Positions 1-47,426 of a stretch of DNA of 47,426 nucleotides are shown piece after piece. Below the pieces are notes generated by a model. It did no database searches. It saw nothing but the letters and a program-made list of their open reading frames with translations, and was not told the DNA's origin. This stretch comes from a virus. Lineage: Duplodnaviria > Heunggongvirae > Uroviricota > Caudoviricetes. The stretch covers positions 1 to 47,426 of IMG/VR virus record IMGVR_UViG_2778261504_000010; one strand, given 5' to 3'. The translations under genes and the position numbers were made by a program. Each line of letters starts with the position of its first letter. The first letter of the stretch is position 1.

Positions 1-162
1 TGCTCGCCCTGAGGGCCGGTATCACCTTTAGGACCCTGTTCACCCCGTGGCCCTTGCTCGCCCTGAGGGCCGGTATCACCTTTAGGACCCTGTTCACCCC
101 GTGGCCCTTGCTCGCCCTGAGGACCTGTGTCGCCTTTAGGACCTGTTTCTCCCTGCGGGCCT
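1..162. repeat. 54-bp tandem direct repeat, two identical copies (1-54, 55-108) plus a degenerate third (109-~162), coding for collagen-like triplets
   Basis: Unit tgctcgccctgagggccggtatcacctttaggaccctgttcaccccgtggccct repeats exactly at period 54. Confidence 0.85.
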
Positions 163-782
163 TGCGGTCCTGGTGTTTTTGCAATCTCTTTCGCTTCTTC
201 CAGCGCTGTCAGTGCACCGGACTCGTGCAACTCCGCGTTTTTTGCTGCCTGTTCTGCACGATCTGCATCCAGTGAAACCGAAGACACAATTTGTTCCACG
301 TGCTTTTTATCTTCGGCAACGGATTCTGCATTCTGCTGTACGTTATCCGCCAGCGTCTCGCAGTCGCTCTTAATTTGTTGCGCATCAGCGACATGTTGCC
401 CGGCCTGTCGTTCGCTTTTCGCTGCCGCTTCCGCGCTCTGCTGCGCCTGCGCCACCATTTCCTCAAAGCGTTTCACTACATCCGGCTTTAAATCGCCTTC
501 ATCAAGGGCAGTCAGAAAATCATTCAGTGTGCCGGGCTTTGAGTCGTCGTAAACCGAAATGTCACCCACGCAGCACTTAGGGCCGTTCTTTTGCTTGATG
601 TGTACGGTGTATTTACCTTTTTGTGCTTCAAAGGCATACTGTCCCGCCGCATCGGTTTCAATAACCGCAAATGATTCAGTGACCACTTCACTGGTATTAA
701 CCAGTGCATCTAAATAAATTTTGCATTCCGCCATCGGAACGCCAGCGCCATTAATCAGCGCCCCTGAAATTAATACAGACAT
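1..782 (-). CDS. tail fibre protein, N-terminal 260 codons (gene runs off window start); lambda Stf-like N-terminus then collagen-like Gly-X-Y repeats
   Basis: My translation from ATG at 782-780 (GAGG 5-8 nt upstream): [27 protein letters not shown]...[27 protein letters not shown]...[29 protein letters not shown]. Not in ORF track because truncated. Confidence 0.65.
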
Positions 783-827
783 AGAGCCTCTGAGTGATAA
801 AAAACCGCCTGCTGGCGGCTGTGGAAT

Positions 828-1403
828 TTATTCAAAGTCTGACCAGTCGATATCTGGTGCATTTTCCGGTTGAATACGATTTAACTTTATTCGTAATTTT
901 CTGAGGGCTGTCAGTTGCTCCTGTTCCTCTGGTGTTGCTTCACCAAAATCAACAGCATCCTGTAAGATTGCGATTTGTTCTCCAGTCTGTTTCAGCAGGC
1001 TGGCTTTCTTTTCTGCCGCCTGATTAATCAGCGCATCACGCTTCGCCTCTTCATCCGTCACCCACTGACTGCCATCCCAGCGCTGGTATTCTCCGTCTGG
1101 TGCAATAAATGTGACATTTTCAGGAAGTTCCCCCAGTTCAGATATCGGGACTGCATTTCCGGTTTCTGTTGAATAAACCGTTTCCCCCCGATGGTCTTCA
1201 ACCAGACGCCATGAATTGTCAGCAGTATCAAACATTGCTGTAAAACCTTCGGGGATTTCCGGCGGTACAATATCCGTACAGTTTGCGGGTAATCCGGTAT
1301 GAGGCGGTATATAAGCGTCACCACTGCCGATAAATTCTTTTGTATCTTCAAGAAAATTAAATACACGAATGGTCCGTGCTTTATCGCTCATTTTAAAAGT
1401 CAT
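828..1403 (-). CDS. tail fibre assembly protein (Mu U-like)
   Basis: 191-aa ORF immediately downstream of tail fibre gene, overlapping stop/start; position and size typical of Tfa chaperones. Confidence 0.7.
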   Translation of the reverse strand: MTFKMSDKARTIRVFNFLEDTKEFIGSGDAYIPPHTGLPANCTDIVPPEIPEGFTAMFDTADNSWRLVEDHRGETVYSTETGNAVPISELGELPENVTFIAPDGEYQRWDGSQWVTDEEAKRDALINQAAEKKASLLKQTGEQIAILQDAVDFGEATPEEQEQLTALRKLRIKLNRIQPENAPDIDWSDFE

Positions 1404-2437
1404 TATGCAAGCCTCACAATATAGTTAAATGCGATGTTTTTGACGGTGTTTTCCGTATTGCCCGCAGCGTTAACGGTGATGGTGTGTCCGTGTGGACCAA
1501 TAGCAACGGAGTGTGCATGTGCACCAATTGGAACAGCGTGCGCATGGTTACCTGTAGTGTTTGTGACACCAGACCAGGTTCTGGAAGCGTTAAAGTTTAC
1601 AGGAACACCATAAGTAAAATTAGAACCCGTAAATCCATGGGATGCCGCAGAGCCACCCAGTGTAAATGCTCCACTTGCTGTATAGAAATTACCGCTATCA
1701 CTCCTGAAGTAACCGAGAGTACCGGTAATTTCCATAGTGCCTCGGTTGTGGTTATGGTCACCAGTGGCATTTGAAGACTTAGTACCATAATCAAACGACG
1801 ACGTGGTTTTCGTCCCCAAATCCGTACTGGACGCACTGGCACTGTGGGCGTGTGATTTAATGCCGTCCTGCTCCTGAGACAATACAGCACGACCACTGGC
1901 AGGCTTACCCTTGATTGTCCAGCCCCGCATATCCGGGATAATCCCGGATGGGTAGACAGCTGCAAGTTTAGGGTAAGAGCCTTTATCAAAGCTCTGCCCC
2001 TGCATTAAGGCATAGCCGGGTGGCACTGAATCAGACGGCCACGGTATTGGGGTACCTACCGGTAAAGCCACTCCCTGCAATTCTGTTATTTTTTCCGCCA
2101 GTGATTTTACTGCCTTTGGTGTGGCTGCTTCCGTTTCTGAATCACTGTCTGTTGCGCTACTGAGCTGAACGATGCCCTTCTTCGTTAATGATGCGTCAGG
2201 AACTTTTTTCCCGACATATTGCGATATAGCATCAACCAGTTGATTTTGTTTCTTCGGGTCCGGTGATATATCAGCCGCACGGAGCAAATTAATAAGTTCC
2301 TGTTGCAGGTCACGAATGGCTCCCTGCTGATTATTCATGTGTTCAGCATAAACAATAGTGCCCTCAATGCCCTGAGTGGGGTCACCATCGTGAAACAATT
2401 GATCCGGCGTATTCACCGGAGGCATTAAATTCTGCAT
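1403..2437 (-). CDS. tail fibre protein (Mu S-like) with His-rich HxH C-terminal tip
   Basis: 344 aa; motif [31 protein letters not shown] as in P2 H/Mu S fibres; C-terminus [23 protein letters not shown]. Confidence 0.8.
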
Positions 2438-3009
2438 TACTGCTTATCCTCATACGTGAAATAACAGTCTGTAAAAGCCGGTTTAAGGTCTTTAAACGTG
2501 TTTTCTAAAATGGATTCACCAAAAGCTGTCAGCGGTTCGCCTGTTGCAGATGCGCCCGTTCTGAAACGGTATACCGGCGTTTTTGCACCAATAACATTGA
2601 CCTGCCATACCCAGCGCATTTCAGGGATAAACAGACGGTCACCGCAACGATTTACCCCGGTGTGAAAGGCTCGTGGTTCGGTTATCGTTATGGTGTATCC
2701 CAGGCTTGCGGCCAGATTTTTAAAATAGGGAATGGACAGCCCGCCCGTTGCCGCCATTTTTACCAGGATGTTCTGCCGCCGCTCCTGTTGGGTTGCCCCT
2801 TCACGGGGGACAACACCATACACGCGCTCCCAGTCGGACAGTGTCATTGATGCCTGCAACGGGGTGATTTGTGCCAGAACGCGCGCCGCTGAGGCCTTCA
2901 CGGCCTCCATGACGTTAGCCTCGGCTGTCAGCTCCGCGGAAATATATTTCCCGTTCAGGTCATAACTGACCGGCGGCAGCATGACGCGGAATAAATCGAC
3001 TGTATTCAC
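2437..3009 (-). CDS. tail/baseplate protein (Mu gp48-like)
   Basis: 190-aa ORF in conserved position between baseplate J-like gene and tail fibre; start overlaps upstream stop. Confidence 0.55.
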
Positions 3010-3012
3010 GAA

Positions 3013-4092
3013 TTAACCCTCCCGGGGAAATGGCTGAATATCAATATTTCCGGGGCGCAGCCATTCCCACGTTGACGCATTAATCACGGCTTTTACATTC
3101 CCGTCAGGCGTGATTATTTTTCTGTCACTCACACCGGAAATGAGTGAAATCTGGGTTTCCAGTTGTGAAATAATTAATTCCTGCCCCGGCTCCAGTCGGT
3201 TCATGAAATCCGTGACAACGTCAGTTATCTGCGGTTTTATCTGCTCAACGGTCAGGCCGCTGGTTTTTACCCGGACAACGAAATCAACGGTTTTTTTCGT
3301 CGGAGCCAGTACCATCGTGTCCTTCGCTGTAACCGGGCGGACTTCCTCAATATGTGCCAGCACGGCATTGATCAGTTCCTGCGAGGGGAGGTCATTGGCT
3401 GACGTAATAGCCACATCAACAGTACCTTTCCCTCTGCGCAATGGCTCCACATATGCAGACGTAACGCCATCCACTTCCAGCGCCCAGCGTTTGTAATCAT
3501 ATTTATTACCGCCAGCGGGCGGCCTGCGCAGAATATCCAGATAACGCGCCAGCAGGTCGGCGTCGCTTTCCCTGTCCGTTCCGCCGGTCAGGGATTTAAT
3601 CGTCACCGTGCTGTTGATGCCTTCCGGTGGGCTGACCAGCGTTGCCGTCTGCGTCGTGGATGCATTCGTCTGTGCACCCGTGGCGGTGCTTTTTACCGTC
3701 ACCTCTGCGCTGCCTTCATCACCGATGGTGCACTCTGCGGTGGTGGTCACGCTGACACCTTCACCACGAATTTCCGCACCGGCTGGCAGCGTCTTACCGG
3801 GTGTGCCGGTAATCACTGCCTGACCGGATGAGGCCGTTGCCTTTTTACGAAAAACATTGCGCGTACGACAGTGCAGCTCCAGATATTCAGGGTCTGCCGT
3901 ATCAGGAAACACCTGACGGAGTATCCACCCCTGATGCATATAAAGCCCGTCAGCCACGCCGGATACGGCATTTGCACGAATGCGGTAATCGCTGTCAGCG
4001 CCGGTGTCGATGGTTTCTCCCGGCAGGGCGTTAGCGATATCACGTAGCTGGCGTTCTGTGTTTTCAGCAACGCCCGGAACAGGAAACGGCAT
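3013..4092 (-). CDS. baseplate J-like protein (Mu gp47-like)
   Basis: 359-aa ORF, position and size in baseplate module. Confidence 0.7.
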   Translation of the reverse strand: MPFPVPGVAENTERQLRDIANALPGETIDTGADSDYRIRANAVSGVADGLYMHQGWILRQVFPDTADPEYLELHCRTRNVFRKKATASSGQAVITGTPGKTLPAGAEIRGEGVSVTTTAECTIGDEGSAEVTVKSTATGAQTNASTTQTATLVSPPEGINSTVTIKSLTGGTDRESDADLLARYLDILRRPPAGGNKYDYKRWALEVDGVTSAYVEPLRRGKGTVDVAITSANDLPSQELINAVLAHIEEVRPVTAKDTMVLAPTKKTVDFVVRVKTSGLTVEQIKPQITDVVTDFMNRLEPGQELIISQLETQISLISGVSDRKIITPDGNVKAVINASTWEWLRPGNIDIQPFPREG

Positions 4093-4442
4093 TACATAAT
4101 CCTCACAGGGTGTTCAAACGTCTGCGGTGTGCCCGCGTTATCCGTGACGGTGATTAACAGCAACAGCCAGCCGCGCTGGCCCGCTTTCGTGTCAACGGTA
4201 ATGGATTTTGCCCGCCCGTCATCAAGCAGGGGCTGAAGTGCCTGGCTGGCATACTGCGCCGCAAGCCTGTGAACACGGGAAACGTCTTTTTCCCGCTTCA
4301 GTTCGTGCAGGCGTGACCCCAGCGACGCATCCGCCCAGTAACTGCCAAGCGGTGTCGCCAGTCGCAGATAAACCGCGTTATGGAGTGTGTAAATCCGGCG
4401 GCGTTCGTAGTCGCCGGTTGCAGGTGAAATCGTCTGGTCCAT
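4092..4442 (-). CDS. baseplate protein (Mu gp46-like, small wedge protein)
   Basis: 116-aa ORF in synteny with Mu baseplate module. Confidence 0.6.
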   Translation of the reverse strand: MDQTISPATGDYERRRIYTLHNAVYLRLATPLGSYWADASLGSRLHELKREKDVSRVHRLAAQYASQALQPLLDDGRAKSITVDTKAGQRGWLLLLITVTDNAGTPQTFEHPVRIM

Positions 4443-4495
4443 GCCGCCAGTCTGGCAGCATGGACAGGTCAGAATCAGGTGAGGGTGTTCAGCAC

Positions 4496-5149
4496 TTAAT
4501 TATGCGGCAGGCCGGATATGCCGTGAGGGGTATCGTGTTTGTGTGTTCCGATTTTAACGCCATTAATGGTGACGTCAACGGAGGTAATCACACCACCCAC
4601 ATGGTTGATGTTGCCTTCAAAAGTGGCGGCGTATTCCTTGCCTCCACGGATGGCCATGCCACCGTTGCCGGTGATTTTACCTTCCACCGTCAGCTTATCG
4701 CTGGCCGTCAGTAACGGTGTCGTGAATGCGGCGTTCTCCTCTGCCTCAACCTCATAGCGTTTGCATTTCACCCGGTAAACGTCACATTCTGTTTCAATAA
4801 TCCGCCCGCGCTTCAGCACAATTTTCGCGCCTTCGTCGGTATACAGGGCCACCTCGCCGGGTTTCAGTTCCGTCAGGCGATATGCGCCGTGCTCGGTGGC
4901 CACGACGACGGTATGGGAGGTATTACCGTTCAGCGGAACGGCAATACCCATTGAGCCGGGCGGCGGGGATGTGGTGAGGCCGTAATGCTGAAAATACTCC
5001 GCACCGTCCAGCTGTTCGCCTGCCAGCCCGTTCAGCTGAAGCAACTGCACTTTGGTCGAACTGTCCACCGTACCGGTCACCACCCTGAATGCCTGGCGAA
5101 CGGCGGCCAGTGCCTGCTGTATGCGCTGATTAACCTTGTCCCACATCAT
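4496..5149 (-). CDS. baseplate assembly/spike protein (gpV-type, Mu gp45-like)
   Basis: 217-aa ORF; synteny. Confidence 0.65.
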   Translation of the reverse strand: MMWDKVNQRIQQALAAVRQAFRVVTGTVDSSTKVQLLQLNGLAGEQLDGAEYFQHYGLTTSPPPGSMGIAVPLNGNTSHTVVVATEHGAYRLTELKPGEVALYTDEGAKIVLKRGRIIETECDVYRVKCKRYEVEAEENAAFTTPLLTASDKLTVEGKITGNGGMAIRGGKEYAATFEGNINHVGGVITSVDVTINGVKIGTHKHDTPHGISGLPHN

Positions 5150-6348
5150 TTCTCCCAGACCTTAACAATGGCGACTTCTTTTTTCTTTTTGCCCCTGCGG
5201 TGATGGCGTTTCTTCTCGCGCGGGAAGGCATCAGGTATCCACACACCATCCTCCTTAAAGCGGAGCCGGGTTGTCTGCCCGCTCCGGCCTCCGCTGAACT
5301 CGCGGCCCATCAGAAAAAAGATGGCATCGATGCCGTGGGGTTCGCTGACAATTCGCACACGCTGTCCGGGCTGCCACAGGACACCGTCCGCCGTACGATG
5401 ACCTGCAACCAGTGCGACGATATCCAGCCCCGACAGGCGGGCATCACTCATCATTTTTTTGGCGCGCCAGTTCACCTGCTCCATGTTGCTGGTGTCGCCC
5501 TGGGTGATTATCTGCGGGCGGTAATAATCCACGGTGGGGTCGGTGGCCACGGCTTTCATGTTATGAATGCCTGTCTGACCACTGCCTGTATTATGCCCGG
5601 ATAATGTGCGCACGCTGCCGTCCTCGTTCCAGATATCCAGCGGCACCACGGCCACCTGTTTCTTGCTGTCTGCGCGGCGGGCGTGGCTTTGAGCCAGTAC
5701 CGTCAGCTCGGAGAAACAGCCGTTAATGGACCGGGTATCGTCCAGCTCCATCACGTTGTTCCCGGTGCCGTCCAGCTTCATAATCAGTGTGTCCACTGGC
5801 GTGGTGGTGTAGTCAGGGCCTCCCACAACCAGCGTCCCGTCAGGCTCAAACCACGGCCATAAGCCGCGACCGGCGGCAGCTTTAGCCAGTGCATCCCACG
5901 CACGCATCCCCGGCTCTATAACGACCTTGTCATTACGTGACACACCGGACGCCTGAATACGGATGCGCTGTATCCCCAGCGGTCTGACAATCCTGTCGAT
6001 GACCTCGTCCAGTGTCAGCTGGTTGGCACTGAATACCGGCGCGGCACAGTCTACCAGAATGGCGGCATCATCACGCCCGGACAGGGTCAGCGTGCAGCTC
6101 TGACGGGATACACTGCGGCGCACGCTGTCCACGCGACCACTGAGGACCGTCTCGTCTCCCACCTGCAAACGGACCGGCGCACCCCGGACGATATCCGCCG
6201 GGAACACCTTTTCAGGCAGTCCCAGCTGAAGCTGCCACCCGTCGGCGGCTTTCAGGAAATCGCTGTCAATACGATAACTGCTCCAGTCAGAATGCGACCT
6301 TCCGGCAATGACCAGGCTGATTTTGTCGTCGTTATTTTGCATAGGCAT
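5146..6348 (-). CDS. baseplate hub protein (Mu P-like, gpD-like)
   Basis: 400-aa ORF; synteny with Mu N-P. Confidence 0.7.
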   Translation of the reverse strand: MPMQNNDDKISLVIAGRSHSDWSSYRIDSDFLKAADGWQLQLGLPEKVFPADIVRGAPVRLQVGDETVLSGRVDSVRRSVSRQSCTLTLSGRDDAAILVDCAAPVFSANQLTLDEVIDRIVRPLGIQRIRIQASGVSRNDKVVIEPGMRAWDALAKAAAGRGLWPWFEPDGTLVVGGPDYTTTPVDTLIMKLDGTGNNVMELDDTRSINGCFSELTVLAQSHARRADSKKQVAVVPLDIWNEDGSVRTLSGHNTGSGQTGIHNMKAVATDPTVDYYRPQIITQGDTSNMEQVNWRAKKMMSDARLSGLDIVALVAGHRTADGVLWQPGQRVRIVSEPHGIDAIFFLMGREFSGGRSGQTTRLRFKEDGVWIPDAFPREKKRHHRRGKKKKEVAIVKVWEK

Positions 6349-7681
6349 TAATCACCATCCCGGCGGTTATGTTGTTCGGGTCACGCAGTTGCGGGTTCAG
6401 ACGTTGCAGCTCTGCCGCACGGCTGTAATCGCCGTACCACTGCCACGCCAGCAACAGCAGACAGCTGTCCGCCAGCACCTGTTTCTGCGTCAGCGGTGGG
6501 CGGCGTGAAAGCACCAGCAGGCCGACATCCTGCACGGATGCCGCCACGTTTTTCATGCTCTGAATGATTTCCGGGTACATCAGTCCCAGCGGTGATGCGG
6601 TTTCGGTTATCCGTTCGCGTTCGCCTTCATAGCGTTCACGGAACAGCGTGATAGCTGCCTGTAAGCGGGTGCGCACATCCCCGACCAGTCGCCCGATATC
6701 CGCCGGTATAAGCTGTTCTGACTGGGCTTCATCGGACAGTATCGCTGTCGCCACGCTGGCCAGCTCTGAGGCCGCCAGGACCGCATAAGCCGCTTTCACG
6801 TCCTGTACGTCTTCCACGGACGCATCCGGCGGAAGTGCCACAGACGGCGTTTTATCACCGCTGACCAGTGCGACCGGCAGCGCGACCAGCTCATCCATAT
6901 CTGCCATCACCTCATTCCAGCAGGTCATCACTGTCGCAGAACTGGCGACGCTGTCTTCTCCGGTCAGTCCGGTCGTGGTGGCGGAATCAGTACGCTCCAG
7001 CACCGGCACCGCGTGCCCGACATCTGACGTGTGGATTTCCAGCACCTCTGCCAGCCCGCCGATAAACTTTCCGGGTTCGCTGGCCAGTGACATCATATTG
7101 TCGATGGATGAGAGAAAATCGCTTTTGAACGTCAGCAGGGTATTCACCAGCGTGGCACGTACCGTCTGGATTTTTTTAATCACGCTGTTAATGGTCTTTA
7201 AAGGGGCCGTAACAGCGTCAAATAATTCGCTTAACTGTGCCAGTAACTTATCCAGTTCTTCAAATAACTGCTGTGCAAACAGCTCCGGTAACGGGGTGCT
7301 GAACAACGCGCTGCCGGTGCGGTTCTCCAGAAAGCTCATGTCGATGGTGCAGCTGTCCGGGCTTTCTGCGTCATGGCGAATGCTGTAGCCGGTCACAATC
7401 ACCGACGGAACGGAGCCATAAACCGGGTGAATCAGCTCACCATCGCCGCCTTCGTCCAGGGCGGCGATCAGCTTTTCGAGTTTATATTCGTAATACTCCC
7501 CCCACAGGAACGCCGTCATGCGGAACGGTCGCGCCTTGCGTCCGAGGTCGTGCAAATCCGCCCCGTCAACAAACGGGTATTCATAGACCGCATGGTCGCG
7601 GCTGATTTGTTCATCCGTGTTCAGCACATCAAACTGCACGCCACGAAAGGAGGCGTTTTGCAGGTTTTCAGCCCAGCCCAT
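6332..7681 (-). CDS. DNA circularisation protein N-like
   Basis: 449-aa ORF directly downstream of tape measure, as in Mu. Confidence 0.7.
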   Translation of the reverse strand: MGWAENLQNASFRGVQFDVLNTDEQISRDHAVYEYPFVDGADLHDLGRKARPFRMTAFLWGEYYEYKLEKLIAALDEGGDGELIHPVYGSVPSVIVTGYSIRHDAESPDSCTIDMSFLENRTGSALFSTPLPELFAQQLFEELDKLLAQLSELFDAVTAPLKTINSVIKKIQTVRATLVNTLLTFKSDFLSSIDNMMSLASEPGKFIGGLAEVLEIHTSDVGHAVPVLERTDSATTTGLTGEDSVASSATVMTCWNEVMADMDELVALPVALVSGDKTPSVALPPDASVEDVQDVKAAYAVLAASELASVATAILSDEAQSEQLIPADIGRLVGDVRTRLQAAITLFRERYEGERERITETASPLGLMYPEIIQSMKNVAASVQDVGLLVLSRRPPLTQKQVLADSCLLLLAWQWYGDYSRAAELQRLNPQLRDPNNITAGMVINAYAK

Positions 7682-9918
7682 CAGTAAGTTCCTCCCGTGC
7701 CTCTGTTGCCGTCCTGAAGGTTGTATTTATTCACCGCTTCCGCCACGACCTGACCATCGAGCACCAGTTGTGTGGTGAAATTTATGGGGCTGGCAGGTGG
7801 TCCCCAGTGCGTGAGGTATTCCGGCTGGGTGATGCGTCCGGGTTGCTTTGATGCTGATTCAGGCGTTGTGTTTCCAGCGGCTTTGTTCACCTGCTCCGGT
7901 GATGGCAGAGCATCAGCTGCGGCTTTCAGCTCATTATCCCGTTTAAGCATTCCTTCACGGGTAAAGAACAAGGAGCCATCGTCTGCAAAAAACAAACCAT
8001 GATTATCTGTAAAGTTCTTGATGGTATCGCCAACAACAGCCCCATAAAGTTCTTCTGCGGCCTCATAGCCTGCGTAAATGGTTACAATTTTTCCGGCTGC
8101 GCCCATTATTTTCCCCAGACGTCCCTGATTGCCGGAAGCGACTTCACTGATATCTTTTACTTTGGATGCCGTATCCCCAATATCATCGGGTTTATCTGCT
8201 TCTCCAGACGTTTTATTACCAGTAATAAATTTCAGTCCGGCAAAAGTGACAGCGGCAGCGGTCATCGCTTTAATGGCGGTGGTGGCAGTTACCACGGATG
8301 TGGTCAGTCCTGGAAACTCTTTTCCCGCCCAGGTGATCGCATCAGCTACTGTCCCGGATGCATCAGCCAGTTTTTTCACACCATCCATTTGTGAAAATTC
8401 AATGGTGTTTTTAGCCTGCCCGGTTTTAAAATCATTCGTGTCTGATATGAATTTAAAATCCACATCACCCGCGCGCTGACCTTCCGGCAGGGTGCGCTGC
8501 TGATTAATCGCGTCTTCAACCTTTTTCCGGTATTCCGGGTTGTTACGGTAGGCTAACAACGCCATCAACGCCTGACGGTCTGCAACCAGCTTTCCGACAC
8601 CAAAGCCTTCAAGGAGTGTTGTCATCGAATCATAAACAGCCGTCTGCTCGCCTTTGTCCCGGGCGGATGCCAGTTTCTTTTGCAGCTCCTGATAGCGTTT
8701 ATCGCTGGCAACAATTTTGTCTATCAGGCTGGACAGCGCGTCTATCGGATCCAGTCCATGCTTGCGCGCTTCAGTCAGCGTACCTGAAAAATCAATCCCT
8801 TTACCGTTGTAATCAATGCTCTTTGCCGCAGTTTCAATATCATGGCTGGTCAGTTTGGCCAGCAGGTTAACCACGTTATTTCCGGCTTCATCACTGCTGC
8901 CCGCCGTGATGGCGGCAGCTTCATTCAGCGCCAGAATCTTGACGAAATCATCTTTGCCTTTCATCCCCGCAGCTGACGCAGCGCCCATTTGCTGGGATAA
9001 CCAGCGGGCCATGTCGTTCAGTTCAAAGCTGCCTTCTTTGCCCGCTGCAATCGCCATATTCAGAACGGTGGAAATATCTTCATCCCTGAATCCAAAGGTC
9101 TTTTTGCCCTTAATCATCACCTTAGCCAGGTCTGTCGCTGATGCACCGGAAGCCGTGGCGTATTTCATCAGTTCAGGTAGCCACTTACTGGCTGTTTCAA
9201 ATGAAATGCCGTCTTTCAGCAGGGCATCCAGCGTTTCGGCTGCGTCTTCTTTCGTACCGCCGCCATAGGTCACCGCGTTACGGATGCTGCTTTTCATCTG
9301 CTCAAGACCAGCCCTGCGCCCCTCCAGCCCACCATCACTGAAGGCGGTATTGGCCATCATTGCCAGCTGGCGTTCGTAGCTCATCTGTCTTTTGACTGGC
9401 TGCGCCATAATGGCAGCACCTGCTGCAATACCACCGCCTATTGTCACGGCATTCCCGCCAAATGCAGCCGCACGGGCAAAGCGCCCCCGTTCAGGGATAA
9501 CAGGCGTTTTCGCCATCTTCATCTGAGCCTGAGTAACGCCATCCAGTTCACGCTTGAGTGCCCGGGCTTTTTCCCGGGTGGCCTGCATGGCGCGTTCCTG
9601 CTCCTGCGCAGATTCAAAACCGGCGCGGGCCAGACGGTTATAACTGGCAACCGTCAGATAAATTTCACGCCGGATCTCGCGTTCTGCACGAATACCGAGC
9701 GTTTCCCGGGCACGGGCGGCACGCTGTATCTCTTTTGCGGCCTTTTTCGTGCTGTTAATGCTTTCCTGCTCGGTACGCTTCTGCTCTGCGCCTGCTTTCC
9801 GGGTTGCCTTTGTTACACCTTCGGTGGCTTTGATAACCTGTTTTTGTCCCTTTTCCAGGACCTGCGAGGCTTCGTCCTTCGCAGTCAGGGTCATGCCAAC
9901 TTTGAAATTACCGGCCAT
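7681..9918 (-). CDS. tail tape measure protein
   Basis: 745-aa ORF, alpha-helical Ala/Lys/Glu-rich N-terminal half, Gly-rich central region; position between chaperone and baseplate. Confidence 0.85.
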   Translation of the reverse strand: MAGNFKVGMTLTAKDEASQVLEKGQKQVIKATEGVTKATRKAGAEQKRTEQESINSTKKAAKEIQRAARARETLGIRAEREIRREIYLTVASYNRLARAGFESAQEQERAMQATREKARALKRELDGVTQAQMKMAKTPVIPERGRFARAAAFGGNAVTIGGGIAAGAAIMAQPVKRQMSYERQLAMMANTAFSDGGLEGRRAGLEQMKSSIRNAVTYGGGTKEDAAETLDALLKDGISFETASKWLPELMKYATASGASATDLAKVMIKGKKTFGFRDEDISTVLNMAIAAGKEGSFELNDMARWLSQQMGAASAAGMKGKDDFVKILALNEAAAITAGSSDEAGNNVVNLLAKLTSHDIETAAKSIDYNGKGIDFSGTLTEARKHGLDPIDALSSLIDKIVASDKRYQELQKKLASARDKGEQTAVYDSMTTLLEGFGVGKLVADRQALMALLAYRNNPEYRKKVEDAINQQRTLPEGQRAGDVDFKFISDTNDFKTGQAKNTIEFSQMDGVKKLADASGTVADAITWAGKEFPGLTTSVVTATTAIKAMTAAAVTFAGLKFITGNKTSGEADKPDDIGDTASKVKDISEVASGNQGRLGKIMGAAGKIVTIYAGYEAAEELYGAVVGDTIKNFTDNHGLFFADDGSLFFTREGMLKRDNELKAAADALPSPEQVNKAAGNTTPESASKQPGRITQPEYLTHWGPPASPINFTTQLVLDGQVVAEAVNKYNLQDGNRGTGGTY

Positions 9919-10066
9919 TTTTCTGCTTACCTTTTCTGCGTTTCTTTCTGAGGGATTTAAATGACTGGCGGGTGGTCTGTGATGTGTCCTTTCTTCCTGA
10001 GCTGCCGCCGTTCAGTCTGTCAACGGCGGCAAGCCAGCCGTCCAGCTCGGGACGGCTCATGGTCAT
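9908..10066 (-). CDS. small ORF in -1 frame bridging chaperone and tape measure (possible frameshift extension of tail assembly chaperone)
   Basis: My translation: MTMSRPELDGWLAAVDRLNGGSSGRKDTSQTTRQSFKSLRKKRRKGKQKNGR; the frame is open upstream into the chaperone gene and ends overlapping the tape-measure ATG. Confidence 0.4.
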   Translation of the reverse strand: MTMSRPELDGWLAAVDRLNGGSSGRKDTSQTTRQSFKSLRKKRRKGKQKNGR

Positions 10067-10080
10067 GATTTGCTCTTCGG

Positions 10081-10464
10081 TTATTCCGTAGCGCCCGAGG
10101 ATGAGGACTGCGAGCCGGAGTCCGGCGAGCCGGGATTCCCGCCGTTCCGCTTTACCTTCAGGACGTTGCGTGATGCCAGCAGAATATTAAAATCGTCCGG
10201 CGTCATGTTGTCGTGTAACAGCTCCGCCGTCAGTTCTTCCTGCGGGATATCCCCAAGACGGACCAGCGTTGCCGCCATCACTGCGCAACGGTAGTAATAA
10301 TCTGCCGCGAAGCCGTCCACCGTCTGAAAGCGTTCTTCGGTTTCTTCCAGTGCCTGCCCGTTATCACGCATGACCGGCAGACGCAGCTCAAAGTTTTTAT
10401 GAACGGTGCCGTTAAATACCACGCCATCAGACAGTTCGCCGGTCTGTGTATTAATCAAAGTCAT
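10081..10464 (-). CDS. tail assembly chaperone-like protein
   Basis: 127-aa ORF between tail tube and tape measure; C-terminus Ser/Gly-rich. Confidence 0.5.
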   Translation of the reverse strand: MTLINTQTGELSDGVVFNGTVHKNFELRLPVMRDNGQALEETEERFQTVDGFAADYYYRCAVMAATLVRLGDIPQEELTAELLHDNMTPDDFNILLASRNVLKVKRNGGNPGSPDSGSQSSSSGATE

Positions 10465-10835
10465 CCTGTCACCTTCCTGAGTGCAGCCATTTTGATATCA
10501 ATTTTCGCTTCACTGTCGACGGTGTATTTCTCACCCACTTCAACAGTGAAGCAGTCCAGATAGGAGGTGCGCTTACCGCTGTTGCTGAGCGGATAAATTG
10601 AAATTTTCACACCTTCCAGATTTTCCCAGTCCGGCTCGTTGGTATCAGGGATAACCGCCGAAACTGAAATATCGTAAGTGGCAATGCCACGGGCAAAGCC
10701 TTTAGCCCTGCCGGTTTTGTTCATGGTCTTGACCAGCTTTCGCCCGGTGTTGATCTGAACATCGAAGTCGGTGATCTCGATTTCCTGGCTGTCCACCTCC
10801 AGCACAATCGAGCCGACATATTCTTTAATGGACAT
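10461..10835 (-). CDS. tail tube protein (Mu M-like)
   Basis: 124-aa ORF directly after sheath gene. Confidence 0.7.
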   Translation of the reverse strand: MSIKEYVGSIVLEVDSQEIEITDFDVQINTGRKLVKTMNKTGRAKGFARGIATYDISVSAVIPDTNEPDWENLEGVKISIYPLSNSGKRTSYLDCFTVEVGEKYTVDSEAKIDIKMAALRKVTG

Positions 10836-10847
10836 TTACCGCGCTCC

Positions 10848-12269
10848 TTACAAAATCATGTCGATGCGACCGGCAAACACGTGCAGGCCGTTAACCACAT
10901 CCGCCGGAACCACGCAGTCGAGACGGTTTGCATCTTTCCCGTTTCGCTGAACGCGCAGCTTTGCTTTGTTCGCTTCCACGTTCTCCAGAATTTCCGCTTC
11001 CTCCAGCTTGATCAGCACGTCATACAGTTCGCTTTCCACTTTTGCGATAGTGCGGGTGCTGAGTTTTTCGCGCGGGAAGCGAAGGCTGATGCGTTCGCGG
11101 CACGCCTTGCGGGTGTAGTCCAGCGTTCTGATGGACGTGATATCCAGTAACGAGACGTCAGTCACGCCCTGTGCGTTTACCGTGTACGTACTGACCGCAC
11201 GCACAATCTGCACCGTGTTACCCGGGCCAACCTCAACCGGCGTCAGGCCGTTATGCAGGGCGTTTTCCTGCTCGTTACGGCTTTCACGCTGTGACATTGC
11301 GACCACATCCAGCCCGGACAGCGCCAGCGAGTTCAGCGGACGCGCCGGGTCTTCCTCGCCCGCCATCACAGCGCCGTAGATGGCAGCCAGCACCGCTGGC
11401 AGCTTCACGGAGCCGCGATACCAGGGGACGGACACGCGCCCGCTGTTCACACCGGCGGCCAGGGTGATCCCGTTTCCGAGACTGCCCGTCCAGCCTGCAC
11501 AGCCAATCGCGCCGCGCTGTTCCATCGCGTTCCCGGTTTTCTCCAGATGCTGCTTCATGGCGGCAAGGGCTGGCGTGGTACTGAACGGACAAATCAGAAT
11601 GTTGTGACCGGCGGCAAAGACCGCATCCAGTGCGGGCTGAATATCCGGGTCCATTTCACCGTTCGCCATCGGCGTGGCGCTCACGGTCAGACCACCTGCC
11701 GTGGTGGATGCTGACAGGGTGATGTCATTCCCCCAGGCACCTTTGGTCCGGGTGGTGACCGTCAGCTGAGAGGCTTCCGATTGGTATTCCCCCGTAACCA
11801 GAAGCGAAGGCGTCTGCGTCATTGCTTCCACCAGTGCCGGAATAATTTTCGACGGTCCATCACCGGTTTCCACATCCACCGAAACCTGCTCACCGGCAAC
11901 CCATACCGACAGTGTTCCGCTGCTGATTGCCGTACCGTTGACGGTAACTGCGCCGGTTGCTGCCTTTCCTGCGCCACTGTCTGCAATACCGATAACATCC
12001 AGTTGCAGATAGCTGTTGGCATTAATGGCCGCGCGCGCCATTGCAGCGGCCAGCGAACCGGCCCCGAAATACAAATCCGCTTCGTCTTCGGAATACACGG
12101 AAACGGCATTCAGGGGCGTGGCGGTGCCGCCTGACAGCATCGGGCCAATCACCAGAACACGCTGTTCGTTACCCGGCAGCGTGTTAACGGCCAGCCGGGT
12201 ATTAAACTCAAAATGCACACCGGGCTTACGGATGCCGCCCGAAATGGTGTCAAACTGAATTTCACTCAT
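10848..12269 (-). CDS. contractile tail sheath protein (Mu L-like)
   Basis: 473-aa ORF, size and position typical of sheath. Confidence 0.85.
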   Translation of the reverse strand: MSEIQFDTISGGIRKPGVHFEFNTRLAVNTLPGNEQRVLVIGPMLSGGTATPLNAVSVYSEDEADLYFGAGSLAAAMARAAINANSYLQLDVIGIADSGAGKAATGAVTVNGTAISSGTLSVWVAGEQVSVDVETGDGPSKIIPALVEAMTQTPSLLVTGEYQSEASQLTVTTRTKGAWGNDITLSASTTAGGLTVSATPMANGEMDPDIQPALDAVFAAGHNILICPFSTTPALAAMKQHLEKTGNAMEQRGAIGCAGWTGSLGNGITLAAGVNSGRVSVPWYRGSVKLPAVLAAIYGAVMAGEEDPARPLNSLALSGLDVVAMSQRESRNEQENALHNGLTPVEVGPGNTVQIVRAVSTYTVNAQGVTDVSLLDITSIRTLDYTRKACRERISLRFPREKLSTRTIAKVESELYDVLIKLEEAEILENVEANKAKLRVQRNGKDANRLDCVVPADVVNGLHVFAGRIDMIL

Positions 12270-12504
12270 CGGAATCCACCTGTTTCTCTCTCTTCGCCTT
12301 CGCTTTTACCTGCACGGCGTCCTGTTCAGCCGTCACGGTGGTTTCAGGCTCATCCTTCACCAGAATCAGGTCACCGTCCTGAACGGCGCGCCGGTAATAA
12401 GCGGTGTTCTCAACGGTCACCGCTTCCGTGGTGATGTATTTCCGGGCGTTATCCTCCATCGGGAACTTCATCCCGGGAGCCGCCTTAACCTTCATTTTGT
12501 TCAT
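12262..12504 (-). CDS. small structural-module protein (Mu gp38-like)
   Basis: 80-aa ORF, synteny only. Confidence 0.4.
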   Translation of the reverse strand: MNKMKVKAAPGMKFPMEDNARKYITTEAVTVENTAYYRRAVQDGDLILVKDEPETTVTAEQDAVQVKAKAKREKQVDSDE

Positions 12505-13066
12505 GCTGTTGCTCTCTTAATTCATCCAGACCACAGATATCTGCGCCGTATTGCGTACCAATTCGCAGTAAATCCGGGTCAGGGTCTGACAGCCTGCCGT
12601 GGTAGCGGTTGAAGAGGCGATCCGCTTCTGCGCCACGCTCCGGCCATTTGCCGTTCTCCAGCGCGTGCTCCACCCAGCGGGTATCGAACTCACAGGCAAA
12701 CACGGACATTGCCCGCTCTGCCACGCCGGTGTTAAACAGCGTCCTGACCCGCCCGGGTTCGAAATAATCAATCTCCAGCCCCAAATCCTGACCGGTCAGC
12801 AGACGACGGACGGATTCAACCAGCTGGTTTGTCCCGACCTCATCCCGGACTGTGCCTCCCTGTCTGGCGCTCTGTTCGCTGCGGGTGTTGTAATCACCCA
12901 CCACAACCACAAAGCGTCCGGTGGCAATGTATTTCCGGCGTGACGTGGAATAGCGTTCGGTTTTCACGATGCCGCCGAACGTCACCCAGGCTGCCGGAAG
13001 GCTGCGAACAATCCGGCCCGGGTCTTCATCCAGTTCACCGGCATAGGTGCGGACATCCTGCACCAT
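12485..13066 (-). CDS. Mu gp37-like protein
   Basis: 193-aa ORF, synteny; start uncertain. Confidence 0.45.
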   Translation of the reverse strand: MVQDVRTYAGELDEDPGRIVRSLPAAWVTFGGIVKTERYSTSRRKYIATGRFVVVVGDYNTRSEQSARQGGTVRDEVGTNQLVESVRRLLTGQDLGLEIDYFEPGRVRTLFNTGVAERAMSVFACEFDTRWVEHALENGKWPERGAEADRLFNRYHGRLSDPDPDLLRIGTQYGADICGLDELREQQHEQNEG

Positions 13067-13119
13067 ATGCCCCAGACCACAGCGCAGACGCTCAACCAGC
13101 GCCCGTTCAATGTCAGTAA

Positions 13120-13551
13120 TCAGAATGCACCTCCCCGCGTGGACTCACGCCCGAACTGACGGGAGCCGGAGCGGATACGCACCTGTGACGATGACTGGAT
13201 CACGCTGCCGGACGTATCCCGCCCGAGGTTGATTTGTCCTGCCGCGACTTTCTCCAGAAAGCGGATGGCGTCCCGGTAGCGCATCTGAATTTCTTCTGAG
13301 CAGATACGGTAATCGGTCGCCAGGTGGTAACGGGCGATATCGCAGCAGTAACCCACCAGAATCCCCGGGCTGTCAGGCCACGGGGTCCGGTAACGCCCCA
13401 CCAGATAGCCATCAATCTGGGCACTGGCGCGCGCAAGCGCGGAGGCCAGCTTTTCTTCGTCGATGAATCCCGTCATGTCTTCATCCGTCAGTGTGCGTGC
13501 CTCTCGTTCACTGAACGCCCTGATGAACTGTTCCGGTGTGGCGTAAGACAT
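13120..13551 (-). CDS. Mu gp36-like head-tail joining protein
   Basis: 143-aa ORF, synteny downstream of capsid gene. Confidence 0.55.
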   Translation of the reverse strand: MSYATPEQFIRAFSEREARTLTDEDMTGFIDEEKLASALARASAQIDGYLVGRYRTPWPDSPGILVGYCCDIARYHLATDYRICSEEIQMRYRDAIRFLEKVAAGQINLGRDTSGSVIQSSSQVRIRSGSRQFGRESTRGGAF

Positions 13552-13554
13552 GGG

Positions 13555-13896
13555 TTACTTCTCCTTTTTGTCCGCTTTTTGTGTTTTCTGTGCGGCGTTC
13601 AGCTGTGCGGTCAGTTCACTGACTTTCTGGCGTTCTTCTTCCAGTTGCGCCGTCAGTTCGCTGACTTTCTGGCGTTCGGCATCCAGCTGTGCGACCAGCT
13701 CATCACCCCGGGCCGCGTCGTTCTGGCCGGACGCTTTATCACGCTCCACCACAATCAGCATGGGGTCCGCCTTCAGCACCGCCAGCTGTTCCGGGGTGAA
13801 CGCATCCACAGGCCATTCCTTCGTGGTTGCGCTGTGTGCCACACCGCAGCGGCGAAAACCCTCACGGCGGGCGGTAATTTCAATCACCTTTTCCAT
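13555..13896 (-). CDS. coiled-coil protein with internal 45-bp repeat
   Basis: 113 aa; repeated peptide ELTAQLEEERQKVSELTAQL; Lys-rich C-terminus. Confidence 0.5.
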   Translation of the reverse strand: MEKVIEITARREGFRRCGVAHSATTKEWPVDAFTPEQLAVLKADPMLIVVERDKASGQNDAARGDELVAQLDAERQKVSELTAQLEEERQKVSELTAQLNAAQKTQKADKKEK

Positions 13897-13899
13897 GCA

Positions 13900-14850
13900 T
13901 TACTCCGTCGTACCATCTGAACCAAATGCCATCTGCCAGAAGCCATAACCGCCGTTACAGCGCGCTTCGGCACCAAACCGAAACTTCTTACGCATGAATA
14001 CGTTGTCGCTGTTGTAGTCCGTCTGCTCCACAAAAACCGGTTTCTTACGCTGCTGGAAGATCAGCGGCTTGACCGAGCGGGAGGTGTCGAACAGGAACCA
14101 TGCAGAATCCGACGTCAGCTCCGGCATCACCAGCACTTCAGCGGTGTTGCGGTACGGGTTCGGCGTACCGTCCGGGAACTTCTCGGCGGTCATCAGGTAG
14201 TTCGCGTCATCTTCCAGCGCCGGTGGCACAACCAGCAGATTCGGGCGAATTTTGAGAGATGCGCCTTCGTCATCTTTCAGACTGCGCATGGCCGTACGGG
14301 CGGCACCGTAGGAGGCTTTCGCCTCGGCAAGCGAGCCAACTTTGAGTTTTTTGGTGCCTTTGTTGGACACCGATTTACCGGCGACCAGGTGGTCGGTATC
14401 AAAGAACATCTGGCCGTCGTAACAGGGACTGGTAAAACCGTTATTGATAAGGGACGCCACAATATCTGCCGGGAGTTCTGCCGCTGACTGGCCCGCGTCT
14501 CTGGCCTGAAGGGCATAGCCCATAATCTGGTCGTCCTCGATGTCGTTACGATCGACTTCAACCGTGGCTTCCCAGTCCTTGTTGCGGATGGTGTAGTTGA
14601 AGGCTTCCAGAGATTTAACGTTTTTATCACCGACCCACTCGCGCATTTTCGGGAAACGACTCAACCAGCTGTAGTCGTTCTCCTTGCTGCCTGATGGCAC
14701 TTCCATTGCCACTTTTTGCCAGTCAGTGGGAGTCTGGTCGAAGGCTTTCTGATAGGTGGTCTTCAGATTAATAAAAATCTGGTTGAGGTTTTTAGCGTTG
14801 ACTATCACGTTTCGCTCCTTAACTGAAATGAACCCAGACGCCATCGCCAC
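13900..14850 (-). CDS. major capsid protein (Mu T-like)
   Basis: 316-aa ORF; size and position after protease/scaffold gene. Confidence 0.8.
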   Translation of the reverse strand: MAMASGFISVKERNVIVNAKNLNQIFINLKTTYQKAFDQTPTDWQKVAMEVPSGSKENDYSWLSRFPKMREWVGDKNVKSLEAFNYTIRNKDWEATVEVDRNDIEDDQIMGYALQARDAGQSAAELPADIVASLINNGFTSPCYDGQMFFDTDHLVAGKSVSNKGTKKLKVGSLAEAKASYGAARTAMRSLKDDEGASLKIRPNLLVVPPALEDDANYLMTAEKFPDGTPNPYRNTAEVLVMPELTSDSAWFLFDTSRSVKPLIFQQRKKPVFVEQTDYNSDNVFMRKKFRFGAEARCNGGYGFWQMAFGSDGTTE

Positions 14851-15214
14851 AGATGCCGATCACTTTACCGGCGACAGGACGGGCGCTGCTGTTGTCGGTT
14901 TTTGCCACGGTCACGCTGTCTTCCACGTAACACAGCTTACCGACCTGCGATTGTGTGACCGGGTCTGAGGTGCTGTTCGCCATCAGAAAGGCTTTGCCGC
15001 AACGCACCAGAACGGTGACATCACCATCGCTGCCGGTGCTGTTATCCGCCCAGCCATCAGACACGCCCAGCGTAATCTGTGAGGCCGTGGCACTGGCCGG
15101 AACGGCATAACCGGATGCGTTAACGGCCACCATATGACCGCCAAAAATTTCGGTCGCAGCGGCAACCGGCACCGGGTTCAGTTCGCCGTCACGATAGGGG
15201 GTATTACGATCCAT
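14819..15214 (-). CDS. hypothetical head protein
   Basis: 131-aa ORF between protease/scaffold and capsid genes. Confidence 0.4.
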   Translation of the reverse strand: MDRNTPYRDGELNPVPVAAATEIFGGHMVAVNASGYAVPASATASQITLGVSDGWADNSTGSDGDVTVLVRCGKAFLMANSTSDPVTQSQVGKLCYVEDSVTVAKTDNSSARPVAGKVIGICGDGVWVHFS

Positions 15215-16384
15215 TTATTTGTCTCCTGCGTAACGGGCGACATCCTCTGGATCAACGCCCATCATTGAACAAATGGCGATATCGACATCGACGTCATCGC
15301 CGGTTTTAATCTGCGCCGGGGCCGGTGACGGCGTTTTGGGTGGTTTGCCGCCGGTCTGTGTCTGACTGAGCGCAACAAGTTTCGGTGCGTTATCCAGCCA
15401 GGACTTAAAGCCGTTGATATCGCGGATGGCGTAATCTTTCGCCCAGTCCTCCTGTGCCGGAAGCAGTCGGCCGTCAGACAGCGCCGCCTGAATCAGTGCC
15501 CCGGCTTCGGCTTCACCGGACTGTTGCGCCAGTGCGGCATAACGCCCCTGAAGTTCTTCATATGCCGTCAGAGGGATATGCTTCGTCGGGTCATAGGCAT
15601 TTGCTGACAGGCTGGCGATTTGCTCGTCTTTCTGATTCAGCAGGGCCAGCAGGCTGACGGATGCCGCCGCCGTTCCCTGACCGTTTGAAATCAGGTCAAC
15701 GACTTTTTGCAGCTCGTTTTTGATATCTTCTGCCGTCGAGGTCACCGGAAGGTTAAGCATCCAGCGCAGACTGGACAGCAAATCGTTTAACAGTTCTTCA
15801 TCCACTGTTGTGGTCTCCGTTTCAGTTGACAGACTCGCCAGACGGCTGGCCGCAGCCAGCATGACCGCGTCCATACCGTCGAGCGCCGGGGTATTGGTCA
15901 GCGCAGCATGTAACAGCTCCAGCACTTCGCCGCGCTTGTTGTAGGCAAAAACAGGGGAAATAAACTTGTACTCACCGGCGGCAATCATGGCCGCCGCGTT
16001 ATCCGTCCACTCCACACCGGTGGCATACAGGCCCGCACCTTCTCGCCATTCCACCTGGCTGAACCAGCCCGCCGCCGGGGCGGGCTTGCCGTTGTTTACG
16101 GCGCGCAGCGTCTGATGTTCGTAATCAATGACAAAAGGCGTGGTACGGGCTGCCACCTGTGCGACAAGCTGCGCGGCCAGTCCGGCAGTCAGCACCCATT
16201 TACCGCTTTCGACTTCATCGGTATGTGGGCGACCATCCACCGCGCTGAACTCGCCCGCCGGAAACAGCTGGATTTCGCTGTGGGTTGCTTTAGTAATTTC
16301 GAGGCTTAACGCCGCAATGTTCATCTTCATACGCGGCATGATGACGGAAGGGGAACACGGGGTACTGTGGAGGGTGTTCAGCAC
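15215..16384 (-). CDS. Mu I-like head protease/scaffold protein
   Basis: 389-aa ORF; start may be the internal MKMNIAAL (near 16327). Confidence 0.75.
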   Translation of the reverse strand: MLNTLHSTPCSPSVIMPRMKMNIAALSLEITKATHSEIQLFPAGEFSAVDGRPHTDEVESGKWVLTAGLAAQLVAQVAARTTPFVIDYEHQTLRAVNNGKPAPAAGWFSQVEWREGAGLYATGVEWTDNAAAMIAAGEYKFISPVFAYNKRGEVLELLHAALTNTPALDGMDAVMLAAASRLASLSTETETTTVDEELLNDLLSSLRWMLNLPVTSTAEDIKNELQKVVDLISNGQGTAAASVSLLALLNQKDEQIASLSANAYDPTKHIPLTAYEELQGRYAALAQQSGEAEAGALIQAALSDGRLLPAQEDWAKDYAIRDINGFKSWLDNAPKLVALSQTQTGGKPPKTPSPAPAQIKTGDDVDVDIAICSMMGVDPEDVARYAGDK

Positions 16385-16539
16385 CCTGCCATAACGCGAA
16401 AGGATAAAAGGGGAAATAAAACCGTTTTTAAAACCCTTTTAAAAACGATTCTGACAGCATTTACGGGGTGCAGTGCTGTTACGCCTCATCCGTGAGGCGT
16501 TTATGTTGTCACAGGCGATTACAGCGCGTTTCTGGTCAT
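16385..16539 (-). promoter_or_regulatory. non-coding gap between G-like and I-like genes; probable late promoter
   Basis: 155 bp without ORF; AT-rich palindromic stretch aaaaccgtttttaaaacccttttaaaaacg and hairpin acgcctcatccgtgaggcgt. Confidence 0.35.
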
Positions 16540-17091
16540 TCAGTCAATCACACGCGCAAAATAGCGGTTTGCGGTGTTCTCCAGCTCGTCGATGTCGTCC
16601 TGCACAAGCTGAAGGAAGGGACGCGCGGGCATGTTGACCGTATACGCTCCGACCGTTGCGCTCTGTACAAAATTACTGTTGCGCTTTTTCACAAAGCGGC
16701 TGCTGACGCTGCCGTTTTTGTACTGTTTAAAATACAGGTTCTGCGTCCGTGCCTGATGGCGGATTTCGCCGCCTTCGTTGTGGATACGGGCGTAACGGAC
16801 GTTTGTCCCGACCGTGGCCTCGTTATTGTTAACCGCAGAGCGGATACTGGCAGCCAGTCGCCCGGACTTCTGAAGGATTTGCCCGGGGCCGCGTCGCTTC
16901 GCATAAGCCGGACTCCAGCCCATCCATTTCGGGCGACCCTGTTGTTCAAAGTTAGTCTCAACCGCATCCAGCATGGAACCCGCAAGTGCCGTCATCAGGT
17001 CGCGCCGGTCCTTCACGGAACGAATCAGTTTCCCCAGCGTGGTGTTATACGCGCTTAAATCAATCTTAATATCCAGTTTACCTGTGCTCAT
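16540..17091 (-). CDS. virion morphogenesis protein (Mu G-like)
   Basis: 183-aa ORF after F-like gene. Confidence 0.65.
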   Translation of the reverse strand: MSTGKLDIKIDLSAYNTTLGKLIRSVKDRRDLMTALAGSMLDAVETNFEQQGRPKWMGWSPAYAKRRGPGQILQKSGRLAASIRSAVNNNEATVGTNVRYARIHNEGGEIRHQARTQNLYFKQYKNGSVSSRFVKKRNSNFVQSATVGAYTVNMPARPFLQLVQDDIDELENTANRYFARVID

Positions 17092-18254
17092 GATGCCTCC
17101 GGGGTATCCTGCATAACCCAGTCTGTCAGCGCGTCATCCTCAACCGTCACCACCGACCAGCGGTCGCCAGACTGTAACGCATACCGCCACGCGTTGCCGT
17201 CCTGCGTGACATGCTCCGCCCGTTCGATGGTCTGCTGCATCAGCGCATAGTCGGCGGCAGTCGGGGGCGTGTCTGCTGCACTGAGGCGCTTCATGACGTC
17301 AGCCGTAAGGTTTACCGTCTGCCGTGCAGCGCCCGTGGCGGAGACCTGTTCCGGTGAACGGATGGCCAGCGGATATCGCTGGCGCGCATCCAGTTCGCTG
17401 ACGTTCGCCAGCCCCCGTGCAAAATCCGGCCCGGTCAGGGTGCCGGTAACATACTGGCGGGCGCTGCGGTAATCGTATTTTTCCAGTTCCGGCTGCCATG
17501 CCACCCGACCGGGATTAAATCCGAAGCCCGGGTCGGCGGTATACACGGAACCGTCCGGCATCTTCAACCCCATTGTTCTGATGGTCTGGCCCGGCTGACC
17601 ATATTCCTGCTCAACCTCAACCAGTCGCCCCTCGCTGCTCTGCACCGTCAGGCCGTATTTCTCCACATCAGACGCCGAACGCGCCCGGATACGGCAGCGG
17701 CATCCGTACCCGTCAGGCGCGTAGAAATACGCCCAGACCGGGTCATCCGCCCGGGCGGTAAAGCCGTTCAGGGCGGCGTGTTTCGGGCGGGTGTGAAGGT
17801 CCATCACCGCCACGCGCTCAAAATAAGGCCGGTCGGCCACGTTCGCCATCTGCTGCTGATAACGTCCGGCGTTGTATGACGACTGAATATTGGTATCAAA
17901 TATCGTACGCAACCGGCGCGGCGTCAGCTGTCTGCCGTGCAGTTCGCCGGTGTCCTCGTCCACAATCAGCCGTTTACCCAGCCAGCCTTTTTTCTCCAGT
18001 AACGGCTCCAGTTGTGCAGCAAACTCCCGGAACGTCCCGCCGTCAGCCAGTGCCACCGTCAGGCCATCACGGATATCCTTCAGCACATCCAGTTTCAGCA
18101 CGCCCGCCACCGTGAACGCCCGGGCGTGTGCGATGTCCTTCACATCGTGCCAGCGGAAGCCGATAACGTATCCCTTGCTTTCGAAATACTTAATCGCTTC
18201 TTCCGGTTTCAGGGTGTACGCATAACCCAGGTCAACATCGTCAGCTGTCGGCAT
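17088..18254 (-). CDS. Mu F-like head morphogenesis protein
   Basis: 388-aa ORF directly after portal, overlapping. Confidence 0.8.
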   Translation of the reverse strand: MPTADDVDLGYAYTLKPEEAIKYFESKGYVIGFRWHDVKDIAHARAFTVAGVLKLDVLKDIRDGLTVALADGGTFREFAAQLEPLLEKKGWLGKRLIVDEDTGELHGRQLTPRRLRTIFDTNIQSSYNAGRYQQQMANVADRPYFERVAVMDLHTRPKHAALNGFTARADDPVWAYFYAPDGYGCRCRIRARSASDVEKYGLTVQSSEGRLVEVEQEYGQPGQTIRTMGLKMPDGSVYTADPGFGFNPGRVAWQPELEKYDYRSARQYVTGTLTGPDFARGLANVSELDARQRYPLAIRSPEQVSATGAARQTVNLTADVMKRLSAADTPPTAADYALMQQTIERAEHVTQDGNAWRYALQSGDRWSVVTVEDDALTDWVMQDTPEAS

Positions 18255-19836
18255 TCAGTCGCCCCCAGATATCCGCCACAAAAAATGCCTGTGTCAGCAA
18301 CTGCCGCAGCGTGTCATCCGGCAGTTCCGGCCACGCTTCCGCCAGTACGTTCATGGCCTCGTCCGCATCCCTGCCTTCCTGTATGGCCTGCACCAGTGGT
18401 GCCACCAGTTCGTTCATCCCCTGCGCGATGGCCTCTGTCGGAAGCTCTGCCCGGTCGATGGCGCGCTGTGCCGGGTCGTCCTCCCCGTTGTCCTGCTGAC
18501 TGAGCGCGGCAACATTCAGCCGCTCACGCAGCTGGCTGAGGCCCGCCTGCACAGGGAGACGCTGTGCCACCGGCACCAGTACCTCTTCGCCGTCTTTCGG
18601 GGTGGGGATACCGGTTTTTTTGCGTACCCACGACACAGGGATATCCTTCATCCCCACATTGTTGACCAGCACGTTGACGGCTTCCGCCACGCCCTTAATG
18701 TCGGCTTCCTGCTGCACATCAAACACCAGACGCGGCAGACGGCGTGGCGGGATATCCTGCCAGCCGTTCAGGCTGGCCATCATCTGTATCAGGCTGCTGA
18801 ACATGCCGGACAACTGGCGCGCATCGGCGGCCAGAATGTCGTGCCGGACCTCGTTATGCACATTACCCAGCGCGTTGGTGGAGGTTTTACCGTCAGCCTG
18901 GCTGGTCAGCGTACTGCCCAGAATCACTTTTGAGGTGGTACGCTCCGCCCATTCCACCATCGACATGAACGCCTCCGGCCCGCCGGAGGCGGCCTCCTTG
19001 AATTCAATCTCGTTACCCTGTGGCAGGGCTGCCACCGCTTCATGGCCCAGATTAACCAGGGCTTCGAGAATGTTGTCCCGGTCCTCGTCACTGGTGCCCT
19101 GTGCATAGTAAGCAATGCGCGCCGGAAGGCCGTAAATCTCCAGAAATTCCGCCATATCACGCAGCGCAAAGTTTTTGAACAGATACGGCCAGACCAGTAC
19201 ACGGAACAGGCCGGATGAACCCAGGAACCCCGACCGGGCGTTGTAACGGTGAACCAGCCAGCCGAACGGCCACAGCGCGGAACCGTCTTTACCATCTTCC
19301 CCACGATTGCCGTCATCCAGCCGGAGTTCGTCATTATGTTCCGGCAGGGTAATGAACCAGTTATGCGGGCGCAGCGTCACCGCATCCGGTAACCACGTTT
19401 TATCCACGAACGCCCAGCTGATTTCCTGACAGCTGAAGCCGTAACCGACACTGCTCATCCCGTTGAGGATGATGTCCTCCATGTCCGGGATGCCGTGCAG
19501 CCACTCATCCACGGCGGCGGCCAGCTCCTTTTCTGCCTTCGAGGCATTGCGGGGCGGCTCCACCGACCAGTCCAGCGTCAGCAACGCTTTTTTGCGCTTT
19601 TCCATCTCGGCGAACAGGTGCCCGTCACGTTCTTCCATATCTGCAAACAGCATCGCCTGCGCCGGAAGATAACCGCGTTCGGCAGCTTCCAGAATGCGCG
19701 GCAGTTTTCTGATGTTCAGACCACGGGACGGGTGGTCGGGATAAATGCGCAGCCGTTCCGCCACTCTGACCGACTGCGTGGTTTTGAGAGCCTCACGTTT
19801 CAGCGGGCGTCCGTAAATATCAACAAGCTGTGCCAT
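18241..19836 (-). CDS. portal protein (Mu gp29-like)
   Basis: 531-aa ORF after terminase large subunit. Confidence 0.85.
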   Translation of the reverse strand: MAQLVDIYGRPLKREALKTTQSVRVAERLRIYPDHPSRGLNIRKLPRILEAAERGYLPAQAMLFADMEERDGHLFAEMEKRKKALLTLDWSVEPPRNASKAEKELAAAVDEWLHGIPDMEDIILNGMSSVGYGFSCQEISWAFVDKTWLPDAVTLRPHNWFITLPEHNDELRLDDGNRGEDGKDGSALWPFGWLVHRYNARSGFLGSSGLFRVLVWPYLFKNFALRDMAEFLEIYGLPARIAYYAQGTSDEDRDNILEALVNLGHEAVAALPQGNEIEFKEAASGGPEAFMSMVEWAERTTSKVILGSTLTSQADGKTSTNALGNVHNEVRHDILAADARQLSGMFSSLIQMMASLNGWQDIPPRRLPRLVFDVQQEADIKGVAEAVNVLVNNVGMKDIPVSWVRKKTGIPTPKDGEEVLVPVAQRLPVQAGLSQLRERLNVAALSQQDNGEDDPAQRAIDRAELPTEAIAQGMNELVAPLVQAIQEGRDADEAMNVLAEAWPELPDDTLRQLLTQAFFVADIWGRLNADS

Positions 19837-19839
19837 TAA

Positions 19840-21498
19840 TTACCATCCTCCTGAACCAAAACGCCCGCCACGGTCACGCCCGCTGCTGCGTGGGGTGTGA
19901 ATCTGAAATTTTGCGCTGCGCGATACCGCCAGCGTCCACAGCATGTGCAGACAGTCTGGGCCATCATCGTGGTCGGCTTTGGGGTAGTGGCGCAGCTGGT
20001 CAATCAGCGTCTGATGTGCCGGACTGATACGAATCAGGCCGTTGGCCATATGCGGCTGAAGGGATTCAATACGCAGCGCCTTATCCTCCAGCGGGATGAC
20101 CGGCAGCGCCGGAACCGGTACGCCCAGCGCCGCCGAACGCTCAACCAGCACGGTACGCAGAAACTCCTGAAACTGGACGGACTCAAACGACCAGCACAGA
20201 CAGTGGTATTCCCGCTGATACTTAATCACGTCTTCGATAAGTTTATTCGGCAGACGCCGGCGGATATCGGCTTCAACCACATCCAGAATGCCGGTAAAAC
20301 GGTTAAAGCCCCCCACGAGAATGGCCGACGGGTCGCGGTTTTTGTTTTTCTTCCCGAGACTGGGGTCAACAGCACCATAAAACACCCATTCATCAAGACG
20401 GTTAACCCAGAATTTAATGCAGCCCGCAAACAGCGCGTCTTCACCGCTGACCGGGTCGTTCTGGTACTCAGAATCAAAGGTGTCGTGACCGTCACGGACA
20501 CGGATTTTCATCAGCGCCAGCAGGGGACGCGCCGCCCATGACACCACCGACCCGGCGAGCATATCGGCTTCGTTCTGCTGATAAAGTGCCTCCGCCGCTT
20601 CCGGCTGTTTGTTGCGGATGAGTTCTTCCCACTCGTCCCACAGCTTCATATTGGCAGGCCACTGAATGACGGCCTTAAAACGGGCCGTTTTCCACATCGG
20701 GTTATTCAGCGTGCGCGACAGTACGGAGTCGTAATGCAGGATGGTCCCGATATAAATAATATCGGTTTTACCGCCAGCCTCGCCCAGCGGCATCACGGTT
20801 TTGGTAAGCCAGTCATGTAGCTTGTCGCGCTGCTCCGGGTTACGCACCATCTCGTCGTTCTCGATGTCGTCGAGGATGACCAGGTCAGGACGGTACGGGC
20901 CGTGGCGCAGACCACGCAGTTTTTTACCGCTACCGGCGACGGTCACCTTGATATTGTTGGCCGTGACGATGGTCCCCATACGCCAGACGCGCCCCCGTCC
21001 GCACACTTCCGGGAAATCGTTTTTTAAACGGGGGTTAAATTCCAGTTCAGCCTTGATGGCTTCCAGCATCGGATAAGCCTGGTCGATACTGTCCATAATG
21101 ATGACCGGGTAATGCTTAATGGCCCGGATAATGATCCACAGGGTAAACAGCTGAGTCACCAGCGTGGATTTTGCTTCACCACGGGGCGCGGCGATGGCGT
21201 CGTTCTCCGGGTCCGGGCTTGCCACAACCTGTGGCAGACGGCTGAACAGGTATTTATGCAGCTCACTTTTTGCCGGGTTGCGGACGTAGTGCGGGAAATA
21301 GTTTTCGACAAAATAATCGTAGCCCGTCACCGGGTCACAGACTGCCGCCCGGCGTGCCTGTGTGGCCTGCGGGTTAACATCGAACCCCAGACATTCAGCC
21401 TCGATGGTCTGGCGGAGGTTGGCGATGTACTCCTGTAAGCCTTTCTGAAACTCTTTAATGGAAAGTTTACGTTTTGCCACGTCACACCTGGTATACAA
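19840..21498 (-). CDS. terminase large subunit (Mu gp28-like)
   Basis: 552-aa ORF; position before portal. Confidence 0.85.
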   Translation of the reverse strand: MYTRCDVAKRKLSIKEFQKGLQEYIANLRQTIEAECLGFDVNPQATQARRAAVCDPVTGYDYFVENYFPHYVRNPAKSELHKYLFSRLPQVVASPDPENDAIAAPRGEAKSTLVTQLFTLWIIIRAIKHYPVIIMDSIDQAYPMLEAIKAELEFNPRLKNDFPEVCGRGRVWRMGTIVTANNIKVTVAGSGKKLRGLRHGPYRPDLVILDDIENDEMVRNPEQRDKLHDWLTKTVMPLGEAGGKTDIIYIGTILHYDSVLSRTLNNPMWKTARFKAVIQWPANMKLWDEWEELIRNKQPEAAEALYQQNEADMLAGSVVSWAARPLLALMKIRVRDGHDTFDSEYQNDPVSGEDALFAGCIKFWVNRLDEWVFYGAVDPSLGKKNKNRDPSAILVGGFNRFTGILDVVEADIRRRLPNKLIEDVIKYQREYHCLCWSFESVQFQEFLRTVLVERSAALGVPVPALPVIPLEDKALRIESLQPHMANGLIRISPAHQTLIDQLRHYPKADHDDGPDCLHMLWTLAVSRSAKFQIHTPRSSGRDRGGRFGSGGW

Positions 21499-21532
21499 AT
21501 ATCAGACGGCCCGGAAGACCGGGCCGCTGTGG

Positions 21533-22036
21533 TTAACTGAAATTATCCTCAAGCTCTTTAGCGAAGCCTTCGAGCACCTCAAGAAACGGGGCATACTGTG
21601 CCGGGTGACGCTCCTTGATGAACGCGCCGAGCCGCTGCACCACTTCCAGTGCCGTGGCGAGCCGGTCGGTTTCCGGCAGGATTTTTTTACTGCTGGCCAC
21701 CGCCTTACTGAGACTGTCAGACAGACTCGCCAGCAGTTCGACGGACTCCTGCGGCGGGATGTCCGGGTTCTGGTTCAGCCGTTCAAGCGTCGTCTGACAC
21801 TTCACCACCAGACTGATAAGCACGGTGCGGGCGACACTTTCCAGCCCGTCACCGGCGAGCGCGTGCGCGGCCCGCAGCTTGTCCCAGTCGTCGCCGTTCT
21901 TCATCGCCTGCGTTTTCCAGCGCCGTGCGGTGTCGTGCGGCACGGCGTACTTCATTGCGACGATATCCAGCGGAAGCTGGTCAAAGATGTACCCGTTACG
22001 GACTTTGTCCCTGATATCCTGTGACCACGCCATCAA
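21533..22036 (-). CDS. terminase small subunit-like protein (Mu gp27-like)
   Basis: 167-aa ORF immediately upstream of large terminase. Confidence 0.6.
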   Translation of the reverse strand: MMAWSQDIRDKVRNGYIFDQLPLDIVAMKYAVPHDTARRWKTQAMKNGDDWDKLRAAHALAGDGLESVARTVLISLVVKCQTTLERLNQNPDIPPQESVELLASLSDSLSKAVASSKKILPETDRLATALEVVQRLGAFIKERHPAQYAPFLEVLEGFAKELEDNFS

Positions 22037-22353
22037 ACGCCCTTCCGGGTATCTGAAACCGTTGCGCCATCAGGTAGTTCGGTGACTGCAAATACAGGCA
22101 TTCCGGGATGGCGGATATCCTCAATCATTTCCAGCATGGACTCGCCAAACCATTTCAGCTGTGCTGCCTTGCGGGCGTCCTGGTAATAAATCAGATAACG
22201 GTTTTCACCATCTGCATACTGGGTACGGGCTTTAATTTCCCCGCATTCTCCGCTGACGTGCAAAGCCACAACCTGCGTCAGTCCGAACTTAAAGGGACGC
22301 CCGGGAACAGCGGCTTCCGTCAGTGCAATCGCGGTGTTTTCTTTTTGTTTCAT
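22033..22353 (-). CDS. hypothetical protein
   Basis: 106-aa ORF between lysis cassette and terminase. Confidence 0.4.
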   Translation of the reverse strand: MKQKENTAIALTEAAVPGRPFKFGLTQVVALHVSGECGEIKARTQYADGENRYLIYYQDARKAAQLKWFGESMLEMIEDIRHPGMPVFAVTELPDGATVSDTRKGV

Positions 22354-22374
22354 TTGTGCAAAACCTTAAAAAAA

Positions 22375-22557
22375 TCAGTTCTGTGAGCACTGCCGGATGC
22401 CGTCAATAATCCGGCAGACCTGCGCCGCCGCGTCAAACAGCTGTCCCGTTCTGTTAATGTCTGTGCATCCCACCGGAAGCAACATCATCAGAAACAGGGC
22501 CAGAACACAGCGCGCGGCTTTACGTGGCGTTCTGTGGGTCCAGTAACTTCTGTTCAT
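22375..22557 (-). CDS. small lipoprotein, candidate spanin
   Basis: 60 aa, hydrophobic N-terminus with LPVGC lipobox-like motif, directly downstream of endolysin. Confidence 0.4.
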   Translation of the reverse strand: MNRSYWTHRTPRKAARCVLALFLMMLLPVGCTDINRTGQLFDAAAQVCRIIDGIRQCSQN

Positions 22558-22570
22558 AACCCGTCCCGCA

Positions 22571-22951
22571 TCAGCGTTTTAACTGGAAATGAGGCCCGTC
22601 TTTCAGCGTTTTCCAGTCTCCGCCCCATTCGATGGCGACACTCAGCTCTGCGGCAGCCTGTTTAAAGGCTCGGGCGATTTTTTCGTATAACGGCCAGTCC
22701 CATGAAATGGAGCTACCAACGTAAGCCACGACATCAACGGCATCGCCAGTAAGGTGACGGCTGTTCATGGTCTGGCTCTTACCTTCAGCGACAAGTTGTT
22801 TCTGACGTTCTTTCGTGCGTAAACCTTCGGTAATACCAAAATCGACGTCCGACAACGCCAGCGCACGGCGTACAACCGCCACCAGTTGTGGCTTTACGCC
22901 AGCCAGATTTTTCTCGCTACGTTGACTGAAACGGAATTTTCCCGACATATT
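22571..22951 (-). CDS. endolysin, peptidase M15-type
   Basis: Start taken at internal MSGKFRF whose ATG overlaps the upstream stop; motifs SRHLTGDAVD and WGGDW recalled as typical of M15 peptidases. Confidence 0.65.
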   Translation of the reverse strand, partial: NMSGKFRFSQRSEKNLAGVKPQLVAVVRRALALSDVDFGITEGLRTKERQKQLVAEGKSQTMNSRHLTGDAVDVVAYVGSSISWDWPLYEKIARAFKQAAAELSVAIEWGGDWKTLKDGPHFQLKR

Positions 22952-23235
22952 CACCTCCGCAGTAACGAAAGGATTTTTGACAAATTCCCGTGCGCCCACA
23001 CGATAAGCGCACAGAAAACCAGATTCAGCGCCACAACCAGCCAGCTGGAGTGCGTGTATGTACCGGACAGCCAGCGAAACGGGATGATGATGTAGCCGAG
23101 CATCAGCCAGTACGCCAGCCAGGTAATCATCGGTTTATGCGCCGCACCGTGGCGGCGATACACAAACAACCCCAGCACAATGGCGAGACACAGCCAGACG
23201 TTCACGATACCGGCAAGGCTACTTTCCATTTCCAC
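22951..23235 (-). CDS. small membrane protein (holin/antiholin candidate)
   Basis: 94 aa, two to three hydrophobic helices, upstream of endolysin. Confidence 0.5.
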   Translation of the reverse strand: MEMESSLAGIVNVWLCLAIVLGLFVYRRHGAAHKPMITWLAYWLMLGYIIIPFRWLSGTYTHSSWLVVALNLVFCALIVWAHGNLSKILSLLRR

Positions 23236-23611
23236 CCCCTCCGCCGCGCAGTCTGGAAAACAGGCCGAACAGCGATGAAATTTCCTGTTGATAAAGAAAG
23301 GTCAGTATCTTGATGGATAACGCCGAGACACCGACCGCACACAATGCATCGAGCGGTTTGTCGTTGTAGTGGGTCAGCCACTGCATCAGTGACGCAGCCA
23401 CTCCAGCCCCCAGAACACCAACCACAAACGCGACGAGCAGGTGAATAGCCATTCGCCAGACCGGTATTTCTTTCTGCTGCGTGACAACAAAAAGCGCCCC
23501 GGCAAACGCGCCCACCACGACCCCAAAATCGGTATTGGTGAGAAGACCAAACACACTGGCACCACCGATGGTGACTGCCACAGCTCCGCCGCCTGATAAG
23601 GGTTCAGACAT
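23219..23611 (-). CDS. membrane protein (holin candidate)
   Basis: Start at MSEPLSGGG with AGGAG RBS; three hydrophobic segments; Gly-rich C-terminus. Confidence 0.5.
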   Translation of the reverse strand: MSEPLSGGGAVAVTIGGASVFGLLTNTDFGVVVGAFAGALFVVTQQKEIPVWRMAIHLLVAFVVGVLGAGVAASLMQWLTHYNDKPLDALCAVGVSALSIKILTFLYQQEISSLFGLFSRLRGGGGGNGK

Positions 23612-23793
23612 GAGTTTCTCCTGTAAATCTGAGCCACTGACGGCCCGTAAATAACACCCTGTCAAAGGCACAGAAGCCTTTTGCAGGGCGCTATCCCTTA
23701 AGGTGCCTTGTGGTCTGAGTGGACAGGGTAAACGGTCTGGTGTGGTGGGTACTGCTGGGGGAGTTCAGCACCCCGCGGCGGCGGGGTGATAAA

Positions 23794-24072
23794 TCAGAAG
23801 CGGGAAATAGAATCCGGCGTAATAAGAGGTTTATTACAAAGCGGAGCAGAGGCGTTCGCCTTTTCCATCGCTGCGCGCATCTCGTTTTCGCTGGCGATGA
23901 TGTCAGCAATGGCACACTGTAACGCTTCTTCCTGAACAACCATATCCGGTTGTTCGGCCATTCGGTTTAGTTGGTTGGCCAGATTTTTCATATAAGCGAA
24001 GCGGCGTCCGGCAGCATCCCGTGCCTGCTCTGAGTAGGCCGTATACTCGCCAAGTGCCGTATAGTTGGTCAT
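23794..24072 (-). CDS. hypothetical protein
   Basis: Start at MTNYTALGEY preceded by AAGGAG; no recognised motif. Confidence 0.4.
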   Translation of the reverse strand: MTNYTALGEYTAYSEQARDAAGRRFAYMKNLANQLNRMAEQPDMVVQEEALQCAIADIIASENEMRAAMEKANASAPLCNKPLITPDSISRF

Positions 24073-24097
24073 AAGTGTCTCCTTTTTCTGAGGCCCA

Positions 24098-24565
24098 TTA
24101 ATCAAAAAGCCCCACCTGGGTGGGGCTTGTCAGCGAAGTCTGTTTTTGTCGTCGGTGTATCAACTGCCATGCGTACCGGTCTGAAATGCCGTAACGGGGA
24201 CAGAGCAGTGCCAGCGCCTGCCGGTGTGAGCATCCGTCTTTTACATGCTGCTGTAAATCAGCCATAAAACGGGTGTTACGCAGGGCACGTAATGCATGAT
24301 CGCAACGGGGAATGTAAAACGGAGCACCGCCAAGAAAGCGGATCAGTTTGTTGATTTCGTCTTCGGTCAGCACATCATGTAACAGGGCATGGACGCCGCC
24401 GGTGCGTTCAGCGTGTGCGCCGGTTTTACCGCTTAACGTCACGCCACCAAAAGAACGGATTAACCGGGTCAGGGCGGGGAAGCCAATCACGCTAATCAGT
24501 TGTTGCACGGAGTCGGGCAGCAGTGCCTGCGCATCGCGAAGATCTGTTTCACTGAAGGTCTGCAT
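24098..24565 (-). CDS. Mor/C-family transcriptional activator
   Basis: 155 aa with C-terminal helix-turn-helix-like segment GISDRYAWQLI; located just upstream of lysis and late genes. Confidence 0.6.
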   Translation of the reverse strand: MQTFSETDLRDAQALLPDSVQQLISVIGFPALTRLIRSFGGVTLSGKTGAHAERTGGVHALLHDVLTEDEINKLIRFLGGAPFYIPRCDHALRALRNTRFMADLQQHVKDGCSHRQALALLCPRYGISDRYAWQLIHRRQKQTSLTSPTQVGLFD

Positions 24566-24620
24566 GATGGCGTCTCCGGTAGTAACTTACTGTTATTATA
24601 GCCATACATGATCGCCTGTA

Positions 24621-24660
24621 CAGACCACAAAAAAGCCCCTGCAAGGCAGGGGCTAAACTA
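24621..24660 (-). terminator. rho-independent terminator after the secreted-protein gene
   Basis: Stem gcccctgc/gcaggggc (24635-24653) followed on minus strand by TTTTTTG. Confidence 0.55.
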
Positions 24661-24664
24661 AGTC

Positions 24665-25141
24665 TTATTTAGTCAGGTCTAGAATAACCAGGCCTTTTCT
24701 TGATTCTATTTGCTCTTTACCAAAAACAAACGAATCAAAACAATCCATACGATATTCTTTAAACTGATTTCTTGAACGTTCCAGAAACTGCCTGTCATCC
24801 CTGATAACGTTAGACCAGTAATCCTGTAGCTGGTTTTTCATTTTTATGCAGGAACCATACACAGGATCAAGCGGGTCGTCCCCCAGTTTACTGGCCTGTT
24901 CATCCAATTGTTTTAGTCCTTTTTTGATATTCTTCCACTCTTCAATATTTCCCTGCTGATACTGCGATGCAGCTTCTGGCATAGCGTAATAAAGTTTTCC
25001 ACTTTCCCGAAGCATCTGTTCAGCCAATGGCTTCATATCCTGATAACGTTTCAGTTCCTTTTGCGCCTGTTCCTCTGTCTGTGCCAGCACAGAACAAGAG
25101 AAAATAACCCCTACTAAACAAAACAACCATTTTTTCATCAT
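24665..25141 (-). CDS. secreted protein of unknown function (AT-rich cargo gene)
   Basis: 158 aa; N-terminal signal peptide MMKKWLFCLVGVIFSCSVLA; visibly AT-rich compared with neighbours. Confidence 0.6.
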   Translation of the reverse strand: MMKKWLFCLVGVIFSCSVLAQTEEQAQKELKRYQDMKPLAEQMLRESGKLYYAMPEAASQYQQGNIEEWKNIKKGLKQLDEQASKLGDDPLDPVYGSCIKMKNQLQDYWSNVIRDDRQFLERSRNQFKEYRMDCFDSFVFGKEQIESRKGLVILDLTK

Positions 25142-25536
25142 TGATTTCTCCTTCTTGAATCTTTAACCAGCGCCACCATCACCCCAAAAAGCTGTTCATC
25201 CGTCAGCCATTCGATCACATGTTGCTTATACATGTGAGATGCCAGTCCTTCTGCATACGCCCAGGAACGACCTGCATCAGCCAGCAACGCTTCAATTTTG
25301 GATAATACTGATTTTCTGCTCATTGCAACATGAGGGCGGCGACCTTTACCAGCGGGTGCCTTGCGCGGGAATCCCTGTTCGTGCATGTATTCCCGGATGA
25401 TGCGCAGTTCATCGAGATTGCAGCGTGTGGTGCTGGTTTTACCGGTCAGGCGGGCCAGCGTCTGGCGATAAAGGGCATCATCCCACCCCAGATACGCCTG
25501 ACCAGCTTTAATGGCCCCGATCATCTTTTTCAGCAT
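25138..25536 (-). CDS. GemA-like protein (Mu gp16 family)
   Basis: Start taken at internal MLKKMIGAIKAGQAYLGWDD; resembles GemA family as recalled. Confidence 0.55.
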   Translation of the reverse strand: MLKKMIGAIKAGQAYLGWDDALYRQTLARLTGKTSTTRCNLDELRIIREYMHEQGFPRKAPAGKGRRPHVAMSRKSVLSKIEALLADAGRSWAYAEGLASHMYKQHVIEWLTDEQLFGVMVALVKDSRRRNQ

Positions 25537-25786
25537 GTTTGTTATCCTCAAAACGCACGGTAAAACGTGAAACGCCAATCCCTGACAAGAACGCAGCGGC
25601 ACGGTCAAGAGACAACCACGTCTTGTAATCGCCACGGCGTTCCTGTAGAAAATAGGACACACCGGCGCGGCGATTCACAGCGAAGAGGTGATACACACCA
25701 CCGAACCGCTGCACGACGAACTCATCCACGCCACCGCTTTCAGCCTGTTGCCGAAAGGCTGCCATTCCGATTTGTTCAATCTTCAT
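25508..25786 (-). CDS. hypothetical protein
   Basis: ORF-track start at 25795 is a TTG; first ATG at 25786. Confidence 0.35.
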   Translation of the reverse strand: MKIEQIGMAAFRQQAESGGVDEFVVQRFGGVYHLFAVNRRAGVSYFLQERRGDYKTWLSLDRAAAFLSGIGVSRFTVRFEDNKHAEKDDRGH

Positions 25787-25940
25787 AATGACCAAAACAC
25801 TACTTTTGGCAGACCAAAAAACATGTTTTGGTCTGCATTTGATTACTGTTTAAACAACCCGCGAAATCAGGAACGTCGAGTTACGGTGATGGCTTTCATC
25901 GTGTTGTTGCTCCGTGATTCAGAAAATTTCATGCCGGGCC

Positions 25941-26351
25941 TCAGTATGTGAAATAGACAGTTGCCACGCCGTTATAGTGATCAAACGACACGGCGTTTAC
26001 CTCATAACTGGCCGGGAGCTTCGAGCCAAGAACGTATCCGGGCCACGTTTTCCATGGAATTTCTCTGCTCTCACTGTCGCCATATACCGTACATCCCAGT
26101 GAGCCTACAGCTTCATAAGAACGCTTACCGCACGTTATGAACCCCAGATGTTGCTTACTGCCCTTAACAGAAATCGGGAGAGCACTGGCTGATGCGTTAG
26201 CAGCATCCCGCTCCTGTTGGCTTGCGATATTCGCAGAGTTCGCAGCAGCTGCGGCAGCAGTGGTTGCAGCGGTAGATGCCACAATAACTGCTGAAGCCTG
26301 CGCCTGCTGGGTAATGGTCAGCAATGCCGCCACAAAAATCATTTTCTTCAC
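25941..26351 (-). CDS. secreted protein of unknown function
   Basis: 136 aa; signal peptide MKKMIFVAALLTITQQAQA then Ala/Thr-rich low-complexity linker and Cys-containing C-terminal domain. Confidence 0.6.
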   Translation of the reverse strand: MKKMIFVAALLTITQQAQASAVIVASTAATTAAAAAANSANIASQQERDAANASASALPISVKGSKQHLGFITCGKRSYEAVGSLGCTVYGDSESREIPWKTWPGYVLGSKLPASYEVNAVSFDHYNGVATVYFTY

Positions 26352-26546
26352 CTGGTACCTCCTTTACATACTGTCATCGTACTGCGTACCCTTTCTTCCG
26401 CCTGTTCTGTGACGCGGTAGGCTTACGATTTACGGTAAAAGCCACCTGACCAAATGGATGGAGCACCGCTGTCTTATGGTTGCTGATAACCAGCGACACC
26501 ATACACACAGGTCGCTGTAAAAGAAGTCGTATTGCTTTACGGTTTT

Positions 26547-26861
26547 TCATCTGATTATTCCCCCTGAAACCAGCCCTGAACGGATTACTGTTTTTGCAAT
26601 ATGTGCCCGTAATTGCTGTGTTCCGTGATATTTGATTGCCACATCGCGTAACTTATTAACCAGTTCCCTGACCTGATGCTCCTTTGCTCCCGGTGTCACC
26701 GGAACGCCCCCTGTTTTCCGATACTCCTGAAGCTCCAGCAGAGACTGCCGTAAGAGCGTCCACCATTCGCTGTCTGCAACCGGCCCCATATCAAGCGCTC
26801 TGTCAGCATCGGCAATCAGTCTGGTCAGGCTCTTATCGCTTATTCTGGTTTGCTGGTTCAC
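26547..26861 (-). CDS. hypothetical protein
   Basis: 104-aa ORF in early region. Confidence 0.4.
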   Translation of the reverse strand: MNQQTRISDKSLTRLIADADRALDMGPVADSEWWTLLRQSLLELQEYRKTGGVPVTPGAKEHQVRELVNKLRDVAIKYHGTQQLRAHIAKTVIRSGLVSGGIIR

Positions 26862-27148
26862 TGCGCCGCCTCCTGCTCATTTTTTTCACTCCGGTATACC
26901 AAAATCACGACATCTCCCCGGGTAATTACGCGTGCCGGGTCGCCCTGTTGCATACGGTCAATATCAAAAGCGTCATTAAACGCATTTAGTGCCTTCACGC
27001 GCTTGTCTTTGCGGCGACGTTTTTCACATTGCTTAAAGAACGAAGAAATCAACCACCTGAATGACATAAAAGTGATATAGCCATAACCAATAAGCGCCAG
27101 ACCTGTATTCATGGCTACATCTATCGTTATCGTTTTATCAATGACCAT
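26858..27148 (-). CDS. small membrane protein
   Basis: 96 aa with one hydrophobic helix (LALIGYGYITFMSFRWLISSFF). Confidence 0.4.
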   Translation of the reverse strand: MVIDKTITIDVAMNTGLALIGYGYITFMSFRWLISSFFKQCEKRRRKDKRVKALNAFNDAFDIDRMQQGDPARVITRGDVVILVYRSEKNEQEAAQ

Positions 27149-27368
27149 TGCCAGCCTCCTGTTTTGCCACTTTAAACGCCCGTAACATCGGGACAGTCTT
27201 GCCGGTGATAACAGTTCTCATTAAAAGACCGCCACCGCTCTCATGGTGCACTTCAGGGGCTACAAACAACGCCGCATCCACAACCCGGTTATAGCGGCGA
27301 AACTCCCAGAGCCAGCAGGTAACAATGATTTTTGCTTTAGTCCCATAGTTATAAAATTCAATATTCAT
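27138..27368 (-). CDS. hypothetical protein
   Basis: 76-aa ORF, overlapping start/stop with neighbours. Confidence 0.35.
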   Translation of the reverse strand: MNIEFYNYGTKAKIIVTCWLWEFRRYNRVVDAALFVAPEVHHESGGGLLMRTVITGKTVPMLRAFKVAKQEAGNGH

Positions 27369-27592
27369 TTGCAGTTAAACCTCCTTTTGTGACGTTCTAC
27401 AGCGGCTTTCATGGCGTTGTGTACGGTTCTTTTAATAATCCGGTGTCCCGCACTGTCATAGAACCGCCACCGGGAAGCCCCCGGATATTTAGGGAACTCA
27501 ACCGCCGCGCTACCGTCATTCATCCTGTATTCGTGGCGTTCTCCGGGAGGCTGGTATATTGCTTCGGTAACACTGAGAAGTTTAAAAGCCAT
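27365..27592 (-). CDS. hypothetical protein
   Basis: 75-aa ORF. Confidence 0.35.
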   Translation of the reverse strand: MAFKLLSVTEAIYQPPGERHEYRMNDGSAAVEFPKYPGASRWRFYDSAGHRIIKRTVHNAMKAAVERHKRRFNCK

Positions 27593-27594
27593 CG

Positions 27595-28305
27595 TTATCC
27601 CCTCCCCAGTGCCAGCGGTCTGTTGCTCTGACCATTAACCCCCTGATGCAGCCTGGCGTTCTTCCCGGCGATAAAACCGGCAGTAGCGGCAAACTCTGCA
27701 CCCCGACACGCTTTAGCTGTGCGCATATCCCCGTCGCGCAGTCCCTTAGTGCTGTGCAGGTTCTTTCTGTAAAGCTCAAGGCGGCTTTTTTCTTCCGGGG
27801 AGACGTCATACACCGCAATGACATCACGGGCACCAAAGACCCAGCCTTCGCAGAACTGGTCGCCACGGGCCACCCGCGTGGACGGACCGCAACGTTTGCA
27901 GTGTTTATCCTGATATTTTTTACGTTCAGCCATCATCTGACGGGAAAGCACATCAAACGCGTATGCCGCAATTTCCGGGCGGCTGTCAGGACCATAAAAA
28001 CGAACGTAACGTTTGAGTGAACCAGAAGCCCGGTATTCACCTGAGATGTAACACTCGACGCCGAAGGCTTTACATACCAGGTCACACAGGATGTGCATAT
28101 AACGCGGCGGCGTACTGGCATCACTCGGCGCACCCGCGCTGGCAGCTTCCTGAATGTCGAACAATTCCGCGTCGTTTTCGCTGATGCCATGCTGGCGCAT
28201 ATAAGCCTGGGCTTTTGCAATAGCGTTAGCGGCTTCTTCCGGGCTTGATGTTCCTCTGGCAAGGCGTAACAGTTTTTTGATTTTGGCAATGTATTTATCT
28301 TTCAT
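27595..28305 (-). CDS. DUF2786-like phage protein
   Basis: 236 aa; N-terminus KIKKLLRLARGTSSPEEAANAIAKAQ resembles the motif of that family as recalled; Cys-rich centre. Confidence 0.45.
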   Translation of the reverse strand: MKDKYIAKIKKLLRLARGTSSPEEAANAIAKAQAYMRQHGISENDAELFDIQEAASAGAPSDASTPPRYMHILCDLVCKAFGVECYISGEYRASGSLKRYVRFYGPDSRPEIAAYAFDVLSRQMMAERKKYQDKHCKRCGPSTRVARGDQFCEGWVFGARDVIAVYDVSPEEKSRLELYRKNLHSTKGLRDGDMRTAKACRGAEFAATAGFIAGKNARLHQGVNGQSNRPLALGRG

Positions 28306-28392
28306 GGTTGTAACTCATTGTTTTTGATCAACTTATAACCACAAAACACTTGTCATAATCGCTGCCCCAACATACCAATCAGGAGTTAAAAA

Positions 28393-28611
28393 ATGATTGA
28401 TGATGAAATTGCGGCAGCAATTACTGCTAACAAAGCTGCGTGGAGCTTTCTGGTTAAACAGCTTTCAGAAAATGGCTGTCTGAACCTCAGCGCCCTGGAT
28501 TCTGAATTACGCAACTTCCAGCACGGCCTTCAGGAACGTGGGGAGTTCGTTCTGGCTGCGGCGCTGGATGAACATCTGCTGTCGATTGAGAACTGGTCGC
28601 AAGACGATTAA
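28393..28611 (+). CDS. small acidic protein encoded antisense to the early operon
   Basis: 72 aa; RBS AGGAG 7 nt upstream of ATG; followed by a terminator hairpin. Confidence 0.5.
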   Translation: MIDDEIAAAITANKAAWSFLVKQLSENGCLNLSALDSELRNFQHGLQERGEFVLAAALDEHLLSIENWSQDD

Positions 28612-28688
28612 AACAAACGATTGTCAGATTAATTTCGCGGGCGAACTTTTTTTGCTTAGCGATATTCATAAATAAACTCTCTCTGATT

Positions 28689-28730
28689 CAGGCGTAAGCC
28701 AGCCCCGGCGGGTTTACGCCTGTTTTAAAT
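28689..28730 (+). terminator. rho-independent terminator
   Basis: Stem caggcgtaa/ttacgcctg (28689-28722) followed by TTTTAAAT. Confidence 0.55.
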
Positions 28731-28751
28731 AACAATTGAAAACAAATTAAA

Positions 28752-28943
28752 TTAATGCGGTGCTTTCAGTGTTTCGATTTTAACGAAATAAGGCTCGACA
28801 TTAATTTCAACCACACAACCACATTTAAAATCTCTGGCGGGTGCAACAGTTTTTACCACCCGACCACCACGCACCGCCCGGTGTGCAATGTGCATGAAAC
28901 GAGTACCTGGCGGATATAGCTGATTAAAGCGTTTCGCGTTCAT
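28752..28943 (-). CDS. hypothetical protein
   Basis: 63-aa ORF. Confidence 0.3.
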   Translation of the reverse strand: MNAKRFNQLYPPGTRFMHIAHRAVRGGRVVKTVAPARDFKCGCVVEINVEPYFVKIETLKAPH

Positions 28944-29157
28944 GAGGCGGCTTCCATCCTTTCAGGTGAGCATTAGCACAGAACTCTGCCCGGTGTTCTG
29001 CCCAGATACGACGCAGGGTGCTACACGGGCTTTGCGCTGCCTTACGCCACAGTTTTTCTGCCTCGTCATAATCGCCACGTTGTTCTGCTCTGGATGCACC
29101 CAGCGAATACGCCGCGCAACTATTTCCGGCTCTGTACTCTTTGATATCCTGATGCAT
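28924..29157 (-). CDS. hypothetical protein
   Basis: Start taken at MHQDIKEY just after the upstream stop; the longer ORF-track version overlaps the upstream gene by 110 nt. Confidence 0.35.
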   Translation of the reverse strand: MHQDIKEYRAGNSCAAYSLGASRAEQRGDYDEAEKLWRKAAQSPCSTLRRIWAEHRAEFCANAHLKGWKPPHERETL

Positions 29158-29158
29158 G

Positions 29159-29803
29159 TTAAACCCCTGCAATATCAAGCGGGATTGAGCGGTATTCAGC
29201 AGAATCACCGACGCGCTCATACACGCGGATATAGCTTCTGCTGCCAACCACCTGGACGGCTTCACCAATCAGTTTCATGGCGTTATCCCAGCGTTCCTCC
29301 GTAATATCGAGACGACGCAGAGCCAGAACGCGCCCGGTGTTAATGTTGCCTTCCTTGTCCGTGCTGAATGCCTCGCTGATGATGGCTTTAATTTCAGGGC
29401 GTGCTCCTTCCGTCCAGTCAGCCAGACAGTCATCAATCAGTGCCTTCGCGGTCTGAATGCGTTCATCAAGCGCGATACGGTCCTGCATGGCGCGCTGAAT
29501 CTTGTAACGTCCGTCAAAGCTGTAAAGCGTGATATTCCCTTTTTTACCGCCTTTCACAGCGCCGTATTTCTCCGCCGACAGGTCAATAAACGCCTGAATA
29601 TCACCAAACGCACGCAGTTTCAGTTCACGCAGTGAGGCGGAGGCAGCAATCACCATCTCCACAAGCTCACCGACCAGCTGCTCGCGGTCACGGTCAATAT
29701 CTTTGATAAGGCTTTCAGGTGTCATTACGCCACGGGCATCCACCCAGTAACCTTCAGGCGCTTGAGTTTTCGTGTATTGCTTAACTTTATTTTCAGTCGT
29801 CAT
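29159..29803 (-). CDS. DUF3164-like phage protein
   Basis: 214-aa ORF; family assignment from memory only. Confidence 0.45.
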   Translation of the reverse strand: MTTENKVKQYTKTQAPEGYWVDARGVMTPESLIKDIDRDREQLVGELVEMVIAASASLRELKLRAFGDIQAFIDLSAEKYGAVKGGKKGNITLYSFDGRYKIQRAMQDRIALDERIQTAKALIDDCLADWTEGARPEIKAIISEAFSTDKEGNINTGRVLALRRLDITEERWDNAMKLIGEAVQVVGSRSYIRVYERVGDSAEYRSIPLDIAGV

Positions 29804-29832
29804 AATTAAATTACCTCAGTGATATTTACAGA

Positions 29833-30048
29833 TTAATGTGTGTTATGCGCGCAGGGTTCCACGCCAACAGAAAATAAATCAACGACGTTAAATTCTTTAT
29901 TAAGAGTTTGATTCATTACCTCCCATAACCGTTGTCTTACACCGACCTCTTCATCCGTAAATCCTTTTTTATCAATAGCCCCCATACTCCTGACACGAAG
30001 CGTGCCGTTTTCATCGGTATAGATAATTACTTCTAACTTAACCGCCAT
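29833..30048 (-). CDS. hypothetical protein
   Basis: Start taken at MAVKLEV. Confidence 0.35.
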   Translation of the reverse strand: MAVKLEVIIYTDENGTLRVRSMGAIDKKGFTDEEVGVRQRLWEVMNQTLNKEFNVVDLFSVGVEPCAHNTH

Positions 30049-30229
30049 GTTTTTCTCCTTTGAAATCAAACGATTTAAAAATAATTTCGTTCATAAAACA
30101 GTGAGTTTTTATGATAATGTCGGAAACCTGCTCTCCCGTGACATCAGGCGGCAACTGATACGTCGCGACGGTTTTCTCCGGTTTACCTGGCCTGTCCAGG
30201 CTGAAAGTTAATTCAAGCTCCAGTGACAT
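30038..30229 (-). CDS. hypothetical protein
   Basis: 63-aa ORF. Confidence 0.3.
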   Translation of the reverse strand: MSLELELTFSLDRPGKPEKTVATYQLPPDVTGEQVSDIIIKTHCFMNEIIFKSFDFKGEKHGG

Positions 30230-30239
30230 TTTTCACCTC

Positions 30240-30491
30240 TCAATGCATTTGTGTCTCTTGAGGAATATACGGACATCCCTGTGCCAGTTGTTTCACGTAG
30301 TCATGGTAGATTTGCAGATCAAGCCGTTCATTTCCGTGTTTCTCCTTCAGAACCGTACAAATAGCACCGACAGTCCCCAGAGTTCTTGCTGCTTCTTCGA
30401 GTGTGGCATTGTCGCCATTTTCCACCCGAATAAGGTTATGGCACTGGTTATTACCCAGGTCGGTAAATACTATTGTTAATTTCACGCTCAC
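30240..30491 (-). CDS. hypothetical protein
   Basis: 83-aa ORF. Confidence 0.35.
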   Translation of the reverse strand: MSVKLTIVFTDLGNNQCHNLIRVENGDNATLEEAARTLGTVGAICTVLKEKHGNERLDLQIYHDYVKQLAQGCPYIPQETQMH

Positions 30492-30506
30492 TTTTAATTC
30501 CTCGTT

Positions 30507-30746
30507 TTATTGCCATACGACGGTGCAGCCGTCGATACAGGACGTTTTAACCACACGACGCAGGCCGCTGAATGTCTGGATGATTTCCGTTACCGGCCAT
30601 ACAGGACCCCCCACGGGCGGGCAGGCATAAACCACAGGTAAACGGTGATGCTGTCCCGTTACACGGCCACCGGTGGTGTGGATGGCCACACGGGCACGGG
30701 AACGGACGGCGTTAATGGTCTGCTTGTCCATCGTCTTGTTCTCCAT
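30507..30746 (-). CDS. hypothetical protein
   Basis: 79-aa ORF; start overlaps stop of MuB-like gene. Confidence 0.35.
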   Translation of the reverse strand: MENKTMDKQTINAVRSRARVAIHTTGGRVTGQHHRLPVVYACPPVGGPVWPVTEIIQTFSGLRRVVKTSCIDGCTVVWQ

Positions 30747-31639
30747 CAGTGAATTAACATTTCTGCGAAATCATCAATAGCCTGCACACTGACCGGCGCA
30801 TCGCTGATATCACAAATCCGGTAGACCCCACGCACAAGTTTAAACAGGCGTCGGGCATTGCCCCGTGAGCGTGTGTAAAGTGCTTCACAGATTTCAGGCG
30901 CTGCTGCTTCCGGCATCAGTTCGGCGGCTATCTGGATGAAATCCTTCTGCGCCAGCGTATCGCCGAGGTCCAGCGAAAGAGCCACCCGACTGTATAGCTG
31001 CGCGAACTCCCCACGATTGCCTTTAAGATTAATCAACAGGCGCGGCATACCAGCCAGGGCAACACCGACGCCCGCCTTGTCATGCAGACGACGCAGAACT
31101 TCCAGCGCACGATAGGGGAGCAGTTCGGCTTCATCCACCATCAGCAGGCGACCGGAGTCACGCAATTCGTGTACGCAGGCATTAATCAGTTCGTGAATAT
31201 TGCCGCGAACCTTTACCCCCAACTGGCGGCACAGTTCCTCCAGCAGTGTCCTGGCTGTATAGCCCGGGTCAGCCTCAATCAGTATTGCGTCCCGGTTTCT
31301 GGCGGCGTATTCGCGCAAAATCATTGTTTTGCCAAGACCTGCCGCGCCATACAACACGCTAATTTCACACTCCAGATGAGCATAGGCCAGCGCCTCCAGC
31401 CCTTTGGCGGCCATACCTGTAGTCACAAAACTTGCTTTTACACGCCGGTTGTTTTCTTTTTCCCGTTCACGGCTGACAAAGGCAGAAATTCGCTCTTCGA
31501 TATCAGTGATATCGCCCTGATATTTACCCTGCAAATACTGGTTGATAACGGCGCTGCTACGACCAATAGCACGGGCAACGTGGGTCTGCGTATAGCCGCG
31601 ACGGGCCATTACGTCATTTAATTGCGTAATTAAACTCAT
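30746..31639 (-). CDS. MuB-like transposition ATPase
   Basis: 297 aa; N-terminal HTH-like segment then Walker A GAAGLGKT; immediately downstream of transposase. Confidence 0.8.
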   Translation of the reverse strand: MSLITQLNDVMARRGYTQTHVARAIGRSSAVINQYLQGKYQGDITDIEERISAFVSREREKENNRRVKASFVTTGMAAKGLEALAYAHLECEISVLYGAAGLGKTMILREYAARNRDAILIEADPGYTARTLLEELCRQLGVKVRGNIHELINACVHELRDSGRLLMVDEAELLPYRALEVLRRLHDKAGVGVALAGMPRLLINLKGNRGEFAQLYSRVALSLDLGDTLAQKDFIQIAAELMPEAAAPEICEALYTRSRGNARRLFKLVRGVYRICDISDAPVSVQAIDDFAEMLIH

Positions 31640-31656
31640 ATTAAATACCTTTTAAA

Positions 31657-33702
31657 TTAACGGTTGTTTGTGCCGTCTTTCTTTAAATTGCGGTCACGCT
31701 CGGATGCAAAGAAATAAAGTTCTTCTTTTTTCTTTTCCTCCTTACGCTCCAGACCAAATCCAAAATTAAAGTCAGGTCTCTGCGTAATAGCCGGGGTAAG
31801 CTCGCGTTTAGCCTCTTCGATTTTCTGCGTGGCCCGTGCAATGCGGCCTCTGGCGCGTTTCTCCTGCTGCTGTTCGATAACAGCTTTCGGGAACGCATCA
31901 ACCTTATTACCGTTCCAGATGGCATCGCAGATATAAGAACCGTCCATCCGCCTGACAATCACGCTGTTTGCGTCGTGAATGTCGTAACAAACCCTGACTT
32001 CATTTCCGTGCTCTGCTGCCAGTTCTGTGGAGAAATAGATGTTTCTGAATAACACCACTTCACCGCGTCGCACCGTGCAGATGCTTTCCGGTCGGAACAT
32101 TTCATGCAGTTCTTCCGGCGACAGCATGTCGATTTCAGCCTTTTGCTCTTTTATCAGTTTCCGGCGATACGCTGCCGGGCTGTAATGTTCGCCATCCTCT
32201 TTGCGGGGAAGGCTGCTGTGTGGCCGGTTGTTATACCGTTTCACCTCCAGCTCTATTGCGGCCATCAGTTGCTCAAAAGTGGGGACTTCTCCCATCGCTT
32301 TAACCTGCCGCTTTGTCAGCTCTTTCCCTTTGTGGGTGGCCTTAATGGCTGACTGTGTGATGCGTTGCTGCATCATCACCGTTTCCTTGTCTGCATTTTT
32401 TGAGCAGTACGTCTGGAAACTCAGGGCCACATCTTTGGGTATTCCTTTGTTTGCCCGTTCTATTACCCCGCGCCCCTGCGGGTTACCAGGTGTCCCCGTG
32501 TGATGCTCCACACCCAGCCGGGGCAGAATCCCGGTAATATCGGCATCAAGCACCCGGTTTTTTTCACCGCCCCCGTTATCGGAGTAATAAATCAGCGGTA
32601 TTCCGTGTTGTGACATGCCATGACGCAATGCATCAGCAACGGCTATCACGTTCTCCGACAGGGACAGCGACCAGCCCACAATAAAGCGTTGCCCCGCATC
32701 CATAACCAGCGTCACTTCTGGCCGGAATGTATTCCCGGTGGCAGGGTTGAATGCCATCAGTTTCATACAGTGACCATCCCCGACCCATACCGCATTAACC
32801 GGTAATGTGCTCCAGTCGCGCCGCACAAAGGGATTGAGCGAACGCCAGGCTGAACCGGTGGAGCGGAAACGCTCTTTAACAATCACCGGGACGCTGCTTA
32901 ACACCCGTCTTACTGCGTGAACTGAAGGCAGTGCCGCCAGCATTCCCGCATCGTTCGCGTGTTTTTCATGCCACCAGGCTGAAAACTCGCGATACGCATA
33001 TTCAACGGTCGGGCGCTTCCATGAGCGATAGAACATAAAGAAATCGCTCAACCACCAGACCTGCTCCCACGGTGTTCCCTTATGATGACCGGGAGCCAGT
33101 AACGCCAGTAACTGATTGGCATCACCGCGCGCCATCAGCCAGGCGGAATACCATTCCTGTAAACTCCCTGTACTGACGCCAGTTCGCTTACCCTGTCGGG
33201 CATTGGCGGTATTACCGGCCACAATAACGCGCTCGGGCAAAGCCCCCTGGCGGATACCATCAACGATGTGTTTTATCGCTGCTGTCCTGGACATTCCTGC
33301 GTATTCACGCAGTTTATGCACTTCGGTAGCCAGCAATATCCGCGCATCAGCGATGGCCTTTTGCTTGTCGGTCAGTGCCTGGACTTCGCGTAATGCCAGT
33401 TCCGGGCATTTGACCATCACTTCCAGTTCATCACGAACGGTGACGTTCTTAACTGCCTTCTGCTCAACCACAACGGGCAGTTGTGTATCTTCCAGAATTT
33501 GCTGGGCTAGACGTTGGTGTAAAGCTTTCTGCACCTCCTCTGGAAAACTATCAATATGGTATTCAAAAGTAACACCTTTCACGCCAGCTCGTTGGCGGCT
33601 AACCCACCGTTGACGCTTTGCCATTCTAATCAGTGAGCTATTGTGTTTGGGGATACCAGCAATGCCCTGAAGTTCATTGAATGAATACCATTGGGATATC
33701 AT
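31657..33702 (-). CDS. MuA-like DDE transposase
   Basis: About 680 aa; N-terminus resembles the Mu winged-helix DNA-binding domain; start taken at MISQWYSF whose ATG overlaps the ner stop. Confidence 0.85.
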   Translation of the reverse strand: MISQWYSFNELQGIAGIPKHNSSLIRMAKRQRWVSRQRAGVKGVTFEYHIDSFPEEVQKALHQRLAQQILEDTQLPVVVEQKAVKNVTVRDELEVMVKCPELALREVQALTDKQKAIADARILLATEVHKLREYAGMSRTAAIKHIVDGIRQGALPERVIVAGNTANARQGKRTGVSTGSLQEWYSAWLMARGDANQLLALLAPGHHKGTPWEQVWWLSDFFMFYRSWKRPTVEYAYREFSAWWHEKHANDAGMLAALPSVHAVRRVLSSVPVIVKERFRSTGSAWRSLNPFVRRDWSTLPVNAVWVGDGHCMKLMAFNPATGNTFRPEVTLVMDAGQRFIVGWSLSLSENVIAVADALRHGMSQHGIPLIYYSDNGGGEKNRVLDADITGILPRLGVEHHTGTPGNPQGRGVIERANKGIPKDVALSFQTYCSKNADKETVMMQQRITQSAIKATHKGKELTKRQVKAMGEVPTFEQLMAAIELEVKRYNNRPHSSLPRKEDGEHYSPAAYRRKLIKEQKAEIDMLSPEELHEMFRPESICTVRRGEVVLFRNIYFSTELAAEHGNEVRVCYDIHDANSVIVRRMDGSYICDAIWNGNKVDAFPKAVIEQQQEKRARGRIARATQKIEEAKRELTPAITQRPDFNFGFGLERKEEKKKEELYFFASERDRNLKKDGTNNR

Positions 33703-33914
33703 AAGTATCTCTCCGGCCATATAGTTTCTGGCGACTCGCCAAGAGCTTCAGCGATAATTTTTTCTCCACGCGGATACGGCTTATCAAGAGCATTTTTCAA
33801 AGTGTACGGGGATAACGAGTTAAGCCTCCCTAAACCTGAAAGTGATAACCCTTTTTTTCGTAATTCAGCAATGACATCAGCTCGATGCCATCCGGTTCTT
33901 TTCTTGTGCTGCAT
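33699..33914 (-). CDS. Ner-like DNA-binding regulator
   Basis: 71 aa; WHRADVIAELRKKGLSLSGLGR...LKNALDKPYPRGEKIIAEALG closely resembles Mu Ner/Nlp. Confidence 0.8.
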   Translation of the reverse strand: MQHKKRTGWHRADVIAELRKKGLSLSGLGRLNSLSPYTLKNALDKPYPRGEKIIAEALGESPETIWPERYL

Positions 33915-34120
33915 TTCATGCCATCCTTATGAGTTAACTAGATAGCTACCTACACAAGTAGCTATAAGGCTACTTCGCAACAATAATGTGATTGCGTTGT
34001 GATTGCAAGCAAAAGCAACCACAAAAAATAGAATTTTTCTGCGCACTCTTGTTGCTTATTGATATTTAAGGTTTTTTGTGATTGCCGAAATATTGAGTCT
34101 GGCAATCATAAGGAGAGGAT
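33915..34120. promoter_or_regulatory. divergent promoter/operator region between ner and the c-like repressor
   Basis: 206 bp AT-rich; GTGATTGC at 33988, 33999, 34078; 7-bp inverted repeat gattgcc(34080-86)/ggcaatc(34101-07); palindrome tagctac...gtagcta (33942-33965). Confidence 0.55.
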
Positions 34121-34525
34121 ATGATTGCCAACAAAGAGTGGTTTACTGCACAAGAATTAGCCAACTTAGGACTACCTGGCTTCCCTAAAGATAAAAGTGG
34201 GATAAATCGTCGCGCCAACAAAGAAGGGTGGTTACGAAGGCAAAAAGCAAATGTTCGAGGGATCGCTTATGAATTTCATATTTCAGCCTTACCAATGGAA
34301 GCCCAACAAGTACTGGGGAACACTTCAGGTGTAGTTGGTGCTTCTATTGACATGGAGCTTTTAGAAAAGCTCATTGAATCAGTTGAGATTCTTTTAACTA
34401 AAAAACGAAAAAAAATGGAGCCACGAGAAAAAGCCAAGCTCATATCCATGTTGTACAAAGCATGTAAAAAATCAGACTCTATTGATGATGAAATTATCAG
34501 TAATATCATAGAATTAGTTGCATGA
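34121..34525 (+). CDS. c-like repressor (Mu-type winged-helix DNA-binding domain)
   Basis: 134 aa; WFTAQELANLGLPGFPKDKSGINRRANKEGWLRRQKANVRGIAYEFHISALPMEAQQVL parallels the N-terminus of the adjacent transposase; divergent from ner. Confidence 0.55.
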   Translation: MIANKEWFTAQELANLGLPGFPKDKSGINRRANKEGWLRRQKANVRGIAYEFHISALPMEAQQVLGNTSGVVGASIDMELLEKLIESVEILLTKKRKKMEPREKAKLISMLYKACKKSDSIDDEIISNIIELVA

Positions 34526-34540
34526 CAGAGAGGAACATTC

Positions 34541-35170
34541 ATGTCAAATGATAATGTGAGCAAATTCCCTACCACAAAAGGAAAAAAACTGATTGATGAG
34601 ATTATGGCCCAAATAGATCAGGAACCAGATATTGCAGTTCCTAGCAATATCAACAACCTGAGTATTTCAGGTACTGGAAACATTATAGGAAACAATAACA
34701 TACTACACATACAACAACCCGTCCCGCCCAAAAAGAAAGTTATTGTAAAGACAGGTGATGGTGTAATTAACGCTACTCAAAAGGCTCATTTGCAAGAACT
34801 TGTTAGGACGTTAGTTGAAATTCATACACAAGTAAAAAAGAGCAAACTGTCTTGGGGAGGCGCATGGAAAAAGATCTTAATCCCTTTAAAAATAAGTAGT
34901 TATCATGAAATCCCTAGCGTTCTCTATGAAAAAGCAGTCAAAATTCTGCAAAAAGAAATTGCTATCATAAAAAATATGAATTCTGCACCAAAGAAAGTTA
35001 GCAATTGGCGCTCATTGCAAATTAAAGCCATTCAAGCTCGTTGTAATGAACGAGGTTTACAAACTTGGCGTAAGGACTACATGCAAACTCATTTCGGTAA
35101 AGACTCGATGACTAAACTTACGGATAAAGAGCTACAAGCCTTGTACCGTGCTGTCATGGGAAAACGCTGA
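34541..35170 (+). CDS. hypothetical protein (AT-rich cargo gene downstream of repressor)
   Basis: 209-aa ORF, no hydrophobic segment, Lys/Asn/Ile-rich; no family recognised. Confidence 0.5.
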   Translation: MSNDNVSKFPTTKGKKLIDEIMAQIDQEPDIAVPSNINNLSISGTGNIIGNNNILHIQQPVPPKKKVIVKTGDGVINATQKAHLQELVRTLVEIHTQVKKSKLSWGGAWKKILIPLKISSYHEIPSVLYEKAVKILQKEIAIIKNMNSAPKKVSNWRSLQIKAIQARCNERGLQTWRKDYMQTHFGKDSMTKLTDKELQALYRAVMGKR

Positions 35171-35459
35171 TGGTTTTATAGGCCAAGAACCCTTGGCCTT
35201 ATCTAATTGATACAATCAACCCGATCTAAATCATCATAATCATCTTAAAGCCTGCTTGGTTAAATGTATTAAAAACAACCTAAGTTTGCTGCATAATCTG
35301 AGCAAATTCACCCAGAAAAAAACGTAAAAAAAAGCATTTTTGCGCATTTTCTTCAAAACGATCCAGAATCGGTGAAATCTCCCACATCCCGCACCAATCA
35401 AGGCCTACAGGCTTATATTGACTGCTCGGACTCAGCCCAGAATTGATCACCACCCCACA
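35171..35459. mobile_element. Mu-like prophage terminal region (transposase-binding end) and junction with host
   Basis: Non-coding; AAAACG/CGTTTT-type motifs at 35321-35370; element ends ...ccaca at 35459, where the ynfF reading frame breaks. Confidence 0.5.
35181..35205 (+). terminator. terminator-like hairpin after the 209-aa gene
   Basis: Stem ggccaag/cttggcc (35181-35198) followed by T-rich ttatctaatt. Confidence 0.4.
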
Positions 35460-36586
35460 CAACCCTGACAAATATAAGCAGGTTTTGCTGAACCGATCTC
35501 TCGTGCCAACTGGATAATTTTTTCTGCCGGGATGCTGGTGATTTTTGCTGCCCATTCCGGCGTTTTAGCTATGCCGTCAGGCCCTTCGCCCAGAATATAG
35601 GCTTTATAATGCGCGTTACGTGGTGCGTTGGCGGGCAGCGTTTTTTCATCGTAACCAACACAATATTTGTCGAGAAATGGCTGATCGACCATGTTTTCAG
35701 TAATCAGTACCCAGGCAATCGCACAGGCCAGTGCGCCATCGGTGCCAGGGCGAATGGGCAGCCATTCATCTTCACGCCCGGCAGCAGTGTCGTTATAACG
35801 TGGATCGATGACGATCATGCGTGCGTTTGAACGTTCGCGGGCTTGCTCGACGTAGTAAGTGACACCACCGCCGCTCATCCGCGTTTCTGCCGGGTTATTT
35901 CCGAACATAACGACCAGTTTCGTATTGGCGATATCATCCGGGCTGTTGCCATCATTGGCACCGAACATATAACTCATTGCGGCACTGATCTGTGCGGTAC
36001 TGTAGCTGCCATAGCGACTGAGAAAACCACCGCAAGAGTTCATCAGACGGTACGGGACGTTTGAGTTGGTGATGTTTCCGCCATCTACGCCTGTTCCGTA
36101 CAGGACATGTACAGCCTCATTGCCGTAATCTTTCAGGATCCGCCGAAGATTATCACTGATGGTATCCAGGGCTTCGTCCCAACTTATCCGTTCAAATTTA
36201 CCTTCACCGCGCTTGCCGACGCGCTTCATGGGATATTTCAACCTATCAGGATGATTCATCCGTCGGCGGATAGAGCGCCCGCGTAAACACGCTCGAACCT
36301 GATGGTTACCGTAGACGTCGTCACCTGTCGTATCAGACTCCACCCAGTACACGGTGTCATCTTTCACATGCAAACGTAACAGACAGCGGCTCCCGCAGTT
36401 AACGGTGCAGGAACTCCAGACCGCTTTCTCTTCTACCGGAGCCTCTGCCGCCCGGACCATTTGGGAAAATGGCAGAGTGAAAGCACTGCTTGCCAGCGCA
36501 AGACTGCCAAGTGCGGAGGTTTTCATCAGACTTCTACGGCTGATTTCAGCCTTCATGAGCGCCTCTGTGGTATGGATTTTCATCAT
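35450..36586 (-). pseudogene. ynfF: ynfF', 5' fragment of DMSO-reductase-family catalytic subunit truncated by the prophage
   Basis: 378 aa with Tat motif SRRSLMK; paralogous to the full-length downstream gene up to ...AKPAYICQG, then CVGW-stop where the paralogue continues WGPQRQ. Confidence 0.75.
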
Positions 36587-36643
36587 TACTCACTTATTGC
36601 TTTTCAAACAAAATGTCATGCCAGAATTTATGGTTGTCGTGGG

Positions 36644-39070
36644 TTATATTTTTTCGATCTCGACCAGATTAGTGTGCTGCGGGTTTCCCTTCGCCAGTGG
36701 TGAAGGGCGCAGAGTGGTTAGCGTATTCACACAGCCGCCATGGTCGATTTTATCGCCAGACATATTGGCCTCGTGCCAGGCTCCCTGGCCCATAGCGCTA
36801 ACTCCAGGGAGAATACGTGGTGTTACTTTGGCTGGTAGCCGAACTTCGCCACGATGGTTAAACACCCGCACCATATCGCCGTTGGCAATCCCACGTTTCT
36901 GCGCATCTATAGGGTTGATCCACACCTCCTGACGGCAGGCAGCCTTCAGGAGATCAATATTGCCGTAGGTCGAGTGAGTACGGGATTTGTAATGGAAACC
37001 AAACAGTTGCAGTGGGAAGGTTCTACGTTCAGGGGAGTTCCAGCCTTCAAAGGTTGAGGCATAAACTGGCAATGGGCTTATCACTTCATCTTTTTCCAGT
37101 TCCCAGGTACGGGCAATTTCCGCCAGCCTGCTGGAATAAATTTCAATCTTACCGGAAGGCGTTTTAAGTGGATTTGCCTCGGGGTCGTCACGAAATGCTT
37201 TGTAGGCGACAAAATGGCCATTGGGATCTTTACGCTTATAGATACCCATTTTTTTCAGTTCGTCGTAAGACGGTAACGCCGGATCTTTGGCAAGCATTTT
37301 GGCGTACAGATGTTGTAACCATTGTTCCTGCGTGCGACCTTCTGTGAACTTTTGATAGACGTCAGGTCCAAGACGTTTCGCGACTTCACTCAGGATCCAG
37401 TAAATCGGTTTGCGTTCGAATTTTTCGCTGGTGACAGGCTGGAGGAAAATGAGATATCCCATGTTACCGGCGTAGTCGTTAGGAATAATATCTTCCTGCT
37501 CAACGGTCATCAGGTCTGGCAGCAGAATGTCGGCATATTTTGCCGATGAGGTCATAAAGTTTTCGATGATCACAATCATTTCGCATTTCGATTCGTCCTG
37601 CAGAATTTCATGCGTTTTGTTGATGTCAGAATGCTGATTAACGAGGGTATTTCCCGCGTAGTTCCAGATGAACTTAATGGGCACATCCAGTTTATCTTTG
37701 CCGCGGACGCCGTCGCGGATTGCCGTCATTTGCGGACCATGATCGATAGCATCTGTCCAGCTGAAGCAGGAGATTGACGTTTTGACCGGATTATCCAGCA
37801 CCGGCAGGCGTTCTATGGTAATGGTATAGGTCGATTCACGCGCGCCACTATTTCCGCCGCTGATGCCGACATTGCCCGTCAAAATAGGTAACATAGCAAT
37901 AGCGCGTGCAGTCAGTTCGCCGTTTGCCTGGCGTTGCGGCCCCCAGCCCTGGCAGATATAAGCGGGTTTTGCTGTGCCAATTTCACGCGCCAGTTTGATG
38001 ATACGGTCTACCGGGATACCGGTAATTTGCGAAGCCCACTGCGGCGTTTTCGCTGTGTTATCATCACCTTCACCAAGAATATAGGCTTTATAGTGACCAT
38101 TTTTGGGTGCATCTGCGGGTAAGGTTTTTTCGTCATAGCCGACGCAGTATTTATCGAGAAAAGGTTGATCAACGAGATTTTCGTTAATCAATACCCAGGC
38201 AATACCCGCAACCAGCGCGGCATCGGTGCCCGGGCGAATAGGGAGCCATTCATCTTCACGACCAGCAGCCGTATCGGTATATCGCGGATCGATAACAATC
38301 ATTTTGGCGTTCGATTTCTCGCGCGCTTTTTCAAGAAGATAAGTGATGCCAACGCCGCTCATGCGGGTTTCTGCCGGGTTGTTACCAAACATCACGACCA
38401 GCTTGCTGTTTTCAATATCCGTGGTGCTGTTGCCATCATTACTGCCGTAGGTGTAGGGCATGGCACAGGAAATTTGCGCGGTGCTGTAGGAGCCATACTG
38501 ATTGAGTGAACCGCCGTAGCAGTTCATCAGGCGTTTGACCGCCGAGGCTGATGGCGAAGAGCGGGTCATATTGCCGCCAACAATCCCCGAAGAGTACTGA
38601 ATATATACAGCCTCATTGCCATATTGTTCGACGGTTTTTTTCAGGCTACTGGCGATAGTATCCAGGGCTTCATCCCAGCTAATCCGTTCGAATTTGCCTT
38701 CACCGCGTGTACCCACGCGTTTCATTGGGTAATTCAAGCGATCGGGATGATTAATACGCCGGCGGATGGAGCGACCGCGCAAACAGGCGCGTACCTGATG
38801 GTTGCCGTACTCATCGCTGCCGGTATTGTCAGTTTCCACCCAGGTCACTTCATTATCTTTAACATGTAGACGAAGTGCACAGCGGCTACCACAGTTGACG
38901 GAACAGGCACCCCAGATCACTTTTTCGCTGGCCTGTTGTACCGTTGCCGCTGCACTGCGCAGGGTGAACGGTAAAGAAAAACCGCCTGCAGCCAGCGCCA
39001 GAGAACCTATCGCGGTTGATTTAACGAGTGTTCTGCGGCTGATGCCCACCATTCGGTCATTTTTGGACAT
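36644..39070 (-). CDS. ynfE: DMSO/selenate reductase-family molybdoenzyme catalytic subunit
   Basis: 808 aa; Tat signal SRRTLVK; Cys cluster CSVNCGSRC; promoter-proximal of the ynfEF pair. Confidence 0.85.
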   Translation of the reverse strand: MSKNDRMVGISRRTLVKSTAIGSLALAAGGFSLPFTLRSAAATVQQASEKVIWGACSVNCGSRCALRLHVKDNEVTWVETDNTGSDEYGNHQVRACLRGRSIRRRINHPDRLNYPMKRVGTRGEGKFERISWDEALDTIASSLKKTVEQYGNEAVYIQYSSGIVGGNMTRSSPSASAVKRLMNCYGGSLNQYGSYSTAQISCAMPYTYGSNDGNSTTDIENSKLVVMFGNNPAETRMSGVGITYLLEKAREKSNAKMIVIDPRYTDTAAGREDEWLPIRPGTDAALVAGIAWVLINENLVDQPFLDKYCVGYDEKTLPADAPKNGHYKAYILGEGDDNTAKTPQWASQITGIPVDRIIKLAREIGTAKPAYICQGWGPQRQANGELTARAIAMLPILTGNVGISGGNSGARESTYTITIERLPVLDNPVKTSISCFSWTDAIDHGPQMTAIRDGVRGKDKLDVPIKFIWNYAGNTLVNQHSDINKTHEILQDESKCEMIVIIENFMTSSAKYADILLPDLMTVEQEDIIPNDYAGNMGYLIFLQPVTSEKFERKPIYWILSEVAKRLGPDVYQKFTEGRTQEQWLQHLYAKMLAKDPALPSYDELKKMGIYKRKDPNGHFVAYKAFRDDPEANPLKTPSGKIEIYSSRLAEIARTWELEKDEVISPLPVYASTFEGWNSPERRTFPLQLFGFHYKSRTHSTYGNIDLLKAACRQEVWINPIDAQKRGIANGDMVRVFNHRGEVRLPAKVTPRILPGVSAMGQGAWHEANMSGDKIDHGGCVNTLTTLRPSPLAKGNPQHTNLVEIEKI

Positions 39071-39268
39071 AACTCACTCCCTGTTCTTTATCGTTATATA
39101 AATGTTTATATATTGAATATTTAGCGCGCTAACAATAGAGGGAGTCTACCCATTTTGGGTTAAGAATTATTAATCCATATCAATAGAAGGGTATGAGTAA
39201 TAAGGTGGGATTATGTTGTATGTTCAAATCGCCGGATGTGTCGTATCCGGCGTTCAGTCGATAATGTA

Positions 39269-39574
39269 TTACTGCGGTTCGGCAGGCGCGCCATCCTGGG
39301 TAGACTGCGCGGGAGCAGAGACGTTACCGCTGGTGGTGCGGGTATAGAGAATTTTATGCGTATCATTAGCGCAATGGCCGACGACCTGGGAATCAGGCTG
39401 ATCAACCTGGTCATTGGGTACAATACTTAACGTGAAGCTGCTTTCGGGTACGCCATTATTGATAATGCGCTGTGATATATCGCTCTGTATGCGCTCACAG
39501 GATCCCGGCGCGGCGAGTACCACGGGTGAGGCGAGGGCGAGCAGAAGCGCGGCACAGCAGGTTGAGAGTTTCAT
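39269..39574 (-). CDS. ynfD: YnfD, small secreted protein
   Basis: Start taken at MKLSTCCAALLLALASPVVLA (101 aa). Confidence 0.7.
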   Translation of the reverse strand: MKLSTCCAALLLALASPVVLAAPGSCERIQSDISQRIINNGVPESSFTLSIVPNDQVDQPDSQVVGHCANDTHKILYTRTTSGNVSAPAQSTQDGAPAEPQ

Positions 39575-39681
39575 CATAAGCTCCTTACGCGAAGATAACT
39601 TCTTTAAGCATAGCATTTAACGTGTAAAGTACTGTATTTGCTACTATGATTGAGAATCATCTCTACTCTCTGGTGACTGTT

Positions 39682-40392
39682 GTGAAATACAAATTACTAC
39701 CATGCTTACTCGCGATATTCCTCACAGGATGTGACCGCACAGAGGTAACACTTTCATTTACCCCTGAGATGGCCAGTTTCTCTAATGAATTCGATTTTGA
39801 TCCGCTGCGTGGTCCGGTAAAAGATTTCACTCAGACATTAATGGATGAGCAAGGTGAAGTGACGAAACGTGTTTCTGGGACTTTGTCGGAAGAAGGCTGT
39901 TTTGATTCACTCGAATTACTGGATCTGGAAAATAATACCGTGGTCGCTCTGGTACTGGACGCCAATTATTACCGTGATGCCGAGACGCTGGAGAAGAGAG
40001 TACGTTTACAGGGAAAATGCCAGCTAGCAGAATTACCTTCTGCCGGGGTGAGTTGGGAAACCGATGATAATGGCTTCGTGATTAAAGCCAGCAGCAAACA
40101 AATGCAGATGGAATATCGCTATGATGATCAGGGTTATCCGCTGGGTAAAACCACGAAAAGTAACGACAAAACATTATCTGTCAGCGCCACGCCATCAACG
40201 GATCCGATCAAAAAATTAGATTACACAGCGGTTACTTTACTGAATAATCAACGGGTTGGTAATGTAAAACAGAGCTGTGAATATGACAGTCACGCTAATC
40301 CGGTGGACTGTCAGCTAATCATTGTTGATGAAGGAGTAAAACCCGCCGTCGAACGGGTTTACACCATCAAAAATACGATCGATTATTATTAA
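39682..40392 (+). CDS. ynfC: YnfC lipoprotein
   Basis: GTG start giving MKYKLLPCLLAILLTGC lipoprotein signal. Confidence 0.7.
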   Translation: MKYKLLPCLLAIFLTGCDRTEVTLSFTPEMASFSNEFDFDPLRGPVKDFTQTLMDEQGEVTKRVSGTLSEEGCFDSLELLDLENNTVVALVLDANYYRDAETLEKRVRLQGKCQLAELPSAGVSWETDDNGFVIKASSKQMQMEYRYDDQGYPLGKTTKSNDKTLSVSATPSTDPIKKLDYTAVTLLNNQRVGNVKQSCEYDSHANPVDCQLIIVDEGVKPAVERVYTIKNTIDYY

Positions 40393-40394
40393 TG

Positions 40395-40955
40395 CTATTG
40401 TGCGGTCGGCTTCAGGAGAGTCTGACCCGGTGTTTTGTGCTCTGCCAGATACTGATGCTGGAATATACACATGCGAATGGCATTACGATATTGACCATTA
40501 ATAAAGAACTCGTGCATCAATTCACCTTCAACCGAAAAGCCAAGCTTGCGGTAAATGTGAATCGCTTTTTCATTCTCTTTATCAACGATCAGATACAGCT
40601 TATAGAGATTGAGAACGGTAAAGCCATAGTCCATTGCTAATTTGGCGGCACGGGTTGCCAGACCTTTCCCCTGATACTCCGGGGAGATAATTATCTGAAA
40701 TTCTGCGCGGCGATGAACATGGTTAATTTCCACCAGCTCCACCAGACCGGCTTTTTCGCCGTCACATTCCACCACAAAGCGCCGTTCGCTCTGATCGTGA
40801 ATATGCTTATCATACAGATCAGAGAGTTCAACAAAGGCTTCGTAGGGTTCCTCAAACCAGTAACGCATCACACTGGCGTTGTTGTCGAGTTGATGTACAT
40901 AGCGTAAATCTTCACGCTCCAGCGGGCGTAGCTTAACACTGTGGGCGCTTGGCAT
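40395..40955 (-). CDS. speG: spermidine N1-acetyltransferase
   Basis: 186 aa, matches E. coli SpeG as recalled ([41 protein letters not shown]...). Confidence 0.9.
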
Positions 40956-40989
40956 AACGTGTCCTTACATTCCTTAAATCAATAACAGG

Positions 40990-41331
40990 TTAGGGGGTAA
41001 TAACGCGGCCAGTTCGACGGTCCAGGCAGCGCAAAGTATTGGGCTCCCAGTAGGCATTGATGTTGGCGCTTTGCTCACATTTATCGCGGTTATCAAAAGC
41101 GGCGTCGGCTTTATCCCACTCTTTTTCAGTGCGTTTATTCACTTTCTGGCGCAGATTGCGCGTGTCATTCCATTGCTCTTTTTCCATAGCGGCGTGCTGG
41201 CGGCTTTGTGCACTGTCGCCAGACTCAATCACCAGTTTGTTAGTTTCGGCATGAACAGTTGTGCTCAATGCCAGTGCGCAAGGCAGCAGAATAGCGAGCA
41301 GGCCGATTCGTTTGCTGAGAGTGATTTTCAT
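40990..41331 (-). CDS. ynfB: YnfB, secreted protein
   Basis: 113 aa with signal peptide; synteny speG-ynfB-ynfA. Confidence 0.75.
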
Positions 41332-41465
41332 AATTCATTCCCTGTATGAATGATTAAAGGTGATTCTACACCATCCACTGCGGACGCAAAACGTACCAGG
41401 AGGGTGTTTATATTGATGATATTATGTCGCCCTATAACTATACATGATGTCAATAAGAGACAAAG

Positions 41466-41792
41466 ATGATTAAAACAACGTTACTATTTTTTGCTACTGC
41501 GCTGTGTGAAATTATTGGATGCTTTCTGCCCTGGTTGTGGTTAAAACGAAACGCCAGTATCTGGCTGTTGCTTCCGGCGGGGATTTCACTGGCGCTGTTT
41601 GTCTGGTTGTTAACGTTGCATCCAGCGGCGAGTGGGCGTGTTTACGCGGCTTATGGTGGCGTTTATGTCTGCACGGCGTTGATGTGGCTGCGCGTTGTGG
41701 ATGGCGTGAAACTGACTCTTTATGACTGGACGGGGGCGTTGATTGCGCTTTGCGGCATGTTGATCATTGTTGCGGGCTGGGGGCGCACGTAG
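41466..41792 (+). CDS. ynfA: YnfA, small inner-membrane protein
   Basis: 108 aa, four hydrophobic helices. Confidence 0.75.
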
Positions 41793-41997
41793 GAACATAA
41801 ATCCATTTTATCAATAAGATAAGAGGAAGTGTCAGCTGACAAAAGGTATTCTATTTCATCTTTTGTCAACCATTCACAGCGCAAATATACGCCTTTTTTT
41901 GTGATCACTCCGGCTTTTTTCGATCTTTATACTTGTATGGTAGTAGCTCAGTTGCGTAGATTTCATGCATCACGACAAGCGATGCAAGGAATCGAAC

Positions 41998-43212
41998 ATG
42001 AAGATCGTAAAGGCTGAAGTTTTTGTTACCTGTCCGGGGCGTAATTTCGTCACATTAAAAATCACCACTGAGGACGGTATTACGGGCCTTGGGGATGCCA
42101 CCCTCAATGGACGTGAGCTTTCCGTGGCCTCTTATTTGCAGGATCACCTTTGTCCGCAGCTTATTGGTCGCGATGCGCACCGTATCGAAGATATCTGGCA
42201 GTTTTTCTATAAAGGTGCTTACTGGCGTCGCGGTCCGGTTACGATGTCGGCCATTTCAGCGGTTGATATGGCGCTGTGGGATATTAAAGCCAAAGCTGCC
42301 AACATGCCGCTTTACCAGTTACTCGGCGGCGCGTCTCGTGAAGGGGTGATGGTTTATTGCCATACCACCGGTCACAGTATTGATGAAGCTCTGGATGATT
42401 ATGCCCGTCATCAGGAGCTGGGATTCAAAGCCATCCGCGTGCAGTGCGGAATCCCTGGTATGAAAACCACCTACGGCATGTCGAAAGGTAAAGGTCTGGC
42501 TTATGAACCCGCAACCAAAGGACAGTGGCCGGAAGAGCAGCTGTGGTCGACGGAGAAATACCTCGATTTCATGCCGAAATTGTTTGACGCGGTACGTAAC
42601 AAGTTTGGTTTTAATGAACATTTGCTGCATGACATGCACCATCGCTTAACGCCTATTGAAGCGGCGCGCTTTGGTAAAAGCATTGAAGATTATCGCATGT
42701 TCTGGATGGAAGACCCGACGCCTGCGGAAAACCAGGAATGCTTCCGTCTCATTCGCCAACATACCGTCACACCCATCGCAGTGGGTGAAGTCTTCAACAG
42801 CATCTGGGACTGCAAACAACTGATTGAAGAGCAACTCATCGATTATATCCGCACCACGCTGACCCATGCAGGCGGAATTACCGGTATGCGCCGGATTGCC
42901 GATTTTGCTTCGCTGTATCAGGTACGTACTGGCTCACACGGTCCTTCCGATTTGTCACCAGTCTGCATGGCTGCGGCGCTGCACTTTGATCTGTGGGTCC
43001 CCAATTTCGGTGTCCAGGAGTACATGGGTTATTCCGAACAAATGCTCGAAGTCTTCCCGCACAACTGGACTTTCGATAACGGCTATATGCATCCGGGAGA
43101 CAAACCGGGTCTTGGCATCGAATTCGATGAAAAGCTGGCGGCGAAATATCCCTATGAACCTGCTTATCTGCCAGTCGCACGTCTGGAAGATGGCACGCTG
43201 TGGAACTGGTAA
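41998..43212 (+). CDS. rspA: starvation-sensing protein RspA (enolase-superfamily dehydratase)
   Basis: Start at [27 protein letters not shown] with AAGGA RBS. Confidence 0.85.
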
Positions 43213-43223
43213 GGAGTAAGGTA

Positions 43224-44243
43224 ATGAAAAGCATTTTAATTGAAAAACCGAATCAACTGTCGATTATCGAACGTGAAATACCCACCCCGTCAGCGGGTGA
43301 AGTACGAGTAAAAGTGAAACTTGCCGGAATTTGTGGTTCAGATAGCCATATTTACCGTGGGCATAATCCTTTTGCGAAATATCCGCGCGTCATTGGTCAT
43401 GAATTCTTTGGCGTCATTGATGCGGTGGGTGAAGGTGTGGAAAGCGCCAGAGTCGGTGAACGCGTTGCTGTCGATCCGGTGGTCAGCTGTGGGCATTGCT
43501 ATCCGTGCTCTATAGGTAAGCCGAACGTTTGTACGACACTTGCTGTATTAGGTGTGCACGCTGACGGTGGTTTCAGTGAATATGCCGTGGTTCCGGCAAA
43601 AAATGCGTGGAAAATTCCTGAAGCAGTGGCCGATCAATATGCGGTGATGATCGAACCTTTTACCATTGCGGCTAACGTTACCGGTCATGGTCAACCGACT
43701 GAAAATGATACCGTTCTGGTTTATGGTGCCGGTCCAATCGGCCTGACGATCGTTCAGGTATTAAAAGGCGTCTATAACGTTAAAAATGTGATTGTTGCCG
43801 ATCGCATTGATGAACGACTGGAAAAAGCGAAAGAGAGCGGGGCAGACTGGGCGATTAATAACAGCCAGACACCGCTTGGCGAGATTTTCGCTGAAAAAGG
43901 CATCAAGCCGACATTAATTATCGATGCGGCTTGTCATCCTTCTATCCTGAAAGAGGCCGTAACGCTGGCTTCTCCAGCGGCACGTATTGTATTGATGGGC
44001 TTCTCCAGTGAACCGTCTGAAGTGATTCAGCAAGGAATTACCGGAAAAGAACTCTCTATTTTCTCTTCACGCTTAAATGCAAATAAATTTCCGGTTGTTA
44101 TCGACTGGTTAAGTAAAGGGTTAATTAAACCAGAAAAATTAATTACCCATACGTTTGATTTCCAGCATGTTGCTGATGCCATTAGTTTATTTGAACAGGA
44201 TCAAAAACATTGCTGCAAAGTCTTGCTCACTTTTTCTGAATAA
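43224..44243 (+). CDS. rspB: starvation-sensing protein RspB (Zn-dependent dehydrogenase)
   Basis: Start at MKSILIEK; GHEFFG and Cys-rich zinc motifs. Confidence 0.85.
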   Translation: MKSILIEKPNQLSIIEREIPTPSAGEVRVKVKLAGICGSDSHIYRGHNPFAKYPRVIGHEFFGVIDAVGEGVESARVGERVAVDPVVSCGHCYPCSIGKPNVCTTLAVLGVHADGGFSEYAVVPAKNAWKIPEAVADQYAVMIEPFTIAANVTGHGQPTENDTVLVYGAGPIGLTIVQVLKGVYNVKNVIVADRIDERLEKAKESGADWAINNSQTPLGEIFAEKGIKPTLIIDAACHPSILKEAVTLASPAARIVLMGFSSEPSEVIQQGITGKELSIFSSRLNANKFPVVIDWLSKGLIKPEKLITHTFDFQHVADAISLFEQDQKHCCKVLLTFSE

Positions 44244-44300
44244 TACCAATAACGGCGAGTAAGTAGTACGCATCTTACCTCTTTTTTAGAGATAACCATT

Positions 44301-44411
44301 ATGACAATAGAAAAACATGAAAGAAGCACTAAGGATTTGGTGAAAGCAGCAGTATCGGGATGGCTGGGCACTGCGCTTGAATTTATGGATTTCAAGAGTC
44401 ATGCGTGTTAA
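44301..44411 (+). pseudogene. N-terminal fragment of an MFS metabolite:H+ symporter-type transporter, truncated at prophage junction (possibly ydfJ)
   Basis: 36 codons MTIEKHERSTKDLVKAAVSGWLGTALEFMDFKSHAC; the G-x-A-L/M-E-x-x-D-F motif is typical of ProP/KgtP-type transporter N-termini. Confidence 0.4.
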
Positions 44412-44430
44412 CTATTTGATAAATATTAAA

Positions 44431-45726
44431 TTAATTTTTCATTGATTCGTTATGGGGCATGGTTGGGGCAAACTCGCTTAACTGTGTATTTAACAAAGCT
44501 ACCTGTGCATTATTGTTTTCAGACATCCATTTTCCGTATACCTGAAATACCATTTGCGCATCTGCATGGCCCATCTGGTTTGCTATAAATGCCGGGTTAG
44601 CACCAGCTGTCAGCGACCAGCAGGCATAAGTATGTCTCGACTGATATGATTTGCGGTGGCGGAGGCCAGCGCGCTTTATCGCTGCGTCCCACATCTGCCT
44701 TATTGAGTCAACGGTAAAATGGTCACCATAATTTTTTACTCTCACTGACACTTCAGGTTGAAAAACAAAGGTGCATTTTTGTTTTTCTGTTCTGCCGAAC
44801 TCTCTGAGGTGAACGTCAATAATATGTTCTTTGCTCAGCCTCGTTAGTGTCATCTGACTCCTGAGAGCGTCGATTGCAGGCTTGATAAGGTGAATTACCC
44901 GATTGGTACCAGCCTGTGTTTTCGGTACCGTAAAACGATCTTTTGCTAAATTTCTCCTGATCATCATTGTTCCATTTTTCAGATCTATGTCCTCCCACCC
45001 AAGCGCACACAGTTCACCAGGGCGAATGCCTGTATAAACAGAAACACACCATAAATTTTTGGCCTGCTGATTTCTGCAGGCATCGATAAGACGGATAAAT
45101 TCCTCCCGTGAAAGAGGATCAGGAATGGTTCTTGATTCCTTTAATGGCGAGATCCCCTTAAACGGATTATCTGCCAGGTAACCGTTATCAACACCAAACT
45201 GGAACACGGCGTAAAGATTTGTCATGTAATTATTTACGGTGACAGCCGATCTCCCCGGTTGTGTAACAATATAATTACTTTTTGGGATCTGGTATCCAGT
45301 AAGTAACTCTTTACGTACCGCCAGCAATTTTTCTTTATTAATCGACGATGCAAGATTTTTTTCACCGATTATGCTCAGAATATTTTTGATGACGGCACGG
45401 TACGTGTTGAGTGACGTTTTTGCGACTTCCGTTTCTTTCAGTGCCAGAAATTTTTCAGCCAGTTCCTTTATGGTTAAATCTTGTCGGGCCTCACCAAATT
45501 TTTCCAGATTGTGTGAGGAGGGAAACTGTTTTGCATAGTCGAAAACGCCGGTTTTTATTGCATAACAAACAGAGGCGCGCAGCTCACCTGCAATGCGCCT
45601 GTTTTTTGTCGTGTCAGGAACCCCCAGATTTTCCCTGACTCTTACACCTTTATAAACAAACCAGATACGTAATTTCCCTCCATGGTTTTCCACGCCTGTC
45701 GGATATTTCATTTTAGCTTCTCTCAT
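44431..45726 (-). CDS. tyrosine-type phage integrase
   Basis: C-terminal catalytic region with HTYACW and GHADAQMVFQVYGKW; true start may be the internal MKYPTG. Confidence 0.8.
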   Translation of the reverse strand: MREAKMKYPTGVENHGGKLRIWFVYKGVRVRENLGVPDTTKNRRIAGELRASVCYAIKTGVFDYAKQFPSSHNLEKFGEARQDLTIKELAEKFLALKETEVAKTSLNTYRAVIKNILSIIGEKNLASSINKEKLLAVRKELLTGYQIPKSNYIVTQPGRSAVTVNNYMTNLYAVFQFGVDNGYLADNPFKGISPLKESRTIPDPLSREEFIRLIDACRNQQAKNLWCVSVYTGIRPGELCALGWEDIDLKNGTMMIRRNLAKDRFTVPKTQAGTNRVIHLIKPAIDALRSQMTLTRLSKEHIIDVHLREFGRTEKQKCTFVFQPEVSVRVKNYGDHFTVDSIRQMWDAAIKRAGLRHRKSYQSRHTYACWSLTAGANPAFIANQMGHADAQMVFQVYGKWMSENNNAQVALLNTQLSEFAPTMPHNESMKN

Positions 45727-45745
45727 TGGTTAGTATTGTTTTTAG

Positions 45746-45997
45746 TCAAGTAAGATGACGTCTTGGTCTTGCTGATGCCTGACGTTCAATCCAGCGATCA
45801 ATTTCTTCCAGGTTGTAAAAGCATGGGCTGTTATCCCATGGCATACCGTCATGGGCTACATGCTTATATTCCCTTCCTTCCATAAACGATTTTTCCCTGG
45901 CTTTTTTTAGCGTTCCTTTTTTTATTCCTTTCAGCGCAATTAGCTGTTCTTCGGATACCCATTTACCGGGAGAGACAATCATGATTACTTCGCTCAT
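45746..45997 (-). CDS. excisionase-like small protein
   Basis: 83-aa basic ORF immediately upstream of integrase; assignment by position. Confidence 0.45.
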   Translation of the reverse strand: MSEVIMIVSPGKWVSEEQLIALKGIKKGTLKKAREKSFMEGREYKHVAHDGMPWDNSPCFYNLEEIDRWIERQASARPRRHLT

Positions 45998-46066
45998 CGC
46001 TTTTATCTCTTACTTCAGATGAGCGCCGGTTGCAGAATACCAGTCACAACCGGCGATGGTTGAACA

Positions 46067-47155
46067 TTAAAAATCAGCCTGACTCGGGATCAGTTTTTGT
46101 ATCGTAGCTGTAACGTATTTTGCCTGGTGACGGGCATCATCCAGCGCATTGTGGCGCACGCCTTCAAATGGAATAACTGTTCTGGCATCAAAGTCGATTG
46201 TTTTTCCCAGCTCAACGATTGTGCGTACATCGCGATCGTTGTAGTAGCGCCACGGGCAGGGGATGTCCAGACGTTCGTATGAGGTGCGCAAAATTGCGTT
46301 ATCGAAAGTTGCACCATTACCCCATACCTGAACGAATTTTTCATCTGAGTATTCGTTGATGAACTCCCGAAACCGCGAAAGGGCATCCTTCAGTTTTACC
46401 TGGTCTGTTAAAATGGCAGCTCTGGCTTCACTGGACTGCTTCAGCCACCATTCGATGGTTCCACCGTTAGGAACAGCCCCTGTATTCATTGCGTCAGTCA
46501 GACTGATAGCGATATAAAATACTGGCCCGATTTCCCCTGTTTGTGGGTCGAAGAAAACCGCACCAATAACCACGATGGGCGCATTGGTGTTGGTTCCCAT
46601 TGTTTCAAGGTCGATCATCAGGTGATACCACACTCTGCTGGTGGATGTGATAACGTGATGACCGTTCACCGCAATTAAGGGATCTGCCGTCTCGCCAGTT
46701 TCATTATCGCTGGCGTGGTCCTGAGCGCTGCCAGCATTCTCCTTGTGTGGATGTTCAGCGTCTTCCATTTCCTCCGGATCATTTTCCTGAACTTCAACCT
46801 GATTCTCTTCATCGAATGTTTCCTGGTATGTTGCGTCGCCCATCACCGCGCCACAATCAGGGCAGTTGCCGCCACCGCTCTGACCGCAGGCGGTGCAGAC
46901 TTTTTCCGGCTCCTGTTGCGCTACTGGTTCAACCTGTTTCGTTTCTGGCTCGTTTTGTTGCGCATTTGGGCTGTTTTGTTCCGTTTTCTGGTCGTTCTGT
47001 TCCGATTCTTGCTGGTTCTGGTTTGCAGAGTCGCGGGTTTCAATCCCCTTCACCCATTGCGGATCATTCGGGTCGCTAATCCCTGCAACAAATTCTCCGC
47101 GAGAGGCAGCAAGCAACTTATCGGCGTCAGGCTGGCTGATATTGGCTGCCTGCAT
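46067..47155 (-). CDS. exonuclease-domain protein with acidic Gln/Glu-rich N-terminal region and Cys4 motif
   Basis: 362 aa; [16 protein letters not shown]; C-terminal MIDLETMG...[12 protein letters not shown]...HNALDDA resembles DEDD-type 3'-5' exonucleases as recalled. Confidence 0.5.
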
Positions 47156-47426
47156 AATTTTGTTTACTTCTTCAGCGGTAACTTTTACCGGCTCTGGTTG
47201 TGCGGTCGTGTCAGATGCACCAGTATTTTGTTGTGAACCTGAGTATGTACCGTTTTTGCGGGCAAAATATTCTTCTTTCGTGATTTCAGTAGCCCCTGCA
47301 GTCAGCGCCTTATTCAGACCAGAAAGTTTGTTTGCGCGACCGTATTTTTGTAATGTTCCGGTGACCTCATCTTCACAGAAATTTTCACGCCATTAGCATT
47401 CCGGTATTCGTATAACTTCCTTCTGT

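Follow-up and report, generated by a model that had tools for sequence, protein, structure and literature searches.

The Mu-like prophage in the window (the whole stretch of DNA analyzed here, 47,426 nucleotides of the IMG/VR virus record IMGVR_UViG_2778261504_000010) carries an AT-rich gene, ORF209, directly downstream of its c-like repressor gene, and we tentatively propose that this gene encodes an accessory subunit of a split repressor, a trans-acting subunit or co-repressor that would stabilize repression. ORF209 is a real gene under purifying selection, and it is inherited together with c, since composition and mosaic boundaries are common to both. The family to which it belongs is already catalogued as PHROG 17822; what is new, as far as the searchable literature shows, is a conserved split or fused repressor module in transposable phages. 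Exit from lysogeny among Mu-like phages is poorly understood outside Mu itself, in which the known lever is proteolysis of the repressor by ClpXP/Lon. A conserved companion protein that is inherited alongside the repressor, and that is sometimes fused to it, would offer a testable handle on immunity and induction in widespread transposable prophages.

ORF209 runs from 34541 to 35170 on the plus strand (ATG start, 209 aa, pI 10.0), beginning 15 nt after the stop codon of c (34121 to 34525, plus strand), and 289 nt separate its 3' end from the left end of the prophage at 35459. The initial annotation had placed the gene between the repressor and the prophage end in the repressor's orientation, which these coordinates bear out, and its start at 34541 and length of 209 aa also stand, but the gene ends at 35170 rather than at 35205, a coordinate that had taken in a hairpin downstream of the stop codon (35180 to 35199, plus strand). 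This hairpin, with an 8-bp GC-rich stem, a weak U-tract, and a computed folding energy of about -15 kcal/mol (z -3.4), is a candidate terminator of the c-ORF209 transcript and was not called in a terminator scan. The 15-nt gap, ORF209's own ribosome-binding site (GAGAGGA, 7 nt 5' of the ATG), and the downstream hairpin together suggest that c and ORF209 are probably cotranscribed. A weak promoter-like site lies at 34482 to 34509, inside the 3' end of c. ORF209 has orthologues in Escherichia coli (97% identical), in Salmonella enterica (83%), and in metagenomic sequence (67%); against the Salmonella orthologue dS is 0.92, dN is 0.077, and dN/dS is 0.084, and the core of the protein is more constrained (dN/dS 0.07) than its N-terminal third (0.13).

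The genes around the pair are those of a Mu-like immunity region. The 134-aa c-like repressor (PF02316, E 3e-18; phrog_7148, transcriptional repressor) combines a Mu-type winged-helix DNA-binding domain with a conserved C-terminal domain of about 60 aa that ends in ...ELVA. Divergent from c and ORF209 lie a 71-aa ner-like early regulator gene (33699 to 33914, minus strand; PF13693 HTH_35, E 3e-25; phrog_769), the MuA transposase gene (31657 to 33720; PF02316 over MuA residues 15 to 147), and a gene for a MuB-like ATPase. The ner-c intergenic region holds operator-like repeats of the form (T/A)TGTGATTGC at 33986 to 34128, in direct and inverted copies (families D3/D7; inverted pairs I3, I8, and I17), the last of which overlaps the start codon of c; from this arrangement they may act as operators. 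Across the entire window the operator-like motif GTGATTGC shows no enrichment (4 matches, with 2.6 expected), and it is notable only for being clustered between ner and c. Beyond ORF209 there follows a conserved Mu-like left end, comprising attL and the transposase-binding region (35312 to 35459, minus strand), which finishes in 5'-TG on the minus strand and meets the host at 35459/35460. Over its last ~148 bp it shares 83 to 88% identity with the termini of E. coli Mu-like prophages that occupy other insertion sites, and the prophage interrupts ynfF, since the sequence from 35460 onward is 100% identical to that E. coli gene. In Mu itself c occupies 339 to 863 with zero genes between it and the left end, exactly as the initial annotation had stated.

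That annotation took ORF209 for an AT-rich insertion beside the repressor. The gene is indeed AT-rich (GC 0.371), but so are c (0.380), the operator region (0.364), and ner (0.440), and the composition belongs to an entire 1.8-kb cassette (33532 to 35311; the N-terminal end of MuA, ner, operators, c, and ORF209) with a GC content of 0.387, whereas the remainder of the prophage stands at 0.541. Mosaic boundaries tell the same story. By megablast, 59 complete E. coli genomes contain Mu-like prophages that are 94 to 98% identical to positions 29000 to ~33532 of the window; this identity breaks off within the 5' part of the MuA gene (query positions 4533 to 4582, equivalent to 33532 to 33581 of the window, setting the left mosaic boundary at ~33533) and returns only over the last ~148 bp. 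The 5' part of MuA that falls within the divergent cassette (33532 to 33720, minus strand; GC 0.45) encodes the N-terminal operator/enhancer-binding region. The c-ORF209 segment has zero matches among 5,426 complete E. coli genomes, sensitive blastn included. In the nearest sibling prophage, that of strain E423 (backbone 97.7% identical), and in another relative, the same slot holds a single repressor of 192 or 225 aa directly at the prophage end. ORF209 and c have diverged in step from their Salmonella copies (83% and 87% amino acid identity, respectively).

Because the divergence is cassette-wide, and because the siblings carry a single repressor in the same slot, ORF209 is not a point insertion; it arrived within a complete heteroimmune cassette that was exchanged as a unit for a single-repressor cassette. 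The insertion claim is therefore correct insofar as the gene is absent from Mu and from sibling E. coli prophages, but it fails as a claim about a lone gene. A parallel is offered by Mu and D108, which are non-homologous across c, ner, and the 5' part of A. We also considered whether ORF209 might be the split-off C-terminal domain of an ordinary Mu-like repressor, and ruled this out, as it has no similarity to the 225-aa and 192-aa sibling repressors.

No family was recognized when the gene was first described, a statement now superseded by the homology searches and structure prediction called for at that time, which gave a PHROG match and an AF2 model with an all-helical core. ORF209 matches the profile of PHROG 17822 over its full length (E 1.7e-22; residues 23 to 208 against positions 79 to 263 of 267), as do all 69 of 69 relatives, although the entry has no function, context, or domain description. 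A family profile built from eight close homologues and searched against 1.84 billion cluster representatives returned 538 proteins at E <= 1e-3, of which 282 reach E <= 1e-10; most are about 200 aa long, and the family has at least 538 clusters at 50% identity. A context can now be given both to this family and to the ORF6C and GemA N-terminal modules. ORF209 itself has no significant match in Pfam, NCBIfam, or PADLOC, in a sequence search of solved structures (best E 0.24), or in a Foldseek search of the PDB (best E 2.1), and a literature search found no paper that deals with the function of ORF6C or with this position in Mu-like phage genomes.

A more distant kinship is visible through the relatives. 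The top Foldseek match in BFVD is an ORF6C-domain protein (E 8.7e-5), and 40 of the 69 relatives match Pfam ORF6C (PF10552) over their first three helices at E < 0.01, several of them above the 22-bit cut-off (among them P0150, 33.1 bits; P0139, 31.8; P0080, 31.1). The corresponding part of ORF209 is residues ~75 to 146, and its membership in ORF6C holds by transitivity only, because the relatives match and ORF209, with no ORF6C match in Pfam at E <= 1, does not. In many phage proteins with an anti-repressor annotation, which places them in the lysis-lysogeny switch, ORF6C forms the C-terminal module behind an N-terminal Bro-N, KilA-N, or ORF6N domain, and we counted this kinship for the split repressor. 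ORF209 differs in having no such N-terminal domain and in carrying an extra GemA-N-like C-terminal part. The C-terminal end of 19 of the 69 relatives matches the first ~35 positions of the GemA Pfam. ORF209 scores below threshold against the same profile (PF06252; 15.3 bits with a cut-off of 27, positions 7 to 33 of 119), and hhalign places its residues 157 to 205 on residues 3 to 52 of Mu GemA (gp16) with an E of 5e-4, the pattern I-K-x-I ... G-K-x-S-x-x-x-L-T-x-x-E-L being common to the last ~50 residues of ORF209 and the GemA N-terminus. The likeness stops after the first ~50 of the 119 profile positions. GemA belongs to the early lytic genes, and a complete copy is also present in the prophage. 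The family core would thus be an ORF6C-type part related to one known module and, after it, a part related to the Mu GemA N-terminus.

The predicted structure agrees with this division. In an AF2 model based on the eight-sequence alignment, residues 1 to 70 are disordered and residues 78 to 207 form six helices with pLDDT of ~81 to 94, interrupted by a dip at residues ~148 to 155. The first three-helix part, of ORF6C type (residues ~75 to 146; 34763 to 34978, plus strand), has helices at 78 to 98, 105 to 116, and 126 to 144 with pLDDT of 81 to 91; the second, like the Mu GemA N-terminus (residues 157 to 205; 35009 to 35155, plus strand), has a fold that weakly resembles the Red-beta C-terminal domain. 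Upstream of the core, the model gives an N-terminal amphipathic helix at low pLDDT (residues 16 to 25; 34586 to 34615, plus strand), followed by a disordered Gly/Asn-rich segment, ISGTGNIIGNNNI, and a Pro/Lys linker (residues ~36 to 65; 34646 to 34735, plus strand; pLDDT < 50). Relatives share this layout: an acidic N-terminus with a short helix, a Lys/Pro-rich linker, a Gly/Asn-rich segment (I.G.GN.VG.GN, within which G.GN..G.GN is conserved family-wide), and a core of ~140 aa bearing the motifs VKTGxGxIxAxQK, SYHEIP, SAPKKxxxWR, and FGxxSxxxLxDxEL. The N-terminal helix is conserved in stand-alone members with the consensus K-I-V-R-L-I-K-E-A; a strict regular expression for it picks out 51 of 118 stand-alone members, where shuffled sequences would give 1.3, and ORF209, whose KKLIDEIMAQ fails the strict pattern, resembles the motif by eye. 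The protein is strongly basic, like its family (median pI 9.9; above 9 in 99% of members), has no membrane segment (maximum 19-residue hydropathy 0.67), and contains neither an HExxH nor any other catalytic motif that we could find. Such a combination fits a regulator that binds nucleic acid or protein.

Of all the evidence that ties this family to phage immunity, gene context is the strongest. In 12 of the 12 contexts examined, the stand-alone family gene lies directly downstream of, and co-oriented with, a putative transposable-phage repressor; these contexts comprise the window, the Salmonella loci L002/L003, L004, Ralstonia phage RS138 (L001), five IMG/VR contigs (L007 to L011), L020/L021, and Cupriavidus basilensis (L022). 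The partner repressors, all putative, are 134 to 167 aa long and have as their DNA-binding fold a Mu-c winged helix in some cases and an Xre HTH in others, and the pair is divergent from ner-like and Mu transposase genes. The gap between the two genes is 5 to 40 nt except in RS138, where 313 nt separate ORF3, a "transcriptional regulator," from the family gene ORF2. L004, L008, and L009, which have BcepMu-like layouts, carry the pair at an internal position with lysis or late genes after it, so the association is with the repressor and not with the genome end. The sample is small, at ~17 loci, and its taxonomic breadth is thin because a scan of genome contigs gave only one family locus, that of Cupriavidus.

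In other phages the family domain is fused to the repressor HTH. At least 11 cluster representatives carry an HTH_3 domain and the family domain in a single polypeptide, and relatives of one such fusion on four viral contigs (L012 to L015) all take the place of the repressor at the end of the phage. Each is transcribed divergently from ner, MuA, and MuB and is the outermost gene, followed by host DNA or the contig end; no second repressor candidate was found at these four loci. By adjacency, orientation, and fusion in relatives, ORF209 has the attributes of a component of the proposed split/fused repressor module (HTH plus ORF6C/GemA-N) of transposable phages. The split-type repressors share a further feature, the ~60-aa C-terminal domain, whatever their DNA-binding fold (residues 64 to 134 of the window's c against residues 67 to 137 of the Xre-type L007 repressor, E 5.6e-11; against the Xre-type L011 repressor, E 8.7e-10), and the HTH-fused family proteins do not have it. 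When this domain alone was searched against a set of 5.8 billion proteins it returned five small proteins, and in two of the three readable contexts (L023 and L024; hmmsearch E ~1e-73) a family member follows the domain-bearing repressor at 10 to 13 nt. In the third, L025, the domain-bearing repressor has no family member downstream, which weakens the idea that the domain is strictly the docking site of ORF209.

We favor, with due caution, an explanation in which ORF209 is the partner without an HTH in a two-gene immunity (repressor) module that some transposable phages carry. One lysogenic transcript would yield both the 134-aa c-like repressor and ORF209, whose basic helical core would be the counterpart of the C-terminal domain that is fused to the repressor HTH in related Mu-like phages. 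Supplied in trans, and probably tethered through its conserved N-terminal helix and flexible linker, ORF209 may contribute higher-order assembly, extra DNA contacts, or both, and so stabilize repression and immunity. The trans-acting reading follows from the correspondence between the ORF209 core and a domain that relatives attach covalently to the HTH, and the pattern of fusion and fission, the invariable adjacency, and the cassette-wise inheritance all point to ORF209 acting together with the repressor and not as separate cargo. That ORF209 binds the repressor, that it acts as a co-repressor, and that its effect would be stabilizing and not destabilizing are matters we infer. An extra subunit is not a general requirement, because the sibling E. 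coli prophages manage with a single repressor of 192 to 225 aa. Against a split repressor we counted L025, the single repressors of the siblings, the fusion of the family domain to TIR, and the weak promoter-like site within c.

The closest rival, which we regard as possible though rather unlikely, is that ORF209 is an induction sensor or controller of anti-repressor type, coexpressed with the repressor and silent until a signal arrives, at which point it would inactivate the repressor, perhaps by exposing or masking the ssrA-like tail of the latter (...ELVA) to ClpXP. C-terminal motifs recognized by ClpX include the LVA tag, and proteolysis of the Mu repressor is under ClpXP control; 8 of 10 split-type repressors end in such an ssrA/ClpX-like signature, hydrophobic-(V/I/A)-A-COOH (...LVA, ...KIA, or ...TAA). 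However, the fused repressors have no LVA-ended domain, so tail gating cannot be the family-wide function. In its layout, with a short conserved peptide tied by a flexible linker to a folded domain, ORF209 is like protease adaptors such as SspB. The ORF6C domain is also shared with anti-repressor-annotated PHROGs, matched by 26 (PHROG 245) and 25 (PHROG 2127) of the 69 relatives as well as through PHROGs 373 and 463, but these labels are annotations only, the matches extend only over the common C-terminal ORF6C part, and ORF209 has no N-terminal domain of Bro-N, KilA-N, or AntA type as an Ant-type protein would. A final argument is the operon logic of ICEBs1, where ImmA is coexpressed with ImmR from the same operon and fused forms are known. 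The co-repressor Lxc of P1 is another second protein that modulates an immunity repressor. To Lxc and ImmR/ImmA the likeness is one of functional analogy only, since ORF209 has no kinship with them in sequence or fold, and the absence of a Peptidase_M78 domain or HEXXH peptidase motif sets it apart from ImmA/IrrE-type metallopeptidases.

A role in superinfection exclusion or anti-phage defense, with ORF209 riding in the repressor operon as rexAB rides with lambda cI, was the suggestion of the initial annotation, and we now judge it improbable. Position and orientation do favor expression in the lysogen, and the cassette is AT-rich. Searches gave the idea no direct support: PADLOC-DB v2 holds zero families that match ORF209 or the repressor at E <= 1, no enzymatic motif is apparent, and ORF209 has no membrane segment of the kind expected for rexAB/sieB-type exclusion, although not all exclusion proteins are membrane-bound. 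Cargo slots are usually variable, whereas here one family fills one slot across very distant phages, and its fusion to a repressor HTH in at least 11 clusters, at the repressor locus where inspected (L012 to L015), together with its pairing with repressors, points instead to a role in the repressor module. TIR domains are typical of abortive-infection effectors, and two relatives, P0055 and P0156, carry one at their N-terminus (E 7e-18). This fusion is rare, being confined to two clusters, and recent, given that the family domain of P0055 shares 61% identity with a stand-alone copy carried by a phage in the same metagenomes; a search for TIR fusions in viral contigs found none. P0055 adjoins a CoiA_N-like gene and not a repressor, so the domain can serve other effectors and is not confined to repressor modules, and this rare fusion suggests that it can act as a recognition module, a point of interest to the phage-defense field. 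There is a precedent in the Mu-like Pseudomonas phage Fc02, whose exclusion genes are part of the repressor transcript (PMC9936078). ORF209 likewise probably lies in the repressor transcription unit, as do lambda rexAB and Fc02 olg1/gene 10 (PMC9936078), but it has no homology to these genes, it is without membrane segments, and its family alone is fused to a repressor HTH. Together, these data caution against labeling every AT-rich, repressor-adjacent gene a defense "moron."

Elements of these readings could be combined into a previously undescribed two-component repressor, a scenario that we consider a long shot. The helix-linker-ORF6C/GemA-N protein would dock on the C-terminal domain of the repressor and control access to its ssrA-like ...LVA tail, giving RecA-independent, ClpXP-gated induction, and a host TIR effector would have captured the sensing domain as a phage-detecting defense protein. 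Least probable of all is a GemA-like or recombination-mediator-like host-interaction protein whose three-helix bundle binds DNA ends, SSB, or other DNA-metabolism factors, an idea to which the weak fold similarity to the Red-beta C-terminal domain lends itself. A minor resemblance, extending over the whole domain, is to the flagellar regulator Flk (NF007987; ORF209, E 1.3e-3; 22 of the 69 relatives, best E 2.9e-6). ORF209 scores 18.1 bits against a cut-off of 353 and differs from Flk in its phage context and in having no membrane anchor, while one relative, P0109, does carry a Flk-like C-terminal membrane anchor.

The immunity cassette, which comprises the N-terminus of MuA, the divergent regulator gene ner, the candidate operators, the Mu-c-type repressor gene c, and the 209-aa gene downstream of c (ORF209), is delimited by mosaic boundaries at window 33532-33581 on the left and 35300-35312 on the right. 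The left boundary lies inside MuA, at the 5' end of the gene, and the N-terminal DNA-binding region of the transposase has therefore been exchanged along with c and ner. Mu and D108 differ by a similar exchange, in which this region of the transposase likewise moved with c and ner. No copy of the entire cassette was present among 5,426 complete Escherichia coli genomes.

The ner-c intergenic region contains a cluster of (T/A)TGTGATTGC repeats (window 33986-34128), with four direct and two to three inverted copies, one of which overlaps the c start codon. These repeats are putative operators for this immunity type. On the plus strand, the 3' end of c contains a sigma-70-like site (TTGATG-16-TATCAT; 34482-34509), and ORF209 starts 32 nt downstream of it. 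This predicted site could support independent transcription of ORF209, but the count of sigma-70-like sites in the surrounding region is not above that of shuffled sequence.

The C-terminus of the c-like repressor is encoded at window 34510-34525. Among ten repressors that share a common C-terminal domain of ~60 aa, eight (those of the window, RS138 [L001], the Salmonella prophage [L002], and loci L004, L007, L008, L009, and L020) end in ...ELVA, ...KLVA, ...RLVA, ...KIA, or ...TAA-COOH. These ...LVA, ...KIA, and ...TAA tails resemble the ssrA-type tail recognized by ClpX, which is LAA or LVA. By analogy with Mu, the stability of these repressors could be gated by proteolysis via the ssrA-like tail.

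The prophage encodes its own homologues of GemA (25138-25662, minus strand) and Mor (24098-24565, minus strand). This GemA is full-length (PF06252, E value of 2.5e-18), and the GemA-N-like end of ORF209 is thus a second copy of the module in the same genome. The HTH-fused member P0109 (334 aa) ends in hydrophobic membrane segments. Of the 69 family members, 22 weakly match Flk (NCBIfam), a tail-anchored flagellar regulator, and these matches suggest that an ORF6C/GemA-N-type module like that of the family makes up the cytoplasmic part of Flk. In P0055 and P0156 (loci L018 and L019), the family domain carries a TIR_2 domain fused at its N-terminus, and on these short metagenomic contigs the fusion gene adjoins a 360-aa CoiA_N-like gene. 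The closest stand-alone relative (P0157, 61% identical) resides in a Mu-like phage from the same two metagenomes. The TIR fusion may have arisen when a host acquired a phage domain for use as a sensor.

A same-strand ORF of 48 to 66 aa follows the family gene in RS138 (5445-5591 of L001), L004 (6630-6791), and the Salmonella prophage (6948-7148 of L002); the window has no comparable ORF from 35171 to the prophage end. The prophage inserted into ynfF, which encodes a selenate/tellurate reductase subunit, and a 379-codon 5' fragment of ynfF remains downstream of an intact ynfE (35460-36586 and 36644-39070, both minus strand). The right end of the prophage and the target duplication lie beyond the window, and a minus-strand tail-fibre-like ORF with a collagen-like Gly-X-Y repeat (1-170) continues past the window start.

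What the first reader, a model, noticed from the sequence alone, without database searches (positions are those of the whole stretch)
35440..36586. Mu-like prophage has inserted into ynfF, truncating one DMSO-reductase paralogue
The minus-strand ORF 35450..36586 tracks its paralogue ynfE to ...AKPAYICQG and then ends after four unrelated codons at the prophage end. The rest of ynfF should lie beyond the other prophage end, outside the window, flanked by a short target duplication. ynfE, and the ynfGH genes presumably downstream of the prophage, would be uncoupled.
Basis: partly seen in the sequence, partly recalled or inferred. Interest (0 to 1): 0.55.

Follow-up and report, generated by a model that had tools for sequence, protein, structure and literature searches.

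The report
Mu-like prophage inserted in ynfF
A transposable (Mu-like) virus about 37 kb long has landed in the middle of the E. coli gene ynfF and cut it roughly in half; this is an ordinary, strain-specific gene knockout by a mobile phage.

Summary
The minus-strand ORF 35447..36586 is ynfF, base-for-base identical to intact ynfF up to nucleotide 1124 of 2424. It then continues into four foreign codons (C-V-G-W) and a stop. The break (35459|35460) falls exactly on the left terminus (5'-TGTGGGG...) of a Mu-like transposable prophage that fills window 1..35459. The same terminus abuts unrelated host genes at about ten other sites in other E. coli genomes.

The window is a whole draft contig (NLVD01000026.1, GCA_002510325.1). 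It ends inside collagen-like tandem repeats of a phage tail-fibre gene, roughly 1.3-2.9 kb short of the expected right end. The 3' half of ynfF and the target duplication therefore could not be seen, and I could not find the partner contig.

The predicted repeat here is GTTG.

The consequences are inferred. YnfF is inactivated, and ynfGH-dmsD is separated from the ynfE promoter. No complete E. coli genome (of 5,426) carries this insertion, and only about 4 draft contigs do.

Verdict: a real, ordinary insertional knockout of low interest.

The parts
35447..36586 (-). Truncated ynfF ORF. It has 379 aa from the upstream ATG, 378 aa from the annotated MKIHTT start at 36583, and was called as 369 aa by the public gene caller. 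It keeps the Tat signal peptide, the Fe4S4 domain and about half of the molybdopterin domain; the Molydop_binding domain is lost.
35460..36583 (-). Native ynfF nt 1-1124, 100% identical to intact ynfF alleles.
35460..35463 (-). GTTG (CAAC on the + strand): the host bases next to the phage end, and the predicted copy of a 4-bp target-site duplication.
   Evidence: Inferred from 4-bp duplications in five related insertions. The second copy lies outside the window.
35447..35459 (-). Phage-derived tail of the ORF. The T of codon TGT, then GTG GGG TGG TGA, gives C-V-G-W-stop.
1..35459 (-). Mu-like transposable prophage with its left (repressor/transposase) end at 35459. The right end is missing beyond window position 1. 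Genes run in the same direction as ynfE-ynfF.
35171..35459 (-). Left-end non-coding region. The terminus is 5'-TGTGGGGTGGTGATCAATTCTGGGC, and three same-orientation TTCTGG motifs (35437-35442, 35363-35368, 35312-35317) are presumed transposase-binding sites.
   Evidence: The binding function is inferred.
34541..35170 (+). 209-aa ORF with no Pfam match, in the variable immunity region. It was useful as a marker for this phage.
34121..34525 (+). Repressor-like gene carrying a Mu DNA-binding domain (HTH_Tnp_Mu_1), transcribed towards the left end.
33699..33914 (-). Ner-like small DNA-binding protein (HTH_35), the first gene of the early operon.
31657..33720 (-). MuA-type transposase (HTH_Tnp_Mu_1, a weak rve core match, Mu-transpos_C). 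It is at most 48% identical to any deposited phage transposase.
30746..31639 (-). MuB-like AAA+ ATPase.
1..782 (-). 5' part of a second tail-fibre gene that runs off the contig. Positions 1-147 are 54-nt collagen-like (G-X-Y) tandem repeats, which explains the contig break.
36644..39070 (-). Intact ynfE (808 aa), the first gene of ynfEFGH-dmsD, immediately upstream of the disrupted ynfF.

Best explanation
A complete or nearly complete Mu-like (transposable) temperate phage of about 37 kb integrated by DDE-transposase strand transfer into codon 375 of ynfF, the second gene of the E. coli ynfEFGH-dmsD operon.

Shown:
- The left phage terminus is joined to ynfF nt 1124.
- The ORF now ends after four phage-encoded codons.
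- The phage has MuA/MuB-type transposition genes, a Mu-type regulatory left end, and Mu-type head and tail genes.
- The same phage ends are found at many unrelated host sites, each flanked by a 4-bp duplication.

Inferred:
- The right phage end, about 1.3-2.9 kb beyond window position 1, is joined through a repeated GTTG to ynfF nt 1121-2424, followed by ynfG, ynfH and dmsD.
- The 374-residue YnfF stub lacks half of its molybdopterin domain and the whole C-terminal dinucleotide-binding domain, so it is non-functional.
- About 37 kb of repressed prophage separates ynfGH-dmsD from the ynfE promoter. Intact YnfE therefore loses its co-transcribed Fe-S and membrane-anchor partners unless an internal promoter exists.
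For: - Breakpoint: 100% identity to intact ynfF for nt 1-1124 and divergence from nt 1125. Host match runs 35460..37000. Relatives' prophage match ends at 35458-35461.
- Phage identity: Pfam HTH_Tnp_Mu_1 plus Mu-transpos_C transposase, AAA_22/TniB-like ATPase, HTH_35 Ner-like protein and an HTH_Tnp_Mu_1 repressor. Also Portal_Mu, Phage_Mu_F, Mu-like_Pro, Mu-like_gpT, Mu Gp45/GP46/Gp48 and Mor.
- Mobility: an identical left terminus at at least 5 other host flanks for the same phage. Related prophages occur in 59 complete genomes at different loci. The right end ...GAAGTTACA abuts different host DNA in L001-L009.
- Target duplication: AATC, GGTG, CGAA, ATAT and GATG in five independent insertions. 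Empty-site reconstructions match 296/296 nt without gaps.
- The junction is real: the Logan assembly is 100% identical across it.
- Operon context: E2863 has ynfE-ynfF-ynfG-ynfH-dmsD; see also PMC5203670 and PMC12096835.
Against: - The right junction was never observed. The contig ends in a tail-fibre repeat.
- The predicted junction sequence was absent from the three scannable collections, which do not hold this assembly. Predicted fusion ORFs are not on record.
- Other assemblies show inconsistent joins at the same collagen-like repeat. Rearrangement between prophage fibre genes, or a Mu-mediated adjacent deletion, therefore cannot be excluded.
- No expression data exist, and the simple scan found no convincing terminator or promoter.
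Confidence: 0.82

Rival explanations
1. The phage did insert into ynfF, but the locus was later rearranged, so the phage right end is no longer next to the ynfF 3' half. This could be a Mu-type adjacent deletion or inversion, or homologous recombination between the collagen-like tail-fibre genes of this prophage and the inversely oriented lambdoid prophage that starts at 44431.
For: - The contig stops exactly in the shared fibre repeat.
- A lambdoid prophage (integrase 44431..45726) sits only 8 kb from ynfE.
- In other assemblies, Mu-like tail genes are joined through this fibre gene to the ydfJ-side end of a lambdoid prophage (L010/L031).
Against: - In three sister assemblies, the same ydfJ-side segment is joined to three different upstream prophages at identical contig coordinates. 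This looks like assembly ambiguity rather than biology.
- Contigs breaking about 0.2-0.6 kb upstream of the DUF4376 gene is the general rule.
- Five complete-genome relatives are simple insertions with intact duplications.
Confidence: 0.12
2. The junction is an assembly chimera: ynfF is intact in the real genome, and the phage sits elsewhere.
For: The source is a draft short-read assembly, and the contig ends in repeats.
Against: - The join falls on the exact phage terminus (TG) used at every other insertion. A chimera would need shared sequence, and there is none at the junction.
- An independent assembly gives the identical junction.
- Four contigs carry the truncated product.
Confidence: 0.02
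3. The element is a dead prophage remnant, so the event is an ancient fixed pseudogene rather than a recent transposition.
For: The right end is not seen, and the activity of this copy is untested.
Against: - All major early, head and tail ORFs are full length and match relatives of 34-37 kb.
- The ynfF stub is 100% identical to intact alleles.
- The insertion is absent from 5,426 complete genomes.
- The same phage occurs at several other sites.
Confidence: 0.04

Closest known systems
Bacteriophage Mu (Muvirus) insertional mutagenesis
   Same: - Temperate phage that integrates by DDE transposition at near-random sites and knocks out the target gene.
- Same left-end layout: repressor divergent from ner-A-B.
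- TG...CA termini.
- Mor, GemA, and Mu-type portal, F, I, T and baseplate Gp45-48 genes.
   Different: - No megablast similarity to any deposited phage over 25 kb.
- The transposase is below 60% identical to that of every deposited phage, and the best match is 48%.
- Target duplication is 4 bp in five relatives, against 5 bp for Mu and 6 bp for B3 (PMC8705779).
- The right end carries a collagen-like tail fibre plus a DUF4376 gene. No invertible segment, gin or mom was seen in the relatives examined.
Mu-like phages of other Gammaproteobacteria (Pseudomonas VW-6B, Klebsiella ST405-OXA48phi1.1, Yersinia vB_YpM_5, Mannheimia 3927AP2, Haemophilus SuMu)
   Same: They have the closest transposases (41-48% identity over more than 90% of the length) and a similar genome size of 33-39 kb.
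   Different: Similarity is only at the protein level. This is an E. coli-resident lineage, present in 59 of 5,426 complete genomes.
Other natural ynfF inactivations in E. coli
   Same: ynfF is also split in many genomes: by a +1 frameshift in the G5 run immediately after this insertion point (374 + 416 aa), by other frameshifts, and by IS1203.
   Different: Those lesions are point or IS events that leave the operon contiguous. This one inserts about 37 kb.

Membership tests
Mu-like transposable phages | MuA-type DDE transposase (Mu DNA-binding N-terminus, rve-type core, Mu-transpos_C) | tested here: met
   HTH_Tnp_Mu_1 scores 56 bits and Mu-transpos_C 57 bits, both above cut-off. The rve core scores 23 bits, below its 32.6 cut-off; 41-48% identity to annotated transposases of Mu-like phages.
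Mu-like transposable phages | MuB-like AAA+ ATPase immediately downstream of the transposase | tested here: met
   ORF 30746..31639 matches AAA_22 (78 bits) and is TniB-like.
Mu-like transposable phages | Left-end regulatory module: a repressor transcribed towards the end, divergent from a Ner-like gene and the early operon | tested here: met
   34121..34525 (+) is HTH_Tnp_Mu_1 and 33699..33914 (-) is HTH_35.
Mu-like transposable phages | Defined termini 5'-TG...CA-3' with repeated transposase-binding motifs | tested here: inconclusive
   The left end TG plus three TTCTGG motifs are in the window. The right end ...ACA is seen only in relatives, because this copy's right end lies outside the contig.
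Mu-like transposable phages | Many unrelated insertion sites, each flanked by a short duplication of fixed length (5 bp in Mu, 6 bp in B3) | tested here: met
   For the lineage: the sites yigG, alx, tkt and two prophage genes carry 4-bp duplications, and there are further sites. For this copy, the second repeat is not testable.
Mu-like transposable phages | Mu-type late genes (Mor, portal, F, protease I, gpT, Gp45-48) | tested here: met
Phage Mu proper (close relative of Mu/D108) | Nucleotide-level similarity to Mu and a 5-bp target duplication | tested here: not met
   There is no megablast match to any deposited phage beyond short pieces, and the duplication is 4 bp in relatives.
ynfF (selenate/tellurate reductase catalytic paralogue of the ynfEFGH-dmsD operon) | Sequence identity and position directly downstream of ynfE | tested here: met
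   100% identity over nt 1-1124, with ynfE-ynfD-ynfC-speG synteny.
ynfF (selenate/tellurate reductase catalytic paralogue of the ynfEFGH-dmsD operon) | Full-length product with a complete Molybdopterin domain and the Molydop_binding domain | tested here: not met
   only Fe4S4 and profile positions 1-193 of 353 of the Molybdopterin domain remain. The gene is a pseudogene fragment.
ynfF (selenate/tellurate reductase catalytic paralogue of the ynfEFGH-dmsD operon) | 3' half followed by ynfG-ynfH-dmsD at the other prophage end | not testable with these tools
   The window is the whole contig, and the partner contig could not be reached.

The most novel reading that the evidence does not exclude
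The prophage lies in the same orientation as the operon. Transcription from the anaerobically activated ynfE promoter would therefore run through the ynfF stub into the phage left end, antisense to the repressor genes and sense to ner-A-B. This could make repressor maintenance or induction of this particular lysogen oxygen-responsive. Separately, and much more likely true, this E. coli lineage is an uncharacterised transposable-phage group whose transposase uses a 4-bp target stagger.
Probability: 0.07. Interest if true: 0.4.

Novelty: new member of a known kind. Interest (0 to 1): 0.15.

Why it matters
For this strain, the Ynf selenate/tellurate reductase is probably lost. Expression of dmsD, the chaperone needed for DMSO reductase (PMC12096835), may also be reduced. 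That is a testable but minor metabolic phenotype.

More generally, it is one more example of transposable phages acting as natural mutagens in E. coli. It also documents, as a by-product, an E. coli Mu-like lineage with 4-bp target duplications and no close sequenced phage relative. It opens no major question.

Tried and rejected
1. Exact look-ups of the truncated product with the two longest starts found nothing. The 369-aa call then identified the source contig.
2. I tried to reach the right junction in several ways:
   - Through its cluster id (P0001) it is on 313 contigs, but only the 24 blocks of the index with the longest contigs are read. Those carry an unrelated frameshift allele.
   - The 385-aa variant (P0003) leads to other frameshift alleles.
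   - Four DUF4376 variants (P0031, P0047, P0034, P0035) lead to lambdoid or P2-like prophage ends at other loci.
3. Junction-pattern scans:
   - The first scans assumed a 5-bp duplication, which was the wrong pattern.
   - Scans with the corrected 4-bp pattern found nothing in the viral, metagenome or GTDB-representative collections.
   - The left-junction pattern was absent from the viral collection.
4. Seven predicted right-end/ynfF fusion ORFs are not in the protein collection.
5. I rejected two alternative end models for the duplication: a right end of GTTAC with 5 bp, and a left end of GTGGGG with 5 bp. Each fails in at least two of the five relatives.
6. The promoter/terminator scan found nothing above chance.
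7. I first read the L010 layout (Mu-like tail genes next to ydfJ) as a possible inversion. I downgraded it to probable assembly ambiguity, because sister assemblies join three different prophages at the same point.

Full report
**What is in the sequence**

The minus-strand ORF 35447..36586 encodes 379 aa that end ...REIGSAKPAYICQG-CVGW-stop. The paralogue ynfE (36644..39070, minus strand) reads ...AKPAYICQGWGPQRQ at the same point.

Compared with the intact ynfF of E. coli E2863, the window is identical for ynfF nt 1-1124. It first differs at nt 1125, inside codon 375 (TGG becomes TG|T). Megablast of 35000-37000 against 5,426 complete E. coli genomes matches only from 35460 onward, at 100% in many strains. 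No genome covers both sides of the break.

The truncated product keeps the twin-arginine signal peptide, the Fe4S4 domain and about the first half of the molybdopterin domain. It has lost the rest, including the Molydop_binding domain.

**What interrupts the gene**

Window 1..35459 is a Mu-like transposable prophage. Reading inward from 35459, it contains:
- a 289-bp non-coding end that begins 5'-TGTGGGGTGGTGATCAATTCTGGGC and carries three same-orientation TTCTGG motifs;
- a 209-aa ORF with no family match;
- a repressor-like gene with the Mu DNA-binding domain;
- a divergent Ner-like gene;
- a MuA-type transposase;
- a MuB-like AAA+ ATPase.

Further in are Mor, Mu-type portal, F, protease I, major head gpT, a sheath, and baseplate Gp45/GP46/Gp48.

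Related prophages occur in 59 complete E. coli genomes at different loci, and their similarity to the window stops at 35458-35461. The very same phage, with an identical immunity region and an identical 25-nt terminus, abuts at least five other host sequences in draft assemblies.

No deposited phage resembles it at the nucleotide level. Its transposase is at most 48% identical to those of Mu-like phages of Pseudomonas, Klebsiella, Yersinia, Mannheimia and Haemophilus. It is therefore Mu-like in organisation and mechanism, but not a close relative of Mu.

**Is the junction real?**

The window is the entire contig NLVD01000026.1 (47,426 bp) of draft assembly GCA_002510325.1. An independent Logan assembly of run SRR8095837 is 100% identical over 20.6 kb spanning the junction. 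Four contigs in the public collection carry the 369-aa call of the stub. The join falls precisely on the terminus used at every other insertion, which an assembly chimera would not do.

**The other end**

Window position 1 lies inside 54-nt collagen-like (G-X-Y) tandem repeats of a second tail-fibre gene. Short-read contigs break at this repeat as a rule.

In relatives, the right end lies about 80 bp after a DUF4376 gene and always reads ...CCCAGAAAAAAACGCGAAGTTACA followed by host DNA. By comparison with relatives, about 1.3-2.9 kb of prophage is missing from the window.

I could not recover the partner contig:
- The predicted 416-aa 3' fragment exists on 313 contigs, but the contigs that could be read carry an unrelated frameshift allele.
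- Other candidate proteins led elsewhere.
- Junction patterns were absent from the three scannable collections, which do not include this assembly.
- Predicted fusion ORFs are not on record.

**Target duplication**

Five independent related insertions in complete genomes are flanked by 4-bp repeats, given the invariant ends TGTGGGG...GTTACA:

| Site | Repeat |
|---|---|
| yigG | AATC |
| alx | GGTG |
| a prophage baseplate gene | CGAA |
| tkt | ATAT |
| a P2-like tail gene | GATG |

Empty-site sequences rebuilt with a 4-bp duplication match uninterrupted alx and yigG at 296/296 nt without gaps. Models with 5 bp and shifted ends fail in several cases. Mu makes 5 bp and B3 makes 6 bp (PMC8705779).

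For this insertion, the expected repeat is therefore GTTG, and the predicted right junction is ...GAAGTTACA|GTTG|GGGGCCACAACG.

**Mechanism and consequences**

Shown: the phage end is joined to ynfF at a transposase-type terminus; the gene is truncated; the lineage is mobile.

Inferred from established Mu biology: after infection, the transposase joined the phage 3' ends to staggered cuts in ynfF, and repair produced the duplication.

Inferred from the operon literature: ynfEFGH-dmsD is one anaerobically expressed operon. In Salmonella, YnfE is the main catalytic subunit and YnfF contributes little (PMC5203670). dmsD, which is needed for DmsABC maturation, lies downstream of ynfEFGH (PMC12096835).

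Loss of YnfF alone is thus probably mild. However, about 37 kb of repressed prophage should separate ynfG, ynfH and dmsD from the ynfE promoter. That would leave intact YnfE without co-expressed partners unless internal promoters exist. A simple scan found no convincing terminators or promoters near the junction.

ynfF is often broken in nature: by a +1 frameshift in the G5 run right after this site, by other frameshifts, and by IS1203. This is consistent with the gene being dispensable.

**Rivals**

| Explanation | Confidence |
|---|---|
| Later rearrangement at the locus | about 0.12 |
| Dead prophage remnant | 0.04 |
| Assembly chimera | 0.02 |

A later rearrangement cannot be excluded without the right junction. 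It could be a Mu-type adjacent deletion or inversion, or recombination with the inversely oriented lambdoid prophage that starts at 44431. The one layout that suggested such an inversion (L010) is probably an assembly ambiguity, because sister assemblies join three different prophages at the same point. The chimera and dead-remnant readings are poorly supported.

**Verdict**

This is a real, precisely mapped, strain-specific insertional knockout of ynfF by a Mu-like prophage. It is a new instance of a well-known phenomenon. The main by-products are the 4-bp duplication of this lineage and the absence of any close sequenced phage relative. Interest is low.

Noticed in passing
L036, L037, L038, L042/L043, L044/L045 (relatives); predicted at window 35460-35463: This E. 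coli Mu-like prophage lineage makes 4-bp target-site duplications (AATC, GGTG, CGAA, ATAT, GATG), not the 5 bp of Mu or the 6 bp of B3. Two cases were verified against empty sites.
   Followed up: yes
window 1-147 and 1-782: The contig ends inside 54-nt collagen-like (G-X-Y) tandem repeats of a tail-fibre gene. The same fibre N-terminus and repeat occur in lambdoid and P2-like prophages. Contigs break there routinely, and sister assemblies (GCA_030188905.1, GCA_030189075.1, GCA_030188995.1) join different prophages at this point.
   Followed up: partly
L022, L023 (ynfF nt about 1125-1152); next to window 35455-35460: A widespread ynfF allele has a +1 G in the G5 run immediately after this insertion point, splitting the gene into 374 + 416 aa. 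The 416-aa ORF is on 313 contigs. It could be a real lineage allele or, in some long-read genomes, a homopolymer error.
   Followed up: partly
window 44431-47426: A second, lambdoid prophage begins here, next to rspB at the Qin-type site. It has an integrase (Arm-DNA-bind_2 plus Phage_integrase) and an Rv2179c-like exonuclease gene, and runs off the contig. Its late genes would be in inverted orientation relative to the Mu-like prophage.
   Followed up: partly
window 34121-35170: The immunity region is variable among relatives: megablast covers only about 60% of 31000-35470. Here it contains a 134-aa Mu-DNA-binding-domain protein plus a 209-aa ORF with no Pfam family. Relatives carry single genes of 192-225 aa instead.
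   Followed up: no
predicted right junction (outside the window): With a 4-bp duplication, the ynfF reading frame would stay open for about 22 codons back into the phage right end, with a TTG start (MAARSPPRIARQLAQKKTRSYS-WGPQ...). With 5 bp it would hit a TAG. No such fusion protein is on record.
   Followed up: yes
window 31657-36586: The prophage early operon (ner, A, B) has the same orientation as ynfE-ynfF. Read-through from the ynfE promoter would enter the phage antisense to the repressor genes.
   Followed up: no

Follow-up and report, generated by a model that had tools for sequence, protein, structure and literature searches.

The sequence around position 44393 of the window (the whole stretch of DNA analysed here, 47426 nucleotides long) is almost certainly the integrase-proximal end of a lambdoid prophage of the Qin or 'PPydfJ' type, that is, an attL (B-O-P' in the lambda convention) that would have been produced by Int-mediated recombination between the phage attP and an attB lying within the host gene ydfJ. 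A preliminary description made from the window alone had proposed a transporter gene fused to phage sequence beside an integrase, and alignments with both the intact locus and the attP of phage mEp460 bear this out, the transporter gene being ydfJ. The junction is the textbook Qin/PPydfJ attL, annotated in K-12 and published, already known and ordinary. It is also among the commonest prophage junctions in E. coli: a 120-bp probe centred on the crossover matched 2716 of 5426 complete E. coli genomes (at least 80% coverage), so that the junction is not a product of chance. The arrangement running from the 3' end of rspB through int and xis to the 3' end of the exonuclease gene was found in 2299 of the 5426 genomes (2.2-kb probe, at least 80% coverage), and the uninterrupted rspB-ydfJ locus in 2010 of the 5426 (at least 80% coverage). 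In a published set of 638 strains, 48% were reported to carry Qin at the ydfJ 5' end (PMC6379469), and ydfJ has been described as a phage integration locus (PMC8112680). The importance of the junction beyond annotation is slight. The features of the window are as follows.

35460-44393, no strand: host island, ynfF'-ynfE-ynfD-ynfC-speG-ynfB-ynfA-rspA-rspB-ydfJ', 8934 bp, 99.8% collinear with strain Z1323CEC0019
43200-44243, plus strand: rspB (Zn-dependent oxidoreductase), the host flank (ORF; Pfam ADH_N and ADH_zinc_N; RefSeq annotation of matching loci)
44301-44411, plus strand: chimeric 36-codon ORF, counterpart of K-12 ynfP (ydfJ codons 1-31 plus KSHAC)
44378-44396, no strand: imperfect 19-bp att sequence TGAATTTATGGATTTCAAG (four-way comparison with the intact attB, the mEp460 attP and the two K-12 Qin junctions)
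44383-44393, no strand: exact 11-bp identity segment TTATGGATTTC, common to attB, attP and both prophage junctions
44394-44430, no strand: start of the phage P' arm, from the core to the integrase stop, collinear with the mEp460 attP
44431-45726, minus strand: full-length tyrosine integrase, 431 aa (Pfam; 97% identity to mEp460 Int)
45746-45997, minus strand: excisionase, 83 aa (PF06806 DUF1233 'putative excisionase', 1.6e-31; annotated as excisionase family in matching genomes)
46067-47349, minus strand: 3' part of a prophage exonuclease gene (Pfam Rv2179c-like 3'-5' exoribonuclease, 3e-68; annotation in the closest genome)
47350-47426, plus strand: left end of an IS66-family insertion sequence (GTAATGTTCCGG...), with 98.8-100% matches elsewhere

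The chimeric ORF begins with an ATG 57 bp past the rspB stop (44243), and 19 bp (44412-44430) separate its own stop from that of the integrase gene. Compared with an uninterrupted ydfJ (L003, strain 2015C-3905), its codons 1-31 (93 nt, 44301-44393) carry a single synonymous difference, after which the two sequences diverge; the following bases (44394-44411) encode KSHAC and a stop, and identical bases follow the core in the mEp460 attP, which marks them as phage sequence. When the intact ydfJ was searched against the window by BLAST, the sole match was 44301-44396. Against TIGR00883 'metabolite/H+ symporter' (cutoff 443.45) the intact YdfJ protein reaches 462.9 bits, and the uninterrupted loci are annotated 'MHS family MFS transporter YdfJ'; the 36-residue fragment by itself matches no Pfam family, as expected at such a length. 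By sequence comparison, ydfJ is an MHS-family metabolite:H+ symporter gene of the MFS superfamily, and the 36-codon ORF is its 5' end joined to phage DNA. Joining the window up to 44393 to the distal piece of ydfJ in K-12 reconstituted an ORF of 455 codons, and this reconstruction gave the 800-bp chimeric probe used for the uninterrupted rspB-ydfJ loci. The preliminary description had seen the short ORF as beginning like a metabolite:H+ symporter, which the match to the first 31 codons of ydfJ and the TIGR00883 score of the intact protein corroborate, and as ending with five unrelated codons about 20 bp from the integrase stop, as the KSHAC tail and the 19-bp spacing attest. Its coordinates, lengths and spacing agree with the ORF calls on the window, and the alignment with an uninterrupted locus that it had suggested as a check places the end of homology after 44393, at 44393/44394. 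As a consequence of the interruption, ydfJ is inactivated in the strain carrying the window.

The attachment site was delimited by aligning the window with the uninterrupted locus L003 and the two junctions of K-12 Qin, and then also with the mEp460 attP (L005). The window runs collinear with attB through 44393 on its host side and with the post-core sequence of mEp460 from 44394 on; at the distal Qin junction of K-12, the pre-core side is collinear with mEp460 and the post-core side with ydfJ. The mEp460 attP itself holds an identical core between the identical two arms, and together the window, the uninterrupted locus, the K-12 Qin junctions and the mEp460 attP fit the B-O-P', B-O-B', P-O-B' and P-O-P' patterns. 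The att sequence measures 19 bp in attB (TGAATTTATGGATTTCCAG), 18 bp in attP (TGAATTATGGATTTCAAG) and 19 bp in the window, where it is attB-type on the left (with an extra T) and attP-type on the right (with A at 44394), as expected if exchange took place inside the 11-bp segment. For the PPydfJ prophages, the legend of S7 Fig in PMC8112680 gives an '18- or 19-bp att sequence', which matches the 19 bp of attB and the window and the 18 bp of attP in length. The boundary of the prophage is fixed to the base by these alignments, with the core at 44383-44393. The preliminary description had predicted the core near 44385-44430; it lies at the left edge of that range, the remainder of which is P' arm.

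The core occurs once in the window, and a search across the window for a second core repeat, or the other end of the prophage, found none, nor any further ydfJ sequence; the prophage runs beyond the window. With attR outside the window, it is only for K-12 Qin, and not for the window's strain, that a second, directly repeated core is demonstrated at the far end of the prophage. Within the P' arm, a match to the IHF consensus (TATCAAATAGTTA, 44409-44421, minus strand) marks a candidate IHF site that is suggestive only, because the pattern occurs four times over the whole window, where chance would give 1.8. A scan of 44100-46100 for sigma-70 promoters and terminators yielded fewer sites than shuffled sequence.

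We propose that the tyrosine integrase of the phage recombined attP and an attB located within codons 26-32 of ydfJ, strand exchange taking place within the 11-bp core. Integration split ydfJ: the promoter, the ribosome-binding site and codons 1-31 remained beside rspB, and this 5' portion now reads into the phage P' arm to give the 36-residue chimeric ORF, called YnfP in K-12. On the prophage side, the int gene ends 37 bp past the core, with xis next to it. The remaining 424 codons of ydfJ would follow the distal end of the prophage, in DNA that the window does not cover, and that distal end is predicted to read CACCTGTGAATTATGGATTTCCAGTTATATTCGCTCGG, i.e. the P arm, the core and then ydfJ from codon 32 onward. 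Excision could still be possible, because the integrase looks catalytically competent.

This apparent competence is inferred from the domains and residues of the protein. The integrase ORF was described as full length, and indeed it encodes 431 residues at 97% identity to mEp460 Int, whose annotated start corresponds to Met6 (45711) of the window ORF; neither int nor xis, both full length, contains a frameshift or a stop. The catalytic domain (PF00589 Phage_integrase) spans residues 206-397 (67 bits, cutoff 27.1; 2e-18) and is preceded by an N-terminal arm-type DNA-binding domain (PF12167 Arm-DNA-bind_2, 7e-24, residues 9-71). A MAFFT alignment of the integrase with lambda Int was rejected, as it misplaced box II, setting lambda H308 against H365 and R311 against A368, and residue assignments rest instead on HMMER alignment with Tn1549 Int and BLASTP alignment of the Arg I region. 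By BLASTP, R235 (TGIRPGEL) aligns to R212 of lambda Int (TGQR212VGDL), and also to TGLRISEL of Tn1549 Int, and the HMMER alignment to Tn1549 Int structures places K269 in PKTQAG, R364 in SRHT (MRHT in Tn1549), H387 in MGH, and Y397. H387 sits in QMGH, and Y397 is the sole tyrosine nearby. Of the RHRY tetrad for which the preliminary description recommended a search, R235, R364 and Y397 are present, as are K269 and H387, but the first His is replaced by a tyrosine, giving R-Y-R-Y: box II reads YQSRHT, with Tyr361 in the place of lambda H308, three residues ahead of R364. Y397 follows H387 by 10 residues; in tyrosine recombinases the usual distance from the second His to the Tyr is 9. Both Tyr361 and the 10-residue spacing are unchanged in mEp460 Int and in the IntQ remnant of K-12, and for this reason they are probably a property of the lineage and not damage. 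The whole corresponds to a lambda-type integrative module, with an Int that has an arm-type domain, an adjoining xis, and a core shared by attB, attP and both junctions with the arms swapped, the junctions in this comparison being that of the window and both of K-12 Qin.

K-12 Qin offers the closest annotated counterpart. The MG1655 annotation gives 1632277-1652745 for the cryptic prophage Qin (Kim), 1652728-1652838 for ynfP and 1651512-1652708 for the intQ pseudogene, and the ynfP/intQ' junction (1652708-1652838) shares the host site, the 11-bp core and the P' arm with the window. The two sequences form a gap-free alignment (96.5% identity) that extends from rspB across the junction to 45590, where IS2E begins in K-12. 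The statement in the preliminary description that K-12 carries Qin beside rspB with a decayed integrase is supported by this alignment: the intQ remnant is orthologous to the int of the window, retains 385 in-frame codons with no internal stop and 9 amino acid differences, and has lost its first 46 codons at an IS2 (IS2E), whereas the int of the window is complete. K-12 Qin also lacks xis and most of the exonuclease gene, having IS2E instead, whereas the window has a complete xis and an exonuclease gene that is cut at 47350 by a different element, of the IS66 family. The order dicB-ydfD-exonuclease-(xis)-int is alike in K-12 and in the closest relative of the window, and the 36-residue product is identical to K-12 YnfP (sequence in PMC6001520, Table 1). 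With int and xis complete, the window is a marginally better candidate than K-12 for an excisable element or a source of active ydfJ-targeting integrase.

Beyond K-12, the lambda-like PPydfJ prophages of STEC and EPEC (Nakamura et al., 2021; PMC8112680) occupy the same integration locus, often in tandem clusters with T3SS effector genes, whereas nothing of this sort was seen in the window's 3 kb of prophage. Among temperate lambdoid phages, mEp460, HannyBb, Tritos and PhiR42_1 have int-xis-exonuclease DNA about 94% identical to that of the window, and mEp460, a viable phage, shares in addition the Int protein (97% identity) and the attP core and arms; these four are free, complete phage genomes, whereas the window holds only the int end of an integrated element. 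The likeness to lambda is one of organisation: both have an arm-binding tyrosine recombinase with an excisionase, an attP directly downstream of int, and an AT-rich P' arm with an IHF-like site, which in the window is a consensus match only. In contrast, the proteins are only about 21-25% identical, the arm-binding domain of the window's integrase belongs to a different family (PF12167), lambda His308 is a tyrosine in the window, and lambda integrates between gal and bio at a different core, not inside ydfJ.

The exonuclease gene, 826 codons long in the closest complete genome, is interrupted in the window at 47349/47350 by the left end of the IS66-family element, which begins GTAATGTTCCGGTGACC, and the in-frame stop of the exonuclease ORF arises within IS sequence. 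Homology to every complete genome ends at 47349; the last 77 bases are 98.8-100% identical to sequences in unrelated chromosomal and plasmid contexts, and in one of these (L007) they lie directly upstream of the IS66-family genes tnpA, tnpB and tnpC. An IS66-family insertion at 47350 is found in none of the 5426 complete E. coli genomes.

Over 35460-47349, the closest complete genome is that of Z1323CEC0019 (NZ_CP148401.1), at 99.8-100% identity. Beside rspB, it holds only int-xis-exo-ydfD-dicB, followed by IS1203 and then by ydcH-rimL-tehAB (L001, 42642-44700). The latter genes lie about 150 kb away in K-12, and their attachment to the prophage implies, from gene order, an inversion or large rearrangement in Z1323CEC0019 with an endpoint in the ydfJ prophage, the element there being a remnant. 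By analogy, the element in the window may likewise be a rearranged remnant. Z1323CEC0019 was considered as a stand-in for the part of the prophage beyond the window and dropped, no attR for the window's strain being obtainable from it, as its remnant ends at IS1203/ydcH and it carries neither the IS66 insertion nor the Mu-like insertion of the window.

Two other origins of the junction were weighed against site-specific integration into ydfJ. The 36-codon ORF might be an independent small-protein gene that resembles a transporter by chance, the true att lying elsewhere, either between rspB and the ORF or at the 3' end of int. Tagged YnfP has been detected in K-12 (PMC6001520), and deletion of ynfP slowed recovery from nitrogen starvation according to a preprint (bioRxiv 10.1101/2020.03.30.016519), both of which would suit such a gene. 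Expression is, however, what one would expect of a remnant that kept the promoter and start of ydfJ, and the detection of YnfP in K-12 indicates that this promoter and start site still work there. We give this explanation virtually no chance: the first 93 nt are those of intact ydfJ bar one synonymous difference, homology breaks exactly at 44393/44394, and the bases from 44394 on continue in the mEp460 attP, which together rule it out. A related speculation accepts the fusion and grants its product a role of its own, in that YnfP, with its 31 YdfJ residues and KSHAC, would be a functional prophage-made small protein, or transcription from the ydfJ promoter antisense to int would dampen int and stabilise the prophage. 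Such a function could exist, given that the protein is identical in K-12 and the window, that the junction occurs in about half of the genomes, and that the product is detectable and its deletion has a phenotype, but we consider it very improbable. The int end might otherwise have been moved beside rspB by homologous recombination or rearrangement between prophages, and not by site-specific integration in this lineage. Recombination and inversions involving ydfJ prophages are documented (PMC8112680), and Z1323CEC0019 has such a rearrangement inside its prophage. Nevertheless, the succession rspB-ydfJ'-core-P'-int is base for base the canonical one, as in K-12 and the 2716 genomes, with the host side collinear with intact loci to 44393 and the phage side with attP, and a rearrangement deeper in the prophage would leave the formation of the junction unaffected; we hold this origin to be highly improbable, and retain integration at ydfJ.

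A separate matter is the present state of the element, which does not bear on the identity of the junction. Here the chances appear evenly divided as to whether, like K-12 Qin, it has decayed to an immobile ('grounded') remnant, the junction being a fossil and the intact int incidental. Inactivated integrases are common at the ydfJ locus (K-12; PMC6379469; PMC8112680), the closest complete genome keeps only a five-gene remnant ending at IS1203, and in the window itself the exonuclease gene breaks off at 47350 in an IS66-family element. Against this, int and xis retain their full reading frames, and mEp460, whose integrase is 97% identical, is a viable phage. Moreover, the exonuclease is an accessory early gene, and its loss need not block excision.

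The host DNA upstream of the junction is bounded by another prophage. The preliminary description held that two prophages bracket an 8.8-kb host segment, and the island between the Mu-like and ydfJ prophages does extend over 8934 bp (35460-44393). Homology of the window to complete genomes starts at 35460, inside ynfF, and positions 1-35459 are filled by a Mu-like transposable prophage, whose sequence ends ...CA at 35459. At the end abutting ynfF it carries a Mu-type transposase (31657-33720; Mu-transpos_C, HTH_Tnp_Mu_1 and rve domains), a 71-residue HTH_35 protein in the position of Mu Ner (33699-33914), and, facing outward, a repressor-like gene (34121-34525) that encodes a Mu DNA-binding domain and stands where Mu has its repressor. 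Positions 1-200 consist of a GC-rich repeat. No Mu-like prophage was found at the ynfF site in any of the 5426 complete genomes, and no complete E. coli genome combines all three features of the window. The locus lies near the replication terminus, where two prophages 8.9 kb apart, together with IS elements, could serve as substrates for rearrangement; such rearrangements have already been described for this locus. The Mu-like insertion cuts ynfF to 379 codons and leaves ynfE intact. The ynfE ORF of the window is uninterrupted over 808 codons (36644-39070), and the Z1323CEC0019 annotation lists its counterpart (L004, 8462-10888) as a pseudogene, with a stop inside the gene.
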